DNA of 32,000 bases from Cereibacter sphaeroides 2.4.1 (GTDB lineage Bacteria; Pseudomonadota; Alphaproteobacteria; Rhodobacterales; Rhodobacteraceae). The notes beneath the pieces are model-generated. The model saw only the letters and a program-made list of their open reading frames with translations. It did no database searches and had not been told where the DNA came from. This document shows positions 1-32,000 of the stretch, one piece after another. Numbering within the stretch: position 1 is the first letter of the stretch; each line of letters starts with the position of its first letter. The position numbers were made by a program, and so were the translations under genes. Where the stretch lies: positions 1,920,001 to 1,952,000 of the forward strand of contig NC_007493.2 in NCBI RefSeq assembly GCF_000012905.2, read 5' to 3'.

Positions 1-537
1 GCCTTCCGCCCCGACCGCTGCCTCGCCCACGGCGAGCGCGTCCAGGGCCCCGGCTGGGTGCTCGAGGCGATCCATACTCCGGGCCATCTCGGCAGCCATC
101 TCTGCTTCGCCTGGGGCGACCGCTGCTTTTCGGGCGACCACGCGATGGGCTGGGCCACCTCGCTCGTCTCTCCTCCGGACGGGGACATGGGCGCCTATGT
201 CGCCTCCCTCGCCCAGCTCTCTGCCCGGAGCTGGCGCTTGCTCTATCCGGGCCACGGCGCGCCGGTGACCGACCCCGGATCGCGGCTGGCCTGGCTCGCG
301 GCCCACCGCCGCGAGCGCGAGAGCTCGATCCTCGCGGAACTCGCCCGGGGCCCCGCAACCGTGCGCGACCTGACGCCTCGCATCTACCGCGAGACGCCCC
401 CCGAGCTTCTGCCTGCGGCGGCGCGGAACCTCCTGGCCCACCTCCTCGACCTCTGGAACCGGAGGCAGGTGTCGGCCGATCCGGGGCCGTCCCCTGACGC
501 GATTTTCACCCTGTCGGAGCCTCGGGAAGAAAGTTGA
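1..537 (+). CDS. MBL-fold metallo-hydrolase (glyoxalase II-like), C-terminal part; 5' end lies outside the window
   Basis: Frame 1 is open from base 1 and stops at 535-537. The motifs HTPGHLGSH, GDH and YPGHG match the metal-ligand pattern of the metallo-beta-lactamase fold. Confidence 0.75.
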   Translation, partial: AFRPDRCLAHGERVQGPGWVLEAIHTPGHLGSHLCFAWGDRCFSGDHAMGWATSLVSPPDGDMGAYVASLAQLSARSWRLLYPGHGAPVTDPGSRLAWLAAHRRERESSILAELARGPATVRDLTPRIYRETPPELLPAAARNLLAHLLDLWNRRQVSADPGPSPDAIFTLSEPREES

Positions 538-596
538 AAAACCTTCCACATTCCCTCTGGACGCCCCCGAATCCGGTTGCTATATCGCCCTCGTGT

Positions 597-671
597 TCCG
601 GCGTAGCTCAGCGGTAGAGCAGTTGACTGTTAATCAATTGGTCGTAGGTTCGATCCCTACCGCCGGAGCCA
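597..671 (+). tRNA. tRNA-Asn (anticodon GTT), CCA encoded
   Basis: Hand-folded cloverleaf. Acceptor TCCGGCG/CGCCGGA, D arm GCTC-AGCGGTA-GAGC, anticodon stem GTTGA/TCAAT with loop CTGTTAA, T arm GTAGG-TTCGATC-CCTAC, discriminator G plus CCA. Total 75 nt. Confidence 0.93.
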
Positions 672-733
672 AAAATCCCTGAGGGATCAGCTACATGAGA
701 GAAGCCCGCCACCGGCGGGCTTTCTTGTTTTGC
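623..733. repeat. Left attachment-site repeat (3' half of tRNA-Asn plus downstream terminator)
   Basis: Bases 623-733 align with 11600-11710 at an offset of 10977. Bases 623-674 are identical to 11600-11651 (52 bp). The remainder has about 7 mismatches, including a 3-nt swap in the terminator loop. Confidence 0.9.
702..730 (+). terminator. Rho-independent terminator downstream of tRNA-Asn
   Basis: AAGCCCGCC-acc-GGCGGGCTT stem-loop followed by TCTTGTTTT. Confidence 0.75.
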
Positions 734-737
734 TTCT

Positions 738-756
738 GGGGAACACCGGGGGAACA
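738..756 (+). repeat. Two direct copies of GGGGAACA (738-745, 749-756), candidate integrase arm-type sites at the left end
   Basis: The same 8-mer recurs twice in the same orientation at 11452-11459 and 11464-11471 near the other end of the element. Confidence 0.45.
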
Positions 757-841
757 GGGTAGGACTGGAACCCGCTGCCGTTGTTATCCATCTGACGGGC
801 GCCTAAGCTGCTCTCGAATCATCAGCAAGGGATCGATCCTG

Positions 842-1120
842 ATGGACGAGTTGGCCACGTTCGACGAAGCGGACTGGGAAGATCTGACTGCCGCCGATAA
901 GAAGGCGCTGAAGACGTTCTCGCGAGTCTCCATGTCCTACGAACCGCTTGCAAAGGCCCCTGGCGTCGGTCAATTGAGCATGGATGCCTTGGTTGCAAAG
1001 GGTCTGGCCGAGGAAGGGCAGCCGTGCCTGCATGGCAGAACCTTCAAGCTGTCCGATAAGGGATGGCTTGCGGTCGAGTGGATCAATGGCCGGAAGACGA
1101 GAGTCTACCCTCGAGCATAA
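842..1120 (+). CDS. Hypothetical protein (92 aa), the only plus-strand gene of the element
   Basis: The internal ATG at 842 (MDELATFDEADWEDL...) is preceded by AAGGGA. The longer 695 start would lie inside the att repeat and terminator. No family recognised. Confidence 0.45.
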   Translation: MDELATFDEADWEDLTAADKKALKTFSRVSMSYEPLAKAPGVGQLSMDALVAKGLAEEGQPCLHGRTFKLSDKGWLAVEWINGRKTRVYPRA

Positions 1121-1132
1121 TCCCGGAACGGG

Positions 1133-1762
1133 TCAGCCCTTCCGCATCCGCGCCTTCATTGCACATGATTTGGAGCAGGCCGTTTGCGCGGCCCGCTTCG
1201 GTCGGAATACCTGCCCGCACCCGATGCAGGTCCGATCCGGCACCGTGCGCTGCATCTGCCCCTTGCACGCCCTTGAACACGTCACCTGTTCCACCTGATG
1301 AGGCCGGAATGTGATGCCGCAGACGAGGCACACCTTTGGCCACCGGATGCGCTTGTCGTCGTCCCGGCACTTGAGGCCGCAATACACCTGCCCCTCGTTT
1401 GTAGGGAAGAACCGCTTGCCGCAGACCTTGCAGTTTCGCTTGTTCCGCTTGGCGCGCATGTCGTCACCAGAGCGGACCTTGCAGGCTTCGGAACAGTAGA
1501 TCCGGCCATAGGCGCCCATCTGCCCGCCGCAGAACAGGCATTTCTGCGACTTCCGCGCCTCGGCCCGTGCCGCCTGTTTCTCGGCCGTGTAGAACCGTTG
1601 CCGACACTTGCTATCGCAGAACTCGCGCCGGATCGTCACGCCGGCCGGGAGGGGCTTTCCGCACCAGTTGCAGCTCAGTCCAGACGGATTGCCATGCGAA
1701 TGGCCGTCTCCGCATCCGCATGGCGCAGAGCCGAAAGCCGGCTGTGATGGCTGCGCTTGCAT
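1133..1762 (-). CDS. Cysteine-rich protein with five tandem CxxC-(11-15 aa)-CxxxC zinc-ribbon modules (zf-FCS/TRASH-like); start uncertain
   Basis: Modules are CNWCGK..FCDSKC, CLFCGG..YCSEAC, CKVCGK..YCGLKC, CLVCGI..TCSRAC and CIGCGQ..ACSKSC. The first in-frame ATG (1762) overlaps the upstream gene by 88 nt and has no clear RBS. Confidence 0.55.
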   Translation of the reverse strand: MQAQPSQPAFGSAPCGCGDGHSHGNPSGLSCNWCGKPLPAGVTIRREFCDSKCRQRFYTAEKQAARAEARKSQKCLFCGGQMGAYGRIYCSEACKVRSGDDMRAKRNKRNCKVCGKRFFPTNEGQVYCGLKCRDDDKRIRWPKVCLVCGITFRPHQVEQVTCSRACKGQMQRTVPDRTCIGCGQVFRPKRAAQTACSKSCAMKARMRKG

Positions 1763-2181
1763 ATGCTGGAACAGAACTTCTGATGCCCCTCGGGAAGCGG
1801 CTTGTGGCACCGCTGGCACCTGGTGTGCTCGATCAGGGCTCCGCTCTCGATAGTCCATTCCGGCTGCCCCTCGTTCCAGCTCGGCCGCTTGACACCCGCC
1901 TTGCGCAGGGCCTCGGCCACCATCGCCGCGGCCATCTCGTCGGCCGCATCCCATTTCCATCCTTGCAGGCAGAGCCCCGAGCGGATCGCGTGACGGAACG
2001 GACCCTCGAGCGCGAACAGGGACGCGGCGTGGCCCTCGGCGAAAGCCGCGCGCATCCGGGCGGCCATGGCATCCGTGAGCCGTTCGGCGCGCTCGGTCGC
2101 GAGCTTTCCCCGCCTCGCGTCACGCTCGCGACGCTTGAGGGCGCGAGCCATCTCCAGAGCCGCGGGCGTGAGCATCAGCAT
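1675..2181 (-). CDS. Hypothetical protein with one C-terminal CxxC...FCSxxC zinc-ribbon module
   Basis: The ATG at 2181 follows the portal stop by 1 nt (TGACATG). The C-terminus carries CQRCHKPLPEGHQKFCSSIC, the same module type as the next gene. Confidence 0.55.
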   Translation of the reverse strand: MLMLTPAALEMARALKRRERDARRGKLATERAERLTDAMAARMRAAFAEGHAASLFALEGPFRHAIRSGLCLQGWKWDAADEMAAAMVAEALRKAGVKRPSWNEGQPEWTIESGALIEHTRCQRCHKPLPEGHQKFCSSICKRSHHSRLSALRHADAETAIRMAIRLD

Positions 2182-2182
2182 G

Positions 2183-3244
2183 TCAGTCGCTCCAGTCGAT
2201 GAATTGCAGGGCATCCTTCATGGCCGCGCCGTCGATCCCGGCCTCTTTCGCCTGCGCCATGGCTTGAACCATGGTCGCCAGGGCTCGAGCCTTGCCGCCG
2301 TGGTCGAAGGCCTGCATCGGCCGCACAACGTCGATAGCCACCGCGCCCCCGAGCTTGCGGGTCGCTTCCTCGGCCATCAGGCCGGCAATCGGCTGGAGCA
2401 CCAGTTGCGCCAGATGCCGCTGCGCCTCGCGAACCATCGGCCCCGTGGTCGCCTCGTTCATGAGGCCGGGCAGGACGCCATAGGCGCCCAGGATCGCCCC
2501 CTTGGCCTCGGTCAGCATCTTGTCGGCCAGCGTCCGCGCCAGATCCGGCGAGAGCTGGTCCGGCTTCTGGCCGAGGTTCGGGTTCATGCCGGCCGCGGTT
2601 GCCTGCGCAACACCCTCGATCACGAGAGCCGCGCCGCGCCGGCCGCGGAAGCCCTGCCGAAGCGCCTCCATGTCGTCGGCCGAGCCCTCGGGAACCGGCA
2701 CGATCTGGGAGCCCAGAGGCGCGTCCCGGAACACGTCGCGCAAGGCAGTCTCCAGCTCGCCCAGAAGCTCGGCCGAGAGCTGCGCCCGTTTCAGCGGGGC
2801 AGAGCCCGCCCAGGGCGTGACAGGATCGCAGCCGATGCGGAAATGCAGCACTTCGGGCGCCAGCACGGTTTCGCCTCGGCCGCCGCCCACTTCCGGGATC
2901 TGGCACCGATAGGCCCGCGGTTGCCCGTCGCGCGTGCTCAAGTCCCAATCGATCGCAGGCACCAGCCGGTCGCGGATCAGGAACAGGGCCTCGCCCCGGA
3001 GCGCCAGGGAGCGGGCGCAAAGGGCCATGGTCTGCCTGTCCAGCATGTCGGTGCCGGTCACGTCCGCAAGGGACAGGCCGGCTTCCCAGAGGCTGACAGC
3101 GGTTTGCACCGTCGCCGTCAGCTCGCCCATGCCCGCGGTGCCGGCGATAAAGCTTGCGCGGCTTGCCATGACAAGGGCGGTGTAGCCCGAGCCGGTCGCT
3201 CGGGTTTCCATGGGCTTGCGGCGGAAAAGGCTCATCAGGCCCAT
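2183..3244 (-). CDS. Phage portal protein, HK97 family
   Basis: 353 aa. The N-terminus MGLMSLFRRKP and overall sequence resemble HK97-type portals. The start sits in a TGACATG junction with the protease stop. Confidence 0.8.
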   Translation of the reverse strand: MGLMSLFRRKPMETRATGSGYTALVMASRASFIAGTAGMGELTATVQTAVSLWEAGLSLADVTGTDMLDRQTMALCARSLALRGEALFLIRDRLVPAIDWDLSTRDGQPRAYRCQIPEVGGGRGETVLAPEVLHFRIGCDPVTPWAGSAPLKRAQLSAELLGELETALRDVFRDAPLGSQIVPVPEGSADDMEALRQGFRGRRGAALVIEGVAQATAAGMNPNLGQKPDQLSPDLARTLADKMLTEAKGAILGAYGVLPGLMNEATTGPMVREAQRHLAQLVLQPIAGLMAEEATRKLGGAVAIDVVRPMQAFDHGGKARALATMVQAMAQAKEAGIDGAAMKDALQFIDWSD

Positions 3245-3245
3245 G

Positions 3246-3800
3246 TCAAAGCCTCCAGCGGTTGAGGTGGAAAGCCGCGCCGCGGAAGGGTTGCCGGTCC
3301 TGATGCGTTTCCCAGGATCGGGCCTCGATCTGCGCCTCGGGGTAGGCTGGCACTGTCACGGCCGACAGCTCGAACAGAGCCGCGCGGGTGATCGTGCGCA
3401 GCAGCCCTGCGCCGCGTTGCTCGATCCGCTCGCCCCCGGACTGGACGCGGAAGCCCGGCGACAGGCCCCGAACGAGGCCCGCCCGGTGAGCCGCAAGGAA
3501 GTCCTGCGCCCAGGAGGTGCCGCCCTCGATCCGCGCCTCGAGCACCAGCGCCGCGTCAGTGTCGGAAATGGTGAGGGAGCCCGCGGCCCGAGAGGCCAAC
3601 GGGCGGTTGTAGTCGTGGCCGGCGAGAAGGTGGATATCCTCGCCTGCCTCGATCCGGTCGGAGAAGGCCCGAGCGGCGATGACTTCTCGCCGTCCCGGTG
3701 CCAGCTCGGTTTCCGCGCCATAGGGGAACGTCGCCCGAAGGCGGGTTGCCCCGCCCTCGCTGCGCAGCTCCAGCGCGCCGAGAGACGCCCCCCAGAGCAT
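3246..3800 (-). CDS. HK97-family prohead maturation protease
   Basis: 184 aa. HLLAGHDYNRPLA ... LSPGFRV ... ELSAVTVPAYP resembles the HK97 prohead protease pattern. ATGA overlap with the capsid stop at 3800. Confidence 0.8.
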   Translation of the reverse strand: MLWGASLGALELRSEGGATRLRATFPYGAETELAPGRREVIAARAFSDRIEAGEDIHLLAGHDYNRPLASRAAGSLTISDTDAALVLEARIEGGTSWAQDFLAAHRAGLVRGLSPGFRVQSGGERIEQRGAGLLRTITRAALFELSAVTVPAYPEAQIEARSWETHQDRQPFRGAAFHLNRWRL

Positions 3801-5062
3801 CAGGCCACCTGCAGTCCGGTGACAAGCTCCAGCTGCGCGCCGCGCGCCACGGTAACGTCTGCCGTGGTGAGAGCAGTCAGCCGCACGCCGCCCGATTGCG
3901 CGTCCGAGTAGGGATCGCGGATCAGGTCGAAGGCACCCCAGAGGCCCACGAAAGCGGGCGCCACGCCGCCGGCCGAGGTCGCCAGAAGGGCCGAGGTCGC
4001 GAGCGGCGAGCCGCTCGGAGCGGCCAGCGCATTGGACGACATGACGATGCCGCCAAGGTTCTCCTTCAGCCGGTCGAACTCGAACTTGAAGCCCGAGTCA
4101 CTGACAAGGATGCCGTCCAGATAGCTCCACAGCTCGGGACGGATCAGCGCCTTGACTTCGCCCGGCCCGGCCGCCGCGTTGGCGGTCATGAAGCGCACCA
4201 CCGCCGCGCGGATCGCCGCCCAGGAGGCCGCGGCACCGACTGCCGTCGAGGTGATGCCATAGGTGGAGACGCCTGGGATCAGGCCCAGCGGTTGCCCGTT
4301 CGCGCCGGTCCCGCGGAAAATCGCCTTGTCCAGCTCGGCCGACATGGTGCCCGACATGTCGCGCCGGATCGCCGCCTCGAGCGCATCGCCCGATTGCAGC
4401 ATGGCCTTGCGGCTGATCCGCATATGAATGCCCAGGGTTTGCTCGGGCTTCAGGGCCTTGTCGGTCGTGGCATAGGCGGTCGGCCCGGCCACGTTTGCCA
4501 GCTCGCCGTCTGCCCAGCCGGCCGAGACGGCCGAGGTCGTCACCGGCCATTCGACGGCGCCCGAGCCGATGGTGATGAGCTGGACGCCCATTTGCGCCGC
4601 CACCGAAGCCGGGAACAGCCGGTCGATGATCGGGCGCGTCTGGAGCGGGTCGGGCGTGCCCGAGGCCACGGTTTCGCCGGCACGCTGTTCCAGCGCCATC
4701 AGGGGCACCGGGACGCCGCGATAGCCGCCAGCGTTGCGCAGCTCGGCCACCACCTCGGCCGTGCGGCCCGAGAGCGCGCGGCCCTCCTCCAGCGCCCGCA
4801 CCACCTGCCGCAGCTCATAGCCCGCCACCATTTCGGACCACTCCCGGCCGGAACGGGTTTCCAGATCGGCGCCGGCCTCGCGGCGCTCGGTGTCCTCGGC
4901 GATGAGGGCGGCACGATAGCGGGTCTCGTTCTGGCGATATTCGCCGTCGAGCTGTTCCATCTGCCGGGTTTCATCCTCGGTCGGGGTCGGCTTGCCGGCG
5001 AGGGTCGAGAGGGCTTGGCGGATCTCGGATTGCCGCCGCGCGATGGTCACGGAAGTGAGCAT
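3800..5062 (-). CDS. Major capsid protein, HK97 family (with N-terminal delta/scaffold-like coiled coil)
   Basis: Start chosen at ATG 5062 (MLTSVTIARRQSEIRQ...) because AAAGGAG lies 6 nt upstream. The charged helical N-terminus followed by a capsid fold-like body is typical of HK97 MCPs. Confidence 0.85.
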   Translation of the reverse strand: MLTSVTIARRQSEIRQALSTLAGKPTPTEDETRQMEQLDGEYRQNETRYRAALIAEDTERREAGADLETRSGREWSEMVAGYELRQVVRALEEGRALSGRTAEVVAELRNAGGYRGVPVPLMALEQRAGETVASGTPDPLQTRPIIDRLFPASVAAQMGVQLITIGSGAVEWPVTTSAVSAGWADGELANVAGPTAYATTDKALKPEQTLGIHMRISRKAMLQSGDALEAAIRRDMSGTMSAELDKAIFRGTGANGQPLGLIPGVSTYGITSTAVGAAASWAAIRAAVVRFMTANAAAGPGEVKALIRPELWSYLDGILVSDSGFKFEFDRLKENLGGIVMSSNALAAPSGSPLATSALLATSAGGVAPAFVGLWGAFDLIRDPYSDAQSGGVRLTALTTADVTVARGAQLELVTGLQVA

Positions 5063-5388
5063 GGGATCTCCTTTTGCTCGGTTGGCGCCTCCAGGTCGGA
5101 GACGGCTTGTCGCCACGCCACGCGGGCGGGATCGGGGTCAGGAATGCCGCACTCGCGCCGGGTGTGGCGCGTGTGGCAGGCAGGACAAAGGGAAGTCAGG
5201 TTGGACGGGTCGAACGACAGCTCGGGAGCCGTGCGAACGGGTTTCTTGTGGTGAACCTCCAGTCGGCCGCGCTTGCCGCACTCGGTGCAGGCCCAGCCGT
5301 CGCGCTCGAGGATCTGATGCCGCAGCACCTTCCAGCGCCGCGTCCGCAGCACCGGCCGAGAGAAGCGGGAGAAGCGGTCTAGAGCCAT
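5047..5388 (-). CDS. HNH endonuclease (packaging-associated)
   Basis: CTECGKRGRLEVHHKKPV...NLTSLCPACHTRH is a CxxC...HH...N...CxxCH HNH motif. It sits directly after TerL. Confidence 0.85.
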   Translation of the reverse strand: MALDRFSRFSRPVLRTRRWKVLRHQILERDGWACTECGKRGRLEVHHKKPVRTAPELSFDPSNLTSLCPACHTRHTRRECGIPDPDPARVAWRQAVSDLEAPTEQKEIPCSLP

Positions 5389-7052
5389 GCCGCCCTCGCT
5401 TTCCGCATCGGAGCGGCCTTCATGCGGGCGCCCTGCGCCACCGCCAGGACAGAGGCCGCGGCAGCGTCGATCCGCCCGAGGGAGCGGGCCTTGGCGAGCT
5501 TGTGGTTCCCGGCCGGATCCACCAGCGTGATTGCATCCGAGAAGGCGGAGCGCAGGAGCATGGAGGGCGCCACCTGCACCTCTCCGTCAAACAGCGCGCG
5601 CCGGAACCGCTCGATATCCTCACTGCCGTCCTTCCACCCGAAGCCGCGCCAGACAAAGGGCACACGGGCAAGGCCCGCGGCCTGCATCGCCTCGGTGAAC
5701 TCGGCATGGCGGAAGCGGTCGCCCACGACACAGGCCACCTCGGCCCCGTCCAGGTGCCGCACGATGGCCGCCAGCCATGGGCCAGGGGGCACCGTGGCAT
5801 CGCCCATCACGGTCAGCTCGCCGCGGGCCTCCATCTGCACATAGCGGTCGGAGACGCCATCAGCGGCGCCACGGTCGGCCAGGGAGGGAGACGCGGGGAA
5901 GGTGCCCAGGGCCTCCAGACGCCCCGTCTCGGGCCAGTAGAAGGCCGCCGCAGACATGGAGCGGGAGCCGCCCAGATCGACGCCCAGAACGCAGGGACCG
6001 GAGCGCGGGGGCAGCTCGTCGGGCGCCACCTCGGCCGAAAGCCACTCGTCCACCGTCACCAGAACGGACCGATCCTCGGTCGATACACGCTCGTTCCGGT
6101 TCAGGTTGCGGAAGCTGGAGAGGGCCGAACCACCCCGCGCAATCGCGCGCCGGGCCTGCGCCACCAGCCATTCTGGCGTGGAACCGATGCCCTCGGCCGC
6201 GCCCGGATTGGCCTCCAGAAGGGACGGCAGATCGTCTGCAGGAAGCCCGAAGGCCGGCCGATGCTCTTGGACATACGTCCCCGGCGGGGGCTCATCGAGC
6301 CACCGGGAGAAGGTGTTGGCGTCGTCGGGCGCGCTGGTGGAAATGATGAGGGCGCGGCCGTCGCGTTTGCCAAGGCCCGAGAGAATGGCGTTCTCGAGGT
6401 TGTCGCCCTTCTCCCGTTCCCACGCCGCGCGCTCGTCCATGAGGGCCAGCGTCGGAGCGCCGCCCAGGATCGACTTGCCATCGGCCGCGATGACGCGCGC
6501 CAGCCCGCCGCCGTTGCCCTCGAACTCCACCTCGAGCTTTGAGCCGCGCCGGATGGTGAAGCCTGCCCGATCCTCCTCCGGGAGGCCGTCGATATAGCCC
6601 ACGAGGAACTGAAATGCGGTCTTTGCCTGGTCCCGGTTCCGGGCGGCAAACAGGATCTCGCGCTTGGGTTGGGGCTTGGGATGCAGCGCGCCCACCAGCT
6701 CGGCCAGGGCGAGGCCGGCAGAGAGCGCGGTCTTGGCGTTGCCGCGTCCGATTGAAAGCACGCCCACCATCACGCCCGGCGCCATGGAGCCACGGACGAA
6801 CCGGCACTGAAATTCGGCCAGCTTGAGAGGCTTCCCGGCCTTCTTCCCCTCGGGCACTCGGAGCTGTTTCAGGAAGGCAATGGCCCTCGAGGCCGGGTCT
6901 TTCCCCCGGATTTTTTCCAGAAGCGAGAGAGGAACACCCCGACCCACGGTATCCGCCCCTCCCCGAGCCGGGGCATTGGGACCAGATCCGGGGGGCAGGC
7001 CATCCTTGCGCGGTCGGCCGCGCGGGCGCTTCACTCGCTCGTCGGCAGGCAT
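5379..7052 (-). CDS. terL: Terminase large subunit (Terminase_1-like)
   Basis: 557 aa. Basic N-terminus, then LKLAEFQCRFVRG and an ATPase region (VLSIGRGNAKT; LALMDE) followed by a nuclease half. Overlaps the gp6-like gene by 22 nt and HNH by 10 nt. Confidence 0.8.
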   Translation of the reverse strand: MPADERVKRPRGRPRKDGLPPGSGPNAPARGGADTVGRGVPLSLLEKIRGKDPASRAIAFLKQLRVPEGKKAGKPLKLAEFQCRFVRGSMAPGVMVGVLSIGRGNAKTALSAGLALAELVGALHPKPQPKREILFAARNRDQAKTAFQFLVGYIDGLPEEDRAGFTIRRGSKLEVEFEGNGGGLARVIAADGKSILGGAPTLALMDERAAWEREKGDNLENAILSGLGKRDGRALIISTSAPDDANTFSRWLDEPPPGTYVQEHRPAFGLPADDLPSLLEANPGAAEGIGSTPEWLVAQARRAIARGGSALSSFRNLNRNERVSTEDRSVLVTVDEWLSAEVAPDELPPRSGPCVLGVDLGGSRSMSAAAFYWPETGRLEALGTFPASPSLADRGAADGVSDRYVQMEARGELTVMGDATVPPGPWLAAIVRHLDGAEVACVVGDRFRHAEFTEAMQAAGLARVPFVWRGFGWKDGSEDIERFRRALFDGEVQVAPSMLLRSAFSDAITLVDPAGNHKLAKARSLGRIDAAAASVLAVAQGARMKAAPMRKARAAWL

Positions 7053-7336
7053 ACCCGCACCCCGCGGTATCGCGAGACGATGCGTGACGCGGCAAGGGAC
7101 AGGCCCATGGGCCTATCCTCTGTGCCACCGCGTGCGTCGAACAGCATGGCCGCCTGATCGCAGATCGCATAGGCCAGGTCGCTCGGCAGGGATGCACCCT
7201 CGGCCAGGGTGTAGCCTGCAGCCGCCAGCACGTCAGCCTGTGCAGCCGCAATCATCAGCTCCAGCGTTGCGTCCTCGTCGCTGAGGTCGATCCGCGCAAG
7301 CGCCTTAGTTGCAGAGAGAAGGTCGGGATTGCTCAT
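7031..7336 (-). CDS. gp6-like head-tail connector / DNA-packaging adaptor protein
   Basis: 101 aa. The N-terminal pattern KALARIDLSDEDATLELMIAAAQADVLAAAG is typical of the Phage_connect_1 (gp6-like) family. Confidence 0.65.
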   Translation of the reverse strand: MSNPDLLSATKALARIDLSDEDATLELMIAAAQADVLAAAGYTLAEGASLPSDLAYAICDQAAMLFDARGGTEDRPMGLSLAASRIVSRYRGVRVCLPTSE

Positions 7337-7397
7337 GCGCCAATACTAGATCAGCCGCAACTAACTGAGAATCCTAACACTTTATAACGCTGTCTAT

Positions 7398-7439
7398 CCG
7401 CACCGCAGTCAGGCCCTTAAGTATATGACTGCGGTGCGG
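7398..7439. repeat. Perfect 14-bp inverted repeat (CCGCACCGCAGTCA / TGACTGCGGTGCGG) with a 14-nt loop
   Basis: Read directly from the sequence. It lies between the RepA-like gene and the packaging operon. The CCGCAGTC/GACTGCGG 8-mer recurs at 7504-7511 and 7521-7528. Confidence 0.8.
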
Positions 7440-7498
7440 TGGTGGGGCTTACGCCCCCATACCACGCGCCCCACATGCATATTCCGCTCTCACCGCAC

Positions 7499-8836
7499 TC
7501 ATTCCGCAGTCGAGTGCGGAGACTGCGGATAGGCCGCGTTATGGTCCTCAGCCGGCATTCCCACCGTGATCGACGGAACGTCGCGCCCGTCCCGCAGCGA
7601 ACGGACGGTCTCCACCCGAAGCGCGCCGTTCCTGAGCCATGTGTTGATGAGGCTCGACACCCGACTGCGGGCGGCAATCTGGTCAGGGCCTTGCTGCGCC
7701 TTCGTCGTGCCGGGGGCGCCAACGTCCAAGCCCAGCGCGTCGGCTACGACATAGCCGGCCCAGTCCTTGCTGGTGGGCGCCTTGGCCGGCGGGGTCGCCC
7801 GCGCAGCAATGGCTTCCTGCACCCGCCGCAGGTCGTCCAGCTTGACGCCCTCGAACGCATCCGGCGGCGTCCATGCCGTGCAAACACCCACCTCGTCGCC
7901 CCGCGGATACTCGGGTGTAGCGTTGCCCAGAGGGACAGACTGCATCCGATACCAGGTGAACGCGCCCCCGCGGGCGGACATGTTGGTCTTGGCGCCGTCC
8001 ATCGCCCGGAAGATCCGCGCGGCTTCTGCGGGCGCAAGCCCCATCTTCTCGCCTTCCTCGAAGGTCATGGGTGCCAGCACGCGCCCCGCCCTGATACCGT
8101 CGCGAAAGGCAGAGCCGCCCCGGCCATCGTTGATGCTGTCTCCCGTCCCGGCCTTGTTCGCGTGATGGATCAACTCAATTGCGGCGTTGGTCTGGTTCGC
8201 CACGTCCCGCCATGCGTCGATCACGGCATTCATTGCGGTGTTGTCGTTCTCGGGAACCGTGTGGCAGGTGATGAACGGGTCGATAATCAAGGCGTCGATC
8301 CGGCGGGCTCGCATCTGCGCCACAAGCGCAGCCACCACGGGTTTTGCCACCTTCACGCCCTCACGGTCTGCCGCCGCGATCTTGATCGGCTGATCGCGCC
8401 CGCTATCCACATGCAGGCGCCCGCCGATCTCGTCGTCGCTGATGCCGTAATGGATGCAGGCCGCTTCAAGGCGCCGGCTGATTTCCTCAACCGGATCTTC
8501 GCCGCACCAATACCAGACGCGCAGGCCCTCGCGGGAATGCACCCAGCTATGCAACCGCTTCCGGCCGGTCGCCATGGCGAGCGCATCCACCAGCGCCAGC
8601 GATGATTTGCCGAGGCCGCCGGGGCTGATGGTGCCCGACAGCATCCGACGTTGCAGGTGGTAGCCGTAGAGCCACTGACGCGGGGGCGGAACGTTGCGGC
8701 GCCAGGTCGTCGGCGACAGCAGGCCGGATCGCGGCGGTTCTTCGTGGCCGGTTCCGGCGGCGTCGGACCCGAACTCGGCTCCGCATTCGGCCTCCACCTC
8801 CCTGCGCCAGGCGTCCGGGTCGTAGTGCCTCGTCAT
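7499..8836 (-). CDS. RecA-fold AAA_25 / RepA-like replication ATPase (helicase) of the element
   Basis: Walker A is GGLGKSS and Walker B-like is ALIIDPF, followed by IELIHHANK. It has a long C-terminal extension. ATGA overlap with the upstream small ORF. Confidence 0.75.
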   Translation of the reverse strand: MTRHYDPDAWRREVEAECGAEFGSDAAGTGHEEPPRSGLLSPTTWRRNVPPPRQWLYGYHLQRRMLSGTISPGGLGKSSLALVDALAMATGRKRLHSWVHSREGLRVWYWCGEDPVEEISRRLEAACIHYGISDDEIGGRLHVDSGRDQPIKIAAADREGVKVAKPVVAALVAQMRARRIDALIIDPFITCHTVPENDNTAMNAVIDAWRDVANQTNAAIELIHHANKAGTGDSINDGRGGSAFRDGIRAGRVLAPMTFEEGEKMGLAPAEAARIFRAMDGAKTNMSARGGAFTWYRMQSVPLGNATPEYPRGDEVGVCTAWTPPDAFEGVKLDDLRRVQEAIAARATPPAKAPTSKDWAGYVVADALGLDVGAPGTTKAQQGPDQIAARSRVSSLINTWLRNGALRVETVRSLRDGRDVPSITVGMPAEDHNAAYPQSPHSTAE

Positions 8837-9060
8837 GCCGCTGCCCTCCGCTGCCGGAGATAGGCGAGGAAAGCCGACTGGTGCTCAGGCTTCATCGCCT
8901 CGAACGCGGCCACGCAGACGGCCTTGCGGTATTCCTCGTGAGCGCCTTTGGCCCAGCGGCGCGCCTCAAGCATCGTCCCGCACCACGCGCTAGACGGAAC
9001 CTCCTGCCACGGCTTGCCGTAGAAGTCGCAGAGGGGGCAGAAGTGCGGACCCTGCATCAC
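8833..9060 (-). CDS. Hypothetical small protein (75 aa)
   Basis: In a translationally coupled chain: the previous stop is at 9057-9059 and there is an ATGA overlap with the repA-like start. CPLC motif near the N-terminus. Confidence 0.5.
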   Translation of the reverse strand: MMQGPHFCPLCDFYGKPWQEVPSSAWCGTMLEARRWAKGAHEEYRKAVCVAAFEAMKPEHQSAFLAYLRQRRAAA

Positions 9061-9269
9061 CGCGCCCCCTCAAAATAGCCGGTCAGCCCTTCGTCGGTCA
9101 GCGACTGCCGCACCTGATTTGCGTGCCCGGCCGAGAGGCAAAACACCGTCTCATCCGGTTCGCCAGGGCGATGCACGGAAATGACGCAGCGGCCGGCCAC
9201 GGTTTCGACGCGGAAGTGACCTTTGGCCTTGCGGGCCAGTAGCTCGTCTATGCTGTAAACGGCGAACAT
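9057..9269 (-). CDS. Hypothetical small protein (70 aa)
   Basis: The internal ATG at 9269 (MFAVYSIDELL...) forms an ATGA overlap with the alpA stop. The longer 9503 start would run through alpA in another frame. Confidence 0.5.
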   Translation of the reverse strand: MFAVYSIDELLARKAKGHFRVETVAGRCVISVHRPGEPDETVFCLSAGHANQVRQSLTDEGLTGYFEGAR

Positions 9270-9466
9270 CAGGCCACCTCGCGCGCTTCGGCCCGCGCGT
9301 CGAGCCACGCGAGCACCTCGGCCTCGCGCCAGTAGCGGCGGCGCTGAATGGTGACGGGTTTCGGGAATGCCATGGCGGGGTTGTTCAACCAGCGCCACAG
9401 GGACATGTCGCTGATGCCGCCACAGAGGGCGCGCACGGCGGCCGCGGAGATAAGCTTGCGTTCCAT
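9269..9466 (-). CDS. alpA: AlpA-family helix-turn-helix regulator / excisionase-like protein
   Basis: 65 aa. LCGGISDMSLWRWLNNPAMAFPKPVTIQRRRYWREAEVLAWL matches the AlpA (prophage CP4-57 regulatory) pattern. Confidence 0.8.
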   Translation of the reverse strand: MERKLISAAAVRALCGGISDMSLWRWLNNPAMAFPKPVTIQRRRYWREAEVLAWLDARAEAREVA

Positions 9467-9544
9467 TGGGGTGCCTCACGTTCGGTGACGTTAGGATTCC
9501 CAATGTTCAGATATTCCGCGGGACAGCGGCCTAGGTGTCCCAAT

Positions 9545-10201
9545 TTACTTGAAGCGGTCCCACTGTTTCTTGATGCCCTGCCAACCTCCCATTCCCTCCG
9601 CTTCGCATTGCCGTGCCGCATTCTCGACGCCAAGCTTGGGGACCAGTTCCGCCATCCGCGCGAACCGAAGGGTCCTCATCGGAATATGCCGCTGATTGGT
9701 CTTGTGCGCGGAGTTTAGCTGTCCTCCCGCAACCTTCTTTCCACGCGTCACGTGCTTAAGGTGGAGTCTGCGCGCGTTGAACCGACTGTGCGCCAGCCCC
9801 AGAAGCAGACTATGGGAAAAGACACTCTCCAGATTCCCGGCGGCGAGCGCTCGCTCCACCTCGATCACCTTCAAATAGAGGTCAGCAGCTTCATGTGGCA
9901 GCGTTAGCGGCTCGGCTTGCGCTCGTGTGAAAGCCCAGCCGGGAGAGATTGCCTTACCCACGGGCCTCTCGCCTTCTAGGCGTTTGCACCAAAAGCGCCC
10001 CTTGTGGAAGATCGCGGCACCCGGGTCTGGAAACCCATCCTGAACAATAATCTCGGCGAGCCTCTGTTTCAGCTCCGGCAGGTATTTGCTCGATGTAGGC
10101 CAATCTGCTGCAGCCTCTGCAAGCAGCGTCTCCCATTTCTCAGCAGAGACGACCTCTTTCTCCGTGCGGTGCATAGCATCAGACCAGACCTCCTTAGCCA
10201 T
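9545..10201 (-). CDS. Hypothetical protein (218 aa), accessory gene between int and alpA
   Basis: 8-nt overlap with the int stop. Visibly less G+C-rich than its neighbours. No recognisable motif. Confidence 0.55.
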   Translation of the reverse strand: MAKEVWSDAMHRTEKEVVSAEKWETLLAEAAADWPTSSKYLPELKQRLAEIIVQDGFPDPGAAIFHKGRFWCKRLEGERPVGKAISPGWAFTRAQAEPLTLPHEAADLYLKVIEVERALAAGNLESVFSHSLLLGLAHSRFNARRLHLKHVTRGKKVAGGQLNSAHKTNQRHIPMRTLRFARMAELVPKLGVENAARQCEAEGMGGWQGIKKQWDRFK

Positions 10202-11435
10202 GCTGGAGCCTCACCACGTTGTCCGCCTCCCCCTCCACCAGCGACAGAACGAACCGCGCCCAAGCCTCCAGCGCCTGCCGCTTCTCGTCGGCATAGTCGT
10301 GCCGTTGGTAGACCGCGACGATGCCGCCCCCTGTCCCGCTCACATGGTTCAGCACGGCCTCTGTCACCCGCACGGGGATGCCGAGCCGGGCCATGCCGGT
10401 CGCCGCCGTCCTGCGCAGATCATGGAAGGTCCAGCGCGGGATCTCGACGGGCTCGCCCCGCTCCTTCTGCGCGATGCCCACCATCGCCTCGGCCAGCACA
10501 GCGCGGGCCTTGAAAAAGCCGCTGACCGGTGTCCGGCCGGTCGTGGTGAAGATGAAGCGCACCCTGCCCTCCTCGTCCGTCACGCGCTCCACTTCGTCGA
10601 GCGCGGCGCGCACGGCCCCTGTCAGCGGCACATCGTGTGCCCGGCCGTTCTTTGTCCGGTCGGCTGTCAGGTGCCACAGGTCGCCGCGGATCTCGCTGTC
10701 CGTCATCTGCGCCACCTCGTTCAGCCGCTGGCCGGTGAGGAGCAGCACCTTGCCGAACGGCCCCCACGGGAAGCCCTCAGCCTCGCACGCCGTCCAGAAC
10801 CAGCGGATCTCGTCGTCGGTCAGCACGCGGGCACGGCTCGTCTCCTTACCGGCAGGCTTCACGCCGGCGGCCGGGCTCGTCGCCAGAATGTCCCGCTCGA
10901 CGCACCATCCGAAGAACTTGGCGAGATAGGCCCGGACGCGGTTCGCTGTGACGACGCGCCCGCTGTCCGCGATCCCGTCGAGAAGGTCGATCACGTCGCG
11001 CTTTCCGATCTGGTGAACGTCGCGCTCGCCCCACGCCGAAACGACGTGCCGCTCCAGCTCACGGCGCACGACCGCCCCGCTCTTGAGCTTGGACAGGTGC
11101 CGCTTGTCGAACTGGCCGATCAGGGTCTTGATCTTATCGCGATCGCCGTCGAGCTTCGGAGCCTTCGCGGCCTTGACCTCGGCCGCCGGATCGGTGCCGG
11201 CGCTCGCCGCGGCCAGGGTCTGCCGCGCCCGCTCGCGGGCGCCCGCGAGGGACAGCACCGGGAAGGCGCCGAGCGACATGCGCCGATGCACCCCGCCATG
11301 CCGATAACGGACCTGCCAGCCCTTCTTTCCGGTCGGCTGGACGATGAGATAGAGCCCGACGCAGAGGCTGTCCGGGATCTCCTGTCGCTTGTCTGTCGGC
11401 TTGATCTTCTCGACGCCCGCCGCACTCAACTTCAT
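10194..11435 (-). CDS. int: Tyrosine site-specific integrase (P4-like, N-terminal arm-binding DUF4102-type domain)
   Basis: Start taken at ATG 11435 (MKLSAAGVEKIKP...), with AGGAGG upstream. GLYLIVQPTGKKGWQVRYRHGG arm domain. C-terminal HDLRRT...LNH...VYQRHDY catalytic pattern. Confidence 0.9.
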   Translation of the reverse strand: MKLSAAGVEKIKPTDKRQEIPDSLCVGLYLIVQPTGKKGWQVRYRHGGVHRRMSLGAFPVLSLAGARERARQTLAAASAGTDPAAEVKAAKAPKLDGDRDKIKTLIGQFDKRHLSKLKSGAVVRRELERHVVSAWGERDVHQIGKRDVIDLLDGIADSGRVVTANRVRAYLAKFFGWCVERDILATSPAAGVKPAGKETSRARVLTDDEIRWFWTACEAEGFPWGPFGKVLLLTGQRLNEVAQMTDSEIRGDLWHLTADRTKNGRAHDVPLTGAVRAALDEVERVTDEEGRVRFIFTTTGRTPVSGFFKARAVLAEAMVGIAQKERGEPVEIPRWTFHDLRRTAATGMARLGIPVRVTEAVLNHVSGTGGGIVAVYQRHDYADEKRQALEAWARFVLSLVEGEADNVVRLQHG

Positions 11436-11451
11436 GTCAATTGGTCCTCCT

Positions 11452-11497
11452 GGGGAACAGTCTGGGGAACAGAGTTGCTTGTTTCCGTCGTTCCCCC
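11452..11497 (+). repeat. GGGGAACA x2 direct (11452-11459, 11464-11471) plus one imperfect inverted copy (GTTCCCCC 11490-11497)
   Basis: Lies between the int start and the right att repeat. Same motif and orientation as at 738-756. Confidence 0.45.
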
Positions 11498-11599
11498 ATG
11501 TTCTAACAGTCCCCAACATATAGCGACGAAATACCGTTTTTGCAACGAGTTGTGGCGTCCGATAGTTTTGACGCGTTTGGTTGTGTGACGCTGCCGGGA

Positions 11600-11710
11600 T
11601 TGACTGTTAATCAATTGGTCGTAGGTTCGATCCCTACCGCCGGAGCCAAAAGTCCCTGAGGGATCAGCTACATGAGAAAAGCCCGCCTCTGGCGGGCTTT
11701 CCTGTTTTCC
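11600..11710. repeat. Right attachment-site repeat: displaced 3' half of tRNA-Asn (11600-11648) plus a terminator copy
   Basis: See 623-733. It lacks the 5' half of the tRNA, so it is not a functional tRNA gene. Confidence 0.9.
11679..11707 (+). terminator. Second copy of the tRNA-Asn terminator (loop TCT instead of ACC)
   Basis: AAGCCCGCC-tct-GGCGGGCTT followed by TCCTGTTTT. Confidence 0.65.
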
Positions 11711-12026
11711 GCTGGACTGACGCTCGGGGTAGCAGGAAGAGACGCCGGCGCGGGCGATCAGGCAATTCTACAGCCACTCGGGCCGGGACACCGGCACCCC
11801 GATCCGCTCTAGGCCCTGCGAGATCGGAGATCCCCGCTCGAGAGGGTCTCGACCAAGGCAGGCGCCGGAAGATCGGCCCCGGAATTCGGTCATGGCCCGC
11901 GGCGATGGCGTGGGGCCCAACCTGCCCTATCGTTGGCGACGGATGATGCTCGAAGGGGGAAGCGCCGCCGTGACGGAGGAGGATGACGTCACCAGCAGCA
12001 AGGTCCCCCACCGGACGAGGCCACGA

Positions 12027-14090
12027 TCAGAGGTCTCGGACCATCGCGGCGAAGTCGGTCACGGCCGCGCCCATGGCAGTTGCGGCGGTGTCCATCGTCT
12101 CCATCTCGGCCGTCAGCCCCTTTGCGGTGGCGGCCGCATCGGTCGAGGCCTCTTCGACGCCGGCAATTCCGTGATCGACGCGGGCCACGCGCTCTGCGGT
12201 GTCGGCCATGCGCGAGGCGATTTCGGCCGCGACGGCGCCCTGCTGTCCGGCCGCGACGGAAATCAGCCGCGCCTGCGCCTGCACCTGACCGACCGCCTCG
12301 ACGATGCCGCGCACGGCCGCGCCATTGGCCTCGACCGCGCCCGTCACCGCCCCCACCTCGGCGGCGATCTCGCCGGTGGAACTGGTGGTCAGCGCGGCAA
12401 GCTTGCGCACCTCTTCGGCCACCACCGCGAAGCCGCGGCCCGCCTCGCCTGCCCGTGCCGCCTCGACCGCAGCATTCAATGCCAGAAGGTCGGTCTTTCG
12501 CGCGATCCCCTCGATGAAGGAGACCACGCCCCGGATGCGGCCGGTGGCGCTCTCCAACGCCTCGAGCGAGGTCTGCGCCGCGCCGGTTCGCGCGGTCGTC
12601 TCCTCGATCAGGCGGCTGGTGCGAACCACACCCTGCACCACCTCCTGCGCCGAGGCCGACATCTCCTCGGCCGCCGAGGCAACGGTCGCGACATTGGTGG
12701 CGGCAAGCCGCGAGTTCTCCCGCACCTCCCGGCTCTGCCGGCCGGCTTCCTCGGCGGTCACCACCATCTTCCCGGCCGCCGTTGCCACCCGCGTCGAGGC
12801 GGTTCCCAAGGCTTCGACCGCACGGCCGGCCTCCTCTTCGATGTGGCGCGACAGCCGGCGGATCGGCCGGATCAGCCAGGCCGACAGCAGAAGCCCCGCG
12901 ATCAGGATCAACCCCGCCAAAGCCGCCGCCGTCACCCTCGCCGTCCGAAGTGCCGCGCGCGCCTCGGCGAAGGCTTCCTCGGCCGTGATCTCGGACACCA
13001 TCCCCCAGGTCATCCCGCCGATCCGGGCGGGCCGTACCGCGGCCACCATCGGCTCGCCGCCGAAATTCGCGCCTTCGAGGCTTTCCGCCTTGCCCGCCCG
13101 TGCGGCCGCGGCCACCGGCCCCGCCACCGGCGTCCCGACCTCGATGTCGGCCGCCCGCCGCGGCACCGAGCGAAGGCGCCCGTCCGCCCCCACCAGATAA
13201 CCGTCCGACGTCTCGAACCGGCCGAGCTTGCGGCGCATGATCTCGTTCAGAGGCTCGATCGGGATCTGGAAGGCGAGGATGCCGACAAGGGTGCCATCCT
13301 TCTGCAACGGCAGCAGGATGAAGCCCGCATGTGCGTTGTAGGAGGGCGCATAGGGCTCGAAATCGGCGATCAGAAACGGGTCGCGCCCGCCTTGCTTCGC
13401 CATCCTCTGCGCGGTCCGGGCGAAGGCGCTGTCGCGGTAGGGGCCGGAAAAGAGCGAGGTGCCGAAATCGGTCTCCTTGAAGACCGTATAGAGGATTGTG
13501 CCGTTCTCGGGCTCGATCAGAAACAGGTCGTACAAGCCGAAGCGTTCGAGATAGCCGCGCAGGAACGGATGATGCCGGCGGTGGGCGGCCGAATAGGCGC
13601 TGCCGTCGCCGGCATCATCGAGCCGGTGCTTCTCGCCCACGGGCTTCGGGTTGGCCGAGACATAGAGATGCTGGAGCCGCCGCGCCCCCTCGTCGAGCGC
13701 CATCCATTCCTTCTGCGCCCCCGCCTCCGCGCCGCGCGTCGCCTGCAACTGCAGGTCGTACCGCTCGGTCAGTCGCGCCTCGTCGACCCGGAAGGCGGGA
13801 TCGGCCAGAAGCCCGGCCCGGCCACGGGCGAACTCGTCGAGGGCTGCAAGCGTGGCGGGATTGTCGGCGAGGCTTTGCCCGATACGCACCAGCGTGGCGA
13901 ACCACGTCTGGATCTGTGCCTCCTTCATGTCGGCGGCGAGTTCGAGCTCCGCCTCGACCGAAGCCTGCGCGGCCTCCCGGAGGCGCGAAGTATCGAGCGT
14001 CAGGATGGCCGCGGCCGGCAGAAGCCCCGCCAGCAGCAGCGCCAGCGTGATCTTGACGCGAAACCGGAAAATCCAGACCAGAGCACGCAT
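12027..14090 (-). CDS. Methyl-accepting chemotaxis protein with periplasmic Cache-like sensor, HAMP and MA domains
   Basis: 687 aa. N-terminal TM ([17 protein letters not shown]), a second TM ([22 protein letters not shown]), and the highly conserved signalling hairpin [31 protein letters not shown]. Confidence 0.9.
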
Positions 14091-14675
14091 GCAATCCCCG
14101 AGTGCTTGCCACCAATGAAAGCCGCACTGATACAGCGGGAAACCGGCACGGCAAGAGCACCCCTAAAATGTATGGGGTTATGCGGCGCATAAGGCTGAAC
14201 GGTCGGACACCCCACCCGACTGGGCAGGCCGGCAAGAACACCTTTGTCGGGAACACCTCTCTTGCGCTGAGACTGCAGCGCCCCCCAATACCGCCGCTCT
14301 TGCATCGGCCGATCGCAACGACAAGGCCGGGCATCGTGGACCGAAGGTACTTTATTCGCAACGCCTTGTTGCGTCCGCCTGGCGAAGGGAAAATGACCCG
14401 GAAGCAGGCTGACGACGCAATCTCCGCTTTCAAGAATTTCGTGGTGACCGGGAAATGCATTTCAACGCCGCAGAAAACGTCCAGTCCCAGATACCGGCTT
14501 TGCAGATGCCGGTCGCCCTAAATACCGCCCCCGAAGCGCGTATGCCCCAGAACCAGCAGATCGTGCTACTCAAGCGCGACGAGATATTCAGCGGCATTCG
14601 AGCAGCTGGCGTGCCGGAGGGTTCGAGATGAAGCCTTCTTCGAAGATCGCGTTCAGTTGCCGGAAGCCAACAAGT

Positions 14676-14953
14676 TCATTTGAGGAGTGTGAGATTGGGC
14701 ACCCTATGCATCTCGCCGCAGCCGCGGGGGCAAAGGATGCTGCCGGGCTCGATCACCTGCTCGATCCGTTCATCGGCTCCGATGATGGGAAGGGCCATCA
14801 CTGGCCCTCCTTCTTCAGCACCACCACGGCGGCGCGATCTGCGCCGATGCACCCCGCCTCGCGGGCGAGCTTGTAGAGCCGCTTCAGCGCGTCGGCGCGG
14901 CGGTACGCGGCCGAGCTCTCGCGCTCAGGCGTGCGAGGTGAGCAACGAGGCAT
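14676..14953 (-). other. Two short translationally coupled ORFs (51 aa at 14798-14953; 40 aa at 14676-14798), possibly remnants of larger genes
   Basis: My own translation; both are below the ORF-track cut-off. ORF1 ends ...VVVLKKEGQ-TGA. The TGATG junction and GAAGGAGGG RBS precede ORF2 (MALPIIGADERIEQ...). Coding-looking stretches continue downstream in shifted frames. Confidence 0.3.
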
Positions 14954-14975
14954 ACCAATGACATCAAGCTAGAAA

Positions 14976-15442
14976 ATGGTTCGCTGGGAGGAGTCGATAC
15001 GACACGCCTACGAAGAGCGACTGCGCCGCTTTCCGGATGATCCTCCTCTCGGATGGCGGCTGCTCTACAGTCCCCGACACGTTCTCACTGGCGCCACCGC
15101 GGCATTCATTGGATTGAATCCGGGAGGTGCTGCGCTTGATCCAACCCATGGGGAGTTCTCTTCGGAGACCCGAACCAGTACAACGCCGAGGCGCTGAAGG
15201 CGATCGCGGCCGGCACCCACAATGGCAAGTTCATGACGGCCCACACCGCCGAGAAGCTCGGCGAGGTGTTCCGCGGCGCCGCCGGGCACCGCGGCCGCTT
15301 CGCCAAGGGCGAGGCCACGGCCTTCGTGATCGACGCCTCCGGCTCGATGTTCTCCGAGCGGATGGACGGCCGGCCCCGCATGCAGGTGGTCAAGTCGGCG
15401 ATGTACGGCCTGATCGCCTACAAGCAGGCCAACTGGTCGTAA
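14976..15442 (+). pseudogene. Gene fragments: an N-terminal fragment with FIGLNPGG, frame-shifted into a vWA-like fragment (AFVIDASGSM MIDAS motif)
   Basis: ORF 14976-15197 breaks off. In another frame, 15140-15442 reads ...VLFGDPNQYNAEALKAIA...ATAFVIDASGSMFSE... and stops about 40 aa after the DxSxS motif, which is too short for a vWA domain. Confidence 0.4.
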
Positions 15443-15512
15443 CGACCCCGACCATGGCCCGGGCTTCTTCCGGGCCATGGTTCCCCTTCCCACCAGCCAA
15501 GGATCTCCTGCT

Positions 15513-15998
15513 ATGACCATTACCTTTCGCACCCCGCACCGGATCCCCAGCCCGCGCGTCGCGCCGTCGACGCGCCCGAGGGGTCTCACGCCCGTCACCG
15601 GCCCGATCCCCGACACCCTCACTGGCCGCATCTTGCTGCTCGTCGACGCAGAAAACCTGGTGCTCTCGGCGCGTGACCTCGACGTCGCCCTCGACTTCGA
15701 GGCGCTGCGAGCCGCATTTGCCCGCTACGACCGGCGCCAGGTCGAATGCCATGCGGTCTATTCCCAAGACATCGGCGACGGCCCGCTCGCGGTGCATCTG
15801 GTGCGGCGCGGCTGGCACCCGACGCCTCGCCCCCCGATCCAGCGCCTGCCCGCCGACCGTGGGCACCGCAATGCTGACAACTGGTTCGTCTTCGTCGCCG
15901 CGCGCAGCCTCCGCTCTGTTGGGAAGGAAGAGGACGTGCCTACGGCGAGAAGGAATGGCCGGTATCGGTCAGGCACTCACTACGCTACGGTCGGATAG
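15513..15998 (+). pseudogene. NYN (LabA/DUF88-like) domain gene, apparently truncated at its 3' end
   Basis: ILLLVDAENLVLSARDL...DF and HRNADNWFV match the first two acidic motifs of NYN domains. The expected distal GDxD-type motif is absent, and the reading frame runs into lower-G+C DNA at about 15,915. Confidence 0.5.
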
Positions 15999-16091
15999 CT
16001 ATCAGCCGGTACCGCGGCCGTTGCGGGAGTTGTATGGAGGGCTAGTGATTGGCTACCGTGATGATCGGTCGTTCTTGACGAGGGTTCTCAG

Positions 16092-18629
16092 ATGAAGGCT
16101 TTCTTAAAGCTTCTCAGAATTTTTTTCTTCTTTGTTGTCTATTTCTGCATCGCCCTATTGATCGTTGCTTTTGGTCTTCAGAGTTGGCCGGTTGGCGGCC
16201 AGATGCTCTTTGCGTTTGGCGCCCCTGTTTTTCTGATCTGGTGGCAAGAGAGGAGGCGATCGCGAAAAGTCCCCACGAAAGCTATTGCCGAGGGAAGTTT
16301 GGAAACGCGAACCTCCCGACCTGAGCCGGTACCGCGCCAGAGTACCTACGAAGATCGTATTGAGCGCGAACGAACTCGCGAAGCCAATGCTTCCAAAGCA
16401 CCGGTTGGCGTTCAGGCCTATTCCTCACCAAAGCAGGACTACGCCGAGATCGTTCGCGCTGGAAGGTCTGCAGCGCCAGCTCTTGCGGCGGTCGTTGAAC
16501 GAAACCAGCCCGTGCGCGCTGTATCGAGCACATCGACCCAATCAACGAAAAGTGGGTGGGTCCCGTCTGGCGAAACAGCTAGCGTGGCCGGCCGCAACAT
16601 CGGCGGGATGGTCTATGTCGGCACGCCTCCCCTGCTGAACACCTACGGGTATCGTGACAAGTGCCGAGCCTATATCGATCCGTCCCTATCGGTCGCGCGC
16701 TCTGGATCCGACAAAGCTGGTGAGGGGATGCCCTATTGGCCAGGGTACTCGGACATCTCACCCCAGTGCAGGGCGACCTACCTTGATTGGCTGGCCAGCG
16801 GGCGAAACGATGCCTCCTACAACCCCGGCTACATGTTCCTGTACTTCTACGGGTTGGAGCGTCGCTTCTTCGTCGATCAGTCGAACGAAGATGTCAAGGA
16901 TATCGTCCAGGAGGTTCGGCGGCTGCAGTCGCTTTACCCTGACAACCACTCGGTCAGACGCTATTTGGGTGAGTTCCTTGACATTGCGATGCTTGCCGAA
17001 ACCGACCTCGACGCTATCGAGCCGATTCTTGAGAAGCAGGGCTGGGAACTTCCGTTCTCACTCAAATACGCAATTGGAGCTCGGATCGACAAAGGCGAGA
17101 ACCTGACGGCTGACTGGTTGCTGAGTTGGTTCATGTGCCATCCGGAAACAAATCTGAGAACTCCCGCGACTCGGTGCCGTGACGAGTTCATCGCTCTTTT
17201 CCGCATGCGGTTTGATCGGCGTTTTCCTGATGGGCTCAAGGTGACCAAACCCCGGAAGTCACTCACGGCATCCTATCGAGCCGCTTCCAGCGAGTTTCAG
17301 GGGTCCGCCAACCCAACCGTGGACGGCAAGCCTGTCCCGGATATTTCCGGTCTGCGCAAACCGGTCGAGATTGCCCAAGAGTTGGCTGACGAGGTGATGA
17401 ACGATCTCGACAAGCTCAGTCGCTTCTTGGGCCGAAATCCTGACGGCCGCGGAAGCGTGGAAGCGCATGCCTTGTTGCCCTCTGATCTATGGGAAACATT
17501 CCCGTCAGAGGAAATGGACCGGTTGAAATCATGGGCAAGCGATATCGTCGATCGGGACGGATTGGTGTCGCTTGAGGAGGTGATCGGACGTCTGGAGGGA
17601 GAAACGAACGAGAAGATCGGGAAGCGGCAGATGACAGGAGCGGCCGACGCGCTCGCGCGTCTCGGTTTCGGTCTGGCGCCCGACCCTCGGTTTGCGCTCC
17701 GATCGCCCAAGGCGGAAGAGCCTGTTGTGCTGTTCGACCTAAGCGAACCCATCGAAAGACTGGAGGAAGTTTCCGACAGCTATCGAAGCGCCTTGATGGA
17801 ATTGGCACTTGGGTCGTTCGTCGCACATGCGGATGGTCGGATCGCGGAGCCTGAGCGCAGAGCGCTGGAAGATCAAGTTTCTGCCGCGGCCCTCAGCGAT
17901 CAGGAACGCCGCAGGCTGCGCGCGAACCTTGAATGGTTCCTCGCCGTGCCACCGGACATGACGCTTCTGCGGCGCAAACTGAAGGAGGTTGGTCAAGATA
18001 GCCAGGCTGCCATCCGTGCAGCGCTGGTTGGTGCAGCAAATGCAGATGGAATTATTCACTCCGACGAAGTCGCGAGCATCGAGAAGGTCTACAAGGCTTT
18101 GGGCCTCGACCCTGCGCTTGCCTACTCGGACCTTCACGCCGGCGAAATTGTGGATGGTCCCCGCACTGTTCGTGCCTCGCAACCGGGCCGTGCAGGCGAA
18201 TCGATACCCGATCTTGAAAAAGCCAGCGGGCCTAAACTCGATGCTTCACGGATCGCGGCGATCCGTTCGGACACCGAGCGCGTCTCGTCTGTCCTTGGTC
18301 AGATTTTCGATGTCGAAGAGGAAGAGAGCGGTGTCTCCGCGTCTGCCAATCAAAGCCAGTTGGCAGGGCTTGACCCGAAACACAGCGCCCTTGTTCTCGA
18401 ATTGGTTAATCGGGAGCATTGGTCTGAAACCGAGTTCGAGAAGATATGCACCTCGAAGGGTTTGATGGCGTCGGGCGCTTTGGAAGCCGTGAATGAATGG
18501 GCCTTTGAGAACTACGATGAAGCGCTTCTCGAGGAATATGATGGATACGACGTGTCTCCGGACATTGCGGAGGCAGTAAAGGAAAAAATGAATGCGGAGG
18601 GCGGGGATGTCGAAGCTGAAACCACGTGA
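16092..18629 (+). CDS. sngA: Membrane-anchored TerB-N / TerB / TerB-C domain protein (Shango SngA-like)
   Basis: 845 aa. Two N-terminal hydrophobic helices. WVPSGETASVAGRNIGGMVYVG...YWPGYSDISPQCRATYLDWLASGR...GYMFLYFYGLERRFF (TerB-N-like). VAHADGRIAEPERRALE and ANADGIIHSDEVASIEKVY (TerB-like repeats). Acidic C-terminal module with LVNREHWSETEFEKIC...ALEAVNEWAFENYD (TerB-C-like). Confidence 0.8.
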   Translation: MKAFLKLLRIFFFFVVYFCIALLIVAFGLQSWPVGGQMLFAFGAPVFLIWWQERRRSRKVPTKAIAEGSLETRTSRPEPVPRQSTYEDRIERERTREANASKAPVGVQAYSSPKQDYAEIVRAGRSAAPALAAVVERNQPVRAVSSTSTQSTKSGWVPSGETASVAGRNIGGMVYVGTPPLLNTYGYRDKCRAYIDPSLSVARSGSDKAGEGMPYWPGYSDISPQCRATYLDWLASGRNDASYNPGYMFLYFYGLERRFFVDQSNEDVKDIVQEVRRLQSLYPDNHSVRRYLGEFLDIAMLAETDLDAIEPILEKQGWELPFSLKYAIGARIDKGENLTADWLLSWFMCHPETNLRTPATRCRDEFIALFRMRFDRRFPDGLKVTKPRKSLTASYRAASSEFQGSANPTVDGKPVPDISGLRKPVEIAQELADEVMNDLDKLSRFLGRNPDGRGSVEAHALLPSDLWETFPSEEMDRLKSWASDIVDRDGLVSLEEVIGRLEGETNEKIGKRQMTGAADALARLGFGLAPDPRFALRSPKAEEPVVLFDLSEPIERLEEVSDSYRSALMELALGSFVAHADGRIAEPERRALEDQVSAAALSDQERRRLRANLEWFLAVPPDMTLLRRKLKEVGQDSQAAIRAALVGAANADGIIHSDEVASIEKVYKALGLDPALAYSDLHAGEIVDGPRTVRASQPGRAGESIPDLEKASGPKLDASRIAAIRSDTERVSSVLGQIFDVEEEESGVSASANQSQLAGLDPKHSALVLELVNREHWSETEFEKICTSKGLMASGALEAVNEWAFENYDEALLEEYDGYDVSPDIAEAVKEKMNAEGGDVEAETT

Positions 18630-19914
18630 ACGAGATGCAATCGTGCAGGCTCTTCGGGCGGGGGTCGTGCCCAAGCTCGGGTTGCGTCATATACAGGTCG
18701 GCCGCGTCCGGGAAATCGAAGAACTCGTCAAAGACATGGATCGGATATCCGATGGCGGTTCGGCCATTCGGTTCATCATCGGCGAATACGGGTCCGGCAA
18801 GACGTTCTTCATGAACCTGATCCGCCTTGTTGCCCTCGAGAAGGGTCTGGTGGTGATGTTTGCGGACCTGGCGCCCGACCGGCGTATTCATGCGACCGGC
18901 GGACAAGCCCGAGGGCTCTATGCTGAGATGGCTCGTAACCTGTCGACGCGGACGAAGCCCGATGGTGGGGCTTTGGCCAGTGTGGTGGAGCGTTTCGTCA
19001 GCCAGGCTCACCGCGATGCTGAGGAACGCGATGTGCCCACGGGGTCAGTCATTCGTGAACGCCTCGGCCACTTTGAAGAACTTACTGGGGGTTTTGAGTT
19101 CGCTGAAGTCATCCGTCGATATTGGGAAGGCCATGAGACAGGTGACGACGAGCTGAAATCCGCAGCATTGAGATGGCTGCGCGGTGAATTCGCGACACGC
19201 ACAGACGCGCGCAAGGCGCTCGGCGTACGCACGATCATCGATGATGCCAGTGTCTACGACCATCTGAAGCTGATGTCAGCATTCGTGTGCGAGGCCGGCT
19301 ATAAGGGTTTGCTCGTCGGCCTCGACGAGATGGTAAACCTCTACAAGCTAACCTCGTCGCAGGCCCGTAATGGCAACTACGAGCAGATTCTTCGGATCCT
19401 CAACGACGTGCTGCAAGGCAGCGCTGAAAACCTCGGCTTCCTGATGGGCGGGACACCGGAATTCTTGATGAACACCCGCCGAGGGCTCTACAGCTACGAG
19501 GCCCTTCAGTCGCGTTTGGCCGAGAACACCTTCGCGCGAGACGGTTTGGTCGATCTTTCGGGGCCTGTTGTTCGGCTGGCCAGCCTGACCCCGGAGGACC
19601 TCTTCGTTCTTCTGGCCAATGTTAGGCGGATCATGCAAGACGACACCGATGCTTTGCCGGACGCCGCGCTCGAGGCTTTCATGGCGCATTGTTCGGATCG
19701 GATCGGCGAAGCCTACTTCCGGACGCCACGCAATACGGTAACGGCCTTCGTGAACCTGCTTTCTGTGCTCGAGCAAAACCCCGGAGTCGAATGGAGCGAT
19801 CTGATCGAAAAGATCGAAGTCTCCGAAGACCTCGGTGAAGACATGACTGAGGTGGACGAGTCTACCGATGCCCATGACCCTAGTGACGACGATCTGATCA
19901 GCTTCAAGCTCTGA
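18607..19914 (+). CDS. sngB: DUF2791 / BrxC-BrxD-like P-loop ATPase (Shango SngB-like)
   Basis: ATG at 18607 with GGAGG 6 nt upstream; 23-nt overlap with sngA. MSKLKPRERDAIVQALRAGVVP..., Walker A GEYGSGKTFF, Walker B LLVGLDEM. Confidence 0.8.
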   Translation: MSKLKPRERDAIVQALRAGVVPKLGLRHIQVGRVREIEELVKDMDRISDGGSAIRFIIGEYGSGKTFFMNLIRLVALEKGLVVMFADLAPDRRIHATGGQARGLYAEMARNLSTRTKPDGGALASVVERFVSQAHRDAEERDVPTGSVIRERLGHFEELTGGFEFAEVIRRYWEGHETGDDELKSAALRWLRGEFATRTDARKALGVRTIIDDASVYDHLKLMSAFVCEAGYKGLLVGLDEMVNLYKLTSSQARNGNYEQILRILNDVLQGSAENLGFLMGGTPEFLMNTRRGLYSYEALQSRLAENTFARDGLVDLSGPVVRLASLTPEDLFVLLANVRRIMQDDTDALPDAALEAFMAHCSDRIGEAYFRTPRNTVTAFVNLLSVLEQNPGVEWSDLIEKIEVSEDLGEDMTEVDESTDAHDPSDDDLISFKL

Positions 19915-19919
19915 CGCCG

Positions 19920-22091
19920 ATGAGCAGTGCGTTCGACAAGCTGGCGAGGCCTGTGCAGAAATGGATACGCCAGCAAGGATGGCGCGAGCTTCGCGACGTC
20001 CAGGCGCGATCCATCAGGACGATCTGCGAGACCAACGCTGATTTGATCGTTGCGGCATCGACAGCGGGCGGAAAGACGGAGGCGGCGTTCCTGCCTTTAA
20101 TTTCCCAGGTGCTCGACGCGCCTGCCAACGGCACCGGCTTCGACCTGCTCTACATCGGTCCGCTGAAAGCGTTGATCACGGATCAGGCCATGCGGCTGGA
20201 GGACATCTGCCAAGAGACAGAACTACCAGTTGTCCCGTGGCACGGGGATGTTTCACAGTCGATCAAGACGCGCGCGTTGAAATCTCCCAAAGGGATCCTG
20301 CTGATAACCCCAGAGTCCCTTGAAGCGCTTTTCATACGTCGCGGTTTGGAAATCGCGCGCCTGTTTGGGGTCACGCGGGCGGTTGTGATCGACGAGTTGC
20401 ACACGGTTCTTGATAGCGAACGCGGTGTCCAGCTTCGTTCACTGCTCACAAGGCTTGAGCTCGCCCTAAGGCGTCCCATCCGACGCATAGGTCTGTCGGC
20501 TACGCTTGGCGACATGGAGCTCGCCAAGGCCTATCTGCGCCCGGACTCCGCAAAATCTGTCCAGCTCATCCAAGCAGAAGGTGGCGACGCTGAATTGCGG
20601 CTCCAGCTTCGCGGCTATTTGTCAGGCGATGAGGATGAAAGCAGCCAATCCGCAACGGACGCCATCGCAAACCATTTGTTCAAGCAACTTCGAGGCAGCG
20701 ACAACCTTGTATTCGCAGGGGCACGGCAGCGAGTAGAGATCTACGCGGATCGGTTGCGTGAGCTTTGTGAAAAGGAACACCTGCCGCAGGAATTCTATCC
20801 CCACCACGCCAGTCTCTCCCGCGAACACCGCGACTTCGTGGAGCGCCGCCTTAAGGATCCTGCGAAACCGACAACCGCGGTCTGCACGTCGACGCTCGAG
20901 CTTGGAATCGACATAGGTGACGTGACCTGCGTGGCCCAAATCGGGGCGCCATTCAGCGTCGCGGCGTTGCGACAACGTCTCGGCCGGTCAGGTCGGCGCG
21001 AGGGACAGCCAGCCATACTCAGGCAGTACGCTGTCGAAACCAAGCTTACCACAGAGAGCAGTTTTGTTGATCGCCTTCGCCTCGGCCTGATCAGGTCGAT
21101 AGCAATGATTGACTTGTTGCTGGAAGGTTGGTGCGAGCCGCCGAAACCGGAGGCGCTTCACCTTTCGACTCTCGTCCACCAGATACTTTCGATTATTGCT
21201 GAGCGCGGCGGTGCTTCTGCGAACGTTATCTACAACGTGCTGTGTCGCGAGGGCCCCTTCCGAAAGGTCACGACCGAAGTTTTTGCGAATGTACTGCGTG
21301 CGATCGGTCATCCTGAAACTGATCTGATCGAACAGTCTAGAAGCGGGCTCCTACTCCTGGGCAAGACGGGCGAAAGGCTAGTCGAGCATTACAGCTTTTA
21401 CGCCGTATTCCAGACACCTGAGGAATTCCGGTTGGTTGCAGATGGGCGAGACCTTGGCACCCTGCCGGTCGACAATGTTCTCGTCCCAGGTATGTTGCTG
21501 ATCTTCTCCGGGCGTCGTTGGGTGGTTCAAGAAATCCATGATTTAGAGAAGGTCATCGTGGTTAAGCCCGCAAAAGCAGGAGTGCCTCCAGTCTTTGGCG
21601 GCGACCCGGGTGACATTCATGACAAGGTAATCGAACAGATGTTCGCAGTCCTCGAAGGGGATTTCAAACCCGTGTACATGGACGCGGTTGCCCATACTAT
21701 GCTCGAGGAAGCACGTGCTCACTACGACCAACTGGAGTTTCAGGCCAATAACATCCGCAGTCTTGGTGAGCATACATGGATCATCGCAACGCGGTTCGGG
21801 ACGGTGAAGACATCAACGTTAGCGCTTGCACTGAGAAGCGAAGGGTTCTTGGTCGAGCAACATGACGGGTTCTTGGTAGTTGAGGCCGGGGATGAAACAC
21901 CAGATCTTCAAATGGTGCTTGCACGGTTGTCGGCCGGATACACGGGCGACATCTTCGCCGGCGCTGAAAACCTGATCACGGAGAAGTTTCATGTTTACTT
22001 GTCGCGACCTCTTCTGGAGCTGGATGCTGTATCATCGCGGCTTGTGCCTGGTCTTCTTCCGGGGATGACCAGTAGAATCTTGCAAGCGTGA
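19920..22091 (+). CDS. sngC: Lhr-like DEAD/DEAH-box (DExH) helicase (Shango SngC-like)
   Basis: Starts 5 nt after the sngB stop. Motifs: I AASTAGGKTEAA, II VVIDELH, III LSATLG, V TSTLELGIDIG, VI QRLGRSGRR. About 330 aa of C-terminal extension resembling the Lhr WH/DEAD_assoc region. Confidence 0.85.
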   Translation: MSSAFDKLARPVQKWIRQQGWRELRDVQARSIRTICETNADLIVAASTAGGKTEAAFLPLISQVLDAPANGTGFDLLYIGPLKALITDQAMRLEDICQETELPVVPWHGDVSQSIKTRALKSPKGILLITPESLEALFIRRGLEIARLFGVTRAVVIDELHTVLDSERGVQLRSLLTRLELALRRPIRRIGLSATLGDMELAKAYLRPDSAKSVQLIQAEGGDAELRLQLRGYLSGDEDESSQSATDAIANHLFKQLRGSDNLVFAGARQRVEIYADRLRELCEKEHLPQEFYPHHASLSREHRDFVERRLKDPAKPTTAVCTSTLELGIDIGDVTCVAQIGAPFSVAALRQRLGRSGRREGQPAILRQYAVETKLTTESSFVDRLRLGLIRSIAMIDLLLEGWCEPPKPEALHLSTLVHQILSIIAERGGASANVIYNVLCREGPFRKVTTEVFANVLRAIGHPETDLIEQSRSGLLLLGKTGERLVEHYSFYAVFQTPEEFRLVADGRDLGTLPVDNVLVPGMLLIFSGRRWVVQEIHDLEKVIVVKPAKAGVPPVFGGDPGDIHDKVIEQMFAVLEGDFKPVYMDAVAHTMLEEARAHYDQLEFQANNIRSLGEHTWIIATRFGTVKTSTLALALRSEGFLVEQHDGFLVVEAGDETPDLQMVLARLSAGYTGDIFAGAENLITEKFHVYLSRPLLELDAVSSRLVPGLLPGMTSRILQA

Positions 22092-22310
22092 CGATCCCGA
22101 TGGCAAACGTTCGATCTCTGTTCCATCTCACCGAGCGCGACCGGCGTCGAAGTGTTCAGGTCGAAACTTGGGAAATTCAATTCTACCAATAGCTTACAGG
22201 CTATTCACCAAATCGGCGCAGTCATGAGGTCCAGAGAATATCAGCCCTGAGAGACCGCTTCCGGGCCACGTGGCAGCAGGGCCAGTGCTCAGCCCCTCCC
22301 GCATAACTAT

Positions 22311-22344
22311 CGAAAACAACGGAAAAATCCGGCCGCAGCCGGAT
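22311..22344 (-). terminator. Rho-independent terminator of tRNA-Ser
   Basis: On the minus strand, ATCCGGC-tgcg-GCCGGAT is followed by TTTTTCCGTTGTTTTCG. Confidence 0.7.
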
Positions 22345-22370
22345 GGGGAGAACGCTTTCGCAGGGGCAAG

Positions 22371-22460
22371 TGGCGGAGCGAGAGGGATTCGAACCCTCGA
22401 GACGGTTCCCCGCCTACACACTTTCCAGGCGTGCGCCTTCGACCACTCGGCCACCGCTCC
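22371..22460 (-). tRNA. tRNA-Ser (anticodon GGA), CCA encoded
   Basis: The reverse complement reads GGAGCGGTGGCCGAGTGGTCGAAGGCGCACGCCTGGAAAGTGTGTAGGCGGGGAACCGTCTCGAGGGTTCGAATCCCTCTCGCTCCGCCA. Anticodon loop CTGGAAA, long variable arm typical of class II tRNA-Ser, T loop TTCGAAT. Confidence 0.92.
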
Positions 22461-23505
22461 GTCAGCCGCTTCTTACCGTGCAGCATGAGGGACGGCAAGG
22501 GCCAGCGATGGAGAGCTGAAGGATCTTCTGAGGCGTCCGAACCTGTGCGCCATGATGAAGCGGCACAGGGGCGATCCTGTATCCACCGAGTGCATCTGCA
22601 CAGGTCAAGCCGCTTCGCGGCAATGCTCCGGGTGGGGGCTGAATGTCCAGCATCCGAAGCCGGCGATGGTGGTGGAAGGCGGTACAGTGGCCGAGGGAGG
22701 GCGCCGCGAACTGGGGACTGTCGACGCGTTGGCGGGAAGGGCGGGGCTCCGTCAGCGTCCGGATCCGCGGTCCCTTTCTCCATTTTCCGGGGGCCGATGG
22801 GGGGTGACGAACTCTTGCTCCGGGAATGGCGGCAAACCACGGCGGTGTACTGTCGGACGATGAGGACCAGCCTGCTGCACCTTGCTCCAGTCGCCCGGAG
22901 AATCAGCCGATCCTGCGGTCGCGAAGGACGCGCCCCTGCTCGATCCTATCCCTGATCGGCTCGGCGTGTCGTGGATCGATCTTCTGCGCAGCCGCCGTCC
23001 ACCTGTCGCATACGGTCCGCCGCGCCTTGCCGCACCAGGCGCAGAGCCTCGTCGGCGGTGCCGGGAACCTCTCTGCAACATGCGTCCTCAGCGCCCTGCT
23101 CACTGCCTATGCTGCTCAACCGGCGCCAAGGAGCGAAGCTCCAGGAGCGGCTCGGGGAGGCGTATCAACGACCGCGGAGGAAGAGATGGATCTCTTCGCC
23201 TCCCTGGATCCGCCGACGCCCGATCAAATCCCGCACTACCCTGCCCTCTCGGCTGGGGCGCCAGCTGTTGCTTCCGGATAAGATGTCGACTCCGGGCGAA
23301 TTGCCGCATCGAAGGGCGGGCAGCGCCGGCCAGCGGCTCGGGCACAGGGATTGTCACCTCAGCGGAGCGCGGGGGTCGGCCCCGACAAGGCGGAGCTGGC
23401 CTCACCTCCGCGCTCCGCATCCGCCTGCCGAACGGCATGAGGCCTTCGGCTTGTCCCCGCCGAGACCGAGACGCCGGACGCCGACGGCCTTCAAGGCGGC
23501 CGGAT

Positions 23506-23952
23506 CTACCACCTGCCCCGGCCGAAATCTGCGGACGTCAAAGCCCCGTCACCGTCCCTGTCGCGCCAGGCGAACCAGGATCCGGTGCTTCCGACGAACT
23601 CGTCCCGGCTCACCCGGCCGTCGCCGTCGCGGTCGAGGCGGCCGGGACCGTCGGGGCCCGCCGCTCCGGAAGTGCCGACCCGGGACGCCCTCCCCGCTGC
23701 GGCGCGGTTGGCCTCCTGCATCGCCGCACGCATGGCCCCCATGTCGGCCAGTTCCTGCGGGCCGAGCGCCCCATCGCCGTCGCTGTCGAAGGCGTCGAAC
23801 AGGTCGGCCCTGCGGCTCTGCGCCTCCCCGAGCGTGACGCGGCCGTCGCCGTCCGCATCCCACTGCTCGACAAACATCGCGCCCGGGGTCTGGGCCGCGG
23901 CTCCCGTGACCTGCAGCATGAAGACCAGCGCCATCGCATCTCGTCCGAACAT
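23506..23952 (-). CDS. Secreted EF-hand calcium-binding protein (four DxDxDG loops)
   Basis: ATG at 23952 with GAGGAG upstream. Signal-peptide-like MFGRDAMALVFMLQVTGAAAQ. Loops DADGDGRVTLGE, DSDGDGALGPQE, DRDGDGRVSRDE, DRDGDGALTSAD. Confidence 0.75.
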   Translation of the reverse strand: MFGRDAMALVFMLQVTGAAAQTPGAMFVEQWDADGDGRVTLGEAQSRRADLFDAFDSDGDGALGPQELADMGAMRAAMQEANRAAAGRASRVGTSGAAGPDGPGRLDRDGDGRVSRDEFVGSTGSWFAWRDRDGDGALTSADFGRGRW

Positions 23953-24283
23953 GACCAAACTCCTCGTTACATGGTGCTTGAACGTCGGGCCGCCCCACTT
24001 CCGTCGGACATGCGGGAGCGGCACGGGGCTCCCCTCATCACCGCATGCGTGACGGCGGTGGCTCGCACTCACCGCCTCCGACTGCCGGACGCGCGGCGCA
24101 CCGAATGGCCGCCCCGGCCCGCCGTCGCTCGGCCTCGCCCTTTCGTGACTGCCGCTTCAGGCCCCTGTCAGGGAGACGGGGGCAACCTCCCGTCCCCCGC
24201 GTGCTGCCGGAACCGGCCCCGCGCGATCCTCGTTCCATGCAGATCCGGCGCGCCCTGAGCCCGCCCCCGGCGCAGGAGTTTCC

Positions 24284-25333
24284 ATGCCGCGACCAGTCAG
24301 CCTCGCCTCCCTCGCAACCGCCGTGCCTCCCCATCGCGTCACCCAACGCGAGGCGGCGGAGGCCGCCCATGGCGGCTTCGCGGCCCGCTACGACGATTTC
24401 GCCCGCCTTGCGGCCGTGTTCGAGACCTCGGGGATCCGCACCCGTCATCTGGTGCGCCCGGTCGAATGGTATCTGCAACCGCTCGGCTGGGAGGCCCGCA
24501 ACGCCGCCTATCTCGAAGCAGCAGAGGCCCTGTTCATCGAGGCCGCCACCGCCGCACTCGAACGGGCCTCGCTGAGCGCGGCCGAGGTGGACACGGTGGT
24601 GACGATCTCCTCGACCGGAATCGCCACGCCCAGTCTCGAGGCGCGCGTGGCCGACAGGATGGGGTTCCGGAGCGACCTCGAACGCGTCCCGGTCTTCGGC
24701 CTCGGCTGCGCGGGCGGCGTCTCCGGGCTCGGCCTCGGGGCACGCCTCGCCGCCGCGCGGCCGGGCAGCACCGTCCTCGTCGTGGCGGTCGAGCTCTGCT
24801 CGCTGTCATTCCGGCTCGACCGGCTGACGAAGGAGAACATCGTCGCGACGGCGCTGTTCGCCGACGGGGCGGCAGCCGCGGTGCTGCGGGCCGTCGACGG
24901 GCCGCTGACGGTCGAGATGGCGGGCCAGCACTCCTGGCCGCAGACGCTCGACATCATGGGCTGGCATGTCGACGACGGCGGGCTCGGCGTGATCTTCGAC
25001 CGGGCGATCCCGCCCTTCGCCGAGGCCCATGTGGCAGGGGCCATCGAGGCGATCCTCGGCCGCGCGGGGCTGACGCGGGCGGAGGTCGACCGCTTTGCCT
25101 GCCATCCCGGCGGAGCCAAGGTCATCACGGCGCTCGAACGCTCCCTGTCGCTCGAGCAGGGCACGCTCGATCACGAGCGCGAGGTGCTGGCCCAGAATGG
25201 CAACATGTCCGCGCCGACCGCTCTCTTCGTGCTCGCGCGCGTGCTGAACGCCGAGCCGCCACCCCGCACCCTCCTCACCGCGATGGGGCCGGGCTTCACC
25301 GCCAGCTGCGTCTCGCTTCAGGCGGCGGCATGA
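24284..25333 (+). CDS. Type III polyketide synthase (chalcone/stilbene synthase superfamily)
   Basis: 349 aa with AGGAG RBS. Candidate Cys-His-Asn triad: GLGCAGGVSG, CHPGGAKVI, GNMSAPTALFVL. Confidence 0.85.
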   Translation: MPRPVSLASLATAVPPHRVTQREAAEAAHGGFAARYDDFARLAAVFETSGIRTRHLVRPVEWYLQPLGWEARNAAYLEAAEALFIEAATAALERASLSAAEVDTVVTISSTGIATPSLEARVADRMGFRSDLERVPVFGLGCAGGVSGLGLGARLAAARPGSTVLVVAVELCSLSFRLDRLTKENIVATALFADGAAAAVLRAVDGPLTVEMAGQHSWPQTLDIMGWHVDDGGLGVIFDRAIPPFAEAHVAGAIEAILGRAGLTRAEVDRFACHPGGAKVITALERSLSLEQGTLDHEREVLAQNGNMSAPTALFVLARVLNAEPPPRTLLTAMGPGFTASCVSLQAAA

Positions 25334-25833
25334 GCGGCGCGGCGCTCCTCCTCGCCTTCGTCACAGCCGAGCGGCTGGCCGAACTGTGGCTCGCGCGGCG
25401 CAACACCCTGCGGCTGAGGGCACGGGGAGCGGTCGAGGTGGGCGCCTCGCACTATCCGCTGATCGTGGCGCTGCATGCGGCCTGGCTCGCGGGCCTCTGG
25501 CTGCTTGCGGCGGGCAATCCGGTCGACCCGCTCTGGCTTGCGGTATTCCTCGGCCTCCAAGTAGCGCGGGTCTGGGTGCTGGCCACGCTCGGGCCGCGCT
25601 GGACGACGCGCATCCTCCTCCTGCCGAACGAGCCGCTCGTCGCCCGCGGCCCCTACCGCTATGTCTCGCACCCGAACTATCTTGTGGTGGTGGGCGAGAT
25701 CGCCGTGCTGCCGCTCTGCCTCGGGCTGCCGGGCTATGCGCTGCTCTTCAGCCTGCTGAATGCGGCGGTGCTGGCGATCCGCATCCGGGTCGAGGGCGCG
25801 GCCCTCCGGGCGGCCCCCCGTGCCCAGTCCTGA
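25330..25833 (+). CDS. ICMT-family (isoprenylcysteine carboxyl methyltransferase-like) membrane methyltransferase
   Basis: ATGA overlap with the PKS stop. Multi-TM, with ...LVARGPYRYVSHPNYLVVVGEI... characteristic of the ICMT/PEMT-like family. Confidence 0.75.
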   Translation: MSGAALLLAFVTAERLAELWLARRNTLRLRARGAVEVGASHYPLIVALHAAWLAGLWLLAAGNPVDPLWLAVFLGLQVARVWVLATLGPRWTTRILLLPNEPLVARGPYRYVSHPNYLVVVGEIAVLPLCLGLPGYALLFSLLNAAVLAIRIRVEGAALRAAPRAQS

Positions 25834-27418
25834 GGCGCGCGCCACGGGCCTGCGCACCTGGGCGGCCTTCACCGCCATGTGCCTCGGCATGTTCATGGCG
25901 ATCCTCGACGTCCAGATCGTCGCCACCTCGCTGCCCGAGATGCAGCGCGCGCTCGGGATCTCTCCCGACCGGATGAGCTGGGTGCAGACCGCCTATCTCA
26001 TCGCCGAGGTAATCGCGATCCCGCTCACGGGGGCGCTCATGCGCATCCTGACCATGCGCGGGCTGTTCGCGCTGACGACCTCGCTCTTCACCCTCGCCTC
26101 CATCGGCTGCGCGGCCAGCGAGAGCTTCGGGCCGCTGGTGGCCTGGCGGGTGCTGCAGGGCTTTGCCGGCGGCACGCTGATCCCCGCAGTCTTCGCGGCG
26201 GTGTTCCTGCTGTTTCCCGTCCACCGGCAGGGTCTCGCCACCACGCTTGCGGGCGTGCTCGCCGTGCTTGCGCCCACCGTCGGGCCGGTCGTCGGCGGCT
26301 GGATCACCGAAAGCTGGTCGTGGCACTGGCTCTTTCTCATCAACGTGGCGCCGGGCGTGCTGGCGGTGGGGATCGGCGCGACCCTCCTGCCGCGCGAGCG
26401 GCTGCGGCTCGCCGAGGCGCGGCAGCTCGATCTCGCAGCCCTCGGACTCCTTGCCCTGTCTCTCGCCGCGCTCGAGATCGCGCTGAAGGAGGCGCCGGGG
26501 CGCGGCTGGACGAGCGGCCTTGTCCTCGCTCTTCTCGCCCTCTGGGCCGCCGCGGGCGCGGGCTTCGTGCGCCGCTGCCTGAGCGGCCCCCGCCCCGTGG
26601 TGGAGTTGCGCGCCTTCGCCGACCGGCGCTTCGCGCTCGCCTGCGTGCTGAGCTTCGTGCTCGGGATCGGTCTCTTCGGGTCGGTCTATCTGATGCCGGT
26701 CTTTCTCTCCTTCGTGCGCGGACACGGGCCGCTCGAGATCGGAACGATCATGCTGGTGACGGGCGTGGCGCAACTCCTGACCGCGCCGCTCGCGGTGGCG
26801 GCCGAGCAGCGGCTGGGGGCGCGATTGCTGACGGGTTTCGGCTTCGCGCTCTTCGCGGCGGGCCTTGCGCTCAGCTCCTTCCAGACGCCGCGCACCGATC
26901 ATGACGAGATGTTCTGGCCGCAGGTGGTGCGCGGGGTGGCGATCATGTTCTGCCTGCTGCCGCCGACCCGACTCGCGCTCGGCCATCTCTCCGAGGCGCG
27001 CGTGGCGGATGCGAGCGGGCTCTTCAACCTGATGCGCAACCTCGGCGGCGCCATCGGCCTCGCGCTGATCGACACGGTGATCTTCTCGCGCAGCGCGGGC
27101 CATGGCGAGAGCCTTCTTACACGGCTCACCGCCCGCGATCTCGAGGCCGCGCGCTTCGTGGGCGTGCCCGAGGCGATGCTCGCGAGCCTGCCGCCGGGGC
27201 CGGTGCCGCCTCAGGCGCAGGCGATGCTGGCGCCGCTTCTGGAGAAGGCGGCCCTCACCCAGGCCATCAATGAAGCCTGGGGGATGATCGCGCTCCTGAC
27301 GCTGGCGGCGCTTCTCTGCGTGCCCTTCGCCCGGCCGTCGCGCGGGCAGGATCGGGCCGCCCCGGTCACGCCGCCGAGAGCGTCGCCACGACGCTCTCCC
27401 ACCCCGCGCCGCCGGTGA
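25820..27418 (+). CDS. MFS transporter, DHA2 (EmrB/QacA) family; start uncertain (GTG 25820 proposed, track start 25760)
   Basis: MCLGMFMAILDVQIVATSLPEMQRALGISPDRMSWVQTAYLIAEVIAIPLTG is the typical DHA2 N-terminus, followed by many TM segments. The 25760 start would overlap the ICMT gene by 74 nt. Confidence 0.8.
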   Translation: MPSPEARATGLRTWAAFTAMCLGMFMAILDVQIVATSLPEMQRALGISPDRMSWVQTAYLIAEVIAIPLTGALMRILTMRGLFALTTSLFTLASIGCAASESFGPLVAWRVLQGFAGGTLIPAVFAAVFLLFPVHRQGLATTLAGVLAVLAPTVGPVVGGWITESWSWHWLFLINVAPGVLAVGIGATLLPRERLRLAEARQLDLAALGLLALSLAALEIALKEAPGRGWTSGLVLALLALWAAAGAGFVRRCLSGPRPVVELRAFADRRFALACVLSFVLGIGLFGSVYLMPVFLSFVRGHGPLEIGTIMLVTGVAQLLTAPLAVAAEQRLGARLLTGFGFALFAAGLALSSFQTPRTDHDEMFWPQVVRGVAIMFCLLPPTRLALGHLSEARVADASGLFNLMRNLGGAIGLALIDTVIFSRSAGHGESLLTRLTARDLEAARFVGVPEAMLASLPPGPVPPQAQAMLAPLLEKAALTQAINEAWGMIALLTLAALLCVPFARPSRGQDRAAPVTPPRASPRRSPTPRRR

Positions 27419-28319
27419 CGGTCAGGATGAGGCTTCCGGCCGCGTCATAGGCCTCGACCGACAGGGCACCCTCGGGAGCCCGGTCGGTGAGGAAGACCCC
27501 CGCCAGATGATCCGTCCGCAGATGGAGGTTGTAGGCGGGATCCATCACATTGATCCAGTAGCCCGCGGGCAGGATGCGCGCGACCTGCCCGCGGAAGATC
27601 TGAAGGCAGCCCGTCGTCCCGCCGCGGATCTCGAGCGGCACGGCGGCGGTGGCCGCACGTTCCAGAAGCTCCGTCATGGCCTCGGGCCGCAGGGCCCGCA
27701 CCTCGGGCAGTTCCGCCAGACGGTCGGGCGCCCGCTGCCCCTCGGCGGCGAGACGCGCGGCAAAGAGGTCCGCCGGCATCTGCCGCCAGTCTGCGGGACC
27801 CGCTGCAGGTCCGGGCGCCACGGCGGCGAAGGGCACGGCATCCACCTGCTCGGCCAGACGCAGCTCCGCCACCAGACGGTCGAAGGCCTCGGATCGGCTG
27901 TCGGCGACGAGGTGGATCTTGTGCACCGCCTCTCCCGCCGCATCGAACACCTGCACCGACCGCTTGGCGCCCTTCGCGGTCGGCTCGGTCACGGCGAAGG
28001 CATGGACCCAGTGGCGCGGGTCGATCAGCATCTCGATGCCCTCGCCCCTGAGCCTCAGCCGCCCCACCTCCTCGGACAGGGGCCCGTAGAGCCCTTCGCG
28101 CTCCTGCACGGCCGAGCGGTTGCGGGTGAGCGCCAGCGCCGGGCCCAGCTCCCGGGCGAGCGGCAGGAGGCGCCGGGGATCTGCCGCAATGGCCACCACC
28201 TCGGGGCCCGTGAAGGCCGCCACCAGCGCCGCCTCCGGGATGCCGTGGCTCTCGGCGAAGTCGCGGGCGCGGGCGCGGGGCTGGGCTGCCCGGGCGGCGC
28301 GGATCTCGGCTGGGGTCAT
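27366..28319 (-). CDS. hemS: Hemin-degrading / heme-trafficking protein, HemS/ChuS/HmuS family
   Basis: Start at ATG 28319 (MTPAEIRAARAAQPRARARDFAESHGIPEA...). Two-repeat architecture and N-terminal sequence are typical of HemS/ChuS. Confidence 0.75.
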   Translation of the reverse strand: MTPAEIRAARAAQPRARARDFAESHGIPEAALVAAFTGPEVVAIAADPRRLLPLARELGPALALTRNRSAVQEREGLYGPLSEEVGRLRLRGEGIEMLIDPRHWVHAFAVTEPTAKGAKRSVQVFDAAGEAVHKIHLVADSRSEAFDRLVAELRLAEQVDAVPFAAVAPGPAAGPADWRQMPADLFAARLAAEGQRAPDRLAELPEVRALRPEAMTELLERAATAAVPLEIRGGTTGCLQIFRGQVARILPAGYWINVMDPAYNLHLRTDHLAGVFLTDRAPEGALSVEAYDAAGSLILTVTGGAGWESVVATLSAA

Positions 28320-28405
28320 CGGCGGGCTCCTCTGGACGCTGCGCCCATGGTTGCCACGGCTCCGCCCGCAGGCCAAAGGCGCAAAATGCCGCCGCGGCCT
28401 TCCGC

Positions 28406-30001
28406 TCAGATCACGAGAAAATCGGCGGCGGTCAGCGCAAGCTCCGGCGTCACCCAAGCGAAGCGCACGGCGGCCGCGGCACCCGTCCCGTCGCGGTCAT
28501 ACCAGAGCGCGCCCGTGTCGGTCTCGTAGAGGATGCGGTCGAGCGCGTCGAGCGCCCGCCCCTCCGCATTGGCCGCAAAGGCCGCGTCGGCCAGACTGCC
28601 CCGCGGCAGCGCCCGGAAGATGGCGTCGTCGAGGCGGATCGTGTCGTCGGCAACCGAGAAATCCGTGATCCTGTCGACGTTGCCGCGGCCAAGCGCGGTC
28701 GCGAAGACGAAGCTGTCGGCACCGGCTCCGCCGGTCAGGCGGTTGGCCGCCGCATTGCCCGCGATCACGTTCGCAAGCCCGTTGCCCGTGCCGCTGATGG
28801 ACCGTCCGCCCGCCAGCGTCAGGTTCTCCACATTGGCCGCAAGGGTGCAGCTCGCCGTCGAGATCACCCGGTCGATCCCCTGCCCCGGAAGCTCCACGAT
28901 CCGGTCGAGGCCGTCGCTGTGGTAGATGTCGTTGCCCGCCCCGCCGCGCATGATGTCCGAGCCCCCGCCGCCGTTCAGGACGTTGGCCACGCCGTTGCCG
29001 ATGAGCCGGTCGTTGCCGCTGCCGCCCCGCGCGGCCTCGATCACCGTGCCCGGGGCGATCGAGAGATTGCCCTTCGCGCCATAGATGTCCGAAATTGCGC
29101 CCGGCCGCAGGTCGATGAGTTGCGGAGCCTCTGCCCCGCGCAGGTCGAGCCTGTCCCACCCGCCCTGGTCGAAGATCGTCCAGGCCACGGGATCCGCGGT
29201 CATGGTCGCCGCGCGGTCATACATGCCGCCCGCCGTCGAGCCCGTGCCATAGACCGTGTTGTCTGCCCGCAGCCCGCCCGGCGTGCCATAGAGCGTCTGG
29301 ATCGCCAGAATGTCGGCGATCATCGGGGTCACGACGAACGCCTTGTCGGCGTCGATGTAGCTGTTCTCGGTCTGACTGAAATAGGACATGACGCTGGCCT
29401 GCCAGCTGTCGTTCAGAAAGAGCGCGTCGCTCGCATAGTCGGCCGAGCCGTTGTAGTTGCCGGCATGGCCGAGACCCAGCGCATGGCCGATTTCGTGGAT
29501 GAAGGTCTGCAGGCTGTAGCTGTTCAGGTCGGTGCCGTAGTCCGCGAGCCAGTCGCGGCCGACATTCACATTTGCCTTGATCAGCCGTCCGCCCGACAGG
29601 GTGGCCGTGGAGTGAGCCCCGTTCTCCCTGTCGTCGATCACGATATGAACCGTCGCGCCGAAGCGGGGGGCCGTATTGAACTTCAGCCCCGTGACATCCG
29701 CCCAGGTGTCCAGCGCGGCCCGCGCGAGACGCTGGCCATCGGCCGTCAGACCAGACAGGTTCACGTTCAGCGTGTCTCCCGGCTCCACGTCGAAGCGGCG
29801 GATGGAATGGCCCTCCGACCTCCAATAGCCGCTGACGAGTTGATCGGCGATCTCGCGCATCGAGGCCACCGCCGGTTCGGCGGCGAGCCTGTTCGCCGCG
29901 GTCGTCTGGAAGGCAGCGGCCTCGGCGCGTCCGTCGCGGTCCGTCAGTGCGGTTTCGGGCCCTTGCCCGGCGAAAGTGGGAAAAAGCGAGGAAAGGAACA
30001 T
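28406..30001 (-). CDS. Serralysin-family (M10B) zinc metalloprotease with C-terminal RTX calcium-binding repeats
   Basis: HEIGHALGLGH (HExxHxxGxxH) and Met-turn SVMSY. GGSGNDRLIG, GGGGSDIMRG and GAGNDIY nonapeptide repeats. C-terminus ...DFLVI resembles a T1SS signal. ATG 30001 preferred over TTG 30016 because GAGGA lies upstream. Confidence 0.85.
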   Translation of the reverse strand: MFLSSLFPTFAGQGPETALTDRDGRAEAAAFQTTAANRLAAEPAVASMREIADQLVSGYWRSEGHSIRRFDVEPGDTLNVNLSGLTADGQRLARAALDTWADVTGLKFNTAPRFGATVHIVIDDRENGAHSTATLSGGRLIKANVNVGRDWLADYGTDLNSYSLQTFIHEIGHALGLGHAGNYNGSADYASDALFLNDSWQASVMSYFSQTENSYIDADKAFVVTPMIADILAIQTLYGTPGGLRADNTVYGTGSTAGGMYDRAATMTADPVAWTIFDQGGWDRLDLRGAEAPQLIDLRPGAISDIYGAKGNLSIAPGTVIEAARGGSGNDRLIGNGVANVLNGGGGSDIMRGGAGNDIYHSDGLDRIVELPGQGIDRVISTASCTLAANVENLTLAGGRSISGTGNGLANVIAGNAAANRLTGGAGADSFVFATALGRGNVDRITDFSVADDTIRLDDAIFRALPRGSLADAAFAANAEGRALDALDRILYETDTGALWYDRDGTGAAAAVRFAWVTPELALTAADFLVI

Positions 30002-30033
30002 GCAGATAATCCTCAAAGTTCTCGATGAAAAGG

Positions 30034-30456
30034 CTAGTGAAACGGCGGCAGGGGCGGCTCTGTCAGGGAAAGAAGTGTCTCGGCGAAGTCCGCAAGCGCC
30101 TCATCGGAAAGCCGGTCAGTGTCGGTGGCGACCAGATCGAGGACCGGGCTCGCGCCCTGCCCCGCCCCGGACTGCCAGCTGAGGCGCGCGCTCACCGCGG
30201 TGGAGGTCGACTTCTGCAGCTCCAGTCGGAGCAGCCCGCCCTCTCGCGCCCCGACGCTGCTTTGCAGCGCCACCCCGTATCGGCTCAGGACCACTGTCTG
30301 AAGCGCGGCGCAGAGCCGCTCTGCCGAGGGCTCGGCCGCAGCGGGGCCAATGCAGGCGAGACACGCGGAATCGGCATTGGTGACAGCGGGAATCGCCGTC
30401 AGGCAGAGGGAGGCTGCAAACAATCTCAAATTGAGCGACAAGGGCCGACTCCACAT
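30034..30456 (-). CDS. Small secreted/periplasmic hypothetical protein (140 aa) upstream of the protease
   Basis: Signal peptide MWSRPLSLNLRLFAASLCLTAIPAVTNA. No recognised family. Confidence 0.5.
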   Translation of the reverse strand: MWSRPLSLNLRLFAASLCLTAIPAVTNADSACLACIGPAAAEPSAERLCAALQTVVLSRYGVALQSSVGAREGGLLRLELQKSTSTAVSARLSWQSGAGQGASPVLDLVATDTDRLSDEALADFAETLLSLTEPPLPPFH

Positions 30457-30578
30457 CTTCCGGCTGTACCGTTAGCTCTTGAGGCGGCGGCGCAGCAAGC
30501 GTCTTGTTCCGCAAAAGCGAACGACCGGCTGCGGCGGATCGCCGTGGAGCGGTCTTCGCAATGCGGGCGCGGACAAGG

Positions 30579-31679
30579 TCAGTCCTTGTAGGAAATCTCG
30601 ATCTCGATCCGGCGGTTCTGCGCCCGGCCTTCCTCGGTTGCATTGTCCGCCACCGGGTCGAACTCGCCGCGGCTCACCGCGGTGATGCGTCCGGGATCGA
30701 CGCTGCCCGAGGCGACAAGCTCGCGCACCACGCTCGCGGCGCGACCGGCGGCGAGCGCGATATTGTCCCGGAAGGCGCCGCCCGACACGGGGACATTGTC
30801 GGTATGGCCCGTCACGGTGATGGTGCGTTCGGGGTTGCGCGTGGCCTCGGCGATCCGGGCCATGACCGCGCGCGCATCGGGCGTGAGGTCGTCGGAGCCG
30901 GAGGGGAAGGATCCGCCCGCGCCGAGGCTCACGAACACCTTGCCGTCGGTCTGCTCCACCTTCACCAGCCCCTCCGCCACTTCGCGGTCGAGCGCATTGC
31001 GCAGCCGGAGCGCATCGAGTTCGGCCCGCACCGACTGGCGCAGCGCAGCGCCCGTGTCGCCGCCCGCGGGCGGCCCGGGCGGCGCCCCCGTGCCCTCTCC
31101 GGGGCCCGCAGGCCCGGCCTTCGGCTCGGGCCGCGGCTGGGCCGTGGTCTGCGGCTCGGGGAGCGGACCAAGCCCCGCGGTCTCTGCCAGAGCCCGCGCG
31201 AGGCTCTGCGCCTGCTGCCGCCCGTCCTCGCCCGACAGCTCGATCACGACCTCGCCCTCGTCCGAGCGCACCTGCAGCTTGCCGTCCTCGAGCGCCTTCT
31301 TCAGCGCCTCGGCCACCCGCTCCGCCGCGTCGCCGCCGTCCTCCGACCCGCCCGTGTCCGACTTCTCGTCCGGCTGGGCCCCGTCGGGATCGGCGGTGGG
31401 CAGGCCGAAGTCGATCATCGTGTTGCCCGAGGTCGCATCCCGGATCGAATGGAAGCCGAAGGTCTCCCGCATCGCCCCCGCCATCTTGCTGAACGAGGGC
31501 TCGTCGAACTTCGCGAAGCCCAGGATCAGCACGAAGAAGGCCATGAGGTTGGTCGCGATGTCGGCAAAGGTCGCAAGCCATGCCGGCGCGCCGGGGGGCG
31601 GACATTTCGGGCAGTCCTCGCCCTCGTCGTCGTCGGGGACGGGCGGCTGGAACCGGATGACCTTGGGCTTTGCGGACAT
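30579..31679 (-). CDS. motB: Flagellar motor stator protein MotB (OmpA-like C-terminal peptidoglycan-binding domain)
   Basis: N-terminal TM with WLATFADIATNLMAFFVLILGF. Long Pro/Gly/acidic linker. C-terminal TVTGHTDNVP...NRRIEIEI OmpA/MotB motif. Confidence 0.85.
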   Translation of the reverse strand: MSAKPKVIRFQPPVPDDDEGEDCPKCPPPGAPAWLATFADIATNLMAFFVLILGFAKFDEPSFSKMAGAMRETFGFHSIRDATSGNTMIDFGLPTADPDGAQPDEKSDTGGSEDGGDAAERVAEALKKALEDGKLQVRSDEGEVVIELSGEDGRQQAQSLARALAETAGLGPLPEPQTTAQPRPEPKAGPAGPGEGTGAPPGPPAGGDTGAALRQSVRAELDALRLRNALDREVAEGLVKVEQTDGKVFVSLGAGGSFPSGSDDLTPDARAVMARIAEATRNPERTITVTGHTDNVPVSGGAFRDNIALAAGRAASVVRELVASGSVDPGRITAVSRGEFDPVADNATEEGRAQNRRIEIEISYKD

Positions 31680-31688
31680 GGCCTGGCC

Positions 31689-32000
31689 TCACGCCGCCTT
31701 GCGCTTCATCTGCTGCTTCCGGTCGAGGGCGCAGACCATCTGATCCTCGATCATCCGCGCCGACTCGCCACGCGCGATGCCGCGAAGCCCCTCGATCACC
31801 AGCTCCCGGTAGGTCACCTCGTCGTTCGAATAGCCTTCGAGCTTGTTCAGGATCGGAGCGAAGATCACGTTCGCAATGAGAGCGCCGTAGAGCGTCGTGA
31901 GCAGCGCAACCGCCATGGCAGGCCCGATCGACTTGGGGTCGCTCATGTTGCCCAGCATCAGGACGAGGCCGATCAACGTGCCCACCATCCCCATGGCGGG
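31689..32000 (-). CDS. motA: Flagellar motor stator protein MotA (MotA/TolQ/ExbB channel family), C-terminal part; 5' end outside the window
   Basis: GMVGTLIGLVLMLGNM...GPAMAVALLTTLYGALIAN is the conserved channel helix pair. The frame stays open to the window edge. Confidence 0.85.
   Translation of the reverse strand, partial: PAMGMVGTLIGLVLMLGNMSDPKSIGPAMAVALLTTLYGALIANVIFAPILNKLEGYSNDEVTYRELVIEGLRGIARGESARMIEDQMVCALDRKQQMKRKAA

Follow-up and report, generated by a model that had tools for sequence, protein, structure and literature searches.

The tRNA-Asn locus of Cereibacter (Rhodobacter) sphaeroides 2.4.1 raises the questions of whether the tail-less ~11-kb element inserted there is an intact mobile element and how an element of this kind could be transmitted. 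The window, which is the whole stretch of 32,000 nucleotides that was analysed, was found to contain the following features at the boundaries of the element.

597-671, plus strand: intact tRNA-Asn(GTT) (ARAGORN; Rfam RF00005, 72 bits), with its 3′ half (623-671) forming part of attL
623-731, plus strand: attL repeat copy, 52-bp core followed by an element-borne tRNA terminator hairpin at 701-723 (repeat search, terminator scan)
11600-11708, plus strand: attR, displaced tRNA-Asn 3′ half with the core at 11600-11651 and the original chromosomal terminator hairpin at 11678-11700

The direct repeat (623-731 and 11600-11708) was found to extend over 109 nt with 95% identity, including a perfect core of 52 bp (623-674 / 11600-11651), and therefore runs past the tRNA 3′ half and through the downstream terminator hairpin; the hairpins of the two copies differed only in the loop and in a few flanking bases. 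The intact tRNA-Asn, the displaced 3′ half at 11600 and the perfect core had been proposed in a sequence-only reading and were confirmed by ARAGORN, Rfam and the repeat search. The element, spanning ~623 to 11651, is intact as judged from its sequence and is best explained as an integrative, capsid-forming phage satellite.

Between the repeat copies, 14 co-directional minus-strand genes were found, with junctions that mostly overlap by 1-22 nt. Every gene listed earlier, from the integrase to the two zinc-ribbon proteins, was recovered and lies on the minus strand, supported by Pfam or PHROG matches, and the frames proved intact as had been stated. The integration, replication and accessory part was found to contain the following features.

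10194-11435, minus strand: P4-type tyrosine integrase, 413 aa (Arm-DNA-bind_3 1e-18, Phage_int_M, Phage_integrase 6e-15)
9545-10201, minus strand: rare accessory protein, 218 aa, all-helical
9269-9466, minus strand: AlpA-like / excisionase-type HTH protein, 65 aa (PF05930 E=4.5e-3, phrog_66 2.6e-5)
9057-9269 and 8833-9057, minus strand: two small ORFs, 70 and 74 aa (gene calls, tblastn)
7499-8836, minus strand: AAA_25 (RepA / DnaB-like) ATPase, 445 aa (PF13481 1.9e-35, phrog_906 8e-33)
7337-7498: largest intergenic gap, with a 14-bp inverted repeat free of mismatches (7426-7439 / 7398-7411) and, after it, AT-rich sequence
842-1120, plus strand: 92-aa ORF, present among the gene calls of an ENA assembly with an identical element

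The integrase frame was open to 11519, and relatives with the same integrase type (51-79% identity) were found to occupy tRNA-Asn likewise. In a search of 5.8 billion proteins the 218-aa protein had only 11 homologues, and its AF2 model (pLDDT 72) gave no fold match in Foldseek, nor was a PADLOC match found. The alpA call stood through phrog_66 ('excisionase and transcriptional regulator') and is weak, the PF05930 match falling under the Pfam cut-off. The two small ORFs had no family match in Pfam or PHROGs, and homologues of the 74-aa protein adjoin packaging genes in other subfamilies. The AAA_25 ATPase, which matched the helicase part of polymerase/primase proteins (phrog_906) and contained no primase domain, is presumed to be the replication helicase, followed by the gap at 7337-7498, which is likely to separate a replication operon from a head/packaging operon.

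The 92-aa ORF beside attL was absent from the earlier gene list; it had no significant match in Pfam, PHROG or PADLOC and a 44% tblastn match in one relative (L024), and in the circular form this ORF and int face each other across attP.

The head and packaging part was found to contain the following features.

7031-7336, minus strand: gp6/Ad1-type head-tail adaptor, 101 aa (PF05135 6e-9, phrog_40 2e-11)
5379-7052, minus strand: TerL, 557 aa if started at the ATG at 7052 (PF03354 and PF20441, phrog_9 1e-53)
6972-6984, minus strand: TGGTCCCAATGCC, family-invariant DNA motif within the TerL 5′ end, single copy in the 32,000-nt window
5047-5388, minus strand: HNH endonuclease, 113 aa, packaging cofactor of HK97-type terminases (PF01844 1.1e-10)
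3800-5062, minus strand: HK97-fold major capsid protein, 420 aa (PF05065 3.5e-12)
3246-3800, minus strand: prohead serine protease S78, 184 aa (PF04586 7e-22)
2183-3244, minus strand: portal protein, 353 aa (PF04860 3.5e-10)
1675-2181, minus strand: 168-aa protein, N-terminal domain of four helices and a single zinc ribbon at the C-terminus (91 homologues, all unnamed)
1133-1762, minus strand: zinc-ribbon protein of ~209 aa, DUF2116 / NinG-N-like, with five CxxC...CxxxC ribbons in tandem (DUF2116 7.7e-7, phrog_1333 5e-10)

For TerL, a 522-aa form was chosen by one gene caller, and the N-terminal extension, which contains an AT-hook-like KRPRGRPRK, was conserved in relatives. In the 5′-terminal part of terL, the motif TGGTCCCAATG is a candidate for a cos site or for recognition by the terminase: it was exact in 91 of 124 distinct related upstream segments and had at most two mismatches in 112 of them, at a fixed offset of ~-110 nt, and the invariant 11-13-mer includes wobble positions. 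No contig ends were found at the motif. The capsid protein was 100% identical to an R. sphaeroides protein titled 'phage major capsid protein' at NCBI, and its N-terminal extension of ~120-150 aa, uncovered by the capsid profile and helical-looking by eye, presumably acts as a scaffolding delta domain. The portal was conserved in 157 related loci. The 168-aa protein (AF2 pLDDT 83) had no fold match in PDB or BFVD. The ~209-aa frame was open to 1960, overlapping the end of the upstream gene, and was absent from the gene calls of the ENA assembly; the two-gene zinc-ribbon arrangement recurs in four relatives (L020, L022, L040, L080).

The claim that tail, baseplate, lysis and TerS genes are lacking was upheld, as no match for any of these was found in the element by Pfam, PHROGs or PADLOC, no tail or lysis gene emerged from the ORFs by sensitive profile search, and AlphaFold with Foldseek on the two largest unknowns gave no tail, lysis or TerS candidate. 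TerS was also not found in the gene-called relatives. A head-closure (connector) gene was likewise not found in the C. sphaeroides element and was present in 41 relatives, including the closest ones, L004 and L005 (integrase 78-79% identical, same tRNA-Asn site), where a PF05521-type gene lies between terL and hnh; in the C. sphaeroides element terL and hnh overlap directly.

Because the head-closure gene and TerS are missing, heads would stay unfinished if the element were non-transmissible in strain 2.4.1 and persisted there as a genomic island with intact frames. This reading, which is considered unlikely, is favoured by the PF05521-type gene of L004 and L005, by the presence of the element in all 24 contigs inspected with an identical neighbouring chemoreceptor gene, and by a split integrase in one deposited 2.4.1-type chromosome. 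Neither an empty attB site nor an attP junction was retrieved for the C. sphaeroides element. However, the head-closure gene was also missing from ~130 of 174 loci (partial contigs included), among them many bounded elements in different tRNA genes, and is therefore not essential to the family; moreover, every ORF was intact and translationally coupled, the att cores were identical over 52 bp, and the cos-like motif was exact.

The element was found to belong to a large and apparently undescribed alphaproteobacterial family of ~10.4-kb head-encoding, tail-less elements in Rhodobacterales, Sphingomonadales, Hyphomicrobiales and Maricaulales. The capsid protein had more than 2,800 homologues, of which the best 120 were 74-88% identical and came from Rhodobacterales, Sphingomonadales and Hyphomicrobiales. 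A search of 185,579 species genomes gave 191 related loci and IMG/VR gave 460, and a related capsid gene was in no case found in a phage-sized contig. The TerL-HNH-capsid-protease-portal synteny was present in all of the ~170 related loci fetched. Approximately 36 relatives were bounded by direct repeats of 18-58 bp spaced 9.3-11.7 kb apart, most of which match the 3′ end of the adjacent tRNA gene, with at least 10 different tRNA genes used. All 25 bounded elements that were checked gene by gene contained int and the five core genes, and none contained an unexplained ORF of more than 420 aa. Four integrase-less relatives were ~10.1-kb contigs whose ends overlap by 55-141 nt, as is typical of a circular molecule; they came from isolates and MAGs, one isolate contig being at 941x coverage.

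A decaying HK97-like prophage remnant, stripped of its tail and lysis modules, would agree with head and packaging genes that are all of HK97 type and with a TerL that is 29% identical to HK022/HK97-group terminases. This reading is contradicted and is considered extremely improbable, as the same tail-less set of ~10.4 kb recurs in well over a hundred loci, in many tRNA sites and as circles, no pseudogenes were found in the element, and no close capsid or portal was found among 50,697 phage records. In those genomes the best capsid match covered 36% of the protein at 32% identity, no match was found for the portal, and TerL was at most 30% identical to any entry, its longest alignments being with ~12.9-kb Ralstonia records (ON170149; 29% identity over 94% of the protein). 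The constant size and core, the many tRNA genes and the circular members therefore rule out the fixed, decayed remnant that had been named as the refuting case.

In PDB, no solved capsid or portal other than 8GTA was matched by the profiles of these two proteins, a negative result that would cover the E. coli cf-PICI capsid, if deposited. The family adaptor profile had a single PDB match, the RcGTA adaptor Rcc01688 (E=8.4e-6), and the head-closure protein of the relatives matched the RcGTA stopper Rcc01689 (E=9e-5). RcGTA-like clusters are carried by Rhodobacterales, Sphingomonadales, Hyphomicrobiales and Maricaulales, the same orders as the family hosts. These points could be read as a satellite that parasitises the domesticated GTA of its host, with capsids completed by RcGTA-type tails, and this is judged improbable. 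Apart from RcGTA, PDB contains no siphovirus-type neck from Alphaproteobacteria, so the neck matches may reflect no more than an ancestry within the host clade that ordinary Rhodobacter phages share. As GTAs are near-universal in these orders, co-occurrence of satellite and GTA would carry no information; furthermore, the capsid and portal had no similarity to RcGTA proteins, and no GTA genes were found in the window. RcGTA-type GTAs share with the element the alphaproteobacterial hosts, the HK97-type head genes, the small head, and g6 and g7, homologous to the adaptor and to the stopper of the relatives. The GTA cluster, in contrast, contains tail genes but lacks an integrase, att sites and a replication gene; it is inherited vertically and packages random host DNA, whereas the element is att-flanked and mobile with a conserved candidate packaging site.

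The integrase-less circles, together with the fact that no helper is known, would also suit a self-sufficient capsid element that moves tail-free, for example by capsid release and uptake, or a plasmid with its capsid in another role. However, the head-tail adaptor was kept as a core gene (86 loci) and the stopper in relatives, both of which serve only tail docking, and no receptor-binding or membrane-fusion candidate was found in the element. Tail-free delivery of DNA is not known for HK97-type capsids, and this reading is regarded as very unlikely.

The element and its family are thus considered probable integrative satellites of the capsid-forming type, with tail and lysis supplied from elsewhere, and the family most likely spreads, by analogy, by borrowing the tails of another phage. 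In the proposed life cycle, the steps of excision, replication and procapsid formation are suggested by gene content, and those from cos packaging to tail attachment by analogy with HK97 and cf-PICIs. The P4-type integrase and the AlpA-like protein would excise the element from the tRNA-Asn 3′ half, of which it carries its own copy together with the tRNA terminator, followed by replication of the circle by the AAA_25 helicase. The portal, the capsid protein (with its delta domain as scaffold) and the S78 protease would form a small procapsid, for which the genome size suggests a T=3 or T=4 geometry (T^1.5 scaling of the 39.7 kb of HK97 gives ~11 kb at T=3 and ~17 kb at T=4). TerL and HNH would cut and package unit-length DNA at the cos-like motif, the role of TerS perhaps being filled by the AT-hook N-terminus of TerL or by a small unknown protein, followed by closure of the portal by the gp6-type adaptor. 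A tail made outside would then join the head, presumably donated by a siphophage with an RcGTA/HK97-like neck that either shares the cell or infects it, and cell lysis would likewise come from outside.

The element was compared with cf-PICIs (Alqurainy et al., bioRxiv 10.1101/2022.09.08.507074; He et al., bioRxiv 10.1101/2025.02.11.637232). Like the element, cf-PICIs such as EcCIEDL933 of E. coli are islands (10-18 kb) in which int, a regulator of alpA type and a replication gene are combined with a dedicated set of HK97-type head and packaging genes (capsid, protease, portal, adaptor, HNH, TerL), with no tail or lysis genes. The unusual capsid-protease-portal order was common to the element and proteobacterial cf-PICIs (Alqurainy et al.), and a capsid lineage apart from phages, found here against the 50,697 genomes, has been reported for cf-PICIs. 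In contrast, TerS and the connector, which are defining cf-PICI components, were not found in the element, and terL-hnh was found before the capsid genes and not after them. The family measures ~10.4-11 kb against 15.5 kb (T=4) for EcCIEDL933, and its hosts are Alphaproteobacteria, a class without mention in the text of the SatelliteFinder survey. The sequence predictions held while TerS, the connector and the lineage match were missing, and the element is therefore cf-PICI-like: of the earlier capsid-forming PICI reading, the way of working is supported, and membership of the described lineages is not, which points to a separate lineage.

The Streptomyces satellites MulchRoom/MiniFlayer (PMC10690885) and the Ralstonia 'phage' records (ON170149) are likewise small, with head and packaging genes and no tail, but have another gene order and undetectable capsid/portal similarity; the Streptomyces satellites contain no replication genes and have virulent helpers (PMC10690885). 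P4, unlike the element, contains no capsid, portal, protease or terminase, remodels the P2 capsid by Sid/Psu and uses the cos site and terminase of its helper. P4-like satellites are nevertheless also ~11 kb in size and integrated in a tRNA gene, they contain a P4-type integrase (Arm-DNA-bind_3) and a helicase-type replication protein, and they depend on a helper for the virion parts that they lack, as the element probably does.

The element was found to measure about 11.0 kb between the cores of its two attachment (att) repeats, of which one lies in a tRNA-Asn gene. The features located in the window were as follows.

597-671, plus strand: intact tRNA-Asn(GTT), found by ARAGORN and Rfam
623-731 and 11600-11708: the two att direct repeats
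1133-2181, minus strand: six zinc ribbons across two overlapping genes
6972-6984, minus strand: TGGTCCCAATG(CC) motif, single copy in the window
7398-7439, minus strand: perfect 14-bp inverted repeat
16092-22091, plus strand: match to the Shango anti-phage system
22371-22460, minus strand: tRNA-Ser(GGA), at the end of the low-GC stretch with the Shango genes

The two att repeats were found to be 109 nt in length and 95% identical, and the intact tRNA-Asn and displaced 3′ half with a perfect 52-bp core described in the sequence-only reading were recovered by ARAGORN, Rfam and the repeat comparison. The repeat continues for 57 nt beyond this initial core and comprises the 3′ half of the tRNA followed by a terminator hairpin; the element therefore supplies replacements for both. 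Between the two copies of the hairpin only the loop (CACC versus TCTG) and a few flanking bases vary, and the segment at 11652-11708 is the original chromosomal copy of the terminator. The attP junction of the circular form is predicted to be ...GACGCTGCCGGGA/TTGACTG...GGAGCCAAAAA/TCCCTGAGGG....

The empty attB was sought through the neighbouring chemoreceptor gene; every contig with an exact match was found to contain the element, so that no variation in its presence within the species was seen. The same locus was present in the 3.188-Mb chromosomes CP015210 and CP047037, and the capsid protein was 100% identical to a protein of Rhodobacter sphaeroides named "phage major capsid protein" by NCBI. 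A search of species-representative genomes with exact patterns of the capsid gave no match at 100% identity; the element may be missing from the genome that represents Cereibacter sphaeroides, which would mean variation in its presence within the species. In the 2.4.1-type chromosome CP015210.1 (L086, 6656-7898) the integrase was found to be broken into ORFs of 338 and 95 aa; the cause is either an error of sequencing or a frameshift that inactivated the gene in the stock concerned.

All genes between the att repeats except one were found on the minus strand, most of their junctions overlapping by 1-22 nt, so that the earlier description of overlapping genes on a single strand stood apart from the one gene on the other strand. 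The gene assignments of the sequence-only reading were all supported by Pfam and PHROGs, the AlpA-like match being weak. The integrase is a P4-type tyrosine integrase, located at one end with the flanking att repeats, and the AlpA-like protein is a 65-aa HTH protein that matches phrog_66 (excisionase/regulator) at 2.6e-5 but reaches only E=4.5e-3 with PF05930, short of the gathering score. The AAA_25 helicase (E=1.9e-35) resembles the helicase part of phage primase/helicases and contains no primase domain. The head and packaging genes were found to encode an HK97-type capsid protein (PF05065), a prohead protease of the S78 type (PF04586), a portal (PF04860), a head-tail adaptor of the gp6/Ad1 type (PF05135, 6e-9; phrog_40 Ad1), an HNH endonuclease (PF01844) and a large terminase, TerL (PF03354 and PF20441). 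The six zinc ribbons are of one type (CxxC-x12-16-C-x3-C, FCS/TRASH-like), one being contained in the first gene and five in tandem in the second; the second gene was passed over by one gene caller, and the overlapping pair was conserved in four relatives (L020, L022, L040 and L080). A DNA-binding role of these proteins in packaging is a guess. The inverted repeat (CCGCACCGCAGTCA ... TGACTGCGGTGCGG, with a 14-nt loop) is followed by an AT-rich stretch; it lies where the helicase and adaptor genes are separated by the sole large intergenic gap, and could be a terminator, an operator or an origin.

An intact temperate HK97-like prophage would carry tail, lysis and immunity genes in about 35-45 kb; this explanation was rejected, the element being 11 kb in size and without such genes. 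The absence of tail, baseplate, lysis, repressor and TerS genes noted from the sequence was borne out, as Pfam, PHROGs and PADLOC gave no match of any ORF to families of tail or baseplate proteins, holins, endolysins, repressors or TerS, and the profile searches of the hypothetical ORFs against Pfam and PHROGs gave no tail or lysis match. PADLOC found no defence system among the ORFs without assignment, and inspection by eye of these coding sequences found no hydrophobic holin-like segment. They amount to only about 800 aa, which is too little to encode a tail. AlphaFold2 models of the 168-aa zinc-ribbon protein (pLDDT 83) and the 218-aa protein (pLDDT 72) were built from alignments of homologues. 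With Foldseek the 168-aa model gave no match at E<0.001 in PDB or BFVD and the 218-aa model none in PDB, and neither of these two models matched a TerS-like fold.

The order TerL-HNH-capsid-protease-portal was conserved in all loci fetched for comparison, some relatives containing in addition a gene of about 180 aa ahead of the portal or a head-closure gene adjoining HNH, and the half of each locus that carries the integrase, regulation and replication genes was found to be mosaic. Among the candidates that were scored, more than 2,800 were capsid homologues; the best 120 were 74-88% identical and came from Rhodobacterales, Sphingomonadales and Hyphomicrobiales. Capsid-related loci numbered 191 when a single genome was scanned for each species, and 460 in IMG/VR. 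About 36 loci were found to be bounded by exact direct repeats of 18-58 bp, placed 9.3-11.7 kb apart; most of these repeats match the tRNA gene next to them at its 3′ end, and the tRNA genes used included those for Asn, Thr, Cys, Lys, Leu, Ala, Glu, Phe, Ser, Arg and Val. In four loci (L024, L049, L062 and L063) the flanking repeats were 19-28 bp with the core GGGGTGTCCCAC and were not tRNA ends, which suggests another kind of integration site. An integrase and the five core genes were contained in all 25 bounded elements examined, and in none of them was an ORF of more than 420 aa left unexplained.

In four contigs of about 10.1 kb the two ends were found to overlap by 55-141 nt, as is characteristic of circular molecules. 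Their sources were isolates of Salipiger thiooxidans and Gemmobacter serpentinus and two MAGs, and the circular contig of Gemmobacter serpentinus HB-1 (NZ_WCHR01000035) was labelled cov_941 (941x). No integrase or other recombinase was called in L003, L007, L012 and L036 (nor in L167-L169), relatives that assemble as circles; within the family they may represent plasmid-like elements that encode a capsid. A fixed, decayed prophage is ruled out by the family pattern of constant size and core, many tRNA sites and circles, for which a mobile element can account if the length of its genome is tightly constrained. The fixed, syntenic, decayed remnant in all relatives that the sequence-only reading had named as contrary evidence was not what was found, the relatives lying in many different tRNA genes.

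In a library of 1.84 billion representatives the members of the capsid family were found to cluster tightly, at 43% identity or more over the full length, with a separate halo at about 30% identity beyond it. Among 50,697 phage genomes the best match to the capsid protein was 32% identical over 36% of its length and the portal had no match, and no related capsid gene was found in a phage-sized contig of IMG/VR. TerL was at most 30% identical to the terminases of the HK022/HK97 group and of 12.9-kb Ralstonia records, and the latter, which look like another type of satellite, were rejected as members of the family on account of their different architecture. One of these records (L174; ON170149.1, "Ralstonia phage YO088_5", 12,905 bp, unannotated), in which only TerL and the protease were matched, also contains ORFs of the sizes of capsid, portal, primase and integrase in positions typical of satellites, and probably represents a capsid-forming satellite that was deposited under the name of a phage. 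When the capsid, portal and adaptor sequences were compared with PDB, the only match was a weak one of the capsid to 8GTA, and capsid and portal profiles likewise found no solved capsid or portal except 8GTA; the profile result suggests that a close relationship to EcCIEDL933, the E. coli example of a capsid-forming PICI (cf-PICI), is absent. The criterion for the proteobacterial cf-PICI lineage is 50-90% similarity of the packaging-module proteins to EcCIEDL933, and its members contain the same unusual capsid-protease-portal order as the element (bioRxiv 10.1101/2022.09.08.507074).

The likeness to cf-PICIs extends to the gene set, the size class (10-18 kb), the absence of genes for tails and lysis, and a capsid lineage distinct from that of phages, the element containing integrase with att repeats, a replication gene, capsid, protease, portal, adaptor, HNH and TerL. 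It differs in that the searches found no TerS and no connector in it, that terL-hnh is placed elsewhere and that the host belongs to Alphaproteobacteria. EcCIEDL933 is 15.5 kb with a T=4 capsid, whereas the element and its relatives are smaller (about 10.4-11 kb); a simple extrapolation from HK97 by T^1.5 puts a T=3 genome at about 11 kb. In cf-PICIs a helper phage brings about induction, the small capsids contain island DNA alone, and tails of the helper are used. From its gene content the element would work like a cf-PICI, a likeness that does not assign it to the described cf-PICI lineages. VEIMEs are without capsid genes. A gene transfer agent (GTA) like that of Rhodobacter (RcGTA) was also considered; such agents contain a head and tail cluster without integrase, att sites or a replication gene, are inherited vertically and package random DNA, whereas in the element integrase, att sites and a replication gene are present, tail genes are absent, and the relatives are spread over many tRNA sites; this explanation was rejected. 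No description of the family in Rhodobacter or Alphaproteobacteria was found in the literature, and the text of the SatelliteFinder survey does not mention Alphaproteobacteria.

The family profile of the adaptor domain matched a single one of 177,635 PDB sequences, the RcGTA adaptor Rcc01688 (E=8.4e-6), and the head-closure protein of the relatives matched 2KZ4 and the RcGTA stopper Rcc01689. From these neck matches, the tails fitting the heads should be of the RcGTA/HK97-like siphovirus type. An HMM of the head-closure protein (PF05521-type) made from 41 related loci found nothing in the window with filters off and E<=100. Because this gene is absent from the element and present in its two closest relatives (L004 and L005), the copy described here may need more helper functions or may be impaired.

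In many relatives the peptide GPNA was found to be encoded in frame ahead of the TerL ATPase domain. The underlying nucleotide sequence is TGGTCCCAATG(CC), which was invariant with zero synonymous variation, wobble positions included, between nearly random flanks. The exact 11-mer was contained in 91 of 124 distinct upstream segments, and a further 21 contained it with at most two mismatches, mostly as TGGTGCCAATG, a variant that marks a subgroup of relatives; the modal position of the motif was -110 nt from a fixed TerL residue, and in a few loci it lay outside the TerL frame. A structural element was rejected, the folding of the region being no more stable than that of shuffles (z=-0.49), and a sigma-54 promoter was rejected by eye as the GG-to-GC spacing was wrong. 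The motif is most simply read as a candidate cos or terminase recognition site, because it would act in cis where the terminase gene begins, in a family whose packaging is of the HNH-dependent HK97 type; none of the contig ends tested was positioned at it. An AT-hook-like sequence, KRPRGRPRK, was found in the TerL N-terminus in the window and in five relatives, and a role of this hook in place of the DNA binding of TerS is speculation. It appears improbable that all parts of the widest reading hold together, namely a distinct and very widespread alphaproteobacterial capsid-forming lineage that uses RcGTA-type tails of the host instead of or besides helper-phage tails, with TGGTCCCAATG as a family-universal cos, no conventional TerS and some members that have abandoned integration and persist as plasmids encoding a capsid.

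Work on capsid-forming satellites has until now concerned enterobacteria and Firmicutes. The present element places an intact one in the genetically tractable model R. sphaeroides 2.4.1 and stands for hundreds of elements of nearly identical size in marine, freshwater and soil Alphaproteobacteria (Rhodobacterales, Sphingomonadales and Hyphomicrobiales), in which it would, if active, represent an unrecognised route of gene transfer beside GTAs. The family makes it possible to test how an HK97-type terminase works without a recognisable TerS, whether TGGTCCCAATG acts as cos and whether phage or GTA tails are used. Contigs of about 10 kb from these hosts labelled as viral in IMG/VR should be taken as satellites and not as phage fragments.

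Outside the element, the window was found to contain a match to the three Shango genes, SngA (TerB_N/TerB/TerB_C, E=4e-106), SngB (BrxC/D-like ATPase, 3.5e-176) and SngC (DEAD helicase, 5e-273). They lie in a stretch with a GC content of 0.54-0.60, versus about 0.70 for most of the DNA on either side, and this stretch is probably a second genomic island.

Follow-up and report, generated by a model that had tools for sequence, protein, structure and literature searches.

Three tightly packed genes on chromosome 1 of Cereibacter sphaeroides 2.4.1 (R. sphaeroides below) raise the question of whether they form an intact anti-phage system of a known kind and, if so, how their products would act together on a phage. 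They were analysed within a 32,000-nucleotide stretch of contig NC_007493.2, referred to here as the window, in which a first-pass annotation had proposed the Shango system (SngABC). Shango was described in E. coli (Millman et al., 2022) and in Pseudomonas aeruginosa PA14 (Johnson et al., 2022/2023), and in both cases phage protection was demonstrated experimentally (10.1101/2022.05.11.491447; 10.1101/2022.11.11.516204). The proposal of a defence role for Ter domains is credited to a comparative-genomics paper from 2012, and no mechanistic study of Shango was found in the literature to mid-2026, with coverage of subscription journals possibly incomplete. The genes and their surroundings are as follows:

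16092-18629, plus strand: sngA, an 845-aa TerB_N-TerB-TerB_C protein (long form, ATG 16092), from ORF, PADLOC and Pfam data
18607-19914, plus strand: sngB, a 435-aa BrxD-like ATPase (start ATG 18607), from PADLOC, Pfam and NCBIfam data
19920-22091, plus strand: sngC, a 723-aa SF2 DExH helicase of the Lhr/BrxHI clade, from PADLOC, Pfam and PDB matches
15950-22370, no strand: low-GC segment holding the operon, a horizontally acquired cassette, from GC content and plasmid identity
22371-22460, minus strand: tRNA-Ser(GGA) with its 3' end towards the cassette, from ARAGORN and Rfam (tRNA, 54.6 bits)

The three plus-strand ORFs were found in the ORF list at the positions claimed for them (A, 16092-18629; B, 18592-19914; C, 19920-22091). 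The 23-nt overlap described between A and B is correct when B starts at ATG 18607, which has GGAGG 6 nt upstream and is the start chosen by gene callers to give 435 aa, whereas the longest B ORF (440 aa, from 18592) produces an overlap of 38 nt; the gap between B and C is indeed 5 nt. Upstream of sngA, GAGGG is located 7 nt before ATG 16092, and a 100% identical SngA protein is present in R. sphaeroides.

When the proteins were compared with PADLOC profiles, SngA, SngB and SngC were the best matches for the respective products, with near-complete coverage of each profile: 4e-106 for SngA (aa 115-832 against profile positions 13-526 of 528), 3.5e-176 for SngB (positions 4-436 of 439) and 5.4e-273 for SngC (positions 3-708 of 720), scores that match the range of a Shango from one E. 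coli IncF plasmid. The Pfam families proposed for the operon were also detected: gene A has TerB_N, TerB and TerB_C, gene B has PF10923 (BrxC_BrxD, 9.6e-153), which we take to be the former DUF2791, and gene C has DEAD and Helicase_C. The exception was DEAD_assoc, for which gene C gave no match. The locus shows the features by which Shango is recognised, with a SngA in which TerB_N, TerB and TerB_C accompany the profile match, a SngB that is a PF10923 P-loop ATPase with Walker A and B, a SngC that is an SF2 DEAD/DEAH helicase matching its own profile, and adjacent genes in the order A-B-C on one strand. Among 68 loci from different species with enough downstream sequence for the order to be counted, SngB was found downstream of the SngA relative in every one and SngC in 66, and relatives were found next to Gabija, CBASS, AbiE and a SIR2 gene. 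As judged from sequence, the three genes almost certainly make up a Shango anti-phage operon (SngA-SngB-SngC) that is complete and intact, and the ~6.4-kb cassette that holds it, beside tRNA-Ser on chromosome 1, was acquired horizontally.

The locus is an already known system and an ordinary, textbook member of the Shango family. The Shango of E. coli and P. aeruginosa PA14 has an identical gene set and order and shares the SngA core (aa ~150-830), the SngA of an enterobacterial plasmid being ~32% identical to the protein described here. Closer relatives are found on plasmids of the Roseobacter group, such as plasmid 4 of Sulfitobacter faviae SCSIO W1865 (PMC10221251), with 86-87% nucleotide identity across the operon; the cassette of S. 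faviae was published as Shango, and its coordinates give the same 23-nt A/B overlap and 5-nt B/C gap (PMC10221251). The earlier expectation that this operon was the best candidate in the window for new biology did not hold: standard defence-finder profiles name the system outright and automatically, and close relatives are labelled in print, so the locus itself adds little. The system was named in 2022, and a cassette 87% identical to the one described here had already been printed as Shango (PMC10221251).

SngA can be divided into the following parts, all on the plus strand:

16092-16268, plus strand: helical hairpin (aa 1-59), a predicted N-in/C-in membrane anchor, from hydropathy, the AF2 model and conservation
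16269-16553, plus strand: disordered, length-variable linker (aa 60-154), from pLDDT, dN/dS and alignment occupancy
16563-17168, plus strand: TerB_N (aa 158-359), PF13208 at 9.6e-69 over its full length
17169-17801, plus strand: conserved middle region (aa 360-570) without a Pfam family, pLDDT >90
17802-18116, plus strand: TerB (aa 571-675) with two ADGxIxxxE repeats, PF05099 at 4.5e-9
18222-18578, plus strand: TerB_C (aa 711-829), PF15615 at 6.2e-25

The block that had been described as TerB-N-like is Pfam TerB_N itself, modelled with pLDDT >90 and with dN/dS of 0.07-0.08, in which R227 and E256 are invariant and a GYxFLYFYGLERR motif is present. No Pfam family was detected in the middle region even at E<=5. 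Within it, aa 473-549 are modelled in the order helix 473-487, strand 491-493, helices 494-502 and 511-523 and strands 526-529 and 544-549, which looks like a winged helix, and a Foldseek search with the SngA model gave weak matches to MarR/LysR DNA-binding domains (E >2, probability 0.7-0.9; aligned residues not given). The two TerB repeats described in gene A were recovered as AHADGRIAEPE (578-588) and ANADGIIHSDE (649-659), with D581, E588 and D652 conserved in at least 90% and E659 in at least 70% of 133 SngA family members; both repeats are intact here, whereas the first is degenerate in the SngA of an E. coli plasmid. The TerB-C-like tail corresponds to TerB_C; an acidic stretch of low confidence precedes the domain, and aa 760-830 are modelled with pLDDT 96-98. 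Regarding solved structures, a sequence search with SngA gave no match, and Foldseek searches with its model against the PDB and viral predicted structures returned nothing at E<=1e-3, TerB_N and the middle region included; the returns were limited to the TerB domain, which matched the TerB-like structure 2h5n with probability 1.0, and the weak winged-helix-like matches.

The TerB domain is shared with other systems, although none of them accommodates this operon. SngA has in common with BnzA of Bunzi, DinB of Dionysus and the TerB of tellurite operons both the domain and a proposed membrane association, but the partners in Bunzi and Dionysus are lipid-binding or pore-forming and here they are an ATPase and a helicase. 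No PADLOC TerB protein other than SngA matched gene A, and membership of Bunzi or Dionysus was discarded. Tellurite resistance is the setting in which TerB was originally described, yet the families of terC and terD were not found in the neighbouring genes and there is no terZACDE, the sole Ter element being the TerB domain within SngA; a tellurite-resistance (ter) operon was also rejected.

As regards SngB, the Walker motifs read earlier in gene B were confirmed as GEYGSGKT (A, nt 18781-18804) and LLVGLDE (B). A sequence search of solved structures gave no match for this protein. The PADLOC BrxD profile matched it at 8.2e-47, well behind the SngB profile (158 vs. 585 bits), and with 155 bits it fell short of the 350 required by the NCBIfam model BREX_BrxD (NF033438).

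The full set of DExH helicase motifs attributed to gene C is present in SngC: AGGKT (I), DELH (II, nt 20391-20402), SAT (III), TSTLELGID and QRLGRSGRR (VI). Its description as Lhr-like also stands, as PDB 5v9x and 7lhl, both of mycobacterial Lhr, are its closest solved structures (~1e-28) and the best NCBIfam models are of Lhr type, namely ligase-associated DEXH helicase and Lhr, all below their cut-offs (223/850, 165/849 and 110/1496 bits). Lhr and Lhr-core helicases are thus the nearest solved relatives of the helicase core, but their gene context differs from that of SngC. A bona fide Lhr was rejected on account of the curated cut-offs, of a WH_Lhr match after the second RecA-like domain that is sub-threshold (E 0.022) and of the lack of DEAD_assoc. 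A lenient Pfam scan of the C-terminal 359 aa produced sub-threshold matches at most, and the AlphaFold model of SngC, built from a shallow alignment (75-92% identity), was unusable (mean pLDDT 52). The BrxHI profile of PADLOC matched aa 2-641 at 2.2e-113, with 378 bits vs. 906 for SngC, and SngC, BrxHI, DruE and DpdJ have been placed in a single SF2 clade (PMC12278908).

From their sequences, SngB and SngC are homologous to BrxD and BrxHI, respectively, which form a pair in type 2 BREX (Pgl), and the two genes are adjacent in both systems. In type 2 BREX, BrxD and BrxHI form a tightly linked pair in which BrxD has been proposed as the helicase loader (PMC12839542). In contrast to type 2 BREX, the partner of SngBC here is a TerB protein, and pglX (methyltransferase), pglZ, brxC and pglW were absent from the gene tables with Pfam families over ~10 kb on each side. 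Membership of type 2 BREX was rejected, as these core genes are absent, the BrxD cut-off is missed and the Shango profiles outscore those of BrxD and BrxHI.

The remaining part of SngA is its N-terminus, described earlier as two hydrophobic helices followed by a linker. Hydrophobic stretches were confirmed at ~10-29, where the Kyte-Doolittle mean over 19 residues peaks at 2.89, and at 37-51, the second being shorter; K2, K6 and R9 precede the first and RRRSRK follows the second. AlphaFold (AF2) places helices at 2-27 and 34-59 (pLDDT 84-89) and disorder at 60-150, with pLDDT of 40-66 and an alignment occupancy of 0.38 along the linker (aa 60-154). Most of 120 close SngA homologues have a strongly hydrophobic N-terminal segment, the exceptions being mostly short calls or fragments, and tblastn aligned the whole of SngA (residues 1-845) at most of 80 species loci. 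The hairpin is real and conserved, and is predicted to anchor the protein in the membrane. In the wider family, roughly half of the representatives that carry an N-terminal extension have a hydrophobic helix there; the other half have no hydrophobic segment, and therefore membrane tethering may not be essential. The anchor also varies in form, from the two-helix hairpin and linker of ~100 aa found here to a single hydrophobic helix followed by KKKRK in the SngA of an enterobacterial plasmid, and anchor plus linker range from ~100 aa in one family member (P0089) to ~390 aa in another (P0114). These are the least conserved parts of SngA, with dN/dS of 0.13-0.18 for the anchor and 0.33-0.35 for the linker; in the comparison with Roseobacter-group plasmids, dS was 1.7-2.3 over the first ~180 nt of sngA vs. 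~0.3-0.5 across the remaining gene.

The three proteins also differ in their rate of change. When SngA identity falls to ~50%, that of SngB is ~85% and that of SngC ~69%, giving a conservation order of SngB > SngC > SngA. The dN/dS of SngB is 0.016-0.03. SngA is proposed as the sensor because it evolves faster than the other two, although this could simply mean weaker constraint.

From these data a mechanism can be put forward tentatively, which we prefer to the alternatives below but hold to be less likely than not. SngA would be tethered to the inner membrane, on its cytoplasmic side, by its N-terminal hairpin and a floppy linker of ~100 residues, and its cytoplasmic core (TerB_N, the winged-helix-like middle, the TerB repeat pair and TerB_C) would act as a phage-facing sensor or scaffold. 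SngB, a relative of BrxD and an AAA+ ATPase of the ORC/Cdc6 type, would load or activate SngC, a pairing proposed because SngB matches BrxD, SngC matches BrxHI and BrxD is itself a proposed loader. SngC, a DExH helicase of the Lhr/BrxHI clade, would then travel along incoming or replicating phage DNA at the expense of ATP and stop the phage directly, and the system would not kill the cell. We infer the trigger, the substrate, the loader relationship between SngB and SngC and the absence of cell killing, and SngA may signal from the membrane, as had been suggested from its anchor. In a more specific and somewhat less probable form, Shango could be a guard at the membrane where DNA enters, with the fast-evolving, tethered SngA recognising, at the inner membrane, a cue specific to phages and the highly conserved SngB then loading SngC in the manner proposed for BrxD and BrxHI. 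If true, Shango and type 2 BREX would share one loader-helicase engine joined to different sensors.

No effector domain, nuclease or other, was detected in SngA, SngB or SngC with Pfam, PADLOC, NCBIfam and PDB sequence searches, nor with Foldseek on SngA, which counts against an arrest of the phage by the helicase alone. The lack of another effector would fit abortive infection, in which SngB and SngC would sense phage nucleic acid and the SngA hairpin would oligomerise, depolarise the inner membrane and kill the cell. The purifying selection that keeps the hairpin, the joining of TerB to membrane or pore-forming parts in Bunzi and Dionysus and a resemblance of SngA aa 12-59 to Cpta_toxin in a lenient Pfam scan (E 0.033, sub-threshold and not significant) point in the same direction. 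However, the extended SngA representatives without a hydrophobic segment, the single helix of the enterobacterial plasmid copy and the low conservation of anchor and linker speak against a killing hairpin, and we regard abortive infection as unlikely, below the direct block by the helicase.

GC content is 0.52-0.62 within the ~6.4-kb segment vs. 0.66-0.73 (about 0.70) outside, with an abrupt fall at ~15950, and the three Shango genes are the whole gene content of the segment. Nucleotide identity of 86-87% was found to cassettes on at least 12 plasmids of the Roseobacter group (Rhodobacterales), from window position 16176/16361 to ~21909-22027; unlike these plasmid-borne relatives, the copy described here is chromosomal and adjoins a tRNA-Ser. 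No attachment-site repeats were detected, either of the tRNA-Ser 3' end or as any bounding repeat, matches of 14-18 nt being at chance level, and the search for island-free relatives through the flanking chemotaxis-receptor and EF-hand genes found none, as all contigs with those exact proteins carry the operon. Thirteen of the 16 near-identical cassettes are on conjugative or mobilizable plasmids, and SngA relatives were found on 678 plasmids, of which 539 are conjugative. These figures would suit a system directed mainly against mobile DNA other than phages, for instance conjugative elements or rival plasmids, with which anti-phage activity would be compatible, and conjugation and phage injection probably have in common the entry of DNA close to the membrane. 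Nevertheless, Shango had anti-phage activity in the published tests, the carrier plasmids evidently coexist with it and no anti-plasmid data for Shango were found in the literature searched, and we regard a main role against other mobile DNA as improbable.

The 2 kb upstream of the operon are a patch of gene fragments, in which the ORFs (14.1-16.0 kb) gave nothing significant in Pfam, NCBIfam or PADLOC. Accordingly, an NYN/PIN-like domain in the ORF at 15477-15998 was not supported by these databases, and a conserved small upstream gene was rejected, the 69-aa upstream ORFs of the window and of Phaeobacter being unrelated. An Rfam scan detected nothing beyond two tRNAs. No sigma-70-like promoter was found before sngA, and promoter and terminator counts did not exceed those of shuffled sequence, in an E. 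coli-type scan that means little at 70% GC in an alphaproteobacterium. The fragments, the lack of a recognisable promoter and the decayed copies found at other loci (L008, L020, L049) might suggest an inactive remnant with ORFs open by chance. In contrast, the three frames are intact and retain their catalytic motifs, and purifying selection acts on sngA, sngB and sngC alike, with dN/dS of 0.02-0.16 against two relatives, making a remnant very improbable. These values and the conserved motifs support the original reading of the copy as intact and probably active. Finally, a Ter-type stress-response or DNA-repair module without a defence role, with an Lhr-like repair helicase and accessory proteins, can be practically discarded despite the Lhr-type NCBIfam models of SngC and the tellurite origin of TerB, as those models remain far under their cut-offs (223 vs. 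850 bits, against 906 bits for the SngC profile), neither ter genes (terC, terD, terZ) nor a ligase or any further repair gene lie nearby, and the atypical GC of the cassette, its plasmid-borne relatives and its defence-island location point to defence.

The practical worth of the locus is that it provides an intact native chromosomal Shango in a well-studied and genetically tractable alphaproteobacterium, and that its SngA is divided with unusual clarity into anchor, linker and core. The recurrent SngA anchor, the order of conservation from SngB through SngC to SngA and the homology of SngBC to BrxD/BrxHI are guides for further work, and the R. sphaeroides copy could serve as a model for how Shango, and the TerB domains of defence systems generally, work.

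The three open reading frames described in the first-pass annotation are present on the forward strand:

16092-18629, + strand, sngA, ORF of 845 aa
18592/18607-19914, + strand, sngB, ORF of 440/435 aa depending on the start
19920-22091, + strand, sngC, ORF of 723 aa
22371-22460, - strand, tRNA-Ser(GGA), end of the low-GC stretch

Gene callers choose the ATG at 18607 as the sngB start, and a GGAGG lies ahead of it; with this start the annotated overlap of 23 nt between sngA and sngB and the gap of 5 nt between sngB and sngC are both correct, and all the peptide motifs quoted for the three proteins were found. Among the Pfam families proposed for a check, matches were obtained to TerB_N (aa 158-359, 9.6e-69), TerB (571-675, 4.5e-9) and TerB_C (711-829, 6.2e-25) in SngA, BrxC_BrxD (PF10923, 9.6e-153) in SngB, and DEAD plus Helicase_C in SngC. 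The Shango identity was confirmed with PADLOC, in which the SngA (4e-106), SngB (3.5e-176) and SngC (5.4e-273) profiles ranked first and were covered nearly end to end, with 355, 585 and 906 bits, respectively, vs. 350, 618 and 935 for the Shango of an E. coli IncF plasmid. The operon is an ordinary member of the known, experimentally validated Shango system, which existing profiles recognise, and not the best candidate for new biology that it had been taken for.

In the GC profile of the window, an abrupt drop from ~0.67 to 0.52-0.54 was detected near 15950, and values of 0.52-0.62 continue up to tRNA-Ser(GGA), compared to ~0.70 elsewhere. Given this sharp contrast, sngABC constitutes essentially the entire ~6.4-kb foreign segment. 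Neither an attachment-site repeat nor an integrase flanking the cassette was found when looked for in the window. A protein 100% identical to SngA is on record in R. sphaeroides, the window belonging to chromosome 1, and the genes flanking the operon are also present on CP047037.1 and CP047031.1. The 2 kb between a chemotaxis-receptor gene and sngA (14100-16000) hold gene fragments only:

~14700-14770, 69-nt piece of an IS66-family transposase, upstream of sngA
15233-15442, 69-aa ORF with the von Willebrand A MIDAS-like motif VIDASGSM (VWA_2, E 0.016)
15513-15998, 161-aa ORF without family match

The window also contains an ~11-kb element (597-11708) integrated in tRNA-Asn (597-671), and, beyond tRNA-Ser (23506-27400), an EF-hand gene and a cluster of high-GC host genes, among them one of the isoprenylcysteine carboxyl methyltransferase family and one for an MFS transporter:

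623-731 and 11600-11708, 109-nt direct repeats bounding the ~11-kb element, 95% identical
2183-3244, portal protein, ~11-kb element
3800-5116, capsid protein, ~11-kb element
5379-7052, large terminase, ~11-kb element
7499-8836, AAA_25 replication-type ATPase, ~11-kb element
10194-11519, - strand, integrase of the ~11-kb element
23506-23952, - strand, EF-hand protein, beyond tRNA-Ser
24284-25333, type III polyketide synthase-like gene, high-GC host cluster

Head-tail connector, HNH and S78 protease genes were also detected in the element and no tail genes were seen between 597 and 11708; it resembles either a phage satellite of the capsid-forming type (cf-PICI-like) or a heavily reduced prophage.

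The N-terminus of SngA carries a strongly hydrophobic stretch (residues ~10-29, Kyte-Doolittle mean up to 2.89) and, after a short loop without charges, a second one (37-51), the pair being preceded by K2, K6 and R9 and followed by RRRSRK. From these flanking charges and the positive-inside rule, an N-in/C-in hairpin is predicted, which would leave every TerB module in the cytoplasm. In the AlphaFold model (133-sequence alignment, mean pLDDT 86), two helices (2-27 and 34-59, pLDDT 84-89) are followed by a disordered stretch (60-150), and the core (155-690) is predicted with very high confidence. Most of the 120 closest homologues have a strongly hydrophobic segment at the N-terminus, the exceptions being mainly short calls or fragments, and tblastn matches spanned residues 1-845 in most species loci, at identities down to ~48%. 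The dN/dS of the hairpin was 0.13-0.18, so its coding sequence is under constraint, whereas the linker (aa 60-154) was relaxed (0.33-0.35) and variable in length. Together with a GAGGG located 7 nt ahead of ATG 16092, the hydropathy, the model, the conservation and the dN/dS of the anchor support the long 845-aa form. In several public assemblies sngA is called from an internal start as 681 or 633 aa (window 16092-16583; loci L001, L003 and L004), so that the hairpin and linker are lost from the annotation, while related plasmid records annotate the long form (842-847 aa).

When 1.84 billion cluster representatives were searched, 3016 clusters matched SngA at E<=1e-10, with the core (aa ~150-830) in common, and, of the 103 top representatives whose N-terminal extension is >=30 aa long, 49 had at least one hydrophobic segment. 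Matches were also found on 678 plasmids of Klebsiella, Salmonella and E. coli, with ~32% identity over the core; the E. coli IncF protein begins with MELLKFLAAIFVIYLLFF followed by RKKKRK, and in both this copy and that of the window the hydrophobic N-terminus falls outside the PADLOC SngA profile. The anchor is therefore not special to the SngA of the window. Compared to plasmid cassettes, positions 16092-16270 showed a dS of 1.7-2.3 (59-61% aa identity) vs. ~0.26-0.5 in the remaining gene, megablast matches start only from 16176 or 16361, and the N-terminus exists in two circulating versions (MKAFLKLLRI... and MSSLLKFFRI...); this pattern suggests recombination at the 5' end of sngA.

In Foldseek searches with the SngA model, the TerB domain matched 2h5n (probability 1.0), the other matches being weak and winged-helix-like. 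TerB_N and the 200-residue middle region are confidently predicted folds, but no match with E<=1e-3 was attributable to them. In the model, residues 473-549 and 762-821 each look like a winged helix in the order of their secondary structure. Searches of the three proteins with Pfam, PADLOC, NCBIfam and solved-structure sequences revealed no effector domain, whether nuclease, toxin or other.

Cassettes 86-87% identical in DNA were found on 13 plasmids (12/13 matches covering >=80% of the query) from Sulfitobacter, Ruegeria, Roseovarius, Phaeobacter, Paracoccus, Sagittula and Pseudohalocynthiibacter. A match of any extent was seen for 16 plasmids, 13 of which are conjugative or mobilizable. One cassette, from plasmid 4 of Sulfitobacter faviae SCSIO W1865, has been tabulated as Shango (SngA 1-2544, SngB 2522-3829, SngC 3835-6012) and agrees with the window copy in its overlap of 23 nt and its gap of 5 nt (PMC10221251). 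When one genome per species was scanned, at least 581 genomes encoded a SngA relative. Downstream sequence of >=3.6 kb was available for 68 of the 80 best loci; SngB adjoined SngA in all 68 and SngC came next in 66, the other two carrying a truncated sngB. Decayed operons were seen in L008 (10432-13532), where sngB is shortened and separated from sngC by an opposite-strand 468-aa gene, and in L020 and L049, with a truncated sngB and no detectable sngC. In other genomes the operon has defence genes as neighbours, namely Gabija-like and CBASS-like genes (Phaeobacter inhibens), a Gabija-like pair together with an integrase (Stappia), and AbiE plus a SIR2 gene (Ruegeria plasmid). No fourth conserved gene accompanied sngABC. 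The E. coli IncF plasmid carries a phage exclusion gene of the Lit family directly upstream.

SngB and SngC also matched in PADLOC the ATPase and helicase of type 2 BREX, BrxD (8.2e-47) and BrxHI (2.2e-113, aa 2-641), although SngB stays under the BrxD threshold (155 bits vs. an equivalog cut-off of 350). Among solved structures, mycobacterial Lhr (5v9x, 7lhl; ~1e-28) comes nearest to SngC, and the nearest NCBIfam models are Lhr-type too, with scores far under their cut-offs; its AlphaFold model (pLDDT 52) was too poor for use. In a 2024 phylogeny, SngC groups with BrxHI, DruE and DpdJ in a single SF2 clade associated with defence (PMC12278908). In a 2026 comparative study that does not mention Shango, BrxD is described as an AAA+ ATPase of the ORC/Cdc6 type that forms a tight pair with BrxHI and is proposed to load or activate this helicase; in BrxHI, the SF2 core is combined with a winged helix, a beta-barrel and a C-terminal domain resembling that of Lhr (PMC12839542).

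According to published accounts, neither the mechanism of Shango nor what TerB domains do in defence is known, and a literature search through mid-2026 returned no mechanistic study. In the model that we tentatively prefer, SngA would be tethered to the membrane and serve in the cytoplasm as a sensor or scaffold, with SngB as a loader or switch and SngC as a translocase on phage DNA, and direct interference rather than cell suicide would be the outcome. Its main rival, in which the SngA hairpin acts as a membrane effector and infection is abortive, appears doubtful. An action against plasmids, compatible with one against phages, is rather improbable.

A dead remnant is very unlikely: compared to Ruegeria plasmid and Stappia copies, dN/dS was 0.15-0.16 for sngA, 0.016-0.03 for sngB and 0.09-0.12 for sngC, and this purifying selection, with the catalytic motifs present, bears out the earlier description of an intact copy. 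A housekeeping role in stress or repair deserves hardly any credence. Across species SngB is the most conserved protein, followed by SngC and SngA (~85%, ~69% and ~50% identity, respectively, in species loci), and SngB was 97% identical where SngA and SngC were ~87-88%. In 133 family members, conservation of the acidic residues in TerB is >=90% for D581, E588 and D652 and >=70% for E659. Both TerB repeats are intact in the window SngA, whereas the E. coli IncF protein (L010, 5719-8028) has a degenerate first repeat (ALIDDSLDQAE) and the SDGxIxxxE form only in the second. The remaining value of the locus is as a tractable model for Shango, a system whose mechanism is unsolved.
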